In this document: piece by piece, positions 1 to 64,000 of the stretch
How positions within the stretch are numbered: position 1 is the first letter of the stretch
How the letters are laid out: every line of letters begins with the position of its first letter
Source: Phyllobates terribilis
Taxonomy: Eukaryota
Direction of reading: 5' to 3'
Length of the DNA: 64,000 nucleotides
Assembly (NCBI RefSeq): GCF_046119375.1
Contig: NW_027362762.1
Coordinates: 147,498,001-147,562,000 of the forward strand
Position numbers and translations under genes: made by a program
The notes under the pieces: model-generated
Told to the model about the DNA's origin: nothing
The model's input: only the letters and a program-made list of their open reading frames with translations
Databases searched by the model: none

Positions 1-999
1 GGGGCCCCCATTCAATGAACAGGCTGCACGGGCGGTAGGTCCGCCCCTGATGTCCACCCCTGCACAAAGCAGTGTGACTAATGTAAAAGACTGGAACGAT
101 ACTAATAAAGGGTAAATGATAACAGAACTGTTAGTTTGTGGATACTAGTCACACCGACCTCCAGAATAAAAATCCTAATGTTGTCCAGCTGCTTTTTAGA
201 GGGTACTTCAATGGATCACTTTCTGATTTGAGAATTGTAATTGCTATTAAGAATTTGTTTAGCCGGATTTCATCCCCAAGCTATGCATGTGCATCATTCA
301 CAGAAAAGTCCAGCAATACTTTGCATTTCTCAGGAACAGACTGACTATGTAGTGTTTGAATATATATGCAAAGTGCTTTAGTCGGGGGCAATCTCTCCTC
401 AAGCCTCTTGTCACTTAGTTGCAAACAAGTAGAAGATGATGAGTTTACCACTTTGTTGTAAAATCAAATCCTGGAACCACATCAGTGGGTGCTGAATCCT
501 GCTGGTGATCAGCAAACTATGAAATATATATTTTTTTTAAGCAAAACTATTAGTAATATCATTAAAAATGTATTAGTAATTCATTAAACAGCATTCTACA
601 TGAATAGAGAACTGAGATCACCTTGAGCTCTATTACCTGTCCGGTGATGCTTTCTCCTGCCTGACAGCTTATGTGCCGTGGTGTTGGGGCGAGGCTCTAG
701 CTGCGTTTTAAGATCGTTCTTTAAGCATGCCTAAATAATAAGGTGCTAGTTGCACCCTTGGTATGGCTGGGTAGTTCGGTGCACTTTTCCCACCTACTTG
801 TTTTTCATTTACTCTCCTCTGGCTCCTGTAAAACCAGTAATGTCAATCAAGGAAGAGGAGATTGTAAACAGCCCACATAAAGCATGTTTGTTTTTTGTTT
901 TTTTACACAAGCTTTTAGTTCAAAGTAGCCTAACAAAGGCATATTGTTTGTTTTTGGCAAAGTAGTAATTTGGTAAAGTAGCTGACGGTGCCCTTTTAA

Positions 1000-1332
1000 A
1001 GGGAATGTGTCCACCCCCCTGGGCGATATCAGACCTCTCCTATGGACATGCAGGTGATAGAAAAGTAAATCTATACTTACCTGTATGGCCATAGTAGGGG
1101 TCTGATTGCAGAGAAATCTGGTTTTATAAAGTCTACTTTCCAGAGGCTTGGCGTCCGTGCGAGGCCAAGCAAACCCCTCCAATCTGCTTACTATTCCCCT
1201 ATATCGCCGCCTCTGTGCTAAATTACCATATCCCCTCCCCTGCACGGCACAGGGTCCTGTGACTGCCCTGTGACAGGCCCTGCTCTGCCTACCCTGTATG
1301 GCCATAGTAGAGGTCTGATATAGAGATTCCCT
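1000..1332. mobile_element. TTAA-type (T2/Kolobok-like) MITE
   Basis: TTAA+AGGGAATGTGTC left end; subterminal inverted repeat ATATCAGACCTCTCCTATGGACATGCAGG / CCTGTATGGCCATAGTAGAGGTCTGATAT; right end ATTCCCT. Confidence 0.55.
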
Positions 1333-1609
1333 TCAACCTCCACCCACAGCGGGCCAATGGTTGAACAGCTGTGTAACAAAGTCATGGGTTTTTAGCCCAA
1401 AAGGGAAGACTTTCAGATTGTTGTAACTTATTCTTAGCATAGTGCCCAAAGGCCTGATCATAATGGTTTGCTTAATGAAGTGACTGATTTGGAATCAGAG
1501 TAACTATCCAAGATGCTTCATTAAGAGAGTACACTGAAGGAAATGTGCACATGATGTCTTAAAATCGTGATCTTCTAGAAGGACAGGTAAGGGTCTCACT
1601 AAATGCTGA

Positions 1610-2689
1610 TATGGCGGCCTGCTGTGCACTGGTGCCACAGAACCCAGAAGGGTGCATGGATGTACTTCTCCACAAGAGGCCCTCACACATTCACACACCT
1701 CCACCCTACCACCTCAGACCAGCAGAGGGAGCCCGTTAGAGATATATAAACGGAGGGTGGAGCCAGGCAGCTCAGTCAGAAGTTAGTTAGTCTCTCAGAC
1801 ACAGAGAGGGACAGAGCTCAGAGTTGAGCAGAGAGCGTGCTGACGCTCAGAGAGCAGCGAAGAGGCAGCAAGCTGGCTGCTGTGCTTAGGCAAGCCAAGG
1901 CCTACAGCACGTGTGAGGGCCCTGAGTGTGGCCGAAGGCGAGAGGAGAAGGAAGAAGTAGCGAGGGGGCAGAGGAGCATACCAGGCTCACCCCGATATAT
2001 ATACCGGACACCGGGTCCGCACCTACGGGGACCCTTTATACCCAGTAGGGACCACCGGAACCCCTGGAGGACTACAGGTCCCAGGTTCACCAAATGCTGG
2101 GCTAGGAGTTACGGAGGCCCCAGCGACCAGGGAGAGTGATCTCCAAGAAAAGTCCCTACCACCAAGTCAGCAGGTGCAAAGAGAGACAGTAACCAAGCTA
2201 GGCCTAGCTCCAGGCAGGTCAGAAGCTTAGCGAGTAAAGCCACGGATCAGGAGTCCTATACCCGCTCACTGGGGAGAGTCCAAAAGTGCACCCTTCGTCC
2301 GGAGTACCCTGAACCGTGCCTGCACTATCACCAGTAAAGGTAGTGAAGCTTACCCCCGTGTGAGTGTCCGTCTTTCCTCCGGGACCGTCCTGCCGTCTCT
2401 CCCCTGCATCCACCAACTACCCCTACACTGCCATGCGGCTAGCTCTACCTGTGGAGAGACATACTATCCTTGCTGCCGTTACACCGGCTCCAGAGGACTG
2501 CTCCGCAGCGGCGGCACCCTTTTGCCGCATTCCACAGGTGGCGTCACAAACTTTCCAAATCCCCTATATATAATTTCCCCTTTATACTGACCGCCCTGGG
2601 TCACGGACCGGGCCAGCCACCGTGATATCCCCCACCGGCATACGCAGAGGCCTGGCTGCCGAGGACCCCACGGCCCAGGGGTCGCGTCA
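1610..2689 (+). mobile_element. Solo LTR (1080 bp) of the tRNA-Ser-primed Gypsy element
   Basis: 4-bp TSD CTGA (1606-1609, 2690-2693); start TATGGCGGCC matches the PPT-preceded LTR start TGTGGCGCCC at 51344; end GCGTCA corresponds to the LTR end before the PBS at 39813. Confidence 0.9.
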
Positions 2690-2705
2690 CTGACAGTCGG
2701 CTTAA

Positions 2706-3040
2706 AGGGAACCTGTCACCAGGTTTTTACCATGAGGCAAGACCACCACCTTTCAGGCCTGATATACAGCATTTTTTAATGCTGTATATATGCCCCCAAC
2801 CCGGCCTACAAGACAATGTTTTATTATACTCGCCTGTGGGGCGGTCTGGTTCAAGGGGTGACGCTAGTCTTTTTCCGGCGCCTACCTTCCTTTGATGCCA
2901 TCCTTTTTGCTTCGTGTGGATGACGCGTCCCTATGTCATCCAGTCTCCCCCCGGCATTGCACTCCTGCGCAGGCGAACTTCTCTGCCTTGTCGGGGGCAG
3001 AGCAAAGTACTGCAGTACACATGCCCCAGGAAAGGTCAGG
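2706..3040. mobile_element. Truncated TTAA-type MITE (left end only)
   Basis: TTAA+AGGGAACCTGTCACC terminus; no matching right terminus found. Confidence 0.4.
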
Positions 3041-5548
3041 TTAAGTGTCATCAGTGTTTGGTCAGTGTCACTTTTCACCATCAGTTTCACATGATAAATG
3101 AATGACATGGCTTCTATGTGTTGCAATGTTAATCATGGACAACACACAGTGTACAGTACACTAATATCATGCGTGTGCTGTGATTCTCACAGACCCATAC
3201 ACTTGTACTTTTCCTCTATGAAGCCAGTTAAAAAACAAAAGCACATCACTGATTTTTGCATGGACACAGTCTGCAAAACACAGACATGTGAACAGCTCCA
3301 TAAACTATAATTCATATGTATTTTATCCATGAAACTCACAGAACAGAGGGATCTGAATGAGGCCTAAAGGATAGTATACTGAAGGTTTATGTCATAACCA
3401 GAGACTGGTTTTAATTGGATTTCTACTGTTCTTTGTGCATTATCAGATACCAGATTTAAGAAACTTCACTGTAATATGGAAGGCAATGTGTAAAAAAATA
3501 CTTCTTTCTGTATATTTTTTTCTATCGAGTACTTCTCAAAGTATCAATATCACAATATTCTTATATAAAAATATATTGATTTATTCTTGGATTGTCCATT
3601 AAAAAGAATTATTGCAGAAGGTACAAAAAATTATTAGTTACAAAGTGATTGTCCATTTGTCCATAATTAGCTTAATAGTTGAGATTCACCCATCTTTTCC
3701 TGGGATCCTGGCTGGTAGATTGCGTTTGTCTGTGTGCAGCATGTGTGTCAAGATGACACCATGTGTCCGTTGGGCCTACATCAGCAGCTGGTTTACACAC
3801 AGGCCCTCGTCCTGTGGAATGGCAAGAGACCCCCCAGTCTCTAACATTGGCTTTTATAGCACCTGTCATTCCGCCTATGGTAGTGAACTAAAAATACACA
3901 CACAAATAGCGCATGTCATCTAGAAACGATGGCTGATGCAATCTGTATGGTACAGAATAAAGAATAAAATGAATATCCATAATTAATATTTAACACAATG
4001 AAATGAACATCAAAATCAGGTTTGTCAACAATTTTTTTTAATTTCCTATATTCATTCCTATTACAAAACTTCTGTCCTGTCATAAATGTTCTATTGTACC
4101 AACACTGCCCTCAAAAGTGCCGTCAGGATTTGCCTTCTTGGTAAAGTCTCTGTCCCTGCAAACTTGGAGATCTCCAGCATTACTCCATGCAGCCATGAGG
4201 AACTTCTCTCTTTACTCCTTGGGTTTCCGTTGTCCTAGCAGGAAGTGGGCGACGTTCTCGTACATTACAAGGGTGGTACAGCAGGCGGGGTCACAAGGAG
4301 GATGTTGGGGACAATTCTCTCATAGAAGCTGTGTAAAACATTTTTTTTCCTTTTAAGAAAGAAGAAACACAACTATTAACTCTTGTTTTCATCTACCACT
4401 AGGTCGGTGATAATTTGGTGGGGTGAGGGGGGGTGCACAAGTTTGGGTAAATACCTATTTCTCAGAAGTTGTAAGGGAATATATCTTTCTAGGCTTTATC
4501 TTGAGTCCATTTTCCTTGTCGCTAATTCTCAGCCACCGAGCCTGGAAAAAATAAAGTTTTAACAAATATAACAAACTTTTAAATTGGTTTTTGAAATTAA
4601 AATCTATAGGCGGCCAGCGCAGTGCACTACATTCGTTTGTGGGACAGAACATGTCGTTAAAGGGTCTTTCTCATCAGTGCATTCCCAGTCCATATGCTTT
4701 ATTAGAGCAGATGTCAGCAGATAATGGACAACCCCCCCACAGGAATCCCTCCTACCATTTAAGTCATGACTACGTACCATTGCAAACAGCTGAAGAAATC
4801 TGAGGCGGACTATATACAAGAAGAGTTTTCTCATACTTTTATGCCATATCCCTAGAAGATTCCATAAGTGTCTGATAGGCGCAGATCCCAGATTTGAGAC
4901 CCGCATCTGTCTCCAGACCTGGGGAACTATGAATAGAGAGATAGCAATTCTGTTTTGTGGAGGTTCCAAAAACTATCCGACGACTCGGCCTTGTGTTCGG
5001 TTATTTTTATAGACCTCGACTAGAGTGGCAGGGTACATACGAAACCAGTGCTCCATCCAATTCCTCTTGAAGCTTTTATGTGGCGGATTCAAGACCCCTG
5101 TGCTATTGATTGGAGGGTGTCTACATGGTTGAACACCCATACTAGTCTAATGTGTTTGAGATGGACAATCCTCTTAAGGAAAGTTCAGAGGAGAATACCT
5201 ACTACAAAACAGCTGGTTGGGTCGGATGTGGTTTTTTGCGCCACTTGGTTTGTTGTCTCATAAGATTATGTTTAAAGTTCTTTATGGTTTGTTCATGTTG
5301 AGGCTTTGTGACTTTCGTCTGTACCGTACTGTTCCTTTATCATTTCTTTAGAAAAACATTCCATGCTGTTTGATGCAGAACTGGTGCTACTCCTCTTCAT
5401 GTTAAGGCATCATTCTACCAATGTGATCGCTGGTCTGATATAACTCGGGATCATTGTTAGGATGCAGGATTTATTTCAGTTAGCTCTCTACTGGGGTCCT
5501 ACTAGTGCAGGCATTGAGAACGAAGTACAAAATCAGCAGGCAAATGAG

Positions 5549-5733
5549 TAGTCAGAAACAAGCAGAGGTCAGGGCAGGCGGCAGTGTAAAAACATAGTCA
5601 GAAACAAGCAGAGGTCAGGACAGGCGACAATGCAAAAACATAGTCGGAAACAAGCAGAGGTCAGGGCAGGCGGCAGTACAAAAACATAGTCGGAAACAAG
5701 CAGAGGTAACGGCAGGCGGCAGTGAAAAAACAT
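5549..5733. repeat. 46-bp tandem repeat (4 units)
   Basis: TAGTC(A/G)GAAACAAGCAGAGG recurs at 5549, 5595, 5641, 5687; one unit fewer in copy 3. Confidence 0.9.
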
Positions 5734-5754
5734 AATCCATTGAGCAAGCCATAG

Positions 5755-6489
5755 TCAAAACCAGTAAATCTGTCTGAGAAGCAGCTGTGCAGAAGATGTT
5801 ATGGGCACGCTGCAAACAACTTGCCACTGCATTTTCTCCTGGTTAGATATTGTGTCATGGAATCCTCTTCTCAGGAGAATGACATCCCTGATATTTGGAA
5901 GTTGGTCCTTCTCTCTCATGTAGAGCCAGCATACTTCATGTGGGCTCAGCATGGCTTGCAAGTTCTTTCTAGCAGCATTGCTGACTGGCATGTATGGTAT
6001 AGGATTGTAGACTTGTTTAGCAGTCACCTTAATACGCGGTGGATAGGAGTAAGGCATACTGCGGACTTTAGGTGTTTGAGAGGAAGTTGGCATCTTCCAG
6101 GTAGATGGGCTCCCGGGCAACGGGGCTGTTGTCTGTACCTCACCTATTATTTTGGTGGGTTCCTGATGTTTCTTTATATCCACTGGCTCTGCGCTGATGT
6201 TTGCTGCAGGTTGTGGTGGTGGACTTTTCAGTCTCATGTATCGGCCCGTTTTGGGTGATGGACGATATGGTGGTGGACTTTTCAGTCTCAAATATCGGCC
6301 AGTTGTTTGTTTTGGTGACCCAAACAGGCATTTAATAAATAGCACGATATGATCAAGTGCTGCCATCAGATATCCAGTAAAGCCAGTTTGCCTTTGGTGG
6401 TGTTCAGGCTTCTGGCTGTATGAGGATGTCCTGGCATGTGGGAGATATCTCCGTGCTTGGATCTTTCCACCAGCTACTGGGGCAGCCAT
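5755..6489 (-). CDS. Orphan Pro/Lys/Ser-rich ORF (244 aa from MAAPVAGG), coding status unproven
   Basis: Longest non-TE, non-satellite ORF; also open in copy 3 (57315-57995). No recognisable domain. Confidence 0.3.
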   Translation of the reverse strand: MAAPVAGGKIQARRYLPHARTSSYSQKPEHHQRQTGFTGYLMAALDHIVLFIKCLFGSPKQTTGRYLRLKSPPPYRPSPKTGRYMRLKSPPPQPAANISAEPVDIKKHQEPTKIIGEVQTTAPLPGSPSTWKMPTSSQTPKVRSMPYSYPPRIKVTAKQVYNPIPYMPVSNAARKNLQAMLSPHEVCWLYMREKDQLPNIRDVILLRRGFHDTISNQEKMQWQVVCSVPITSSAQLLLRQIYWF

Positions 6490-8040
6490 TAGGCTGCCTC
6501 CCCCTCCACACACACAAAAGTGTGCGTGGATGGTAGAAAACACTCCCAAAAAAGAAATTAAGTAAAAAAAACACAAAAATATGATACAATTCGCTCTGGA
6601 TTAGTGTTCAGCTCTCCTCTCTACCTCTGCTTGCCTCGCACTGACCGTTCTTGCTGAACATTCCATGACTCGTGGACAATGGAACTGTGATGTCATAAAG
6701 CCGAACATGGCAACGGGGCTAGTATAGGAAAAATAGTTATGTTATCCATGGCAGATAATCCAATATCAGCTCTCACTGCACGGATAGGGGTTAGCTACAT
6801 TGGGATGAAATATATATAAATTTACTAGAGCACAAGTCTAAAGAAGTAGTAATAATAATAATATTAGCAAATACCTCCAATTAGAAATGTAATATAGTAT
6901 TTTTCATTCGCTAGGTCTCTTACCCCATGTGCAGGCATTGCAGGACCTTAGGTATCCATGGTTACGACAACTAGCAACTAGCTAACTAACTGTGACTTTA
7001 TCAGTGGACATCACCATGGATGCCTAAGGTCCTGCGATGCCTGCACATGTGGAAAGAGACATAGTGAATCAAAAATACTATACTACATTTCTAATTAGAG
7101 ATATTTGCTAATATTACTATTATTACACCTACTACATATTGGGATAGGATCTTGGAAATAGGAATACCCCTTTAATATTTTCAAACATGTATACTTATTA
7201 GCCTCGTATGTGAGCCAATGGGATCTACAGTGGATTGCAAAAGTATTAACCTCCTTAGTGAAGCAAACAACCAATAAGACAAAATAACGGAAAACTTCAG
7301 TGTGCATAACTATTCACCCTCCTAAAGTCAATACTTTGTAGCGCATCCTTTTGCAGAAATTACAGCTGCAAGTCGCTTTGGATAAGTCTCTATGAGCTTT
7401 CCACATCTTGCCACTGAAATTTTTTCCATTCCTCAAGGCAAAACTGCTCCAGCTCCTTCAAGTTAGATGATTTCCTCTGGTGAACAACAATCTTTAAATC
7501 TAACCACAAATTCTCAATTGGATTAAGGTCTGGGCTTTGACTAGGCCACTCTAAAACATACCTGTGTCCCCTTAAAGCACTGAAGTGTTGCAAATAGCAG
7601 TATGCTTTGGTTTATTGTCTTATTGGAAGGTGAACCTCCATCCCAGTCTCAAATCACTGACATACTGAAACAGTTTTTGCTCAAGAATATCCCTGTATTT
7701 CGAACCAGTCATCTTCACCACAACTTGGACCATTTTCCCTGTCCCTCCTGCTGAAAAACATCCCCACAGCATGATGCTGCCACCACCATGTTACACTGTT
7801 GGGATGGTGTTTTTGGGGTGATGAGCTTTGTTGGTTTGGTGCCAGACATGGCATTTACCTTGGTGGCCAAAAAGTTCAATCTTGTCTCATCTGACCACAG
7901 CACCTTCCTCCATACATTTGGGGAGTCTCCCATATGTCTTTTGGCAAACTCAAAACAAGCCTTACATTTTTTTCTGTAAGTAAAGGCTTTTTTTCTGCCC
8001 ACTCTTCCATAAAGTCCACCTCTGTGGAGTGTACGGCTTA

Positions 8041-8186
8041 GGCCAGTTGAGGAACAATCAGAGAAAAGGTATAATAGAAACAAGTGCACCAATTCTGCAT
8101 TTATCCCCCACTCCTGGTTTTGGCTCCCACTCCTGAGAAAAAATACTGACCAAATACTGATAGTGGGGTCGTGGCCTTATTGTGGT
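8041..8186. mobile_element. Small PIF/Harbinger-like MITE fragment in the Tc1 element
   Basis: TTA on both sides (GGCTTA|GGCC...GGCC|TTATTG); related sequence inverted at about 9925-10080. Confidence 0.55.
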
Positions 8187-8511
8187 CGTATAGACTGATA
8201 CTCCAGTCTCTGCTTGGGAACTCTGCAGCTCCTTCAGGGTTACTTTGGTCTCTGTGCTGCCTCTCTGATTAATGGCCTCCTTGGCCGGGCTGAGAGTTTA
8301 GATGGGCGTCCCTCTCTTGGCAGGTTTGTTGTGGTACCATATTCTTTCCATTTGATAATGGATTTGATTGTGCTCTGGATGATCATCAGAGATTGGGATA
8401 TTTTTTATAACCCAACCCTGACTTGTACTTCTCAACAACTTTGCCCCTGACTTGTTTGGAGATCTCCTTGGTCTTCATGGTGTTTTTTGGTTAGTGGTAC
8501 CTCTTGCTTTA

Positions 8512-8876
8512 GGCTATGTGCCCACGATGCAGAATTGAAGCGGAAAATTTCCGCAGCGTTTCTGCATGTCCTTGCCAGTAAAAACACATGTGGATTTTAC
8601 ACGCGTTTTTGCAGCGTTTTTACATGTGGATTTGACATGCGATTTTCAAATGCATTGTGAAGTCAAATCTGCATGCGGAAACGCACAAATAATGGACATG
8701 CTGCTGATTTTTCCGCAATGATAATCCGCAGTGGAAATTTCCGCAACATGTGCATAGCACATGCGGTTTATCATTGGGGACCATGGGGCACAGATTACCA
8801 GGTGATTTTTTAAGCATTTCCGCTGCGGAAATTCCGCATCAAAAACACTTGAATAACGCATAGTGGGCACGCAGCC
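8512..8876. mobile_element. PIF/Harbinger-like MITE
   Basis: Inverted termini GGCTATGTGCCCAC / GTGGGCACGCAGCC flanked by TTA/TAA. Confidence 0.65.
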
Positions 8877-9654
8877 TAATGGTGTTGCAGGCTCTGCTCT
8901 GTGGCCTTTCAGAAAAGGTAAAGTGTATATACTGACAGACCATGAGACACTTAGACTGCACACAGGTGGACTTCCTTTTACTAAGCATGTGACTTGTGAA
9001 GATAATTGCTTGCACCAGGAATTTTTATAGGCTTTATAGGAAAAGGGGTGAATACTTGTGCACATAACAATTTTTAGTTCTTATCCCATAAATTAAATTT
9101 TTGCCTATATTCTTCTCAATTAACTTCACCAATTTAGACTATTTAGTGCTGATGCATCACACTCAAATTTAATTACAAAAATATTTAACACAGGTTGTAA
9201 TGAATACTTTCACAAACCATTGTATATATTGTCAGCTCCTTCCAGGAATGTCACTTCCCGGGAACAAGGATGGCCCATGATGCACACTGTTCAGACCATT
9301 GCGGTCTTCTGGATTATTTCATCTAGTTTTAGAATAAATATTGTATTTTGACCTGAACCAATAAATGGAAAATCTGTTTTAATATGTCTGCAATTCCAAA
9401 GTAACCATTGGAACATGTTCACACAGCATTTTGAATGCATTTTTAGGATTTCCTTAGAAGATTATAATAGAAAAAAAAAGTTTCAAAAGGTGCACAATTC
9501 TGCAGCATCTTTAAATGCACTTTGGACATGAGTAAAATCATATTCACTTTTTCTTAAACTGTTTGAGTAGAAAAACGCTGTGGGAAAAAATGCAGCACTT
9601 AGGAAAATGGCCTTGTATAGGCTTGTTTCCTCTGTTCGTCATGAAAATTGTATT

Positions 9655-9750
9655 TATAATAATAATCTTTAATTAATCTTATATAGCGCTATCATATTCC
9701 GCAGCGCTTTACATACATAATTATTATTGCTAATCTAAATTCCCTATCAG
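9655..9750 (-). mobile_element. 3' half of a V-SINE-like SINE split by the 9751-26360 insertion
   Basis: (AAT)n tail and ATATAGCGCT...ATTCC(C)GCAGCGCTTTACATACAT match the intact SINE at 12538-12817; continues at 26361. Confidence 0.85.
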
Positions 9751-11114
9751 CAGCGTCGGACTGGAGTACCTTGGGCCCACCAGAGAAAAATAATTCTTGG
9801 GGCCCACCATGCAGTATATATTCACGGGGCACATCCCCTTAGAGGTGTATCCAGGTCTTCTAGCACCCGGGGCAAAAATTCAGTTTTGCGCCCCCCCCCC
9901 AGCACATATGCGATTTGCACACTAAGGCCACGGCCCCACTATCAGTGTTCGGTCAGTATTTTTTCTCAGGAGTGGGAGCCAAAACCAGGAGTGGGTGATA
10001 AATGCAGAATTGGTGACTTGTTTCTATTATACCTTTTTTATACCACTTCAGAGAAAAATTACTGACTGAACATTGATAGTTGGGAGGATATTACACGCTG
10101 TCAGGATTGGCTACAAGGCTTTACTTTTATAATTAATGCGCTCGTCCAGGTTTCACATGAAAGTCTGCAGTCACTGTGTGTGACTGCAGGCTTCTGAATT
10201 CTCACAGCGCATGCACTGCACACTTTTAGGATTCTCCCTTGCCGTGGAAACAGTGGACAGTCATGTGAGCACAAGTATGTGATTTGTACACTTCTGGCCA
10301 CATTCCAACTAGACATGTCCGGCCTCCCCCAATTCATTTTCATTGAGTGAGGCCACACATGTCTAGTCGGCACGTGACTGGATGTATGCAAATCGCCGGC
10401 ATGAGAGAATCCTGATAGCGTGCAGTGCACACTGTGAGAGTTCAGAAGTCTGCAGTCACATAGAATGACTGCAGACTCATCATAAACGTGGACATCTTTA
10501 ATGCTCCTAACATAAATAAAAATAAAAAAATGTCAGCATCATAAAAAACATTTACCTCCAGGTACCTGATAGAGAACGACTCCAGAGACAGCGTCATCTT
10601 TCTTTTCTTCCTCTTGTCCAGACGCCATGATGACTTTTCTCATCGACAGCTCGTGTCTGCAGACTTCCGTCTTCTCCGGGCTTCTGCAGCACATCCCAAC
10701 ATGATGCCCTGAAAGATAGCAGTGTCATTATAATGCTCCTGAATACAAATATCTGCCCTACGCTGAGCCCATGAATAAATAATTGCCCCTCACTATATTC
10801 CCTGCACAAAATATGACCCACACACTGTCCCTCTTATGGTACCTGCTCTCCACACTGCCCTCTTCTTTCCATACTTGGCCCCCTCTTCACACTGTCCTCA
10901 CACTGTGTCCCCCCTATAGGGCCCAGTCTCTATACTGTGCCCCCTCATCACATTCCCCCTCCTTAGCATACTGTTCCCCTCCTGACTGTGACCTTACACT
11001 GTACCCCTATGCCATCGCCCACCCACTACTCAGTCTCTATTCTGTGCCCACTCACACTGTCTCCTCACACTATTCCCCTCAATAGTCTCCTTACACGCCC
11101 CCTCCTAGATACGC

Positions 11115-11409
11115 CCCTGCATCCTCTATATACTACACCGCACTTGACCCATCCTCTATATACTACACCACACAGGACCCATCCTCTATTTACTACACCG
11201 CATGGGACCCATCCTCTATATACTACACCACACATCCTCTATATACTACACCGCAGGGGACCCATCCTCTATATACTACACCGCAGGGGACCCATCCTCT
11301 ATATACTACACCGCATGGGACCCATCCTCAATATACTACACCGCACGGGACCCATCCTCTATATACTACACCACACATCCTCTATATACTACACCGCACG
11401 GGACCCATC
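11115..11409. repeat. 30-bp (and 21-bp variant) minisatellite CCCATCCTCTATATACTACACCGCATGGGA, resuming at 15221-15500
   Basis: Direct tandem units on both sides of the 11410-15220 insertion. Confidence 0.9.
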
Positions 11410-11597
11410 CATGGGCGTACCCAGGATCAAAACTAGGGGGGGGCAAGCCATGGTCGTTCAGGTTGTAAAATTTTAAAACGAAAAAGGTGAACGAAATTAA
11501 AATTTTATGAAAATTATATGTAATTATAGAAGTGCTTTATTAGTTATTACAATTATTTGCTTGCAAAAAATTTTGATTTTTATTCTAATTACATGTC

Positions 11598-11910
11598 TTA
11601 TACTAATATCATTTTTCTTGGGTTTGAAGAAAACTTTTTCAAAACTTTAGTTTCAATCCAGTCCTGATTTTCCTTGAAGAATTTCCGATGGACGCTCATC
11701 AAACACAATCCAGTCAGTCTGTCCTCTCCCATTGTACTTCTGAGCCAGGTCTTTACCCTTCGAAGGGTACTGAAAGATCTTTCAACAATAGCTGTGGTGG
11801 ACGGGAAGGCACTTAAAATGAAGAGTGCGTGCCTTGTTGCAGGGAAAAAAATATTAGCCTCCTCAAAAAGTGCAGCCACTTCAATGTCTTTAACCATCTG
11901 TCCTTTCTCC
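11598..11910 (-). pseudogene. hAT transposase C-terminal dimerisation-domain remnant
   Basis: FPATRHALFILSAFPSTTAIVERSFSTLRRVKTWLRSTMGEDRLTGLCLMSVH fits the hATC motif (ERSFS..KT.LRSTM...RL..L). Confidence 0.85.
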
Positions 11911-12537
11911 AGGTCCGGACCGGTTCCTACTCCCAAGGCCCAGGCCCTTCCAAATTTCAATAATTACACAGTGAGTGAGTGTATTGTGTAATTTACACTG
12001 GCTGGCTGCCACAGTCACTGGCAGCCGGCCCACAGTAACAGGACAAGTGCTCCACTCCGGCGGGATTCTCAGAGACAGGAAACAGGGGAGGCCGGCAGCG
12101 TGCTACGTCAGCACGCCTCAGGAGTCAGGACCCTGATCAGGTGACATGCGGTGTGCTGTGTCACTCAGCGTGGGTTAAAGGTAATCCCGGCCGGACCCCA
12201 TGCAGTGACACTGCGCAGTTCCGGCCGCCGGGTGCAGAGCAGGGCAGTCACCTGCGGCCGGCCGCAGAGGGAACTTTCGCTGGCCGCGACCGCCAGTGTT
12301 CTAAGTGTGTGTGTGGCAGGGCCGTCTCCAGGTTTTTGTGGGCCCCAGGCGAAAGAGTGTCAGTGGGCCCCTTTAATACATACCACGATTCATGATGCAC
12401 AGATACCGAAGAGAAATATATATATATATAGTACAATGCAAATATTTCACTTCTTACATTCATGAGTGATATCTATTGTAAATTCCACAATAGCTCAGAA
12501 ACCAGCGAATCACTCCACACAGTATACTGGCACCCAT

Positions 12538-12817
12538 AAAATAATAATAATAATAATAATCTTTATTTTTATATAGCGCTAACATATTCCCCAGCGCTTT
12601 ACATACATTATCGTTGCTGTCCCCATCGGGGCTCACAATCTAGATTTCCTATCAGTATGTCTTTGGAGTGTGGGAGGAAACCGGAGAACCTGGAGGAGAC
12701 CCACGCAAACACAGGGAGAACATACAAACTCCTTGCAGATGTTGTCCTTGGTGGGATTTGAACCCAGGATCCCAGTGCTGCAAGGCTGCAGTGCTAACCA
12801 CTGCGCCACCGTGCCAC
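12538..12817 (-). mobile_element. tRNA-derived V-SINE-like SINE, complete
   Basis: Minus strand: GGTGGCGCAGTGGTTAGCAC (A box), GGGTTCAAATCCC (B box), central GTTTGCGTGGGTCTCCTCCAGGTTCTCCGGTTTCCTCCCACA domain, (TTA)n tail. Confidence 0.9.
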
Positions 12818-12819
12818 TC

Positions 12820-13630
12820 TAAATGCTCCATACCAGATACTGGTCCCCATATAACGCTCCATACAGGATACTGACCCCCATATAACGCTCCATACAGAAT
12901 ACTGGCCCCCATATAATGCTCCATACAGAAAACTGGCCCCCATATAACGCTCCATACAGAATACTGGCCCCCATATAACGCTCCATACAGAATACTGGCC
13001 CCCATATAACGCTCCATACAGGATACTGATCCCCATATAACGCTCCATACAGAATACTGGCCCCCATATAACGCTCCATACAGAATACTGGCCCCCATAT
13101 AACGCTCCATACAGAATACTGGCCCCCATATAACGCTCCATACAGGATTATGGCCCCCATATAATGCTCCATACAGAATACTGGCCCCCATATAATGCTC
13201 CATACAGAATACTGGCCCCCATATAACGATCCATACAGGATACTGGCCCCCATATAATGCTCCATACAGAATACTGGCCCCCATAAAATGCTCCATACAG
13301 AATACTGGCCCCCGTATAACGCTCCATACGGAATACTGGCCCCCATGTAACACTCCATACAGGATACTGGCCCCCATATAACGCTCCATACGGAATACTA
13401 GCCCCCATATAACGCTCCATACAGGATACTGGCCCCCATATAACGCTCCATAGAGAAAACTGGCCCCCATATAACGCTCCATACAGGATACTGGCCCCCA
13501 TATAACGCTCCATACAGAATACTGGCCCCCATATAACGCTCCATGCAGGATACTTGGCCCCATATAACACTCCATGTAGGATACTGGCCCCCATATAACG
13601 CTCCATACAGAATACTGGCCCACATATAAT
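12820..13630. repeat. 31-bp minisatellite TACTGGCCCCCATATAACGCTCCATACAGAA
   Basis: Tandem units; 31-aa periodicity in spurious ORFs (3 x 31 nt). Confidence 0.95.
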
Positions 13631-13639
13631 GCTCCATGC

Positions 13640-14790
13640 AGGCTACTCCCCACACAAAATGCCTCATACAGGCTGTTCCCCTCACATAATGCCCCACGCA
13701 GGCTGTTCCCCCCACATACTGCCCCACGAAGGCTGTTCCCCCCACATAATGCCCCACGCAGGATGTCACCCCCCCTTATAATGCCCCATGCAGGATGTCA
13801 CACACCCCACCTCCCTTATAATGCCCCATGCAGGATGTCACCCCCCTTATAATGCCCCATGCAGGATGTCACCCCCTCCTTATAATACCCCATTCAGGAT
13901 GTCACACCCCCCTCCCTTATAATGCCCATGCAGGATGTCACCCCCCCGTTATAATGCCCCATGCAGGATGTCACCCCCCCTTATAATGCCTCATGCAGGA
14001 TGTCACACACCCCTCCTCCTTTTTAATGCCCCATGCAGGATGTCACCCCCCCTTATAATGCCCCATGCAGGATGTCACACACCCCCCCTCCATTATAATG
14101 CCCAATGCAGGATGTCACCCCCCCCTTATAATGCCCCATGCAGGATGTCACCCCTACCCTTATAATGCCCCATTCAGGATGTCACACCCCCCTCCCTTAT
14201 AATGCCCCATGCAGGATGTCACCCCCCCGTTATAATGCCCCATGCAGGATGTCACCCCCCCTATGATGCCCCATGCAGGATGTCACCCCCCCTCCCTTAT
14301 AATGCCCCATGCAGGATGTCACACCCCCCTTCCCTTATAATGCCCCATGCAGGATGTCACACACACCCCCCTCCCTTATAACACCCCATGCAGGATGTCA
14401 CCCCCCCGTTATAATGCCCCATGCAGGATGTCACCCCCCCTTATAATGCCCCATACAGGATGTCACACACCCCCTCCCTTATAACGCCCCATGCAGGACG
14501 TAACCCCCCCGTTATAATGCCCCATGCTGGATGTCACACCCCCCCTCCTTATAATGCCCCATGCAGGATGTTACACACACCCCTCCCTTATAATGCTCAT
14601 GCAGGATTCCCCCTCCCATATAATGCCCCATGCAGGATGTCACACACACCCCATATAATGCCCCATGCAGGATGTCACACACCTCCCCTCTCATATAATG
14701 CCCCATGCAGGATGTCACACACCTCCCCTCCCATATAATGCCCCATGCAGGATGTCACACACCCCCACCTCACCCCCCTCCCTTATACTG
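13640..14790. repeat. About 31-37-bp minisatellite ATAATGCCCCATGCAGGATGTCAC(AC)CCCCCTT
   Basis: Tandem units with variable C-run length. Confidence 0.9.
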
Positions 14791-16029
14791 CCACAGGCCT
14801 CCATACAATAAAAATAATTAAATCAAATACTCATCTCACGTCTCACCTGCTGCCGCTGCTCCGGACGCCAGCGTCGCCGGCCTCATCCCGCTCTGCGCTG
14901 TGACTGCTCAGGAGAGAGCGCGGTGTAAAGACGTCACTGCGCCCTCTGACCTGAGACGTCACAGTGCAGCAGCCGCGGAGGAGGCAGGAGCTCCTGCGGA
15001 GGCACGGGGAGAGGAAAGTATTGTGCCGGCTGCCGGGCCCTGAGCAAGTGGGGGGGGGGGCGGGCGCTGACACCGCTCTCCTCCGCTCATGGGTCCCATA
15101 GCGCCTGCTCAGGGCCCTGGCATTTGCCCGGGTGCTGATGCTGGCCCTGGAGTGCGGCGTGCGTCACTGCTTCTAGGGGGGGGCAGCTGCCCCCCCCGCC
15201 CCACGGTGGGTACGCCCATGGACCCATCCTCTATATACTACACCACACAGGACCCATCCTCTATATACTACACCGCATGGGACCCATCCTCTATATACTA
15301 CACCGCACGGGACCCATTCTCTATATACTACACCACACATCCTCGAAATACTACACCGCATGGGACCCATCTTCTATATACTATACCGCACGGGACCCAT
15401 CCTCTATATACTACACCACACATCCTCTATATACTACACTGCATGGGACCCATCCTCTATATACTACACCACACATCCTCTATATACTACACCGCATGGG
15501 AGAGCTGACAGATCCTCTTGTTTAAAATTCTACTCCACTTCAGGGTATTTACCTGAGGGGCCCTTTGCACACTGTGTAATCCCTTATTACCTGAGGGGCC
15601 TCTCACACTTTGTCACTCTTAATTACCTAGGGGCCCCCTTCCCCACTGTCACCCACTAATATTCTGTGGGCCCCCTTCCCATTGTGTCACCCTCCTAATG
15701 CTCTGTAGGCCCCCTTCCCACTGTGTCACTCCCCTAATGCTCTGTGGGCCCCATTCCCCACTCAGTCACCCCCCTAATGCTCTGTGGGCCCCCTTCCCCA
15801 CTGTGTCACCCCACTAATGCTCTGTGGGCCCCCTTCCCCACTGTCACCCCCTAATTGTCACGGGTGTGTTGCCACGAAGATCGTCACGAGTACACAGCCT
15901 GACTTCTCGCAGCTGACTTGTTGGTGCTTTGTGTTTTCTCGGCAGTGAAGGAGTTAATTCTCTCTCTCTCTGGGCTAGCTGAGGTCCAGCCTCGCCCAGC
16001 TGCAATCAATGCTTCGTTAGTGAGACTCC

Positions 16030-16070
16030 TTTATATTCCTGCAGGTCTGTTTGTGAGGTGTCGGTGAAAG
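16030..16070 (+). promoter_or_regulatory. LTR TATA-like box and predicted TSS / self-primer
   Basis: TTTATAT at 16030; GTCGGTGAAA at 16060-16069 is the reverse complement of TTTCACCGAC (16486-16495) just after the 5' LTR. Confidence 0.7.
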
Positions 16071-16519
16071 CTTTTCATTCAGACTTACAGAGCGGATCGT
16101 GGTGTTTGGAGTTGCTGAGATAAGTGTATTTGGAAGTGTTATTTCCCTTTCCTCGCTTTATCATTTATCTCCTTTCCCGTTGGTGTTCCCTCTGTTGTAG
16201 TTGTGTTGAAGTTGTATGCAAGGTGGTTTTGGTTTTTCCCTTGTACTGTCTCGTTCGTCTAAATACTGTGTGTGGGCATATTATTGCTGGTTCCCAATTG
16301 TTGTGATCGGGGTCCTTCTCAGGACTAGATTACTGTGGTGCAGGGATCCTCAGGAGGTAGGGGTTACGCTGGCGGCCTGGACCTCTGTACCTTTAACAGT
16401 ACCTCCAGGATGAGGGATTAGTCAGGGCCCCAGCTTAGGGTCAGCTTAGGCCCCCTACCTCCAGTATTCTGTGACAGTGTGACATTTTCACCGACCAACT
16501 TAGTTTTTCTCCAGCTACC

Positions 16520-19500
16520 ATGGATCCAGTAGCCGGTCTAGCTCGGCAGTTGCAGAGTTTGTCCATGGGGCTGGCGGACGTTAGGTCCAAGGTTTTGCAT
16601 CCTCTGGAGCAAGCCGGACCAGAACCTAAAGTAGCTCTCCCTGACAGGTTCACTGGGGGGCGGGACAAGTTTTTTGTTTTCCGGGAGGCATGCAAATTGT
16701 ACTTTCGGCTGCGGCCTCGGTCATCGGGCAGTGAAGAACAAAGGGTGGGAATTGTCATCTCGCTCCTACAAGGGGACCCACAATCTTGGGCGTTCTCTCT
16801 TCCCCCAAGCTCCCCGGTTCTCCAGTCAGTGGATAGGTTTTTCGCTGCTTTGGGACTCGTATATGATGACCCAGATCGGATCTCCCTTGCTGAGTCTAAG
16901 TTACGTAGGATTCAGCAGGGAGATCGTCCGGCGGAGGAATTCTGTTCGGAGTTCCGTAGGTGGGCCACGGACACCCAGTGGAATGACCCGGCTCTTAGGA
17001 GCCAGTTTTGTCATGGTTTATCCGACAAATTACAGGATGTGTTGGCACAGTATGACTCTCCCGCGTCACTGGAAGCCGCTATGGCCCTTGCTATTCGCGT
17101 TGACAGACGGCTTCGGGAGAGGTGCGGGATAACTCTACCCCCAGTAATGTCTCCACCTCTTACAAGGTCCCCTCATATGGTGGTTCCCCTGGTCAGTCCG
17201 GAGGAGCCTATGCAATTAGGAGGGACATCATTTCGGGGAAGGGGACCGGTGGTGCGCCATAAGACAGGAAGGTGTTTCCTCTGCGGGAAAAAGGGACATT
17301 TTATTGGGGGGTGTCCATCCCGCCCCTTGCAGAGTAAAGAGTCGTCGAAAAAACTGTTGATCCCAGGTTGTGTGGTGGACGGCAATCTGGGAGTAGGTAT
17401 TTCGTCCCTAGGTTCGTCTCAGTTTCTCGTACCGGCGGAGGTGGTGGTGGGTACGAGAACTGAGAGGATATCTGTTCTGCTGGATAGTGGGGCCGGGGCT
17501 AATCTGGTTGATGCTCGGTTTGCCCGGGTTCAAGGTATGCGATTGAGTGAGTTGGCTAAACCCATCCCCATATTCTCGATCGATGCCAGGCCTCTCGGTC
17601 AGGGAAGTTTTTTGCAAGCTGTGCATGGCGTAAAACTTCAAGTGGGGGCAATACATAAAGAACTGTTGTCTTGCTACGTGTTGGAGGGTCTTCCCACTCC
17701 TATAGTGTTGGGCCTTCCTTGGTTAGCTAAGCATAACCCGGTTATTAATTGGCAAACCAGAGAGATAAGCCAATGGAGTAAATTCTGTAATAAAAACTGC
17801 ATGAACACGGTCATCGGTGCGGTTACTCCTTGGGTCTTACCTCCATTTCTGGCAGACTTTGAGGATGTATTCTCGGAGAATGGGTGTCAGGAACTACCTC
17901 CTCATCGCGAGTATGACTGTTCTGTAAAACTGCTCCCTGAGGCCAAGTTACCTAAAGCTAGGTTGTATAACCTTTCTGGTCCTGAGAGGCAGGCCATGAA
18001 GGATTATATTTCTGAAAGTCTGGCTAAGGGGCATATTAGACCTTCATCTTCACCGGTGGCCGCGGGGTTCTTCTTTGTTAAGAAGAAAGATGGAGGCCTA
18101 CGCCCTTGCCTGGATTTCCGTGAACTTAATCGGATTACGGTCCGAGATCCGTATCCGCTCCCACTTATTCCCGATCTCTTTAATCAGATCGTGGGCGCCA
18201 AATGGTTCTCTAAGTTGGATCTCAGGGGGGCGTACAATCTGATTAGGATGAAGGAGGGGGATGAGTGGAAGACGGCTTTTAACACTCCGGAGGGGCATTA
18301 TGAGAACCTTGTCATGCCATTCGGTCTGACTAATGCCCCGGCGGTGTTTCAACACTTTGTTAATGATATTTTTCGCCACCTGGTGGGACAGTTTGTTGTC
18401 ATATATCTGGATGATATCTTAATTTACTCGCCGGATCTGGTGTCTCATCAGGAGCACGTTAGACAGGTGTTACAGATCTTGCGGGATAATAAACTGTATG
18501 CCAAGTGGGAAAAGTGTGTGTTCGCCGTACAGGAACTCCAGTTTTTAGGCTTCCTGGTTTCAGCGTCCGGTTTTCGTATGGACCCTGGGAAAGTGCGGGC
18601 AGTTCTTGAGTGGGATCGGCCGGAGAATCTTAAGGCACTACAACGTTTCCTGGGGTTTGCTAACTATTACCGGAAGTTCATTCGTAATTTCTCGTCCATG
18701 GTTAAGCCTCTCACAGACATGACTAAAAAGGGGACGGATTTTTCTAGGTGGTCTGACAAGGCTTGTCAAGCATTCTCCTCCTTGAAAAAATGTTTTGCCT
18801 CGGCACCCATACTCATTCAACCTGATGCGTCTCAGCCATTCTTTGTAGAGGTAGACGCTTCCGAGGTAGGGGTGGGAGCAGTATTGTCACAGGGTTCGTC
18901 CCCTGGTAAGTGGCATCCGTGCGCCTTTTTCTCTAAAAAATTGTCGTCCGCTGAGAGGAATTACGATGTCGGCAATAGGGAACTCCTGGCCATTAAGTTA
19001 GCTTTTGAGGAGTGGCGCCATTTTTTGGAGGGGGCAGTTCATCCGGTCACCGTCATCACCGATCACAAGAACCTGCTATATCTGGAGTCCGCTAAACGTC
19101 TGAATCCCAGACAAGCTAGGTGGTCATTGTTTTTTACCAGGTTTAATTTCGTCGTTACATATCGTCCTGGGTCTAAAAATGTAAAGGCGGATGCCTTATC
19201 TCGTAGTTTCCCTGGGGCCGGGAATACGGACGACCCGATTCCTATTCTTCAGGAGGGGGTGGTGGTTTCGGCAGTATGCTCTGAGCTGGAGGAGGAGATA
19301 TTGGAGGCTCAGGGGGACGCCCCTGTTGGACCTCCGGGGAGACTGTTCGTTCCAGATCAGTTGCGACAAAAGGTGATCGAGGCACACCATAACTCAGTTT
19401 TTGCAGGACACCCGGGGAGTAAAGCAACTGTGGATCTCCTCTCGCGTCGGTTTTGGTGGCCTAACTTACATAAAGAGGTGGTAACTTTTGTCGCGTCCTG

Positions 19501-20731
19501 TGGGGTTTGTGCGCGCTCTAAGACCTCACATACCCGTCCGTCTGGGGCCCTCTTACCTTTGAAGATCCCGGAGCGTCCTTGGACTCATCTGTCTATGGAC
19601 TTTATTACGGACCTCCCTCCGTCTTCGGGTAAAACGGTCATACTCGTTGTAGTGGACAGGTTCAGCAAGATGGCACATTTTATCGCTCTTCCGGCTCTCC
19701 CTAATGCTAAAACTCTTGCGCAGGTGTTCATTGGGGAGATTGTGAGGCTTCACGGGGTACCCTCCGAGGTGGTGTCTGATCGGGGGTCTCAGTTTGTGTC
19801 CAAGTTCTGGAAGGCGTTTTGTGCACGGCGGGGGATGCATTTGTCATTTTCGTCGGCTTTTCATCCTCAGACCAATGGTCAGACGGAACGTATGAACCAG
19901 AGCTTGGAGACATATCTTCGGTGTTTTGTGTCAGAGAACCAGGAGGACTGGGCTTCTTTCCTACCTCTGGCAGAGTTTGCTCTCAATAATAGGCGGAGCG
20001 AGTCCACTGGTAAGTCCCCGTTTTTTGGGGCATATGGTTTTCACCCCCAGTTTTGTACTTTCAGTAGGGGGGGCTCTTCGGGGGTTCCGGAGGAGGAACG
20101 ATTTTCCTCATCTCTCGCTTCAGTATGGAGAGGGGTGCTGAAGAATCTGAATACTATGGGGAACCGATACAAACGTATGGCTGATAGGAGGAGAGTGTCT
20201 GGTCCGGACCTAAGTGTGAACGATCAGGTATGGTTGTCTACCAGGAATATTAAACTTAAGGTTCCCTCCTGGAAACTGGGTCCCAGGTTCATCGGGCCGT
20301 ACAGAATCAGTTCTGTTATTAATCCGGTGGCATTCCGTCTTGACCTCCCCCCTACGTTTAAAATTCACAACGTGTTTCACAGATCATTGCTTAAGAGGTA
20401 TGTGGTGCCGGTGGTACCGTCACCTTCACCTCCCCCTCCTGTGGTTGTCAATGGTAACTTGGAGTTCCAGGTATCGAGGGTCATTGATTCACGCTTTAAT
20501 CGCCGGTCCCTTCAGTACTTGGTTCATTGGAAGGGGTATGGTCCTGAGGAGAGGATGTGGGTTCCTGCGTCGGATATTAACGCAGACCGATTAGTTCGGG
20601 CCTTCCACACGACTCACCCGGATAAACCTGGCCCTGAGGGTCCGGAGGCCCCTCGTAGAAGGGGGGGTACTGTCACGGGTGTGTTGCCACGAAGATCGTC
20701 ACGAGTACACAGCCTGACTTCTCGCAGCTGA
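16520..20731 (+). CDS. gag-pol: Gag-Pol polyprotein (1403 aa): Gag, CCHC knuckle, protease, RT, RNase H, integrase, chromodomain
   Basis: CFLCGKKGHFIGGC; LLDSGA; FSKLDLRGAY, YLDDIL; VDASEVGVGAVL, TDHKNL; HHCC plus MDFITDL/SDRGSQF/GQTER; YLVHWKGYGPEERMW. Confidence 0.97.
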   Translation: MDPVAGLARQLQSLSMGLADVRSKVLHPLEQAGPEPKVALPDRFTGGRDKFFVFREACKLYFRLRPRSSGSEEQRVGIVISLLQGDPQSWAFSLPPSSPVLQSVDRFFAALGLVYDDPDRISLAESKLRRIQQGDRPAEEFCSEFRRWATDTQWNDPALRSQFCHGLSDKLQDVLAQYDSPASLEAAMALAIRVDRRLRERCGITLPPVMSPPLTRSPHMVVPLVSPEEPMQLGGTSFRGRGPVVRHKTGRCFLCGKKGHFIGGCPSRPLQSKESSKKLLIPGCVVDGNLGVGISSLGSSQFLVPAEVVVGTRTERISVLLDSGAGANLVDARFARVQGMRLSELAKPIPIFSIDARPLGQGSFLQAVHGVKLQVGAIHKELLSCYVLEGLPTPIVLGLPWLAKHNPVINWQTREISQWSKFCNKNCMNTVIGAVTPWVLPPFLADFEDVFSENGCQELPPHREYDCSVKLLPEAKLPKARLYNLSGPERQAMKDYISESLAKGHIRPSSSPVAAGFFFVKKKDGGLRPCLDFRELNRITVRDPYPLPLIPDLFNQIVGAKWFSKLDLRGAYNLIRMKEGDEWKTAFNTPEGHYENLVMPFGLTNAPAVFQHFVNDIFRHLVGQFVVIYLDDILIYSPDLVSHQEHVRQVLQILRDNKLYAKWEKCVFAVQELQFLGFLVSASGFRMDPGKVRAVLEWDRPENLKALQRFLGFANYYRKFIRNFSSMVKPLTDMTKKGTDFSRWSDKACQAFSSLKKCFASAPILIQPDASQPFFVEVDASEVGVGAVLSQGSSPGKWHPCAFFSKKLSSAERNYDVGNRELLAIKLAFEEWRHFLEGAVHPVTVITDHKNLLYLESAKRLNPRQARWSLFFTRFNFVVTYRPGSKNVKADALSRSFPGAGNTDDPIPILQEGVVVSAVCSELEEEILEAQGDAPVGPPGRLFVPDQLRQKVIEAHHNSVFAGHPGSKATVDLLSRRFWWPNLHKEVVTFVASCGVCARSKTSHTRPSGALLPLKIPERPWTHLSMDFITDLPPSSGKTVILVVVDRFSKMAHFIALPALPNAKTLAQVFIGEIVRLHGVPSEVVSDRGSQFVSKFWKAFCARRGMHLSFSSAFHPQTNGQTERMNQSLETYLRCFVSENQEDWASFLPLAEFALNNRRSESTGKSPFFGAYGFHPQFCTFSRGGSSGVPEEERFSSSLASVWRGVLKNLNTMGNRYKRMADRRRVSGPDLSVNDQVWLSTRNIKLKVPSWKLGPRFIGPYRISSVINPVAFRLDLPPTFKIHNVFHRSLLKRYVVPVVPSPSPPPPVVVNGNLEFQVSRVIDSRFNRRSLQYLVHWKGYGPEERMWVPASDINADRLVRAFHTTHPDKPGPEGPEAPRRRGGTVTGVLPRRSSRVHSLTSRS

Positions 20732-23496
20732 CTTGTTGGTGCTTTGTGTTTTCTCGGCAGTGAAGGAGTTAATTCTCTCTCTCTCTGGGCTAGCTGAGGT
20801 CCAGCCTCGCCCAGCTGCAATCAATGCTTCGTTAGTGAGACTCCTTTATATTCCTGCAGGTCTGTTTGTGAGGTGTCGGTGAAAGCTTTTCATTCAGACT
20901 TACAGAGCGGATCGTGGTGTTTGGAGTTGCTGAGATAAGTGTATTTGGAAGTGTTATTTCCCTTTCCTCGCTTTATCATTTATCTCCTTTCCCGTTGGTG
21001 TTCCCTCTGTTGTAGTTGTGTTGAAGTTGTATGCAAGGTGGTTTTGGTTTTTCCCTTGTACTGTCTCGTTCGTCTAAATACTGTGTGTGGGCATATTATT
21101 GCTGGTTCCCAATTGTTGTGATCGGGGTCCTTCTCAGGACTAGATTACTGTGGTGCAGGGATCCTCAGGAGGTAGGGGTTACGCTGGCGGCCTGGACCTC
21201 TGTACCTTTAACAGTACCTCCAGGATGAGGGATTAGTCAGGGCCCCAGCTTAGGGTCAGCTTAGGCCCCCTACCTCCAGTATTCTGTGACAGTGTGACAC
21301 TAATACTCTGAGGGCCCCCTTCCCCACTGTGTCAGCCCCTACTACTCTGTGGGCCCCCTTACCCACTCTCACCCACTAAAACTCTGTGGGCCCCGTTTCC
21401 CACTGTGTCACCCCTTAATACTCTGTGGGCCCCCTTTCCCACTGTGTCACCCCCTAATACACTGTAGGCCCCCTTCACCACTGTCACCCCGTAATGCTCT
21501 GTGGATCCCTTTTCCCACTGTGACACCCTCTAATACTCTGAGGGCCCCCTTCCCCACTGTGTCACCCCCTACTACTCTGAGGGCCCCCTTCCCCACTGTC
21601 ACCCCCTACTACTCTGAGGGCCCCCTTCCCCACTGTCATGTTACCCCCTAATACACTGAGGGCCCCCTTCCCCACTGTGTCACCCCCTAATACTCTGAGG
21701 GCCCCCTTCCGAACTGTGTCACCCCCTAATACTCTGAGGGCCCCCATCTCCACTGTGTCACCCACTAATACTCTGAGGGCCCCCTTCCCCACTATGTCAC
21801 CTCCTAATACTCTGAGGGCCCCCTTCCCCACTGTGTCACCCCTTACTACTCTGAGGGCCCCCTTCCCCACTGTCACCCACTAATATTCTGTGGGCCCCTT
21901 TCCCACTGTGTCACCCCCTAATACACTGAGGGCCCCCTTCCCCACTGTGTCACCCCTTAATTCTCTGAGGGCCCCCTTCCCCATTGTCACCCACTAATTC
22001 TCTGTGGGCCCCTTTCCCACTGTGTTACCCCCTAATGCTCTGTGGGCCCCCTTCCCCACTGTGTCATCCCCTAATACTCTGAGGACCCCCTTCTCCAGTC
22101 ACCCACTAACATTCTGTGGGCCCCCATTCCCATTTTGTCACCCCCTAAAATTCTGTGGGCCTCCTTTCCCACTGTGTCACCCCCTACTACTCTGATGGCC
22201 CCCTTCCCCACTGTCAACGACTAATATTCTGTGGGCCTCCTTTCCCACTGTGTCACCCCCTAATACTTTGTGGGCCCTCTTTCCCACTGTGTCACCCCCT
22301 AATACTCTGTGGGCCCCCTCCCCACTGTGTCACCCTCTACTACTCTGAGGGCCCCCTCCCCACTGTGTCACCCTCTACTACTCTGAGGGCCCCCTTCCCC
22401 ACTGTGTCACCCCCTACTACTCTGAGGGCCCCCTTCCCCACTGTCGTGTCACCCCCTAATACACTGAGGGCCCCCTTCCCCACTGTGTCACCCCCTAATA
22501 CTCTGTGGGCCCCTTTCCCACTATGTCACCCTCTAATGCTCTGTGGTCCCCCTTCCCCACTGTGTCACCCCCTAATACTCTGAGGGCCCCCTTCCCCAAT
22601 GTGTCACCCCCTAATACTCTGAGGGCCCCCATCCCCACTGTGTCACCCCCTAATACTCTGAGGGCCCCCTTCCCCACTATGTCACCCCCTAATACTCTGA
22701 GGGCCCCCTTCCCCACTGTGTCACCCCTTACTACTCTGGGGGCCCCCTTCCCCACTGTCACCCACTAATATTTTGTGGGCCCCTTTCCAACTGTGTCACC
22801 CACTAATACACTGAGGGCCCCCTTCCCCACTGTGTCACCCCCTAATTCTCTGAGGGCCCCCTTCCCCATTGTCACCCACTAATTCTCTGTGGGCCCCTTT
22901 CCCACTGTGTTACCCCCTAATGCTCTGTGGGCCCCCTTCCCCACTGTGTCATTCCCTAATACTCTGAGGACCCCCTTCCCCAATCACCCACTAATATTCT
23001 GTGGGCCCCCTTTCCCACTTTGTCACCCCCTAAAACTCTGTGGGCCCCCTTTCCCACTGTCAACGACTAATATTCTTTGGGCCTCCTTTCCCACTGTGTC
23101 ACCCCCTAATACTCTGTGGGCCCTCTTTCCCACTGTGTCACCCCCTACTACTCTGTGGGCCCTCTTTCCCACTGTGTCACCCCCTAATGCTCTGAGGGAC
23201 CCTTTCCCACTGTGTCATGCCCTAATACTCTGTGGGCCCCCTTCCCCACTGTGTCATCCCCTAATACTCTGAGGACCCCCTTCCCCAGTCACCCACTAAT
23301 ACTCTGTGGGCCCCCTTCCCCACTGTCACCCCCTAATACTCTGAGGACCCCTTTCCCCACTGTGTCACCCCCTAGTGGCCTGGGGGCCTCCACCCCTAAC
23401 TGCATGAGACAATTAAATGACAGTGTTGAGGCTGGAGAACTAGTTATAAGAAATGTACTCACACTGACTCACTCCAGGTCTCCAGCAGGAAGCCCT

Positions 23497-23586
23497 CTCT
23501 CTCTCTCTCTCCTTCTCCCTCTCTCTCCTTCTCTCTCTCTCTCTCCTTCTCTCTCTCTCTCTCTCTCCCTCTCTCTCTCTCTCTCT
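23497..23586. repeat. (CT)n microsatellite
   Basis: Direct reading. Confidence 0.95.
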
Positions 23587-23949
23587 GCTTCTCCATCACA
23601 AAAACATACCGGGCATGGCGCTTGACCAATCAGCACAGCTCTTTTGTGAGGACCCACAAGCAAAACTAATGCTGATTGGCTGCACTGAAACTCTGCAAGC
23701 AATCAGTGTTAGATTAAAAAAAAGGGAAAGGGAAAAAGGGAGAGAAGGCGTGCAATTCAATATATTTTAATCAAGTGATAATATATAATTTTCACAGCAT
23801 ATTTCTGGAGCCAGAAAGATAGATACAAAAAGAGGTCAATGCATGTTACATACAATCATACACTTAATGATATACAGTCATTAGTCCACAGGTTATGGTA
23901 GTAAACAAAGTAATATAAATAATGTCAGTCCATATCAATTATGTATTAG

Positions 23950-25991
23950 AATGATCACAAATGACCATATCTGTCTACAAACCACAGAGATTGTAAAACA
24001 TGAAACCACAAATTTACATCACATAAGACATAATGGTACACATGCAAAGTGTGGTTTAAGGGTACCCTGCCTAACTTGAGTAAAGTGCAGCGCCATGCAT
24101 GGACCCCACAGTGGAAGAATCCCCCGCTTACAAACCCCAACGTACGTTTCCTCTTTGAGTTATAGCTTTATCAGGGGGGAATATGATGAGCCCCAAGCCA
24201 CAGCCTCTTTATATACCTTGTGGCATTGTAAAATGCCATATGCCAGACTCTCTATAGCGCTACACCGCTTCCTGTCTCTCACCTCCGAACCGGAAGTACA
24301 ACTGCGTCACCGCGGCAGGAAGTGCGCGCACGTCCAGGAGCAGGGACGCGTCACCATGACTCCCGGACATGCGCACTCGCGGTCCTAGACGCTGTGTCTC
24401 TCAGAGGAGGGAGGGGGAATAGAGGGAGCGCAAGTGACGGCAGATCATTAGAACAGGGGTAGGTATTAACTCCTAATGGGCCAAAGTGGACATATGAGCA
24501 CAGAAGGAAAATCATTAACAATGCAAAGCTATACCACATATATCAACCCAGAAAACCTTTTACAAGAATAATTAATATGTGAAAGTGCGGCCACAATTAC
24601 AATTATCCTGACTGTAATAAAAGTCACACTTTTTCAGCCCATGCCAATTTCGTCCGGAGGATGGTCAAGGGCTGTCACATTGTAGAAGGATCATCTTTAT
24701 TCTCATTTGCACAAGGAAAGACTAGAAGCAATGGGATGAAACTAAATGGGAGGAGACACAGATTAGATATTAGAAAAAACTTTTTGACAGTTAGGGTGAT
24801 TAATGAGTGGAACAGGCTGCCACGAGAGGTGGTGAGTTCCCCTTCAATGGATGTCTTCAAACAGAGGCTGGACAGACATCTGTCTGAGATGATTTAGTGA
24901 ATCCTGCTTTGAGCAGGGGGTTGGACCAGATGACCCAGGAGGTCCCTTCCAACTCTACCATTCTATGATTCTATGATTCTATGGTGTCTATTCACATCAG
25001 ATCGTACCGAAGACTAGAGGGGGCTACATCAAAAAAACAACAAAACTGTTTGGAAAAATATATAAGAAAAAAAAGATTTAATTCTTTAAAAAAAAAAAAA
25101 AATTCTAAAAAATATATATTTAAAATGTAATGTAGGTACATAACACAGAAGACACTGGGAACGATGTTCACAAAAAAGGGGCAAAACTAAGGGATTCATT
25201 CAAACCCCCAAGGGTCATCGTCCCCAGGGTTACAATCCAGCGCGTTTCACGCTGGGCAAGGACCCTTCTAATATTGCCTCCGCGGATCCCACCATGGACG
25301 ACCTCAATCCCCCTAACCTTAAGGGAAGCAGGGTCGCAATCATGGTGGGTCCTAAAATGGCGGGGCAATGTTTTCAATAAAGAAGGGTCCTCCACCATCC
25401 GGGCAGCAGCAATGTCCCTCACATGCTCCCTCACACATCTGCGCAACTCTCTTGATGTCAGACCAACATATATCAGTTGGCACCCGCAGGTGGCATAATA
25501 CACCACATTGCAGGTGCCACAATTCACATATTCCTTAATAATGTTTTAGTACTGTACGCCGACATGAATGAGGCAATGCGGAGGACATTGCTGCACGCCA
25601 GACAATTCCCACACTGAAAGCATTCGCTCAAAGATCGAGTAGATTCAAACAAAGATGGTGTTTAGGGAGCATAATGACTCCGAACAAGTATGTTGCGCAG
25701 ATTTCTAGATCTGCGAGCTGTCATTAATGGATAATCCACCAGTGAATCCCTTAAATGAGGGTCGGTCTGGAGGACAGGCCAATGACGCTTTAAAATGGAC
25801 ATGATGCTCTCCCACTCATGGTTGTAGGTGGTAATAAATCTGACCTTAGACTGATTAGAGGTCATACCCCTGGTCACCTTAGTACGAAGCAATTCAGTGC
25901 GAGAAGTGTGCTTCGCTCTAAGGTACCCTGTCTTGATACTCCGGTTGCTGTAACCTCTCTCTCTGAAGCGCGATGCCAAACACAGACACAC
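23950..25991 (-). mobile_element. 5'-truncated Penelope-like retroelement (post-RT linker, GIY-YIG endonuclease, 3' region), interrupted by CR1
   Basis: VVYYATCGCQLIYVGLTSRELRRCVREH...HF...RETRWIVTLGT..LGGLN (25168-25527); LASRFRERGYS...RFITTY...ILKRHWPVL...RRSRNLRNILV (25662-25991). Left boundary approximate. Confidence 0.85.
24661..24983 (+). mobile_element. CR1 LINE 3' fragment
   Basis: RKNFLTVRVINEWNRLPREVVSSPSMDVFKQRLD end of ORF2; GGTCCCTTCCAACTCTACC followed by (ATTCTATG)3 tail. Confidence 0.95.
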
Positions 25992-26360
25992 AACAGCTGA
26001 TCGGAAGACAGCAGCGCTCCATCAGCACAGAGTCAGCTGTGACCGTGCTGACTCTGTACCAGTAAGAGTGCACTGCTCTCTGAGGAGCAGTGCGTGCCAT
26101 AAAGATCAGTATTGAAGCCGGCAGGCCATGAGAAGGAGTTGCACTTCACATTGCTCCGATGAGCAGTGCAGCCGGGTACAGAATGAAATGTTCACCCCTC
26201 TCTAAGGAGCGTGCACGTGGACGAGATACAGGAGCAGATAGGCACAGTTAATGTGAAGGCGCTGCACTTGACAAATGAGAAGTGCCGTAGGTGGGCGTGT
26301 CCTGGATGGGCGGGCCCACCGGAGGATTCTCCGGTTATCTGGTGGGCCAGTCCAACCCTG

Positions 26361-26486
26361 CCTATCAGTATGTCTTTGGAGTGTGGGAGGAAACCGGAGA
26401 ACCCAGAGGAAACCCACGCAAACATGGGGAGAACATACAAACTCCTTGCAGATGTTGTCCTTGGTGCAATTTGAACCCAGGACCAC
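26361..26486 (-). mobile_element. 5' part of the SINE split at 9750
   Basis: CCTATCAGTATGTCTTTGGAGTGTGGGAGGAAACCGG... same layout as 12648-12770. Confidence 0.88.
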
Positions 26487-26842
26487 GGGCAGCATTTATA
26501 CTACTTAGCAACATGATCTTGTTTCCTTTGTTCGTCATGAAAGTTGTATTTAGATTTTTTTTTTCTGCCATCAGAGACCATGATTTTCTGTGATTATGGA
26601 TGGACGGTCACACCAGAGGAATACTTCCTGGGTTTAATGGGTTACTAACAAAATCAAAATAAGAAGTCCGTTTTCTGTACATACAGAATAAATAATAATC
26701 TGTGCCAATACAACCTAGTTCTACATCTGCACTGATTTGCAGCTATCCCCTCCCTAATGATGATCCCACATGACTCTCTTTACCCTACTTATCCATCCTC
26801 CAGTAGTTCTAATGCTGTTGGACGCTTGTGCTCAGATGCACC

Positions 26843-27670
26843 TGACTCGCCCCCTGGGCCGTGGGGTACCCGGGACCGGGCTTCTGTACGATGCTGGGGG
26901 TAGTAGTGGCAACCCGATCCCGTGGCTCAGGGTGGTCAGACCAAATTGTGACAGTCTATTTATATATTTATGAATGTCCGACTACGCCACCCGTGGATTG
27001 CGGTCAGAGATAACCGCCGTTGCGAGGCAGACCGCTGAGGCTGGTGTTGGTGTGCAGCACAGGGGTAGGATAACTCCCCCCGGGAAGAGTGTAGCCTCAA
27101 GGCAGTGTATATGGATGCTGGGGGTGATAGTGCCGGCCACAATAGTAAAAGTTCAGAGCCTGTTTCCAACAGTTCTGGGTCTTTATTGTAGATGTTACTA
27201 ATGACCCAACAGTAGTACCGGGTAGGAATGGGCCTGGGTATCGGAGAGCATTCGGGGGAGCCCCACCGGTCAGGGTGAGAGTGTAGGCCTACCGTTTTCT
27301 GTATGCTCTTGCTGACTATCCCCCTTTTCGTGGTGTAATAGCCCATGTCCCTGAGCTGGCCGTGTACTTCTCGCCTGTATGGCTTGCGACTCGGGCCTTG
27401 GGTACCTTTTGCTTTCTCCTGCTGTACTGGTCCCTCTGTGTGGCGGAGCCTCCAGGCTTCTTAGGCCAAGGGACCTGAAATCCCTCGCGGGTTGGTTCTC
27501 TGCTGCTGGGCTTGCAACCCTGACAGCCTCGGACCCCAATGTCCGGTTGTGTGCTTCTCTCAGCCAGGACCGGCTCTCGTCGCCTCTGTCCCTGGCTTGC
27601 AGTTTCTCCTCTGCCTCACGGACTCCTCAGCCGCTGCTGACCTGTCCCTCTTCTCTGAGAACCCTTCTGG
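26843..27670 (-). mobile_element. Truncated LTR related to the 1610-2689 LTR family
   Basis: Reverse complement ends CCCCACGGCCCAGGGGCGAGTCA (compare 2666-2689) and shares CCACGGGTGGCGT and CTGACCACCCTGAGCCACGG motifs; 5' end not found. Confidence 0.65.
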
Positions 27671-28656
27671 ACACTTCAGAAGTGGGTTCTGGTCATCTGA
27701 CGGCTGGGTTGTAGCACAGTTCAGCTATGTTATGCTGAAGAACCCACTGATGCCATCTGAATTTGTACCTTATGATGCTGTCTAGTTTATGAAAAACAAG
27801 TGTAGATATGACCCTTTCTCATAAAGTATCCCCCAGACCATCTGACGGCATCATCATTGCCCTGAAAGCTGTTTTATGTTCAGCTCTGCTATACATGCAG
27901 GGGAGATCATGATCATAGCTCTATAGATCCGCATGAGCCAATTAAATGTTTTGTAAATAGTAATGAATTGGTCAGATAGTGGTCACCTCATCCATATAAA
28001 TAAAAACGTTACTGGAATCACACATGAAAAGAACAAATACAAGTTTATGGGTCCATGAAAATCACAGAACGCACATGGATGGCATCAGTGTGGAGTCCGT
28101 GTTGTGTCTGTGATTAACTTTGGCTGCAGAATCCACATGGAGTTGTCCTGCGGTGCAGATTTTAAATGTGCGACATCTGAATTAAACTGCAGCGTTTCGC
28201 TGTGGATTTCACCCATTGCTTTACATAGGATGAATTCCATTGCAAAATTCTGAGCAAATGTGCATGTTAACCATGTGCTTTTTGCCACACATTTTGCCCA
28301 AGATTAGCAGCAGGGATTTTTTTTTATGCGAAATTTAGCTTTTTTTCACTGATTTGCTACACCTGTAATTTTTCCCCGCTTTCTAGTACACCATATGATA
28401 AAATGAAAGGTGTCATTCAAAAGTGCAACTTGTACCACAAAAAAACAAGTTGTCACACAGCTATATCGATGGAAAAATAAAGTTATGGCTCTTGGAAGCA
28501 AAGGAGGTAAAAACAAAAGGGCAAAAATGGAAAATTGCCAAGTCCGGAAGGGGTTAAACGGCACATTTTCACAGTGAATGCAAAAAAACAAAGTAATGCA
28601 GCCACATGTACAGCAGCGTGTGACGTCATCCAGTCTACGGAGCATGCAAGTCCCGG

Positions 28657-28698
28657 TCCTTACGCGTTTCAGAAAACTCGGTTTCCTTCATCAGAGGA
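28657..28698 (-). ncRNA. Minimal type-I hammerhead ribozyme motif (Penelope-type)
   Basis: TCCT CTGATGA AGGAAAC-CGA-GTTTTCT GAAA CGCG TA AGGA: complete core, stem I 4 bp, stem II 7 bp, palindromic stem III. Confidence 0.75.
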
Positions 28699-30006
28699 AA
28701 CTGTTAACAGTTAACTTTTTGCGTTCAGGCACGCCACCGGCTGGAGCTGCCTGTTCCCTACACTGCAGCTCTACGTGCATCTTTTTTTTCGCCGAGGACC
28801 TCCGTACACCCACCGAGTGGGGGTCTTCCTGCTCTTCTTTCAAGCGGATGCAACAAAGAACTTTGCTGGACTGCATAGGTAAATAGGGTAATTATCTACT
28901 CCATTAGTGTATTGTGCTTATCACTATGTTTCTTCAGTGTTTAACATGTAACTGGATACACATTGATACATATGCTATAATAGCAGGGTGGGCAAATTAG
29001 GCTGATCTCCTAACTTCAATTTTTTCCAATTTTTTCTAAATGATCTTTTGCAGCCAGGTTAGTCACCTGCCCCAAAGCTTGCTATTCGGTGTACAATGCA
29101 CATATACAATCTCTTTTCTTGTTTTTACTGTTTTGATTAGTGTTCATTTACATGTATACTTATTGTGCTGTTGATGTATACATGAAGTTTTTTGAAATTT
29201 AGCACACTTGTTGTGTGTCCTATGTGCTTATGGTTTCTCAAACACATCGAAAGCAGACAAAACAGGTTTTCTATAAAAACGACACAAAGCAGCCCAGTAA
29301 GTGATACTGTTCCCATGCGCTTGGTTCTGAACACTACTCTCATCATGGTTCCATGCCTGCGCTGCGTTCAGCACCAGCAGGGACTATGATGAGGGTAGTG
29401 GTAGTCTGCTCACGCAGTGTCCTCACCTGTAAAAAAAATAATAAAATCCATGCACTCACTTCTCCTAGGTGTCCCCCACTGTATTCCATGTGACTACTGG
29501 ACTAGGTGGACCTCCACAATATTAAAGGGGGTTACCCACAAAGTTCATTTTTAATTAATGGATCTTAATTTCTGCTATCTTTTTAAGTTTCCCATGATGA
29601 TGATATAAATGTTCCCCTGCTGTGACCATGCAGCAGCTGTGATCCCATGCTGTCCTGTACACTTTTTTTTTTAATACATCCAATTGTGGAACATATTGAT
29701 CCAAGATCTATTTATTGAAATGAGCTTGGTTCATGGGACAATCTCAAGACTTGGGCTGCATGGTGATACTTAACTGTGATCTGGGTCTTGCTGCCAAAAA
29801 TCTCTGCCAATACTAGCATATTACTACCTTTTTTTTTGTTGTGGCCAAAGTCGCCTTGTAGCCCCAGCAGCCAATTGCTGGCCCATTCACAGGATGCTGG
29901 GCCACACAACACCTTACCATATCACAACTTAGTGGCTAAAGTCTTTTAAAATAGTCGGTTATGTACTGTGCAATTAGAGCAGGTGTCTGGTAGTTACATG
30001 GATGTA

Positions 30007-31045
30007 CAGTGGGTACGGAAAGTATTCAGACCCCTTTAAATTTTTCACACTTTATTTCATTGCAGCCATTTGGTAAATTCTAAAGAGTTCAGTTTTTTTG
30101 CTCTCATTAATGTACACTCTGCACCCTATCTTGACTGAAAAAAAAACAAAAACAGAAATGTAGAAGTTTTTGCAAATTTATTAAAAAAGATAAACTTAAA
30201 TATCACATGGTCATAAGTATTCAGACCCTTTGCTCAGACACTCATATTTTAGTCACATGCTGTCCATTTCCTTGTGATCCTCCTTGAGATGGTTCTACTC
30301 CTTCATTGGAGTCTAGCTGTGTTTAATTAAACTGATAGGACTTGATTTGGAAAGGCACACACCTGTCTATATAAGACCTCACAGCTCACAGTGCATGTCA
30401 GACCAAATGAGAATCATGAGCTCAAAAGGAACTGCCCAAGGAGCTCAGAGACAAAATTGTGGCAAGGCACAGATCTGGCCAAGGTTACAAAAGAATTTCT
30501 GCTGTACTCAAGGATCCTAAGAGCACAGTGGCCTTCATAATCCTTAAATGGAAGAAGTTTGGGACCACCAGAAGACTTCCTAGACCTGGCTGACCTGCCA
30601 AACTGAGCAATTGTGGGAGAAGAGCTTTGGTGAGAGGTAAAGAACCCCAAAATCACTGTGGCTGAGCTCCAGAGATGCAGTAGGGAGATGGGAGAAAGTT
30701 CCACAAAGTCAACTCTCACTGCAGCACTCCACCAGTCGGGCCTTTATGGCAGAGTGGCTCGACGGAAGCCTCTCTTCAGTGCAAGACATATGAAAGCCAG
30801 CATAGAGTTTGCTCAAAAACACATGAAGGACTCCAAGACTATGAGAAATAAGATTCTCTGGTCTGATGAGATGAAGATAGAACTTTTTGGTGACAATTCT
30901 AAGCGGTATGTGTGGAGAAAACCAGCACTGCTCATCACCTGCCAATACAATCCCAACAGTGAAACATGGTGGTGGCAGCATCATGCTATGGGGGGTGTTT
31001 TTCAGCTGCAGGGACAGGATGACTGGTTGCAATTGAAAGAAACTT
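30007..31045 (+). mobile_element. 3'-truncated Tc1 element (second family)
   Basis: TA+CAGTGGGTACGGAAAGTATTCAGACC end; frameshifted transposase from 30416 (ELRDKIVARHRSGQGYKRIS...; LYGRVARRKP; [13 protein letters not shown]). Confidence 0.9.
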
Positions 31046-31393
31046 TTTTTTTTTAATGAAGTGACAGCATTTTAACTAAAATTTTGTTTTCCCGCTGTTA
31101 AACCTGCTGATACAGATTTTAGTTTCATAAGTTTGTCCTGTTACCGATATATTTTGTTTTTATTTAAGTCACAATGTAGAGAGTGGGGTATTAAAGGCAT
31201 TTGAATTTAGTTCTGTAATGTCAGGAATTTTTCAGAAAACAAATAAAGATGGACTGAAATCTGGAGTCATTTTTCTTCTATATTGAACACTTGCAATGTT
31301 TAATAAGCCCCCACAAAGCCAGGGGCGGACATACCGCCCCGGCCCGAAGGTGGAGAGGGGCCCTTGCAGGCAGGAGCATGTGAGAGTGTGAAA

Positions 31394-32250
31394 TGTGATA
31401 ACAGCAGGAGAGCACTAGGACCCTGTGACTTTTGCCTGGCTGAGCTCAGAGGAGGGGCAGTGCAAGAAACTCTATGTGTTCTAAGAGTGTCTGAGGTGTG
31501 AGAGGCTAGACAGGAAGTCTGTGAGAACGGAGCTGCAGGAAGATGCTGTCTTTACACGCTTCCCTGTGGAGTTTGTTTACCCCTTTCTCTCTTTAAGAAC
31601 AAGTGCTGAGCTGGGGAAAGCTGTGTGGCTCTGTGGAGTTTTGTCGAAGTCCATGCTGAGTGAATTAGAGACTTTGTGCTGGAGGAGTCACGTGTCGAGT
31701 GATAAAGGAAGGGACTGAGGAATCCATTTCTGTGACGGAGCACATGGTTGGTGTACTGAATAAGAGTGAGAGACTTCGGGAGGAAAGAAGGTTTCTGGTG
31801 CCATTTCTACTGAGAGGATATTGACAAGCCTTTGTGAAGAGATCTTCCCAGACCTTAATCTGAGGCTACAGGACTAAAGTCCCCGGCGTGTGGGCTCGGC
31901 GTCGGCCAATAAGACAACGAATTTTTGCTGTTTTTGTGAACTTTGTTTTTGTTTTGGCGCCAAAGTTTTCCGGGACTAGCTGCAGCCACCGTGATTCACA
32001 GTCCTGTGATAGACTGCATCTGAGGTTAACGGTACCATAATTTTAAGATACCTGGGTATCCTGATAATAAGGGTATAAGAGCAATTGATAGTTTCGTGCA
32101 TTATTATTGTTAATAGTGGTAGGATTGTATTCAGTGTGCCATCTCAGGGGGTCCCCATATACCGCCCTCACTAGACTGACTTTGTGTTTAGGTAAAATTG
32201 TTCCAGATCACTAGAATAATTCACATAAACTGGAAACCTTGAGATTGGCA
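31394..32250. mobile_element. Possible old solo-LTR-like segment
   Basis: TG...CA bounded, LTR-like composition; no TSD found. Confidence 0.25.
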
Positions 32251-33019
32251 CATTGATTTCAGCTCTTGCTGATTGTGTGTATCTAGTAGAGACAGTGTCC
32301 CAGGCAGAACCTTAGACTGATTCATTCAATACTGAATTTTAGTCTAATCCCTGTTTTAGTAAAGAAAGTGTTGTTTATTTCTGTCTCTGTCTCAGTTTGT
32401 GACTCACTGGATCTCTCTCAGACCCCCGGTAATTACAAGCGTACTGCCCATAAGGGCAGACAATGCAGCCATTCAGTCAATATTATGGGCAGAAGAGGGG
32501 CCCTATGTCAAGCAGCACCGGGCCCCTTTCACTACTGCCCCTAATCATTCTGACCCCGGGGAGAGAGCGGAGCACACGGCGCAGAGAGCAGGGCTACAAA
32601 CAGGGGGCGTGTCCTGCAGGGAGAGAGACGCTGGCCAATGAACGCTTTCCTCATCAGACTGAGGAGAGCGCTCATTGGCTGCAGCCTCTGGCTCCTGCAC
32701 GGCGCCCAATAGTAAGTGTTCACCTCACCTGCAGTCAGGGTCCCCGGGCTGCACAGCACACAGAGGCCATAGTGGAGGAAGAGCAGGAGTGACTGTGCTT
32801 CTGCTGCTCCCTCCGGTCCTTCCAGCAGTAGCTGCTGACAGAGAAGAGGTGGGAGATTAGGCTCACTGCACAGGACAGCACAGCAGCAGGGGCTGATGTC
32901 AGTATACTGTGTCCCCATCCCCCACAGTGGTGTCTGAAGCCCTCTCCACTTCATCTCTGAGCTATGTGGCAGAACTCATGCACAGCTCACATCTGAACAC
33001 CTGGTATCATAGATTAGTG

Positions 33020-33300
33020 CATGTATGTATAGGTGTGTGTGTATACATGTGTGTCTATATCTGTGTCTATATTACTGTGTGTATACATGTGTGTCTATAT
33101 AACTGTGTGTATACGTGTGTATGTACTGTAGATGTATATATGTGTATCAATACAGTATATGTATGTACGGTGTATGGTATATGTGTATGTATGGTATATG
33201 TGTGTATAGATATATGTATGTACGGTATACGTGTGTGTGTATGTACAGTGTGTGTGTATGTACAGTATATGTATGTGTGTGTTTATATGTTTGTGTGTGT
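33020..33300. repeat. (GT/AT)-rich compound microsatellite
   Basis: Direct reading. Confidence 0.9.
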
Positions 33301-34105
33301 GAACATATTTGTTTTCAGTTCATGTATTATACTGTGATTGTAAAGAATAGAAGAATAAACCTGGCTCTTTAAAGGGTTATTCACCAAATAATCAAGGTAT
33401 CCTCAATCCATCGGATCGGGAATAACTTGCTGGTCACTGGGGATTGGACCACTGGGCCCCCCAGAGATTCTGGGAACAGAGCTCTGCAGTGTCGTCCTGA
33501 ATGGAGCAGAGTTGTGCCTGTTTGGCCTCTGCTCTATTCATTATCTATGAGCTGCTGAGCGCTGCGCTCGGTTATTTCCATCAGCTCCATAGACAATGAA
33601 TAAAGTAGATACCAGATGATACAGATACCAGACATATAATATATACATGGTTGGAATTTGCCGGTTCCAGCCATTATCACGTAACCATGAGGATGCGCTT
33701 TTCACACTTGCTGTCATGTGTCAACTAGAGAGTCTCAGCCATATCTTGCAATGTTCTATTCACCAACATAGCTGACACTCTAGTTGTCACCTGACTGCAA
33801 GTCTGACTGTGCTGGAACCAGCAGAACCGAATCTTTATCTTTACTGATATATAATTTGTCTCCATGTCAGTGAAAATATATATTTTTAGAGGTGTGGAGG
33901 GGCCCATTTACTATGGAGCCCTGTGATTTCTATGCACACCCCTGCTTACAGGGCGGCAATAATGACGGTATCCTGGCTTGTTGCTCGGAGCCCCAGGCTT
34001 CGGGGGTCTCACGGCCAGATTTCCCTGATCATAAGCGGCATGCTAGGCAGCGAGGGGGACCCAGGCACATTTCTTGCACAGGGGCCCCAAGCTGTCAATG
34101 TCCAT

Positions 34106-37100
34106 CAGGGGCGGACTCAGACTGTAGTGGGCCCCTGTGCAAAAAATTTTTGCCCCCCCAACCTGCCCTTCATCGGGCAACAAAGTTATGTAAACATGAC
34201 CCCCCCCATGTGCATCTCTCACACCCACATGTGCATCTCTCATCCCCCCATGTGCAGCTCTCATCCCCCCCATGTGCAGCTCTCATCCCCCCATGTGCAT
34301 CTCATCCCCCCATGCATCTTTCACGCATCTTTCATCCCCCCCATGTTCATCTCATCCCCCCATGTGCAGCTCTCATCCCCCCCATGTGCAGCTCTCATCC
34401 CCCCATGTGCAGCTCTCATCCCCCCCATGTGCAGCTCTCATCCCCTCCCCCGTGCAACTCATCTCCCCGTGCATCTCATCCCGCCCCGTGCATCTCATTC
34501 CCCCCCGTGCATCTCATTCCCCCCCGTGCATCTCGCATCCCCCCGTGCTTCTCGCATCCCCCCGTGCATCTCTCATCCCCCATGTGCATCTTATCCCCCC
34601 CGTGCATCTCTCATTCCCCCATGCATCTCTGATTCCCCCCCACTCCTAGTTAATTAATTGTATTTAAAAAAAATAAATAAAACTTGTTATACTTACCCCC
34701 ATGGATCCCTGTAGAATCCTGGCTCTCATCCACGTCGCTGCCACCAGGTTCACCTGACTTCCAGCGCCGTCACATGACCGGAATTCAGGGGAATCATGAA
34801 GGTGCTGACGCAGCAGCGCTGCACTGCTACACAGAGGAAAGCAGCGCTGAGATGTCCCGGCGCTTAACGCTCAGCATGGGGCCGGGGGCCCAGGGCCGGC
34901 TCCAGGTTTTTGTGGGCCCCGGGTGAAAGAGTCTCAGTGGGCCCCTTTAACACATACCACGATTCATGATACACAGATACCGCAGAGAAATATATGTATA
35001 GTACAATGCAAAGATTTCACTTCTTACATAGTGATATCTATTGTAAATTCCACAATAGCTCAGAAACCAGCGAATCGCTCCACACAGTATACTGGCCCCC
35101 ATAAAATGCTCCATACAGGAGACTGGCCCCCATAAAATGCTCCATACAGAATACTGGCCCCCATAAAATGCTCCATACAGGATACTGGTCCCCATATAAT
35201 ACCTTATACAGAATACTGGCCCCCATATAACGCTCCATACAGAATACTGGTCCCCATATAACGCTCCATACAGAATACTGGCCCCCATATAACGCTCCAT
35301 ACAGAATACTGGCCCCCCATAAAATGCTCCATACAGAATACTGACCCCCACAAAATGCTCCATACAGAATACTGGCCCCCATATAACGCTCCAGAAGGAA
35401 TACTGGCCCCCATATAACACTCCATACAGGATTTTGGCCCCCATATAACGCTCCATACGGAATACTGGCCCCCATATAACGCGCCATACGGAATACTGGC
35501 CCCCATATAACGCTCCATACGGGATACTGGCCCCCATATAACGCTCCATACAGAATACTGGCCGCCATATAACGCTCCATGCAGGATACTGGCCCCAATA
35601 TAACACTCCATGCAGGATACTGGCCCCCATATAACGCTCCATGCAGGATACTGGCCCCCATAAAATGCTCCATACAGAATACTGGCCCCCATAAAATGCT
35701 CCATACAGAATACTGGCTCCCATATAACGCTCCATACAGGATACTGGCCCCCATATAATACCCTATACAGAATATTGGCCCCCATATAAAGCTCCATACA
35801 GAATACTGGCCCCCATATAACGCTCCATATGGAATACTGGCCCCCATATAACGCTCCATATGGAATACTGGCCCCCATATAACACTCCATACAGGATACT
35901 GGCCCCCATATAATGCTCCATACGGAATACTGGCCCCCATATAACGCTCCATACGGAATACTGGCCCCCATATAACGCTCCATACAGAATACTGGCCCCC
36001 ATATAACGCTCCATGCAGGATGCTGGCCCCCATATAACGCTCCATGCAGGATACTGACCCCCATATAACGCTCCATACAAAATACTGGCCCCCATATAAC
36101 GCTCCATGCAGGCTGTTCCCCCCACATAATGCCCCACGCAGGCTGTTCCCCCACATAATGCCCCACGCAGGCTGATCCCCCCACATAATGCCCCATGCAG
36201 GCTGTCCCCCCCCCATATAGGATGTCACCCCCCTTATAATGCCCCATGCAGGATGACACCCCCCCTTCCTTATAATGCCACATTCAGGATGTCACACACC
36301 CCCCCTCCCTTATAATGCCCCATGCAGGATGTCACACACACCCCCCTCCCTTATAATGCCCCATGCAGGATGTCACACCCCCCTTATAATGCCCCATGCA
36401 GGATGTCACACTCCCCCTCCCTTATAATGCTCCATGCAGGATGTCACCCCCCCCCCCCGTTATTATGCCCCATGCAGGATGTCACCCCCCCCTTATAATG
36501 CCCCATGCAGAACTTCACCCCCCCCTTATAATGCCCCATGCAGGATTTCACACACCCCCACCTCACCCCCCCTCCCTTATACTGCCACAGGCCTCCATAC
36601 AATAAAAAAAGAAATCCAATACTCACCTCACGTCTCACCTGCTGCCGCTGCTCCGGACTCATCAGCGTCACCGGCCTCATCCCGCTCTGCGCTGTGACTG
36701 CTCAGGAGAGAGTGCGGTGTAAAGACGTCACCGCGCCCTCTGACCTGAGACGTCACAGTGCAGCAGCCGCGGCGGATGCAGGAGCTGCTGCGGAGGCACG
36801 GGGAAGGGTAAGTATTGTGCCGGGTGCCAGGTCCCTGAGCAAGTGGGGGGGGGGGAGCGGGCGCTGACACCGCTCTCCTCCGTTCACGGGTCCCATAGCA
36901 CGCGGGGTGCCCGATGGTGAGGGCCCCCGCCTGCGCAGGGTCCCGGCATTTGCCCGGGTGCTGACGCCAGCCCTACGGGGGCCCCATGAGGAGATGCACA
37001 AGAGGGGGTCCCAACTGGGCTCCGAGAGGGCCCCGACCGGCCAGGCCCCATACTGGAGTCAGGACAGTCATGCCCTGATGGAGGCTGGAGGGGCCCCCTC

Positions 37101-37155
37101 TCCCTCGGGGCCCCCATTCAATGAACAGGCTGCACGGGCGGTAGGTCCGCCCCTG
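34106..37155. mobile_element. hAT-like non-autonomous element containing an about 22-bp minisatellite (34190-34650) and a nested MITE
   Basis: 11-bp TIR CAGGGGCGGAC / GTCCGCCCCTG; TSD ATGTCCAT (34098-34105) / ATGTCCAC (37156-37163). Its right end is also bases 1-48 and 51721-51769. Confidence 0.85.
34891..36975. mobile_element. Minisatellite-bearing hAT-like MITE with 31-bp and about 33-bp arrays
   Basis: Ends CAGGGCCGGC / GCCAGCCCTA; perfect TSD CGGGGGCC (34883-34890, 36976-36983). Confidence 0.88.
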
Positions 37156-38720
37156 ATGTCCACCCCTGCACAAAGCAGTGTGACTAATGTAAAAGACTGG
37201 AACGATACTAATAAAGGGTAAATGATAACAGAACTGTTAGTTTGTGGATACTAGTCACTCCGACCTCCAGAATAAAAATCCTAATGTTGTCCAGCTGCTT
37301 TTTAGAGGGTACTTCAATGGATCACTTTCTGATTTGAGAATTGTAATTGCTATTAAGAATTTGTTTAGCCGGATTTCATCCCCAAGCTATGCATGTGCAT
37401 CATTCACAGAAAAGTCCAGCAATACTTTGCATTTCTCAGGAACAGACTGACTATGTAGTGTTTGAATATATATGCAAAATGCTTTAGTCGGGGGCAATCT
37501 CTCCTCAAGCCTCTTGTCACTTAGTTGCAAACAAGTAGAAGATGATGAGTTTACCACTTTGTTGTAAAATCAAATCCTGGAACCACATCAGTGGGTGCTG
37601 AATCCTGCTGGTGATCAGCAAACTATGAAATATATATATTTTTTAAGCAAAACTATTAGTAATATCATTAAAAATGTATTAGTAATTCATTAAACAGCAT
37701 TCTACATGAATAGAGAACTGAGATCACCTTGAGCTCTATTACCTGTCCAGTGATGCTTTCTCCTGCCTGACAGCTTATGTGCCGTGGTGTTGGGGCGAGG
37801 CTCTAGCTGCGTTTTAAGATCGTTCTTTAAGCATGCCTAAATAATAAGGTGCTAGTTGCACCCTTGGTATGGCTGGGTAGTTCGGTGCACTTTTCCCACC
37901 TACTTGTTTTTCATTTACTCTCCTCTGGCTCCTGTAAAACCAGTAATGTCAATCAAGGAAGAGGAGATTGTAAACAGCCCACATAAAGCATGTTTGTTTT
38001 TTGTTTTTTTACACAAGCTTTTAGTTCAAAGTAGCCTAACAAAGGCATATTGTTGGTTTTTGGCAAAGTAGTAATTTGGTAAAGTAGCTGACGGTGCCCT
38101 TTTAAAGGGAATGTGTCCACCCCCCTGGGCGATATCAGACCTCTCCTATGGACATACAGGTGATAGAAAAGTAAATCTATACTTACCTGTATGGCCATAG
38201 TAGGGGTCTGATTGCAGAGAAATCTGGTTTTATAAAGTCTGCTTTCCAGAGGCTTGGTGCCCGTGCGACGCCAAGCAAACCCCTCCAATCTGCTTACTAT
38301 TCCCCTAAATCGCCGCCTCTGTGCTAAATTACCATATCCCTCCCCCTCCCCTGCACGGCACAGGGTCCTGTGACTGCCCTGTGACAGGCCCTGCTCTGCC
38401 TACCCTGTATGGCCATAGTAGAGGTCTGATATAGAGATTCCCTTCAACCTCCACCCACAGCGGGCCAATAGTTGAACAGCTGTGTAACAAAGTGATGGGT
38501 TTTTAGCCCAAAAGGGAAGACTTTCAGATTGTTGTAACTTATTCTTAGCATAGTGCCCAAAGGCCTGATCATAATGGTTTGCTTAATGAAGTGACTGATT
38601 TGGAATCAGAGTAACTATCCAAGATGCTTCATTAAGAGAGCACACTGAAGGAAATGTGCACATGATGTCTTAAAATCGTGATCTTCTAGAAGGACAGGTA
38701 AGGGTCTCACTAAATGCTGA
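36815..38720 (+). repeat. Segmental duplication copy 2 (MITE right end + block A)
   Basis: Collinear with 1-1609 and 51419-53335. Confidence 0.95.
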
Positions 38721-41700
38721 AATGGCGGCCTGCTGTGCACTGGTGCCACAGAACCCAGAAGGGTGCATGGATGTACTTCTCCACAAGAGGCCCTCACACA
38801 TTCACACACCTCCACCCTACCACCTCAGACCAGCAGAGGGAGCCCGTTAGGGATATATAAAGGGAGGGTGGAGCCAGGCAGCTCAGTCAGAAGTTAGTTA
38901 GTCTCTCAGACACAGAGAGGGACAGAGCTCAGAGTTGAGCAGAGAGCGTGCTGACGCTCAGAGAGCAGCAAGCTGGCTGCTGTGCTTAGTCGAGCCAAGG
39001 CCTACAGCACGTGTGAAGGCCTAGTGAGGGCCCTGAGTGTGGCCGAAGGCGAGAGGAGAAGGAAGAAGTAGCGAGGGGGTAGAGGAGCATACCAGGCTCA
39101 CCCTGATATATATACCGGACACCGGGTCCGCGCCTACGGGGACCCTTTATACCAGTAGGGACCACCGGAACCCCTGGAGGACTACAGGTCCCAGGTTCAC
39201 CAAATGCTGATTGCAGTACTAGGGCTAGGAGTCACGGAGGCCCCAGCGACCAGGGAGAGTGATCTCCAAGAAAAGTCCCTACCACCAAGTCAGCAGGTGC
39301 AAAGAGAGACAGTAACCAAGCTAGGCCTAGCTCCAGGCAGGTCAGAAGCTTAGCGAGTAAAGCCACGGATCAGGAGGCCCTATACCCGCTCACTGGGGAG
39401 AGTCCAAAAGTGCGCCCTTCGTCCGGAGTACCCTGAACCGTGCCTGCACCATCACCAATAAAGGTACTGAAGCTTAGCCCCGTGTGAGTGTGCGTCTTTT
39501 TTCCGGGACCGTCCTGTCGTCTCTCCCCCGCATCCACCATCTATCCCTACACTGCCCTAGGGCTAGCTCTACCTGTGGAGAGCCATACTATCCCTGCTGC
39601 CGTAACACCAGCTCCAGAGGACTGCTCCGCAGCGGCGGCACCCTTTTGCCGCTTTCCACAGGTGGCGTCACGAACTTTCCAAATCCCCAATAGATAATTT
39701 CCCCTTTATACTGACCGCCCTGGGTCACGGACCGGGCCAGCCACCGAGATATACCCCACCGGCATATGCAGAGGCCCGGCTGCCGAGTACCCCACGGCCC
39801 AGGGGGCGCGTTAGCCTTGGCGTCACGAACAGAATTCTGTGCCCGTTGCCACTGGGTACTGTGCGCCTTAAAAGACTGTAATACTCACTGTGGTGAAGGT
39901 TTCCCGCCATTCCCGAGATTTCTCGCCATTGTCCGCCATCTTCCTGTCACCGTGCGGGAAGAAGAGGGGCGTAACCGCGGGAATCGGAGAGGCGTAAACG
40001 CTGGAAGCGCGCAAAGCCCAGGACACGCCCCGCCCCTGACGTCGAATCAGAAAGTGTCAGGTCCTGGAAGGAGCCCAGAGGACGCTCTGACGTCAGACAC
40101 GAGCGACGCAAGGTCCTGGAAGAAGACCGTCGCCCGCGGAGCTGCGGCCTACCTGATAAGCAGTGAAGAAGGAAGGCTCCAGTTCACTAGGGGGGCGCAA
40201 CCATGGCCGACGACCAGCGAGCCACCGGAGCACCGGCTAACGCTCCTGATGCCCAACCCGCGCCCGGCGCTGCACAGGCCGGAGCGGTTTCTCCACCAGC
40301 AGGGGTCATGACCCCATTGATACCCATGGCCCTGCAGTATATCCCTGGAGTGAAGTGGCTTCCCTAGTAAAATGGCAAACCAGACACCCTGTCTGGATTC
40401 AAGAGAAAAATATGTGGTGTACTAGACATGTATTCTATGACCGGTAAACAGAGAGCTGCTGTTGTGCTGGGACAATTGACTGGTGCTGCAGAGTGGGAAG
40501 TTGAAACCTGGCCAGCCGCAGACCAGGAATCAGTATCCATCATCTTTAAGAGACTGCAAACTGTGTTTGAAAACTGCACTGAGACGGATCTTCGGATGAG
40601 GTTCTACCACTGTGTCCAGAAACCTGAGGACAGTATCCGGGACTACGCCTGGCGCGTACAGGAAGCCCTGCGGGCCCTGAAACAGGTTAGTCCAGCCAGC
40701 ATGCAAAATGAAAATAAAATGCTGACGGATCAAGGCCCTGCCTTTGAAACCGAGCTGTTCAAAGAGTTTTGCCATTTGTACGGGTGTAAGAAGATCCGGA
40801 CTACACCGTACCACCCCCAAACCTATGGGTTATGTGAAAAGATGAATAACATAGTCATCGACCTGTTGAAGACCTTACCTCTCGAAGAAAGAAACCAATG
40901 GCCGGACAAACTACCTGACCTGGTAGATTTGTACAATCACATACCTGTGAGTTCCACCAATTGTACTCCAGCGTACCTCATGAGAGCAAGACCTGGAAAG
41001 TTGCCCATGGACCTGGAGCTTGGAGTGGTCGAGCCAGAAGCAGATATGTCCACTGAAGACTGGGATGCGACTTGACAGGAACAGTACAAGAGAGTACAAG
41101 CCTGTGTCGAAGACAGTCTAAGTAGGGTGAGAGATAAGCAGGAAGCACAGAACAACAAGAGTGCACCAGCTGAACCCTTGACACCTGGAGAAGTTGTGCT
41201 GAAACGAAAGAGAAGAAGCCACAAGCTTGACGACCAGTGGGAAAGGGAACCTTACACTGTGTTGAATTCCAGATTCGACGATAGGAAAATCTGCCTAATT
41301 AGCAAAGACGGAGAAAGAACAACTGCAACAGTATCAAGAGACCATCTGAAGTTGTGCCCAAGTCCGCTAAAGCCCCAGGAGGAAGTGCCTCTCACCATAC
41401 CGGAGGAGCCTAAAGAAGAAGTACTCCATACTGACTTAGGAGATTTCCCGGCAGATTGGCCTCAACTGGATGGAGCGGTAATAATACCTGTGCTACACTT
41501 CTACCAACAGCCAGAAGACTCTCCACTGCAAGTAAGACCTGTAAGTGCCCCGGAAGAGCCTGCTCAGGAAGAATCCCCGGAAGAAGGATCACCGGTAGAA
41601 GCAGAGCCAGTAGGCCCAGTAACCAGTGTATTTGCCTGTCCCGTAGAGAGGTTAAGGCAGTCTTGCAGTCCATCAACACATAGAGCGGAAAATAGCGCAA

Positions 41701-42760
41701 GCATCCACACTACATGCATTCCAGTACTACGTAGGTGTAACGGGTCTGGGAGGCGGAACCTCTGAGCTACTATACAAGGGGGCGGTCCTTGTAAGGGAGC
41801 GGGTGGCGACCAGGGAAGACGGGCAGGCAGTCACAGCAGGTGACCGGGACAGTCTCAGGGTGAACGGGCAGGAGGTCACGGCAAGTGACCGGGGCAGTCT
41901 CTGGATGAACAGGCTGGAGGTCACGGCAAGTGACCGGGGCAGTCTCTGGATGAACGGGCTGGAGGTCACGGCAAGTGACCGGGGCAGTCTCTGGATGAAC
42001 GGGCTGGAGGTCACGGCAAGTGACCGGGGCAGTCTCTGGGTAAAGGGTAGGTACGACCTGTGATGGCTGAACCTCCAGGTAGGCTAGCAGGCAGATGGAA
42101 GATGTGTGCTCCCAGGTGAGCAAGCGAGAGTCTCTGGATGAACGGGTGGTCACAGCATGTGACGGCGGATCCTCCAGGTAGGCAAACAGGCAGGTAGCGG
42201 AGGAGCGCTCCCAGGTGAGCGGGCAGGAGTCTCTGGAATAGCAGGTGGTCACAGCACGTGACGGCGGAGCCTCCAGGTAGGCAAGCAGGCAGGTAGCGGA
42301 GGAGCGCTCCCAGGTGAGCGGGCAAGAGTCTCTGGAATAGCAGATGGTCACAGCACGTGACGGCGGAGCCTCCAGGTAGGCTAGCAGGCAGGTAGCAGAT
42401 GTGCGCTCCCAGGTGAGCGGCCAAGCTGGTCCATAGACAGACTGACAGGAGTAGGAAGGCAGACCGTCGGACCTCAGGCTAGCAAGCAGGTAGCAGGAAT
42501 ATCAGGCAGGAAACAGACAGCAAACTGGCAGGACTCTGGCAGGAATCAGGCAGGTAACAGACAGCAAACTGGCAGGACTCTGGCAGGAATCAGGCAGGTA
42601 ACTGACAGGTAACTGGCAACGGGACCTGAGGGCTGAAGCAGAGTAGTGAACAGTGCAACAACATTGCTCGGGCACCTCCATTTTGGAGGAGGTGCCTTAT
42701 ATATGGTGAAGTCCTCCGGCCATTGGCCGGGAACTCCTTAGGACGGCGCGCGCGGCCCCT

Positions 42761-45700
42761 TTAAGAGGGAGGGAGCAAGCGCGCGCGTGCTCTAAGCACA
42801 GTGGCCGGGAAGGAGCGCGCACTGCCAGCAGAGCGGGAGGAGGACGCCGGGCTCGGAGCAGAGAGGTGAGGGGAACAGCGTCCCTGCCTAGCAGAGGGCA
42901 GGAACGCCGACGCTACAGTACCCCCCCCTTTAGGCCCCCCCTTTTTTAGGCCAGACAGAAATTTAGCTAGGATGAGAGGGGCATGGATGTTCTCCCGGGG
43001 CTCCCATGTTCTCTCCTCAGGACCAAACCCCTTCCAATCTACTAGAAAAAAGGTCTTCCCTCTTACCCTTTTGGTGGCCAGAATGTTCTCTACCTCAAAT
43101 TCGTTTTCAGCGGAAACCGGAGCAGGAGGCGTGCCTGTAGACTTGGAAAAAGAGTTAAGTACCACGGGTTTGAGGAGAGATACATGGAAGGAGTTAGGGA
43201 TCCGCAAATTGGCCGGGAGTTTCAATTTATAGGCCACCGGGTTGATCTGACTGATGACCTCCAGAGGACCGATGAACCGAGGCCCTAACTTATAGGAAGG
43301 AATCTTGAGCCGGACATACTTGGACGAGAGCCAGACCTTATCCCCAGGACGGAATTGAGGAGGATCCAGACGTTTTTTGTCAGCATGTCTTTTCATACGT
43401 TCGAATGACAGAAGGAGTGCGGACCGGGTACTCTCCCATATGGAGGAAAATTTGTTAACAAGAGATTCCGCAGCCGGATTGTCCACCGAGGTGGAGACGG
43501 GAAACGGGATCCGAGGATGCTGACCGAAGACTACAAAAAACGGGGATTTGGAGGAAGATTCGCTCTCGTGATTGTTGTACGAGAATTCAGCCCATGGCAG
43601 GAGATCCACCCAGTCAGAATGGTGGGCATTAATGAAGTGCCGGAGGTAACTGGTCAGGATCTGATTGATCCGCTCCACTTGACCATTAGACTGTGGGTGG
43701 TAAGCGGAGGAGAAGTCCAGGGTGACGTCTAGCAATTTACAAGTGGCTCTCCAGAAACGAGAAGTGAACTGTACCCCACGATCCGACACGATGTGACGGG
43801 GCAGGCCATGAAGACGGAAGATGTGGCGGATAAAGTCTTTAGCCAGCTCGGGTGCAGACGGGAGGCCTGGCAGGGGAATGAAGTGAGCCATCTTGGAAAA
43901 GCGGTCAGCGACCACCCAAATGACCGTACAATCGGCAGAGACGGGAAGATCAGTTATGAAGTCCATCGCTATATGCTGCCAGGGGGCAGCAGGTACTGGC
44001 AGAGGAAGGAGGCGACCGGCTGGCAGGTGTCTCGGAACTTTGTTGCGGGCGCAGGACACACAGGCAGAAACAAAGTCTATTACATCCTTGTGCAGGTTAG
44101 ACCACCAGTAGTGCCGGGTAATAAGCTGGAGGGTCTTTTTCTGACCGGCGTGGCCAGCTAGTTTAGACGAATGACCCCAGTGTAGGATCTTCTCCCGATC
44201 AGGTACCGATACGAACGTCTTACCGGGAGGGAGACGATTTAGACTCACGGGAGCCACCTGCATTACTCTGGCGGGATCGATGATATGTTTAGGTTCTTCC
44301 TCGAGGTCAGATACCAGAAAGGATCGGGACAAGGTGTCCGCTTTGATGTTCTTGTCAGCCGGGCGAAAATGTAGAACAAAATCAAAGCGAGCAAAAAACA
44401 AGGACCACCGGGCTTGGCGCGGGTTAAGTCTCTGGGCATGCTGGAGATAAGCCAAGTTCTTGTGGTCAGTGTAAATTATTACCGGATGAAGAGCCCCCTC
44501 GAGCAGGTAACGCCACTCCTCCAATGCCAGCTTGATGGCCAATAACTCTCGGTCTCCTATGGAATAATTGCGCTCAGAAGAGGAGAAGAGTTTGGAGAAG
44601 AAGCCGCAAGTTACCATCCTCCCGGAAGATGATTTTTGAGTAAGTACAGCTCCGGCTCCAGAGGAGGAGGCGTCAACCTCCAGGAAGAACTGCTTGTTGC
44701 CATCCGGACGATGCAGCACCGGGGCGGAAGAGAAGGCCTGTTTTAAGGAAAGAAAGGCCTCCTCTGCTTCGGACGGCCACTCCTTGGGATTAGTACCCTT
44801 ACGGGTGAGCGCGGAAATTGGGGCAGTCCGGGAAGAGAAGTGTGGTATGAAGAGGCGGTAGTAGTTGGCGAAGCCCAGGAACCGCTGAATGGCCTTCAAC
44901 CCCTCCGGTCGGGGCCATTTCTCGATGGCAGACAGTTTCTCTGGATCCATTCGTAGGCCGGTCTGAGAAATAATGTAGCCCAAAAACGGAAGCGAGGTCT
45001 GCTCAAAGAGGCACTTCTCATATTTAGCGAAGAGGTGATTCTGCCTGAGCCTGAGCAGGACCTGACGAACGTCCCTCCGGTGAGTCTGGAGATCCGGAGA
45101 GAAGACCAAGATGTTGTCCAGGTACACCACAACGCAGGAGTAGAGAAGGTCCCGGAAGATGTCATTGACCAACTCTTGAAAGACGGCAGGAGCGTTACAG
45201 AGACCAAAGGGCATTACCAGATATTCATAGTGGCCGTCCCGGGTGTTGAATGCAGTCTTCCATTCATCCCCTTGACGGATACGGACCAGGTTGTACGCCC
45301 CACGGAGGTCCAGTTTGGTGAAGACTCTAGCCCCCCTCAGGCGATCAAATAATTCTGGAATGAGCGGAAGGGGGTACTTATTCTTCACCGTGATCTGGTT
45401 AAGGCCTCTATAGTCTATACAGGGACGGAGAGAGCCGTCCTTCTTTTTTACGAAGAAGAAGCCTGCTCCCGCCGGGGAGGTAGATTTCCGGATGAATCCC
45501 CTGGCCAAATTCTCCTCAATATATTCGGACATCGACCGGGTCTCAGCAGCGGACAATGGGTAAATACGCCCACGGGGAGGAGTAGTACCGGGTAACAGGT
45601 CGATAGGACAGTCGTATGGTCTATGAGGGGGTAATGTCTCTGCCTCCTTTTTATTAAAGACATCAGCAAATGACCAATAGGGAATCGGAAGTCCAGGTAG

Positions 45701-46186
45701 ATTAGTTGGGGTAGGAGAAGGACGGACGGGATGAACAGGAACCAAACAAGTCTTATGACAGTCCTGTCCCCAGCGAAGGACTTCTCCGGTCTGCCAGTCA
45801 AGCACGGGTGCATGTCTCTGGAGCCAAGGTAGACCTAGTAAGAGGGCGTGAGAGAGTCCAGGCAGAACATGAAAAGAGATGCTCTCAGAATGCAGCATTC
45901 CCACCTGCAGAGTTATAGATTCGGTGATGAGTTGGATGGGACGTGGTAAGAGGCCCCCATCCACAGCAGCGACAGATAATGGTACAGCCAGAGGTTTGGT
46001 GGGAATGCGGTATTTTTCTACCAGGGACTGTGAAATAAGATTCCCGGCTGCTCCAGAGTCAAGTTGGGCTAGTTCGAAATAACGATTCTCCCCGCAGATA
46101 ATAGAGACTGACAGTAGCAGAGATGGAGAGGATTTATTCTTGTCTAGGTCGACCTCTCTGAGCGAACCTAGACACAGGCGTTTCCC
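42761..46186 (-). CDS. pol: Pol (protease, RT with YLDN, RNase H, integrase, chromodomain) reached by -1 frameshift
   Basis: -1 frame from GGGAAAC reads GKRLCLG...AQLDSGAAGNL into the 1067-aa ORF; FTKLDLRGAY; VDASSSGAGAVL; MDFITDL/SDRGVQF/GQVER; FLVDWKGFGPEERTWEP. Confidence 0.93.
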   Translation of the reverse strand, partial: GKRLCLGSLREVDLDKNKSSPSLLLSVSIICGENRYFELAQLDSGAAGNLISQSLVEKYRIPTKPLAVPLSVAAVDGGLLPRPIQLITESITLQVGMLHSESISFHVLPGLSHALLLGLPWLQRHAPVLDWQTGEVLRWGQDCHKTCLVPVHPVRPSPTPTNLPGLPIPYWSFADVFNKKEAETLPPHRPYDCPIDLLPGTTPPRGRIYPLSAAETRSMSEYIEENLARGFIRKSTSPAGAGFFFVKKKDGSLRPCIDYRGLNQITVKNKYPLPLIPELFDRLRGARVFTKLDLRGAYNLVRIRQGDEWKTAFNTRDGHYEYLVMPFGLCNAPAVFQELVNDIFRDLLYSCVVVYLDNILVFSPDLQTHRRDVRQVLLRLRQNHLFAKYEKCLFEQTSLPFLGYIISQTGLRMDPEKLSAIEKWPRPEGLKAIQRFLGFANYYRLFIPHFSSRTAPISALTRKGTNPKEWPSEAEEAFLSLKQAFSSAPVLHRPDGNKQFFLEVDASSSGAGAVLTQKSSSGRMVTCGFFSKLFSSSERNYSIGDRELLAIKLALEEWRYLLEGALHPVIIYTDHKNLAYLQHAQRLNPRQARWSLFFARFDFVLHFRPADKNIKADTLSRSFLVSDLEEEPKHIIDPARVMQVAPVSLNRLPPGKTFVSVPDREKILHWGHSSKLAGHAGQKKTLQLITRHYWWSNLHKDVIDFVSACVSCARNKVPRHLPAGRLLPLPVPAAPWQHIAMDFITDLPVSADCTVIWVVADRFSKMAHFIPLPGLPSAPELAKDFIRHIFRLHGLPRHIVSDRGVQFTSRFWRATCKLLDVTLDFSSAYHPQSNGQVERINQILTSYLRHFINAHHSDWVDLLPWAEFSYNNHESESSSKSPFFVVFGQHPRIPFPVSTSVDNPAAESLVNKFSSIWESTRSALLLSFERMKRHADKKRLDPPQFRPGDKVWLSSKYVRLKIPSYKLGPRFIGPLEVISQINPVAYKLKLPANLRIPNSFHVSLLKPVVLNSFSKSTGTPPAPVSAENEFEVENILATKRVRGKTFFLVDWKGFGPEERTWEPRENIHAPLILAKFLSGLKKGGPKGGGTVASAFLPSARQGRCSPHLSAPSPASSSRSAGSARSFPATVLRARARLLPPS

Positions 46187-47118
46187 GACCTCTCCGGGCA
46201 GGTACGGATCCGGTGCTCCTTACTGCCACAGTAGAAGCAGCTCCCTTCGGCACGGCGTAAGTCCTGACGGGTTTTGACCATCTTGGTCTGGTCGACCTGC
46301 ATAGGCTCAGGAGAGTGTACCTGGGGAGAAACGGAGGGAGTGACGGGTTTCTGAAAAGTAGGAGCTAGACGTGGAAACCTCCTCTCACGGTTGACCTCTT
46401 TGGCACGCTCCTGGAACCGTAGGTCAATCCGGGTGGCAAGAGTTATTAAGTCATCGAGAGTGGTAGGGATGTCCCGACCGGCGAGTTCATCTTTAATACG
46501 GCCGGACAGACCCTCCCAGAAGACAGATACCAGAGCGTCGTTATCCCAAGCCAGCTCCGAGGCAAGGGTACGGAACCGTATGGCATATTGGCCCACGGTG
46601 AGATTTCCCTGGTGGAGGCGTAGCAGAGATGATGCGGATGAGGTCTTCCGTCCGGGTTCGTCGAAGACTTTCCGGAAAGCCGTGAGAAAGGCAGGCAAGT
46701 CGGACACCAGGGGGTCTCCTCTCTCCCATAGAGGATTTAGCCAGGCCAGGGCCTCCCCGGTGAGATGGGACATGATGAAGGCAATTTTGGCCCGGTCGGA
46801 GTTAAACTGGTGGGACAGGAGTTCAAAGTGCAGGGTGCACTGATTTATGAAGCCCCGAGCCTGAGCGGAGTCGCCTCCGAAGCGAGGAGGTGCAGAAAGC
46901 CGGGGTCCGGGGTAGGATACCATGGTATTGGTGGGCAGCGGAGCTGCCGGGTTGCGAGTCATGGCACTGGCGGTGGTTGCTGGTGGGGCAGTCAGAGTGT
47001 CCAGGCGAGAATTGACATTCCGCAGGTGACCCAGGATGGACTCCTGTTGGGACCTCTGACGGGACAGTTCATGACAGAGGTCCGAGAGCGAGGGAGCTTG
47101 GGTGCCACCGGGTTCCAT
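46168..47118 (-). CDS. gag: Gag (316 aa) with CCHC knuckle
   Basis: PRFGGDSAQARGFINQC, EPMQVD, CFYCGSKEHRIRTC. Confidence 0.93.
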   Translation of the reverse strand: MEPGGTQAPSLSDLCHELSRQRSQQESILGHLRNVNSRLDTLTAPPATTASAMTRNPAAPLPTNTMVSYPGPRLSAPPRFGGDSAQARGFINQCTLHFELLSHQFNSDRAKIAFIMSHLTGEALAWLNPLWERGDPLVSDLPAFLTAFRKVFDEPGRKTSSASSLLRLHQGNLTVGQYAIRFRTLASELAWDNDALVSVFWEGLSGRIKDELAGRDIPTTLDDLITLATRIDLRFQERAKEVNRERRFPRLAPTFQKPVTPSVSPQVHSPEPMQVDQTKMVKTRQDLRRAEGSCFYCGSKEHRIRTCPERSGNACV

Positions 47119-48468
47119 GGCCCGAACAAACTGTAACGGGTCTGGGAGGCGGAACCTCTGAGCTACTATACAAGGGGGCGGTCCTTGTAAGGGAGCGGGT
47201 GGCGACCAGGGAAGACGGGCAGGCAGTCACAGCAGGTGACCGGGACAGTCTCAGGGTGAACGGGCAGGAGGTCACGGCAAGTGACCGGGGCAGTCTCTGG
47301 ATGAACAGGCTGGAGGTCACGGCAAGTGACCGGGGCAGTCTCTGGATGAACGGGCTGGAGGTCACGGCAAGTGACCGGGGCAGTCTCTGGATGAACGGGC
47401 TGGAGGTCACGGCAAGTGACCGGGGCAGTCTCTGGGTAAAGGGTAGGTATGACCTGTGATGGCTGAACCTCCAGGTAGGCTAGCAGGCAGATGGAAGATG
47501 TGTGCTCCCAGGTGAGCAAGCGAGAGTCTCTGGATGAACGGGTGGTCACAGCATGTGACGGCGGATCCTCCAGGTAGGCAAACAGGCAGGTAGCGGAGGA
47601 GCGCTCCCAGGTGAGCGGGCAGGAGTCTCTGGAATAGCAGGTGGTCACAGCACGTGACGGCGGAGCCTCCAGGTAGGCAAGCAGGCAGGTAGCGGAGGAG
47701 CGCTCCCAGGTGAGCGGGCAAGAGTCTCTGGAATAGCAGATGGTCACAGCACGTGACGGCGGAGCCTCCAGGTAGGCTAGCAGGCAGGTAGCAGATGTGC
47801 GCTCCCAGGTGAGCGGCCAAGCTAGTCCATAGACAGACTGACAGGAGTAGGAAGGCAGACCGTCGGACCTCAGGCTAGCAAGCAGGTAGCAGGAATATCA
47901 GGCAGGAAACAGACAGCAAACTGGCAGGACTCTGGCAGGAATCAGGCAGGTAACAGACAGCAAACTGGCAGGACTCTGGCAGGAATCAGGCAGGTAACTG
48001 ACAGGTAACTGGCAACGGGACCTGAGGGCTGAAGCAGAGTAGTGAACAGTGCAACAACATTGCTCGGGCACCTCCATTTTGGAGGGGGTGCCTTATATAT
48101 GGTGAAGTCCTCCGGCCATTGGCCGGGGACTCCTTAGGACGGCGCGCGCGGCCCCTTTAAGAGGGAGGGAGCGCGCGCGCGCCCTAAGCACAGTGGCCGG
48201 GAAGGAGCGCGCGCTGCCAGCAGAGCGGGAGGAGGACGCCGGGCTCGGAGCAGAGAGGTGAGGGGAACAGCGTCCCTGCCTAGCAGAGGGCAGGGACGCC
48301 GACGCTACAGTAGGTCATCGCGTAGCACAAAAGGCCAGACCCCTGTCAGGTATAAGGAGTAAGTTAAAAATACCTGCAGTATAAATAGTTACCCAGTAGG
48401 GTATTGCATAATGTTTATTGTATAAACTGAAATATATGTGTTTATTTAGTTACCCGTAAGGGTATATA

Positions 48469-50918
48469 CAGTTATATGAAAAAGTTTGGGTACCCCTATT
48501 AATCTTAAGCTTAATGTTTTATAAAAATTGGTGTTTTTGCAACAGCTATTTCAGTTTGATATATGTAATAACTGTTGGACACAGTAATGTTTCTGCCTTG
48601 AAATGAGGTTTATTGTACTAACAGAAAATGTGCAATCTGCATACAAACAAAATTTGACAGGTGGGCACCTCACCAGAAAAGTGACATTAATATTTAGTAG
48701 ATCCTCCTTTTGCAAAAATAACAGCCTCTAGTCGCTTCCTGTAGCTTTTAATGAGTTCCTGGATCCTGGACGAAGGTATTTTTTTTTTTTCAAATTCAAG
48801 TTTTTTTTATTTTTTGTGTTGAAAAAGTACAAGATAATACAATATACATAGTAAAAGGGGTAGCGTAACTATAAATCTATGCATAACTACAGTACATTGG
48901 GGGGATACAGGGAGGGTTTTCCATCAATATCCAGATCAAGCATGTATTTTTCCATATGAAAGATAGAGAGAGAGGGAGCGGACCACGGCAGACCACCAAT
49001 CAATAGAGTGTGATTATGATCATTGTTGTGACGACATCCCGGATAACTTTAGTTGGGGGCTAGATGGTAGGCGTCAGAGTTTTGGAAATCCATCCAATCC
49101 CTCCAAATCACACAGTATCTATCAACATCAGCCGGTGAGATGGCAATCAGATGCTCCATCCTATTAAGGAGAGAAATCTCCGCAAACCATTCCTCCACAG
49201 TGGGTGGGTCTCTAATTTTCCAGTGTCGTGGAATGACATTGTTAGCCGCCTGTATTAGGTAGCCTATTGATGACCTTTTATAACTACGTTTACTTATTGG
49301 TAACATTGATAAAAGGAGGGCTTCTGGCGTATTAGGGATAGTCAAACCAGTTATTTTCTCAATCATGGGAACCACCTTTGCCCAAAATGCATTTATTATA
49401 GGGCACCCCCAACATATGTGTGACATTGTCCCTTCCCCCTCCCCACATCTCCAACATCTGTCTGAGACCACTGGGTACCATCTATGAAGGACTGCTGGTA
49501 CCCGGTACCATCTAGAGATAATTTTGAAGGAGGTTTCCTGAGCTTTGGACCCTATTGAGGTTTATGTGTTAGGAAGAAGGATGAAGGTATTTTTGACCAT
49601 TCCTCTTTAAAAAACAATTCCAGTTCAGTTAAGTTTGATGGTCGCCGAGCATGTACAGCCCTCTTCAAATGATCCCACAGATGTTCAATGATATTCAGGT
49701 CTGGGGACTGGGATGGCCATTCCAGAACATTGTAATTGTTCCTCTGCACGAATGCCTGAGTAGATTTGGAGCGGTGTTTTGGATCATTGTCTTGCTGAAA
49801 GATCCATCTCCTGCGTAACTTCAATTTTATCACTGATTTTTGAACATTATTGTCAAGAATCTGCTGATACTGAGTGGAATCCATGAGTCGCTCAACTTTA
49901 ACAAGATTCCCGATACCGGCATTGGCCACACAGCCCCAAAGCATGATGGAACCTCCACCAAATTTTACTGTGGGTAGCAAGTGTTTTTCTTGGAATGCTG
50001 TGTTTTTTTTGCCGCCATGCATATCGCCTTTTTGTATGACCAAACAACTCAATCTTGGTTTCATCAGTCCACAGGACCTTCTTCGAAAAAGAAATTGGCT
50101 TCTCCAAATGTGCTTTTGCATACCTCAGCCGACTCTGTTTGTGGCGTGCTTGCAGAAACAGCTTCTTTCGCATCACTCTCCCATACGGCTTCTCCTTGTG
50201 CAAAGTGTGTTGTATAGTTGACCGATGCACAGTGACACCATCTGCTGCAAGTTGATGCTGCAGCTCTCTGGAGGTGGTCTGAGGATTGTCCTTGACTGAT
50301 CTTACCATTCTTCTTCTCTGCCTTTCTGATGTTTTTCTTGGCCTGCCACTTCTGGCCTTAACAAGATCTGTCCCTGTGTTCTTCCATTTCCTTACTATGT
50401 TCCTCACAGTGGAAACTGACAGGTTAAATCTCTGAGACAGCTTTTTGTATCCTTCCCCTGAACAACTATGTTGAATAATCTTTGTTTTCAGATCATTTGA
50501 CAGTTGTTTTGAGGAGCCCATGATGCCACTCTTCAGAGGAGATTCAAACAGGAGAACAACTTGCAAGTGGCCACTTTAAGTAGCTTTTCTCATGATTGCA
50601 TACACCTGGCTCTGAAGTTCAAAGTTCAATGAGGTTACAAAACCAAAAAAAGTGCTTTATTAAGTTAGTATAAAAGTAGGTAGGAGTATTTAAAACAAGA
50701 AAATAAGGGTGCCCATACTTATGCACCTGTCAAATTTTGTTTGAATGCAGATTGCACATTTTCTGTTAGTACAATAAACCTCATTTCAAGGCAGAAACAT
50801 TACTGTGTCCAACAGTTATTACATATATCAAACTGAAATAGCTGTTGCAAAAACACCAATTTTAAGAAAACATTAAGCTTAAGATTAATAGGGGTGCCCA
50901 AACTTTTTCATATAACTG
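48469..50918 (-). mobile_element. Tc1 (DD34E) element with about 210-bp IR/DR-type TIRs, disrupted by L1
   Basis: TA-flanked CAGTTATATGAAAAAGTTTGGG ends; long inverted repeats; ATG 50521 MGSSKQLS...; WTDETK, QQDND-34aa-E; one frameshift in an A-run near 50005. Confidence 0.95.
48784..49578 (-). mobile_element. 5'-truncated L1-clade LINE
   Basis: Poly(A) tail; 16-bp TSD GGA(C/T)GAAGGTATTTTT; CWRCGEGEGTMSHICWGCP ORF2 C-terminal Cys domain. Confidence 0.9.
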
Positions 50919-52873
50919 TATAAAGGACTCGTAGGCTGAGGACTGTGAGCAGCCCAAGAACTGTTCATGTACATAGTTGCACTCCCTGGAGTGCTCCTTA
51001 AGTGACCACTGAACAAAAACCCGTTTGGCGTGGCTGAAGACCTGGTCCAGCACCTAGATCACCTATGCCCTGCAGCCACACCCAGGGCCTACGTTGAGGG
51101 TTTTCGGATGGGTCCCTCATGCTGCTCATCTTCACCAGTGAGATGGACACCAGTTAATGGATCTCACTGAGACTTTAAGAGGAGTGTTTTATATAAGAAA
51201 ATGTATTAATGTTATTATTGTATTATAATGTTACCTGTAACGTTCAAGAAAAGTGCCTCCCATAAAGGGAAGAAATGTTACTGTTTAACCTGTTTTGAAA
51301 AAAATTCTTCAGTCCAGGAGTACCGAGTTTTACTAGGGGGGGATGTGGCGCCCTGCTGTGCACTGGTGCCACAGAACCCAGAAGGGTGCATGGATGGACT
51401 TCTCCACAAGAGGCCCTCTTGTGCCGGGTGCCAGGGCCCTGAGCAAGCGGGGGGGGAGCGGGCGCTGACACCGCTCTACTCCGCTCACGGGTCCCATAGC
51501 ACGCGGGGTGCCCGATGGTGAGGGCCCCCGCCTGCTCAGGGCCCCGGCATTTGCCCGGGTGCTGACGCCGGCCCTACGGGGGCCCCAAGAGGAGACGCAC
51601 AAGAGGGGGGCCCCAACGGGGCTCCGAGGGGGCCCCGACCGGCCGGGCCCCATACTGGAGTCAGGACAGTCATGCCCTGATGGCGGCCCTGCTGGAGGCT
51701 GGAGGGGCCCCCTCTGCCTCGGGGCCCCCATTCAATGAACAGGCTGCACGGGCGGTAGGTCCGCCCCTGATGTCCACCCCTGCACAAAGCAGTGTGACTA
51801 ATGTAAAAGACTGGAACGATACTAATAAAGGGTAAATGATAACAGAACTGTTAGTTTGTGGATACTAGTCACACCGACCTCCAGAATAAAAATCCTAATG
51901 TTGTCCAGCTGCTTTTTAGAGGGTACTTCAATGGATCACTTTCTGATTTGAGAATTGTAATTGCTATTAAGAATTTGTTTAGCCGGATTTCATCCCCAAG
52001 CTATGCATGTGCATCATTCACAGAAAAGTCCAGCAATACTTTGCACTTCTCAGGAACAGACTGACTATGTAGTGTTTGAATATATATGCAAAGTGCTTTA
52101 GTCGGGGGCAATCTCTCCTCAAGCCTCTTGTCACTTAGTTGCAAACAAGTAGAAGATGATGAGTTTACCACTTTGTTGTAAAATCAAATCCTGGAACCAC
52201 ATCAGTGGGTGCTGAATCCTGCTGGTGATCAGCAAACTATGAAATATATATTTTTTTTTTAAGCAAAACTATTAGTAATATCATTAAAAATGTATTAGTA
52301 ATTCATTAAACAGCATTCTACATGAATAGAGAACTGAGATCACCTTGAGCTCTATTACCTGTCCGGTGATGCTTTCTCCTGCCTGACAGCTTATGTGCCG
52401 TGGTGTTGGGGCGAGGCTCTAGCTGCGTTTTAAGATCTTTCTTTAAGCATGCCTAAATAATAAGGTGCTAGTTGCACCCTTGGTATGGCTGGGTAGTTCG
52501 GTGCACTTTTCCCACCTACTTGTTTTTCATTTACTCTCCTCTGGCTCCTGTAAAACCAGTAATGTCAATCAAGGAAGAGGAGATTGTAAACAGCCCACAT
52601 AAAGCATGTTTGTTTTTTGTTTTTTTACACAAGCTTTTAGTTCAAAGTAGCCTAACAAAGGCATATTGTTGGTTTTTGGCAAAGTAGTAATTTGGTTTTA
52701 TAAAGTCTGCTTTCCAGAGGCTTGGTGTCTGGAAAGCAAACCCTTCCAATCTGCTTACTATTCCCCTAAATCGCCGCCTCTGTGCTAAATTACCATATCC
52801 CCTCCCCTGCACGGCACAGGGTCCTGTGACTGCCCTGTGACAGGCCCTGCTCTGCCTACCCTGTATGGCCATA

Positions 52874-53266
52874 CCTACAAAAGACAAAAATATATCTCAT
52901 ACCCTACCATCATTATATATAAATGTAAAGCAAAGTTGCATAATAAATATAGGGTACTTAGTGAACTATTTTTGATCAAAAAAAAGTATACAAGCCGTCC
53001 CACCAGCGGCAAGGTGACCCTAAATTGGGACGGTACCTATACTGCCTATATTAAAACCCTTACTGTATATCAAAGTTGAAGTAATGCATATAAAAGGGTA
53101 GACAAATAGGACCGGGTCCCAACTCCAGACCACCTAGGCCCGTGGTAAGCTACATATATACTGATCAAAAATAGTTCACTAAGTACCCTATATTAATTAT
53201 GCAACTTTGCTTTACATTTATATATAATGATGGTAGGGTATGAGATATATTTTTGTCTTTTGAAGG
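52874..53266. repeat. Copy-3-specific insertion with about 100-bp inverted arms
   Basis: 52878-52978 versus 53162-53262 inverted, one mismatch seen; absent from copies 1 and 2. Confidence 0.85.
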
Positions 53267-53335
53267 AAATGTGCACATGATGTCTTAAAATCGTGATCTT
53301 CTAGAAGGACAGGTAAGGGTCTCACTAAATGCTGA

Positions 53336-54415
53336 TATGGCGGCCTGCTGTGCACTGGTGCCACAGAACCCAGAAGGGTGCATGGATGTAGTTCTCCACA
53401 AGAGGCCCTCACACATTCACACACCTCCACCCTACCACCTCAGACCAGCAGAGGGAGCCCGTTAGGGATATATAAAGGGAGGGTGGAGCCAAGCAGCTCA
53501 GTGAGAAGTTAGTTAGTCTCTCAGACACAGAGAGGGACAGAGCTCAGAGTTGAGCAGAGAGCGTGCTGACGCTCAGAGAGCAGCGAAGAGGCAGCAAGCT
53601 GGCTGCTGTGCTTAGGCAAGCCAAGGCCTACAGCACGTGTGAGGGCCCTGAGTGTGGCCGAAGGCGAGAGGAGAAGGAAGAAGTAGCGAGGGGGCAGAGG
53701 AGCATACCAGGCTCACCCCGATATATATACCGGACACCGGGTCCGCACCTACGGGGACCCTTTATACCCAGTAGTGACCACCGGAACCCCTGGAGGACTA
53801 CAGGTCCCAGGTTCACCAAATGCTGGGCTAGGAGTCACGGAGGCCCCAGCGACCAGGGAGAGTAATCTCCAAGAAAAGTCCCTACCACCAAGTCAGCAGG
53901 TGCAAAGAGAGACAGTAACCAAGCTAGGCCTAGCTCCAGGCAGGTCAGAAGCTTAGCGAGTAAAGCCACGGATCAGGAGTCCTATACCCGCTCACTGGGG
54001 AGAGTCCAAAAGTGCACCCTTCGTCCGGAGTACCCTGAACCGTGCCTGCACCATCACCAGTAAAGGTACTGAAGCTTACCCCCGTGTGAGTGTCCGTCTT
54101 TCCTCCGGGACCGTCCTGCCGTCTCTCCCCTGCATCCACCATCTACCCCTACACTGCCATGGGGCTAGCTCTACCTGTGGAGAGCCATACTATCCTTGCT
54201 GCCGTAACACCGGCTCCAGAGGACTGCTCCGCAGCGGCGGCACCCTTTTGCCGCATTCCACAGGTGGCGTCACAAACTTTCCAAATCCCCTATATATAAT
54301 TTCCCCTTTATACTGACCGCCCTGGGTCACGGACCGGGCCAGCCACCGTGATATCCCCCACCGGCATACGCAGAGGCCTGGCTGCCGAGGACCCCACGGC
54401 CCAGGGGTCGCGTCA
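53336..54415 (+). mobile_element. Solo LTR (1080 bp), duplicate of 1610-2689
   Basis: CTGA TSD at 53332-53335 and 54416-54419. Confidence 0.9.
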
Positions 54416-57314
54416 CTGACAGTCGGCTTAAAGGGAACCTGTCACCAGGTTTTTACCATGAGGCAAGACCACCACCTTTCAGGCCTGATATACAGCATTT
54501 TTTAATGCTGTATATATGCCCCCAACCCGGCCTACAAGACCATGTTTTATTATACTCGCCTGTGGGGCGGTCTGGTTCAAGGGGTGACGCTAGTCTTTTT
54601 CCGGCGCCTACCTTCCTTTGATGCCGTCCTTTTTGCTTCGTGTGGATGACGCGTCCCTATGTCATCCAGTCTCCCCCCCGGCATTGCACTCCTGCGCAGG
54701 CGAACTTCTCTGCCTTGTCGGGGGCAGAGCAAAGTACTGCAGTACACATGCCCCAGGAAAGGTCAGGTTAAGTGTCATCAGTGTTTGGTCAGTGTCACTT
54801 TTCACCATCAGTTTCACATGATAAATGAATGACATGGCTTCTATGCTTTGCAATGTTAATCATGGACAACACACAGTGTACAGTACACTAATATCATGCG
54901 TGTGCTGTGATTCTCACAGACCCATACACTTGTACTTTTCCTCTATGAAGCCAGTTAAAAAACAAAAGCACATCACTGATTTTTGCATGGACACAGTCTG
55001 CAAAACACAGACATGTGAACAGCTCCATAAACTATAATTCATATGTATTTTATCCATGAAACTCACAGAACAGAGGGATCTGAATGAGGCCTAAAGGATA
55101 GTATACTGAAGGTTTATGTCATAACCAGAGACTGGTTTAAATTGGATTTCTACAATATTCTTATATAAAAATGTATTGATTTATTCTTGGATTGTCCATT
55201 AAAAAGAATTATTGCAGAAGGTACAAAAAATTATTAGTTACAAAGTGATTGTCCATTTGTCCATAATTAGCTTAATAGTTGAGATTCACCCATCTTTTCC
55301 TGGGATCCTGGCTGGTAGATTGCGTTTGTCTGTGTGCAGCACGTGTGTCAAGATGACACCATGTGTCCGTTGGGCCTACATCAGCAGCTGGTTTACACAC
55401 AGACCTCGTCCTGTGGAATGGCAAGAGACCCCCCAGTCTCTAAAATGGGCTTTTATAGCACCTGTCATTCCGCATATGGTAGTGAACTAAAAATACACAC
55501 ACAAATAGCGCATGTCATCTAGAAACGATGGCTGATGCAATCTGTATGGTACAGAATAAAGAATAAAATGAATATCCATAATTAATATTTAACACAATGA
55601 AATGAACATCAAAATCAGGTTTGTCAACAATTTTTTTTTATTTCCTATTTTCATTCCTATTACAAAACTTCTGTCCTGTCATAAATGTTCTATTGTACCA
55701 ACACTGCCCTGAAAAGTGCCGGCAGGATTTGCCTTCTTGGTAAAGTCTCTGTCCCTGCAGACTTGGAGATCTCCAGCATTACTCCATGCAGCCATGAGGA
55801 ACTTCTCTCTTTACTCCTTGGGTTTCCGTTGTCCTAGCAGGAAGTGGGCGACGTTCTCGTACATCACAAGGGTGGTACAGCAGGCGGGGTCACAAGGAGG
55901 ATGTTGGGGACAATTCTCTCATAGAAGCTGTGTAAAACATTTTCCTTTTAAGAAAGAAGAAACACAACTATTAACTCTTGTTTTCATCTACCACTAGGTC
56001 GGTGATAACTTGGTGGGGTGAGGGGGGGGGGCACAAGTTTGGGTAAATACGGGCTATACCTATTTCTCAGAAGTTGTAAGGGAATATATCTTTCTAGGCT
56101 TTATCTTGAGTCCATTTTCCTTGTTGCTGATTCTCAGACACCGAGCCTGGAAAAAATAAAGTTTTAACAAATATAACAAACTTTTAAATTGGTTTTTGAA
56201 ATTAAAATCTATAGGCGGCCAGCGCAGTGCACTACATTCGTTTGTGGGACAGAACATGTCGTTAAAGGGTCTTTCTCATCAGTGCATTCCCAGTCCATAT
56301 GCTTTATTAGAGCAGATGTCAGCAGATAATGGACAACCCCCCCCACAGGAATCCCTCCTACCATTTAAGTCATGACTACGTACCATTGCAAACAGCTGAA
56401 GAAATCTGAGGCGGACTATATACAAGAAGAGTTTTCTCATACTTTTATGCCATATCCCTAGAAGATTCCATAAGTGTCTGATAGGCGCAGATCCCAGATT
56501 TGAGACCCGCATCTGTCTCCAGACCTGGGGAACTATGAATAGAGAGATAGCAATTCTGTTTTGTGGAGGTTCCAAAAACTATCCGACGACTCGGCCTTGT
56601 GTTCGGTTATTTTTATAGACCTCGACTAGAGCGGCAGGGTACATACGAAACCAATGCTCCATCCAATTCCTCTTGAAGCTTTTATGTGGCAGATTCAAGA
56701 CCCCTGTGCTATTGATTGGAGGGTGTCTACATGGTTGAACACCCATACTAGTCTAATGTGTTTGAGATGGACAATCCTCTTAAGGAAAGTTCAGAGGAGA
56801 ATACCTACTACAAAACAGCTGGTTGTGTCGGATGTGGTTTTTTGCGCCACTTGGTTTGTTGTCTCATAAGACTATGTTTAAAGTTCTTTATGGTTTGTTC
56901 ATGTTGAGGCTTTGTGACTTTCGTCTGTACCGTACTGTTCCTTTATCATTTCTTTAGAAAAACATTCCATGCTGTTTGATGCAGAACTGGTGCTACTCCT
57001 CTTCATGTTAAGGCATCATTCTACCAATGTGATCGCTGGTCTGATATAACTCGGGATCATTGTTAGGATGCAGGATTTATTTCAGTTAGCTCTCTACTGG
57101 GGTCCTACTAGTGCAGGCATTGAGAACGAAGTACAAAATCAGCAGGCAAATGAGTAGTCAGAAACAAGCAGAGGTCAGGGCAGGCGGCAATGCAAAAACA
57201 TAGTCGGAAACAAGCAGAGGTCAGGGCAGGCGGCAGTACAAAAACATAGTCGGAAACAAGCAGAGGTAACGGCAGGCGGCAGTGAAAAAACATAATCCAT
57301 TGAGCAAGCCATAG

Positions 57315-57995
57315 TCAAAACCAGTAAATCTGTCTGAGAAGCAGCTGTGCAGAAGATGTTATGGGCACGCTGCAAACAACTTGCCACTGCATTTTCTCCT
57401 GGTTAGATATTGTGTCATGGAATCCTCTTCTCAGGAGAATGACATCCCTGATATTTGGAAGTTGGTCCTTCTCTCTCATGTAGAGCCAGCATACTTCATG
57501 TGGGCTTAGCATGGCTTGCAAGTTCTTTCTAGCAGCATTGCTGACTGGCATGTATGGTATAGGATTGTAGACTTGTTTAACAGTCACCTTAATACGCGGT
57601 GGATAGGAGTAAGGCATACTGCGGACTTTAGGTGTTTGAGAGGAAGTTGGCATCTTCCAGGTAGATGGGCTCCCGGGCAACGGGGCTGATGTCTGTACCT
57701 CACCTATTATTTTGGTGGGTTCCTGATGTTTCTTTATATCCACTGGCTCTGCGCTGATGTTTGCTGCAGGTTGTGGTGGTGGACTTTTCAGTCTCACGTA
57801 TCGGCCAGTTTTTTGTTTTGGTGACCCAAACAGGCATTTAATAAATAGCACGATATGATCAAGTGCTGCCATCAGATATCCAGTAAAGCCAGTTTGCCTT
57901 TGGTGGTGTTCAGGCTTCTGGCTGTATGAGGATGTCCTGGCATGTGGGAGATGTCTCCATGCTTGGATCTTTCCTCCAGCTACTGGGGCAGCCAT
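57315..57995 (-). CDS. Second copy of the orphan ORF (226 aa)
   Basis: Same start and stop as 5755-6489; lacks one 54-bp (18-aa) internal repeat. Confidence 0.3.
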   Translation of the reverse strand: MAAPVAGGKIQAWRHLPHARTSSYSQKPEHHQRQTGFTGYLMAALDHIVLFIKCLFGSPKQKTGRYVRLKSPPPQPAANISAEPVDIKKHQEPTKIIGEVQTSAPLPGSPSTWKMPTSSQTPKVRSMPYSYPPRIKVTVKQVYNPIPYMPVSNAARKNLQAMLSPHEVCWLYMREKDQLPNIRDVILLRRGFHDTISNQEKMQWQVVCSVPITSSAQLLLRQIYWF

Positions 57996-58769
57996 TAGGC
58001 TGCCTCCCCCTCCACACACACAAAAGTGGGCGTGGATGGTAGAAAACACTCCCAAAAAAGAAATTAAGTAAAAAAAAACACAAAAATATGATAAAATTCG
58101 CTCTGGATTAGTGTTCAGCTCTCCTCTCTACCTCTGCTTGCCTCGCACTGACCGTTCTTGCTGAACATTCCATGACTCGTGGACAACGGAACTGTGATGT
58201 CATAAAGCCGAACATGGCAACGGGGCTAGTATAGTAAAAATAGTTATGTTATCCATGGCAGATAATCCAATATCAGCTCTCACTGCACGGATAGGGGTTA
58301 GCTACATTGGGATGAAATATATATAAATTTACTAGAGCACAAGTCTAAAGAAGTATTCCCATCTCCAAGATCCTATCCCAAACTGTAGGTGTAATAATAA
58401 TAATATTAGCAAATACCTCCAATTAGAAATGTAATATAGTATTTTTCATTCGCTAGGTCTCTTACCCCATGTGCAGGCATTGCAGGACCTTAGGTATCCA
58501 TGGTTACGACAACTAGCAACTAGCTAACTAACTGTGACTTTATCAGTGGACATCACCATGGATGCCTAAGGTCCTGCGATGCCTGCACAAGTGGAAAGAG
58601 ACATAGTGAATCAAAAATACTATACTACATTTCTAATTAGAGATATTTGCTAATATTACTATTATTACACCTACTACATATTGGGATAGGATCTTGGAAA
58701 TAGGAATGCCCCTTTAATATTTTCAAACATGTATACTTATTAGCCTCGTATGTGAGCCAATGGGATCTA

Positions 58770-61700
58770 CAGTGGATTGCAAAAGTATTAACCTCCTTAG
58801 TGAAGCAAACAACCAATAAGACAAAATAACGGAAAACTTCACTGTGCATAACTATTCACCCTCCTAAAGTCAATACTTTGTAGCGCATCCTTTTGCAGAA
58901 ATTACAGCTGCAAGTCGCTTTGGATAAGTCTCTATGAACTTTCCACATCTTGCCACTGAAATTTTTTCCATTCCTCAAGGCAAAACTGCTCCAGCTCCTT
59001 CAAGTTAGATGATTTCCTCTGGTGAACAACAATCTTTAAATCTAACCACAAATTCTCAATTGGATTAAGGTCTCGGTTTTGACTAGGCCACTCTAAAACA
59101 TACCTGTGTCCCCTTAAAGCACTGAAGTGTTGCAAATAGCAGTATGCTTTGGTTTATTGTCTTGTTGGAAGGTGAACCTCCATCCCAGTCTCAAATCACT
59201 GACATACTGAAACAGTTTTTGCTCAAGAATATCCCTGTATTTCGAACCAGTCATCTTCACCACAACTTGGACCATTTTCCCTGTCCCTGCTGCTGAAAAA
59301 CATCCCCACAGCATGATGCTGCCACCACCATGTTACACTGTTGGGATGGTGTTTTTGGGGTGATGAGCTTTGTTGGTTTGGTGCCAGACATGGCGTTTAC
59401 CTTGGTGGCCAAAAAGTTCAATCTTGTCTCATCTGACCACAGCACCTTCCTCCATACATTTGGGGAGTCTCCCATATGTCTTTTGGCAAACTCAAAAGAA
59501 GTCTTACATTTTTTTTCTGTAAGTAAAGGCTTTTTTTCTGCCCACTCTTCCATAAAGTCCACCTCTGTGGAGTGTACGGCTTAGGCCAGTTGAGGAACAA
59601 TCAGAGAAAAGGTATAATAGAAACAAGTGCACCAATTCTGCATTTATCCCCCACTACTGGTTTTGGCTCCCACTCCTGAGAAAAAATACTGACCAAATAC
59701 TGATAGTGGGGTCGTGGCCTTATTGTGGTCGTATAGACTGATACTCCAGTCTCTGCTTGGGAACTCTGCAGCTCCTTCAGGGTTACTTTGGTCTCTGTGC
59801 TGCCTCTCTGATTAATGGCCTCCTTGGCCAAGCTGAGAGTTTAGATGGGCGTCCCTCTCTTGGCAGGTTTGTTGTGGTACCATATTCTTTCCATTTGATA
59901 ATGGATTTGATTGTGCTCTGGATGATCATCAGAGATTGGGATATTTTTTATAACCCAACCCTGACTTGTACTTCTCAACAACTTTGCCCCTGACTTGTTT
60001 GGAGATCTCCTTGGTCTTCATGGTGTTGTTTGGTTAGTGGTACCTCTTGCTTTAGGCTATGTGCCCACAATAAATATATAGGAGAACAACGAGTAAATTG
60101 GCATAAAAAATATATAAATCTTTATTCCATCAAATTTAAAAGTGTACATAGTAGAGAGAAAAATGACATAATACGGATAATGTAGAGACACTAATTAAAT
60201 TATCACGACCGCTTCCTCAAGGGGAAGTGATGTGTAAAGGGAGAAAAGACCTGTATATACCCCAAGATCATCTGATAGCAATGGGCGGGTGCCTATTTAC
60301 GGCGCGCGCGCTGTCGTAATCCGCCCACAGAGGCACGACCAAGCCGTCAGGAACAAGTCTCTCAGAAATTTTTTTGATTTTACTGTTTGAGTTTCTTTTG
60401 CCCATTTTTGGGATAAAACTTCTATCTCTTCATTTAGTTTTTTTATGGAATCCATAGACATCTCATTTTTTAAAGAGGTCTGTAATTTCTCAATTTGAGT
60501 TTCGATACCAGATAGAGATACCTGATTCATCTCAATAATCAATTTCATGTATCCAGTCGAGCAAGTTTTAGAATACTGTTCCCATTTGCCCTTTATAATC
60601 TCATCATCTATATTGAAAGAGGGAAAAATTTGTACCCTCAATCCACGAGGTATGAGTCCCTTCTCAATATATTTTTTCAAAAATGCGATATTCCACCACA
60701 ATTTTGTTCTTTTCCTAATTAGTTCCTTAATTTCATTAATCTGTATTATTGTGTGTCCTCCCCCCATATATGCACCATTAGAGCTATCCTCACTACAAAT
60801 ACTGTCCAATTGTGAGAGCCAGGTCCCATCCTGAGCTCTAAAATCCATCTCGGGTCTGAAAAAGACTGTGAGAAACACAGAAATAAGTAATACAACTAAA
60901 TAGACCCTATAGGGGTAAAGTTGGCATATCCGGGGAAAGGTATATCCCAGATTTGCCAATCTAAGCCAACTCATGAAATACATAAATATATAGGAGAACA
61001 ACGAGTAAATTGGCATAAAAAATATATAAACCTTTATTCCATCAAATTTAAAAGTGTACATAGTAGAGAGAAAAATGACATAATACGGATAATGTAGAGA
61101 CACTAATTAAATTATCAGTGTGGCAAGATATGTTACAAAGTATACATATATAGTGCCCACAATGCAGAATTGAAGCGGAAAATTTCCGCAGCGTTTCTGC
61201 ATGTCCTTGCCAGTAAAAACGCATGTGGATTTTACACGCGTTTTTGCAGCGTTTTTACATGTGGATTTGACATACGATTTTCAAATGCATTGTGAAGTCA
61301 AATCTGCATGCGGAAACGCACAAATAATGGACATGCTGCTGATTTTTCCGCAATGATAATCCGCAGTGGAAATTTCCGCAACATGTGCATAGCACATGCG
61401 GTTTATAATTGGGGACCATGGGGCACAGATTATCAGGTGATTTTTAAGCATTTCCGCTGCGGAAATTCCGCATCAAAAACGCTTGAATAACGCATAGTGG
61501 GCACGCAGCCTAATGGTGTTGCAGGCTCTGCTCTGTGGCCTTTCAGAAAAGGTAAAGTGTATATACTGACAGACCATGAGACACTTAGACTGCACACAGG
61601 TGGACTTCCTTTTACTAAGCATGTGACTTGTGAAGATAATTGCTTGCACCAGGAATTTTTATAGGCTTTATAGGAAAAGGTGAATACTTGTGCACATAAC

Positions 61701-61854
61701 AATTTTTAGTTCTTATCCCATAAATTAAATTTTTGCCTATATTCTTCTCAATTAACTTCACCAATTTAGACTATTTAGTGCTGATGCATCACACTCAAAT
61801 TTAATTACAAAAATATTTAACACAGGTTGTAAGGAATACTTTCACAAACCATTG
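58770..61854 (-). mobile_element. Duplicate of the decayed Tc1 (7228-9222) with an extra Penelope-like insertion
   Basis: Collinear with 7228-9222. Confidence 0.9.
60072..61152 (-). mobile_element. Penelope-like insertion: N-terminal ORF fragment between 134-bp direct repeats
   Basis: 11-bp TSD GTGCCCACAAT (60061-60071, 61153-61163); repeats 60072-60205 and 60984-61117; LKKYIEKGLIPRGLRVQIFPSF...W...CS.GYMKLIIE resembles the PLE ORF N-terminus (family call from recall). Confidence 0.7.
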
Positions 61855-62013
61855 TAGATATTGTCAGCTCCTTCCAGGAATGTCACTTCCCGGTAACAAG
61901 GATGGCCCATGATGCACACTGTCCAGACCATTGCGGTCTTCTGGATTATTTCATCTAGTTTTAGAATAAATATTGTATTTTGACCTGAACCAATAAATGG
62001 AAAATCTGTTTTA

Positions 62014-62397
62014 GGCTGAGTTCACACGATGCGTTTTTCGTGCGTTTCCGCGGCGTTTTTGCAGTTGCGTAAACGCCGCGGAAAAGCATGAAAAACGCAT
62101 GGTAGAAGGGCAGCAATGTTCCCCAATTGAAATCCGCATGTACTGTGCCCATGATGCGGATTTTTCCGCAGCATAAACGCTGCGGTCAAAAATCCGCAGC
62201 ATGTCAATTAATTTTGCGGAAACGCTGCTCTTTTGCCGCCATTGACTTGCATTAGACCGCATGGAATCCGCATCACTGTATATGTTGATGCGCTTTTCAT
62301 GCGGTCTAATGTGCGGATGGTACCCGGGTGTGGATGAGAGGACTCTCATCCAGACCCAGGTACCATTAAAAAAAAAAGAATAAAATAAAAAATAGCG
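62014..62397. mobile_element. PIF/Harbinger-like MITE, right part lost at a rearrangement junction
   Basis: TTA+GGCTGAGTTCACAC left end; abrupt switch to Gypsy integrase-tail sequence at 62398. Confidence 0.6.
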
Positions 62398-64000
62398 GAG
62401 CGGTAATAATACCTGTGCTACACTTCTACCAACAGCCAGAAGACTCTCCACTGCAAGTAAGACCTGTAAGTGCATCGGAAGAGCCTGCTCAGGAAGAATC
62501 CCCGGAAGAAGGATCACCGGTAGAAGCAGAGCCAGTAGGCCCAGTAACCAGTGTACTTGCCTGTCCCGTAGAGAGGTTAAGGCAGTCTTGCAGTCCACCA
62601 ACACATAGAGCGGAAAATAGCGCAAGCATCCCCACTACTTGCATTCCAGTACTACGTATGTCATCGCGTAGCACAAAAGGCCAGACCCCTGTCAGGTATA
62701 AGGAGTAAGTTAAAAATACCTGCAGTATAAATAGTTACCCAGTAGGGTATTGCATAATGTTTATTGTATAAACTGAAAAATATGTGTTTATTTAGTTACC
62801 CGTAAGGGTATATACAGTTATATGAAAAAGTTTGGGCACCCCTATTAATCTTAAGCTTAATGTTTTATAAAAATTGGTGTTTTTGCAACAGCTATTTCAG
62901 TTTGATATATGTAATAACTGTTGGACACAGTAATGTTTCTGCCTTGAAATGAGGTTTATTGTACTAACAGAAAATGTGCAATCTGCATACAAACAAAATT
63001 TGGCAGGTGCATAAGTATGGGCACCTCACCAGAAAAGTGACATTAATATTTAGTAGATCCTCCTTTTGCAAAAATAACAGCCTCTAGTCGCTTCCTGTAG
63101 CTTTTAATGAGTTCCTGGATCCTGGATGAAGGTATTTTTTTTTTTCAAATTCAAGGTTTTTTTATTTTTTGTGTTGAAAAAGTACAAGATAATACAATAT
63201 ACATAGTAAAAGGGGTAGCGTAACTATAAATCTATGCATAACTACAGTACATTGGGGGGATACAGGGAGGGTTTTCCATCAATATCCAGATCAAGCATGT
63301 ATTTTTCCATATGAAAGATAGAGAGAGGGAGCGGACCACGGCAGACCACCAATCAATAGAGTGTGATTATGATCATTGTTGTGACGACATCCCGGATAAC
63401 TTTAGTTGGGGGCTAGATGGTAGGCGTCAGAGTTTTGGAAATCCATCCAATCCCTCCAAATCACACAGTATCTATCAACATCAGCCGGTGAGATGGCAAT
63501 CAGATGCTCCATCCTATTAAGGAGAGAAATCTCCGCAAACCATTCCTCCACAGTGGGTGGGTCTCTGCTTTTCCAGTGTCGTGGAATGACATTCTTAGCC
63601 GCCTGTATTAGGTAGCCTATTGATGACCTTTTATAACTACATTTACTTATTGGTAACATTGATAAAAGGAGGGCTTCTGGCGTATTAGGGATAGTCAAAC
63701 CAGTTATTTTCTCAATCATGGGAACCACCTTTGCCCAAAATGCATTTATTATAGGGCACCCCCACCATATGTGTGACATTGTCCCTTCCCCCTCCCCACA
63801 TCTCCAACATCTGTTTGAGACCACTGGGTACCATCTATGAAGGACTGCTGGTACCTGGTACCATCTAGAGATAATTTTGAAGGAGATTTCCTGAGCTTTG
63901 GACCCTATTGAGGTTTTATGTGTTAGGAAGAAGGATGAAGGTATTTTTGACCATTCCTCTTTAAAAAACAATTCCAGTTCAGTTAAGTTTGATGGTCGCC
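62398..64000 (+). repeat. Second copy of the Gypsy IN tail / 3' UTR + Tc1 (from 62815) + L1 (63140-63932), lacking the nested Gypsy
   Basis: Collinear with 41472-41735 + 48315-49650; single GTATG at 62656-62660 where the other copy has the GTAGG TSD pair. Confidence 0.95.

What the first reader, a model, noticed from the sequence alone, without database searches (positions are those of the whole stretch)
16030..16495. Tf1-type self-priming signature, element 1
No TGG-initiated tRNA PBS follows the 5' LTR. Instead TTTCACCGAC (16486-16495) is the perfect reverse complement of GTCGGTGAAA (16060-16069), extendable to 11 bp by a G:U pair, and this lies 30 nt after TTTATAT (16030), where the TSS is expected. 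This is the geometry of self-primed reverse transcription established for S. pombe Tf1 and proposed for vertebrate Tf1/sushi elements. An intact vertebrate copy would make it directly testable.
Basis: partly seen in the sequence, partly recalled or inferred. Interest (0 to 1): 0.7.

Follow-up and report, generated by a model that had tools for sequence, protein, structure and literature searches.

The report
Self-priming Tf1/sushi retrotransposon, frog-like genome
A young jumping gene has no tRNA docking site and instead carries ten bases that pair exactly with its own terminal repeat, as do nine related families with different letters, so it likely starts copying itself with a piece of its own RNA, a trick already described for this group of elements.

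Summary
Observation confirmed. 15856-21299 is a complete, young Ty3/gypsy chromovirus: identical 629-bp LTRs, a 5-bp target duplication and one 1,403-aa ORF. Its PBS lacks TGG, and 16486-16495 pairs perfectly with 16060-16069 (2 of 2,000 shuffles match as well). Ten PBS types from this genome each pair for 10 bp with their own LTR (10 of 10 picked representatives; 0 of 90 cross-pairs). The site lies 30-32 nt after a TATA-like octamer, and 7 of 10 pair columns change on both sides. Tf1-type self-priming is likely, but start site, cleavage and priming are untested. The 11th G:U pair is not conserved, so the primer is more likely 10 nt with a 1-2-nt spacer. TTTATAT occurs in only 4 of 24 family copies examined. 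The Tf1 flanking 'pretzel' arms were not significant. A tRNA-fragment primer could be checked against only one isotype. Self-priming is already stated in print for the vertebrate Tf1/sushi group. This scan noted it before in this genome (e1-8631615, e1-9302274) and in others. Verdict: new member of a known kind.

The parts
15851..15855 (+). 5' target-site duplication CTAAT (inside a 39-40-bp tandem array)
15856..16484 (+). 5' LTR, 629 bp, TG..CA
16030..16037 (+). TATA-like octamer, 30 nt before the primer G; degenerate in most family copies
16060..16069 (+). predicted self-primer (predicted first 10 nt of the RNA, T|G start)
   Evidence: start site inferred, not mapped
16485..16485 (+). 1-nt spacer between LTR end and PBS core (possible G:U with 16070, not conserved)
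16486..16495 (+). primer-binding site core, no TGG
16520..20731 (+). single uninterrupted gag-pol ORF, 1,403 aa: Gag, CCHC knuckle, protease (LLDSG), RT (YLDD), RNase H, integrase (HHCC, core), SH3, chromodomain
20656..20667 (+). polypurine tract, followed by TAC and the 3' LTR
20671..21299 (+). 3' LTR, identical to the 5' LTR (second primer-sequence copy at 20875-20884)
21300..21304 (+). 3' target-site duplication CTAAT
41736..48309 (-). second chromovirus (element 2), different family; predicted primer 48069-48060, PBS 47131-47120, 10-bp duplex with one copy-specific G:U

Best explanation
This is a young, structurally complete vertebrate chromovirus whose PBS pairs exactly with ten bases of its own LTR, and it likely primes reverse transcription with the first ~10 nt of its own RNA, as Tf1 does. 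Shown: element anatomy, the 10-bp complementarity, its position 30 nt after a TATA-like site, and compensatory changes across families. Inferred: Pol II starts at G16060; the RNA 5' end folds onto the PBS about 425 nt downstream; the element's RNase H cuts after about nt 10; the freed 3'-OH primes minus-strand DNA across the 1-nt spacer and U5/R. The cleavage step is taken from Tf1 and was not tested here.
For: Identical LTRs, TSD and uninterrupted ORF with RT, RNase H, integrase and chromodomain. 10-bp match: 2 of 2,000 shuffles. Ten PBS types: 10 of 10 own-LTR matches of at least 10 bp, 0 of 90 cross matches; TATA-like octamer 30-32 nt upstream in 10 of 10; primer begins with G, preceded by T in 9 of 10; 7 of 10 pair columns show two or more Watson-Crick types. 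Sets not chosen for pairing: 26 of 30 loci (first by place) and 19 of 20 element-2-family loci have a perfect match of 10 bp or more, against 2 of 600 and 4 of 400 shuffled PBSs; 14 of 17 chromovirus elements with clean ends have it against 0 of 5 plant-like elements. The RT-RNase H tree puts it with frog and fish elements, on the fungal side of the split from plant and algal rows. Self-priming is stated for the group.
Against: No start-site, cleavage or cDNA data. The representatives were picked as intact copies (only 10 of 20 stretches keep 10 bp or more at the expected site; L079 was dropped because its 5' LTR is truncated), and the ten types fall into two related groups, so they are not ten independent events. 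Copies selected for T at PBS position 8 have a perfect match in only 1 of 30, 17 of 30 when G:U is allowed; this is probably post-insertion decay. The TATA of this family is weak and variable. Flanking 'pretzel' duplexes were not significant (z -1.4 and -1.1 for this element; 1 of 20 tests below -2). No canonical poly(A) hexamer among 12 tested was found in the LTR, so the R/U5 border is unknown. The tRNA check covered only tRNA-Lys(UUU).
Confidence: 0.9

Rival explanations
1. A host tRNA fragment or another small host RNA primes at this PBS, and the LTR match is incidental or only structural.
For: Half-tRNA priming exists in some copia lineages. Only one tRNA isotype could be tested.
Against: No TGG. 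tRNA-Lys pairs worse than the self-primer (-9.4 against -16.0 kcal/mol). Ten different PBSs would each need a host RNA while also matching their own LTR at the same distance from the TATA-like site.
Confidence: 0.04
2. The RNA starts upstream of 16060 and the primer is cut out internally (two cuts), or is supplied in trans by another transcript or solo LTR of the family.
For: The start site is unmapped; this family's TATA is degenerate; the duplex forms equally well with starts at 16050-16059; thousands of family copies could supply primers.
Against: The pairing stops sharply at the 5' G in 9 of 10 types, at a fixed 30-32 nt from a TATA-like octamer, and the base before that G is T, as expected of a start site.
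Confidence: 0.05
3. Chance complementarity.
For: A 10-mer match somewhere in a 629-nt LTR has a probability of about 0.001-0.002, and many elements are screened.
Against: Recurrence with different letters in ten PBS types and 0 of 90 cross matches.
Confidence: 0.01

Closest known systems
Tf1/Tf2 of Schizosaccharomyces pombe (and Tj1, Tosmo1-3, Tcry1)
   Same: Chromodomain-bearing Ty3/gypsy element with a single ORF like Tf1/Tf2; PBS directly after the 5' LTR complementary to the predicted RNA 5' end; no tRNA PBS.
   Different: Tf1 uses 11 nt and is cut between nt 11 and 12, and its PBS follows the LTR directly (inferred from the passage). Here the conserved duplex is 10 bp with a 1-nt spacer (2 nt in the second group). 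Gag has a CCHC knuckle, which the fission-yeast elements lack. The three-duplex 'pretzel' was not demonstrated.
Vertebrate Tf1/sushi group (sushi-ichi of Takifugu; Butler et al. 2001, known here only through citing papers)
   Same: Self-priming is stated as a common feature of the group, vertebrates included. Nearest named proteins are frog and fish gypsy polyproteins (RT-RNase H 61-67% identity; list). LTR ends TGTCACG..GTGACA roughly fit the Sushi motif TGTYANR..CNTNACA.
   Different: Single ORF, whereas non-yeast Tf1/sushi elements mostly use a -1 frameshift. No named sushi-ichi sequence was available for a direct tree. Whether Butler et al. already give a 10-nt primer could not be checked.
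Plant Tcn1 chromoviruses and TAR copia elements (REXdb)
   Same: Self-priming predicted by the same criterion: at least 10 bp complementary to the 5' LTR, starting 0-5 bp after it.
   Different: Different hosts; TAR is a different superfamily.

Membership tests
Ty3/gypsy chromovirus | PR-RT-RNase H-integrase order with C-terminal chromodomain | tested here: met
Ty3/gypsy chromovirus | TG..CA LTRs, 5-bp TSD, PPT | tested here: met
Tf1/sushi group | No tRNA-type (TGG) PBS | tested here: met
Tf1/sushi group | PBS complementary (10 bp or more, starting 0-5 nt after the LTR) to a site in the 5' LTR | tested here: met
   criterion
Tf1/sushi group | Phylogenetic placement with vertebrate/fungal rather than plant chromoviruses | tested here: inconclusive
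   vertebrate and fungal rows split from plant and algal rows at 100/99, midpoint-drawn; no named Tf1 or sushi-ichi reference in the tree, and the plant rows are not classified to clade
Tf1/sushi group | Self-primer is the true 5' end of the RNA | not testable with these tools
   only assembled contigs were available
Tf1/sushi group | Three-duplex 'pretzel' structure around the PBS | tested here: inconclusive
   candidate arms exist but do not beat shuffles
Tf1/sushi group | RNase H cleavage releases the primer | not testable with these tools
   RNase H domain present; activity untested
Tf1 proper | 11-nt primer abutting the LTR end | tested here: not met
   pair 11 is Watson-Crick in 0 of 10 types, G:U in 5, mismatched in 5
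tRNA-primed gypsy elements | PBS complementary to a tRNA 3' end (TGG) | tested here: not met
   tRNA fragments checked for tRNA-Lys only

The most novel reading that the evidence does not exclude
Vertebrate Tf1/sushi elements use a 10-nt, not 11-nt, self-primer, set off from the LTR by a lineage-specific 1- or 2-nt spacer, with fixed G at primer positions 1, 5 and 7. The primer is copied back into the PBS, which keeps the core perfectly Watson-Crick and lets the pair drift together, while the spacer is never rewritten. Support: core G:U is rare in young families (99 of 100 listed element-2 copies have the Watson-Crick base); PBS position 1 reads C in only 1 listed copy of a family of roughly 2,400; 2 of 28 copies with a rare PBS variant carry the exactly compensating primer base, and a third makes a U:G pair.
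Probability: 0.5. Interest if true: 0.45.

Novelty: new member of a known kind. Interest (0 to 1): 0.3.

Why it matters
In the papers read here, experimental work on self-priming is on fission-yeast Tf1; for vertebrates it is described as implicated or predicted. This family is large (about 2,400 PBS matches by extrapolation; element 2's family has 20,302) and young, so host RNA and cDNA could be examined directly for the start site and the primer. The covariation table gives sharp predictions: start at G16060 and a 10-nt primer. It also implies that choice of start site alone could switch copying on or off, as reported for Tf2. It would confirm and refine a known mechanism rather than reveal a new one.

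Tried and rejected
This is no evidence either way. tRNA search: 63 matches, the 13 loci scanned all tRNA-Lys(UUU), so not a real tRNA-set test. Pretzel arms: not significant. Copy-level compensation in this element's own family: 0 of 4 PBS variants had a changed primer. Depletion of PBS mutations against the leader: 4 variants at 4 PBS sites against about 13 single-base variants at 3 leader sites, but mostly at one G, so inconclusive. G:U at PBS position 8 in older copies first looked like a functional wobble; 2,969 matches have C against 160 with T, so it is read as mostly decay. SH3 search was not used further. Of 100 Gag-hit stretches fetched, only 20 had a clean LTR pair with TSD. One search was a frame slip, corrected; one search crashed and was rerun. 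Primary papers were not held: Lin and Levin 1997 RNA, Atwood-Moore 2006, Esnault and Levin 2015, Lin and Levin 1998, Butler 2001, Levin 1996.

Full report
1. Observation. All three motifs are at the stated coordinates and 16486-16495 is the exact reverse complement of 16060-16069. The LTRs are 15856-16484 and 20671-21299, identical over 629 bp, flanked by CTAAT. The 20 nt after the LTR contain no TGG. Two of 2,000 dinucleotide shuffles of the LTR give a match of 10 bp or more. In folds of the predicted leader RNA, pairs 1-9 have probability 0.9-1.0, pair 10 0.62, and the proposed G:U pair 11 0.17.

2. What it is. One uninterrupted ORF (16520-20731, 1,403 aa) carries Gag, RT, RNase H, integrase, SH3 and chromodomain matches, plus CCHC, LLDSG, YLDD and HHCC motifs. 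The best PDB match is Ty3 Gag-Pol. Named relatives are mostly frog and fish gypsy polyproteins, so the host is probably a frog (inference). In an RT-RNase H tree of 23 rows it groups with frog and fish elements; vertebrate and fungal rows split from plant and algal rows at 100/99, but no named Tf1 or sushi-ichi reference was available. The family is young and large: all 40 scored matches to LTR plus leader are about 100% identical, and 30 of 30 fetched keep primer and PBS. A pattern for the LTR end plus PBS has 2,969 matches and 0 in the control; 82 of the first 100 are this element's type.

3. Covariation. Relatives were found by Gag profile and by PBS patterns, neither of which uses the LTR site. 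One intact copy was picked for each of ten PBS types. Each has a perfect match of at least 10 bp in its own LTR, and none of 90 cross comparisons does. A TATA-like octamer (recalled weight matrix) starts 30-32 nt before the match in all ten. The match begins with G, preceded by T in nine. Seven of ten pair columns show two or more Watson-Crick types; positions 1, 5 and 7 are always G:C. The picks are selected and fall into two related groups. Sets not chosen for pairing give 26 of 30 and 19 of 20 perfect matches, against 2 of 600 and 4 of 400 for shuffled PBSs; 14 of 17 clean chromovirus elements against 0 of 5 plant-like elements. Older copies are often decayed: 10 of 20, and 1 of 30 perfect among copies selected for T at PBS position 8 (17 of 30 with G:U allowed).

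4. Pair 11 is Watson-Crick in 0 of 10 types, G:U in 5 and mismatched in 5. The conserved core is 10 bp, spaced 1 nt from the LTR in this element's group and 2 nt in the other. PBS position 1 was found changed in only 4 copies (A, A, G, C), so an 11th G is not being copied into it. TTTATAT occurs in 4 of 24 family copies examined. The flanking duplexes of the Tf1 'pretzel' do not beat shuffles.

5. Mechanism. Most likely (0.9): transcription starts at G16060, the 5' end pairs with the PBS, the element's RNase H cuts after about nt 10, and the fragment primes minus-strand synthesis. Anatomy, pairing and covariation are shown; start site, cleavage and priming are inferred from Tf1. Whether the primer is copied back into the PBS is suggested but not shown: about half of Tf1 cDNA carries a copied PBS; here 2 of 28 element-2 copies with a rare PBS variant have the exactly compensating primer base (P about 0.004-0.03, depending on the assumed background rate) and 26 do not; 0 of 4 do in this element's family. 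I began this test before reading e1-8631615, which reports the same idea; one search was run after it. Rivals: host RNA fragment (0.04; only tRNA-Lys tested), internal or trans primer (0.05), chance (0.01). Public runs gave contigs only and say nothing on the start site.

6. Comparison with what is known. Self-priming is called a common feature of Tf1/sushi elements (bioRxiv 10.1101/2022.12.06.519325), described for yeast and vertebrates (PMC6317226) and implicated from fungi to vertebrates (PMC4600332). Tf1 uses 11 nt (PMC7175516). Start-site choice controls Tf2 (PMC5341516). For these and PMC3601003, PMC11042837, PMC2864245 and PMC5006619 I saw term-matched passages only, no supplements. Butler 2001 and the Levin primary papers were not held and are known to me through citations and recall. 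Six searches listed no title or abstract opening that reports an experimental test in a vertebrate; the library lacks most subscription journals, so this is not proof of absence. The scan has noted the same signature in this genome and in several others.

7. Verdict. A real feature and a well-supported new member of a known kind, with one refinement (10-nt primer plus spacer) that may or may not already be in print. Interest 0.3.

Noticed in passing
G000 small contigs, e.g. L091, L093, L095, L098, L102, L111, L116, L129: Gypsy elements with ~1.4-1.6-kb LTRs and a TGGCGCCGTTG-type PBS, which from recall is the tRNA-Asp site of plant Athila-like elements. They sit on 30-100-kb contigs and suggest plant DNA in the assembly. 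Five with clean ends served as a negative control.
   Followed up: partly
window 41736-48309 (-): Second chromovirus with 1,178-bp, 99% identical LTRs, TSD CCTAC, separate gag and pol frames; its family has 20,302 PBS matches. This copy has a private C>T in the PBS.
   Followed up: partly
window 15631-15855 and 21300-23374: Element 1 is inserted into a 39-40-bp tandem array.
   Followed up: no
L001, L003, L004, L015, L022: Five family copies on different contigs share the same 12-nt left flank: either duplication after insertion or insertion into another repeat.
   Followed up: no
G000:C1:179061673-179071310: Three PBS matches at 4,810-bp spacing, about the length of an element minus one LTR; possibly tandem copies sharing LTRs, as described for integrase-independent Tf1 insertion.
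   Followed up: no
ten PBS types: Primer positions 1, 5 and 7 are G:C in all ten types while the other seven columns vary.
   Followed up: no
window 15856-16484: None of 12 poly(A) hexamers tested occurs in this LTR.
   Followed up: no
window 49555-50575 (-) and 7718-8176 (-): Tc1/mariner transposase remnants.
   Followed up: no
window 5755-6600 (-) and 57315-58127 (-): Two near-identical ~270-280-codon open frames without a Pfam match; a repeated element of unknown type.
   Followed up: no
window 40371-41075 (+): Weak PNMA and integrase-core matches below cut-off; probably a decayed gypsy fragment.
   Followed up: no

What the first reader, a model, noticed from the sequence alone, without database searches (positions are those of the whole stretch)
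47120..48099. Self-priming signature, element 2, with a different sequence and the same geometry
Minus strand: TATATAA starts at 48099; exactly 30 nt later GCCCGAGCAA (48069-48060) can pair over 10 bp (one G:U) with TTGTTCGGGC (47129-47120), 2 nt after the LTR end. The primer/PBS pair is unrelated in sequence to that of element 1 but has the same spacing, which amounts to natural covariation supporting self-priming in two families.
Basis: partly seen in the sequence, partly recalled or inferred. Interest (0 to 1): 0.7.

Follow-up and report, generated by a model that had tools for sequence, protein, structure and literature searches.

The report
Self-priming sushi-type retrotransposon
This jumping gene has, 30 letters behind its TATA box, a 10-letter stretch that matches the site where DNA copying starts, and related families in the same genome keep the match with different letters, so the group likely starts copying with the front end of its own RNA, a trick already described for this group.

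Summary
Observation confirmed at the stated coordinates. The stretch lies in a full-length chromodomain Ty3/gypsy element of the Tf1/sushi type (48309-41736, minus strand, target duplication CCTAC). A duplex this good at TATA+27..33 arose in 1 of 2000 shuffled LTRs. In the same genome 44 of 46 TSD-confirmed chromodomain elements pass a blind TATA+27..33/PBS pairing test, against 0 of 16 other gypsy elements, all with a TGG, tRNA-type PBS. Ten representatives keep 100 of 100 Watson-Crick pairs while 8 of 10 positions vary. Two corrections: the primers of elements 1 and 2 are not unrelated (6 of 10 letters shared), and the G:U is a rare copy-level substitution (57 of 16,652 junctions), not a family trait. 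This copy's RT active-site motif is not intact. The transcription start was not testable. Self-priming is proven for Tf1 and was already inferred for vertebrate Tf1/sushi elements, so this is a new member of a known kind with unusually clean comparative support. The scan has noted self-priming signatures before in other genomes, in BEL/Pao and copia elements.

The parts
47132..48309 (-). 5' LTR, 1178 nt, TGTAG...TTACA
   Evidence: self-alignment and boundary comparison
48310..48314 (-). Target-site duplication CCTAC, 5' copy
48118..48122 (-). CCAAT motif 53 nt before the predicted start
   Evidence: function inferred
48092..48099 (-). TATA box TATATAAG
   Evidence: only perfect consensus match in the LTR; an AT-rich block at -29..-24 recurs in 9 of 9 representatives
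48060..48069 (-). Predicted self-primer GCCCGAGCAA (predicted RNA +1..+10, T|G start context)
   Evidence: start site not mapped
47215..48014 (-). Tandem arrays (44, 99 and 45 nt units) filling the ~930-nt loop between primer and PBS
   Evidence: primer-to-LTR-end distance 517-1112 nt in 59 of 60 family copies with a locatable primer
47151..47156 (-). GGTTCC, possible U5 arm of a U5-leader helix with GGAACC at 47116-47111 (over the gag start)
   Evidence: seen in the sequence; not above shuffles for this element, 86 of 500
47120..47129 (-). Primer-binding site TTGTTCGGGC, 2 nt after the LTR, no TGG; position 47126 carries a rare letter that gives the G:U
46168..47118 (-). gag ORF, 316 aa (Retrotrans_gag, Ty3_capsid, DUF4939; best PDB match PEG10 capsid domain)
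46180..46186 (-). Slippery heptamer GGGAAAC followed by a hairpin; pol lies in the -1 frame
   Evidence: frameshifting inferred
42761..46219 (-). pol ORF, 1152 aa: protease, RT, RNase H, integrase, Tf2-1-like SH3, chromodomain; RT YxDD motif not intact (about residues 366-369)
42921..42931 (-). Polypurine tract, 3 nt before the 3' LTR
41736..42917 (-). 3' LTR, 1182 nt; differs from the 5' LTR by 7 substitutions and 2 short indels
41731..41735 (-). Target-site duplication CCTAC, 3' copy
16060..16070 (+). Element 1 predicted self-primer GTCGGTGAAAG, 30 nt behind TTTATATT (16030)
16485..16495 (+). Element 1 PBS TTTTCACCGAC, directly after its 5' LTR (15856-16484)

Best explanation
This is a Tf1/sushi-type chromovirus LTR retrotransposon whose PBS is complementary to the stretch 30 nt behind its TATA box, so its family likely primes reverse transcription with the first 10-11 bases of its own RNA instead of a tRNA. 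Shown: element anatomy, the complementarity, its fixed place behind an AT-rich box, its compensated change across families, its absence from other gypsy elements. Inferred from Tf1/Tf2: RNA polymerase II starts at the G at 48069; the 5' end folds back over a ~930-nt loop onto the PBS; the RT/RNase H cuts behind the duplex and frees a 3'-OH; minus-strand strong-stop DNA is made and jumps to the 3' LTR. This copy itself is probably not autonomous (RT motif not intact) and its G:U is a substitution that likely arose after insertion.
For: Domains and order typical of chromoviruses; best PDB matches Ty3 Gag-Pol and PEG10. Position-constrained chance 1 of 2000. Blind test: 44 of 46 chromodomain elements against 0 of 16 controls, and 44 of 1600 with shuffled PBS. 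TGG within 5 nt of the LTR: 0 of 45 against 16 of 16. 100 of 100 Watson-Crick pairs over 10 representatives, 8 of 10 positions variable, permutation mean 59.8, max 94. Aligned on the primer's first base, 9 of 9 representatives are A/T at -29, -27, -26 and -25, 8 of 9 have T at -1, 9 of 9 G at +1. The TATA-primer distance stays fixed while the primer-PBS distance varies 517-1112 nt. The self-complementary families form one clade (100/100) whose RTs are as little as about 50-60% identical. Mechanism described for Tf1/Tf2 and stated as common to the Tf1/sushi group (PMC10085805, PMC6317226, PMC4600332, PMC5341516).
Against: No start site, cleavage or cDNA was observed. Folding the whole predicted leader puts 0 of 10 primer:PBS pairs in the minimum-energy structure of this element, and the duplex appears in only 4 of 10 representatives (nested folding cannot show a pseudoknotted 'pretzel', but this is still not support). 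The flanking U5-leader helix beats shuffles (at most 5 of 500) in 4 of 10 representatives and not in this element (86 of 500), and 2 of 4 controls score 7 and 9 of 500. One family (L148-L151) has a perfect 11-bp match but only a weak TTAA box and fails the blind test in 4 of 4 copies. No poly(A) hexamer among 12 tested lies in this LTR, so R is undefined. The sample is not random and 28 of the 46 elements share the PBS type of this family; representatives are kin, so the permutation count is not a probability.
Confidence: 0.9

Rival explanations
1. The duplex is real and selected but structural: it closes the 5' leader for packaging, dimerisation or control of gag translation (the AUG lies 2 nt behind the PBS), while priming uses something else.
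For: The gag AUG sits directly behind the PBS and can pair with U5 in several families; no priming was observed here.
Against: The partner always begins at the predicted +1 and the paired site always ends 11-12 nt after the LTR, exactly where a primer must sit; no TGG PBS exists to take a tRNA (0 of 45); the same layout primes in Tf1/Tf2.
Confidence: 0.06
2. The PBS takes a host tRNA fragment or other small RNA, and the LTR match is secondary.
For: Half-tRNA priming is known in some copia lineages (PMC6317226). The host tRNA set was not searched.
Against: At least nine different PBS sequences each match their own LTR at one fixed place; in the 9x9 cross table only 3 of 72 foreign pairs score 10 or more, 2 of them between families with the same primer.
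Confidence: 0.03
3. Chance complementarity in a GC-rich LTR.
For: A duplex this good occurs somewhere in 59 of 2000 shuffled LTRs; one control element scored 9.0 at another place.
Against: 1 of 2000 at the right place; 44 of 46 against 0 of 16.
Confidence: 0.01

Closest known systems
Tf1 and Tf2 of Schizosaccharomyces pombe (self-primed Ty3/gypsy chromoviruses)
   Same: PBS just behind the 5' LTR complementary to the RNA's 5' end; no tRNA PBS; chromodomain integrase; 5-bp TSD (PMC10085805 section 28 part 1 and passages, PMC5341516 passages). An 11-nt primer cut by RNase H is recalled, and implied by reference titles seen.
   Different: Tf1/Tf2 have a single ORF; this element has gag and pol in the -1 frame with a GGGAAAC slippery site. 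The primer-PBS loop here is about 930 nt of tandem repeats. Priming is shown by experiment for Tf1, only predicted here.
[quoted passage not shown]
   Same: Vertebrate-type chromovirus anatomy; LTR ends TGTAG...GTTACA fit the Sushi end motifs TGTYANR / CNTNACA loosely (PMC3601003 passages); self-primers and the 'pretzel' were described for this group by Butler et al. 2001, as cited in PMC6317226 and PMC10085805 (the paper itself was not held).
   Different: No reference sequence of sushi-ichi was available, so membership of the clade was not tested on a tree with named elements. The Sushi LTR model has a clear AATAAA near the 3' end; this LTR has none.
PEG10/SIRH genes (domesticated sushi-ichi relatives)
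   Same: Gag best matches the PEG10 capsid domain (7LGA, E 1.2e-07) and DUF4939; the GGGAAAC slippery site is the one recalled for PEG10.
   Different: PEG10 is a host gene without LTRs (recalled); this is a mobile family with at least 16,652 LTR-PBS junctions.

Membership tests
Ty3/gypsy chromovirus | LTRs with TG...CA ends, TSD and PPT | tested here: met
Ty3/gypsy chromovirus | Pol order PR-RT-RH-IN | tested here: met
   best PDB match Ty3-G Gag-Pol E 6.4e-135
Ty3/gypsy chromovirus | Chromodomain at the integrase C-terminus | tested here: met
   PF00385 E 4.1e-11 at pol 1041-1087
Tf1/sushi group | No tRNA-type (TGG) PBS | tested here: met
   0 of 45 chromodomain elements, 16 of 16 controls have TGG; host tRNA interiors not searched
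Tf1/sushi group | At least 10 nt just behind the LTR complementary to a stretch in the LTR (criterion used in PMC6317226) | tested here: met
   10 bp with one G:U here; 10 Watson-Crick pairs in the family's common form
Tf1/sushi group | The complementary stretch is the 5' end of the RNA | not testable with these tools
   Only assembled contigs were served, which cannot show starts; TATA at -30 and T|G context are indirect
Tf1/sushi group | Two flanking duplexes ('pretzel') | tested here: inconclusive
   U5-leader helix above shuffles in 4 of 10 representatives, not in this element; local fold z -0.2 here, -2.4 to -4.2 in three others
Tf1/sushi group | RT/RNase H cleavage of the RNA and extension from the freed end | not testable with these tools
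   needs biochemistry or RNA-end data
Tf1/sushi group | RT clade with Tf1/sushi-ichi references | tested here: inconclusive
   Self-complementary families form one clade apart from the non-chromodomain gypsy controls, but no named reference was on the tree
tRNA-primed gypsy elements | PBS starting with TGG | tested here: not met

The most novel reading that the evidence does not exclude
A whole radiation of self-priming chromoviruses has flooded this 10.6-Gb genome (at least 16,652 LTR-PBS junctions for this one family) and has changed primer and PBS together many times, because the self-primer is copied into the new PBS during plus-strand synthesis; priming works across a loop that stretches freely from about 0.4 to 1.1 kb, and independence from tRNA lets these elements avoid silencing by tRNA fragments, which would help explain their success over tRNA-primed relatives.
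Probability: 0.25. Interest if true: 0.5.

Novelty: new member of a known kind. Interest (0 to 1): 0.22.

Why it matters
Self-priming is proven in fission yeast and, in the papers seen here, only inferred for vertebrate elements. This genome gives a clean comparative test: many families, each with its own primer letters, a fixed TATA-to-primer distance and a matched negative control. It makes a sharp prediction of the start site (48069 here, 16060 for element 1) that one cap-mapping experiment can check. It also shows that a ~1-kb, length-variable loop between primer and PBS is tolerated. It does not change what is known about the mechanism.

Tried and rejected
Start-site mapping from public runs: no RNA holder listed; four runs laid were contigs only and show no starts; no evidence either way on expression. 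Idea that the G:U marks an active sub-lineage whose PBS is corrected back from the primer: it arose because 5 of 25 copies in the first tree had the rare letter, but these came from a search whose query carried it; genome-wide it is 57 of 16,652 (0.34%), in line with 9 of the first 100 listed junctions having some single change over 11 places; 40 further rare-letter copies scatter over the family tree and 0 of the 39 with a locatable primer show the compensating change. Small clusters of rare-letter copies remain, so a minor sub-lineage is not excluded. Whole-leader folding did not recover the duplex for this element. Rfam: 0 matches at E<=1 over 41500-48500; no tRNA gene in the window. Retrotrans_gag search returned mostly plant-like elements on small contigs, not used in the counts. 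[quoted passage not shown] A search for 'self-priming' + 'chromovirus' + 'Xenopus' found 0 papers; this does not show absence from print, since most subscription papers are not searched and supplements were not read.

Full report
Observation. Comparing the two LTR copies fixes the 5' LTR at 48309-47132 and the 3' LTR at 42917-41736, with the target duplication CCTAC on both sides and a purine tract 3 nt before the 3' LTR. The PBS therefore begins 2 nt after the LTR. The duplex is 9 Watson-Crick pairs and one G:U, -16.4 kcal/mol. Alone it is modest: 59 of 2000 dinucleotide-shuffled LTRs hold an equal duplex somewhere, but only 1 of 2000 at TATA+27..33.

What the element is. Gag (47118-46168) matches Retrotrans_gag, Ty3_capsid and DUF4939; pol (46219-42761) holds protease, RT, RNase H, integrase, a Tf2-1-like SH3 domain and a chromodomain. 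Best solved relatives are Ty3 Gag-Pol and the PEG10 capsid domain. Pol lies in the -1 frame behind GGGAAAC (46186) and a hairpin; frameshifting is inferred. The LTRs differ by 7 substitutions and 2 short indels, so the insertion is young but not fresh. The RT YxDD motif is not intact in this copy or in its duplicate L167, so it probably cannot copy itself. Element 1 (15856-21299, +) is a second chromodomain element with identical LTRs and one 1418-aa ORF, 62% identical in RT.

Survey of the own genome. I fetched 140 stretches of 9-10 kb around hits to Ty3_capsid, DUF4939, SH3_Tf2-1, Chromo, Integrase_H2C2, PNMA and the junction of this element (fetched in 24-26, 31, 33, 34, 37). With elements 1 and 2 that is 142; 102 gave an LTR pair, 40 were dropped (5 no RT, 22 no LTR pair, 13 no clear LTR end). 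Counts use the 62 with a confirmed TSD: 46 with a chromodomain, 16 without. The sample is chosen, not random, and 28 of the 46 share this family's PBS type. A blind test (any TATA-like 8-mer with at most 2 mismatches; primer 27-33 nt later; at least 9 of 10 paired with the 10-mer ending 11-12 nt behind the LTR) passes 44 of 46 chromodomain elements and 0 of 16 controls; the two failures are a mis-called junction (L109) and a copy with a changed PBS (L186); shuffled PBSs pass 44 of 1600 times. TGG follows the LTR in 0 of 45 chromodomain elements (L109 left out) and 16 of 16 controls.

Covariation. Ten representatives (L072 standing for this family; L097 and L148 lack an automatically confirmed TSD) have nine different 10-nt primers, for example GCCCGAGCAA, GCCTGTGCAA, GCGCTCAGAT, GCGCTCTGAT, GTCGGTGAAA, GCCTGAGTAT, GCTAGAGTAT, GCTTGTGTAT, GCTTCTGAAT. 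All 100 pairs are Watson-Crick; 8 of 10 positions vary; reassigning PBSs gives a mean of 59.8 and never 100 in 20,000 tries. Kinship inflates such counts, but the RT tree shows the families as separate branches of one clade, 50-84% identical between most. Aligned on the primer's first base, nine representatives show an A/T block at -29..-24, T at -1 in 8 and G at +1 in 9. Eight of the nine RT clusters near this element show the pair; one (L071/L200) could not be resolved. The primers of elements 1 and 2 share 6 of 10 letters, so they are homologous with four compensated changes, not unrelated.

The G:U. The family's common PBS pairs fully. The exact junction with this copy's letter occurs 57 times among 16,652 junctions; 91 of the first 100 listed have the common form and 9 have some single change. 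L167, 77 kb away, is a duplicate of the same insertion (same TSD and flanks, one shared 5'-LTR-only change) and has the common letter. Forty further copies with the rare letter scatter over the tree and none of the 39 with a locatable primer has the compensating change. Contigs of 4 of 4 public runs laid, from four coded organisms, show the common letter at 47126. The wobble is best read as decay after insertion.

Results against. The duplex is absent from the minimum-energy fold of this element's 990-nt leader and present in 4 of 10 representatives. The flanking helices of the Tf1 'pretzel' are only partly seen: a U5-leader helix over or near the gag AUG beats shuffles in 4 of 10 representatives, not here (86 of 500), and 2 of 4 controls also score well. 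The L148 family has a perfect 11-bp match behind only a TTAA box. No poly(A) hexamer was found in this LTR. The start site could not be examined.

Mechanism. By analogy with Tf1/Tf2: transcription starts at 48069, the first 10-11 bases pair with the PBS, the element's RT/RNase H cuts the RNA behind the duplex, and the freed end primes minus-strand DNA (PMC5341516, passages; PMC10085805, passages and section 28 part 1). All these steps are inferred here. Since about half of Tf1 cDNA keeps a PBS copy at its 3' end (PMC11042837, passages), a changed primer could be copied straight into the new PBS; covariation may then reflect templating as well as selection. That is inference, and either way it needs self-priming. 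The loop between primer and PBS is mostly tandem repeats and varies from 517 to 1112 nt in this family and about 380-930 nt among representatives, while the TATA-primer distance does not move.

Comparison with what is known. [quoted passage not shown] PMC3601003, PMC4340606, PMC7472051 and PMC2864245 were seen as passages only; the link to tRNA-fragment silencing comes from the abstract start of PMC7472051 and is my inference for these elements. The primary papers were not held, and no supplements were read. Six searches showed no genome-wide covariation test in a vertebrate, but they cover only open papers.

Verdict. Real, well supported, and expected for this class of element. New member of a known kind; interest 0.22.

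Noticed in passing
G000 small contigs C3000-C8300, e.g. L001-L030, L117-L120: The best Retrotrans_gag and SH3_Tf2-1 hits lie only on small contigs and look plant-like (Athila-type gag by recall; a separate RT branch): possible plant DNA in the assembly.
   Followed up: partly
L167 = G000:C2:147614937-147623936: A second copy of the same insertion with the same TSD and ~99% identical flanks, 77 kb from the window's copy: segmental duplication or a haplotype assembled twice.
   Followed up: partly
window 15856-21299: Element 1 has identical LTRs, and all 150 scored genome hits to a 166-aa gag stretch are 100% identical: a very recent burst. It is inserted at the edge of a 39-nt tandem array (21300-23390).
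   Followed up: partly
window 47156-47111 and L084, L090, L097, L141, L148: U5 can pair with the stretch around the gag AUG, and a second U5 stretch can pair with the 5' half of the PBS, giving a long hairpin that would compete with the self-primer; reminiscent of retroviral U5:AUG pairing (recalled).
   Followed up: partly
window 47132-48309: No AATAAA or any of 11 variants in this LTR, nor 9 tested hexamers in element 1's; where these transcripts end is unexplained.
   Followed up: no
window 48161-48155: A second AT-rich motif (CTTAAAG) 62 nt upstream of the TATA box could give an alternative start that would not expose the primer; Tf2 is regulated by start-site choice (PMC5341516).
   Followed up: no
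window 49049-50575: Tc1/mariner-type transposase in pieces on the minus strand (HTH_Tnp_Tc3_2, DDE_3); related fragment at 7715-8176.
   Followed up: no
window 1-9381, 36815-39811, 51419-62013, 48305-49646, 62652-64000: Several kb-long direct duplications at 94-99% identity: the window is a patchwork of segmental repeats; 31-nt satellite arrays at about 12690-14800 and 34940-36560.
   Followed up: no
window 39715-41765: Element 2 sits in or beside a decayed ORF cluster on the + strand with weak PNMA and integrase matches.
   Followed up: no
L079, L180: LTR followed directly by another LTR start or a doubled LTR, suggesting tandem insertions like those described for Tf1/Tf2.
   Followed up: no
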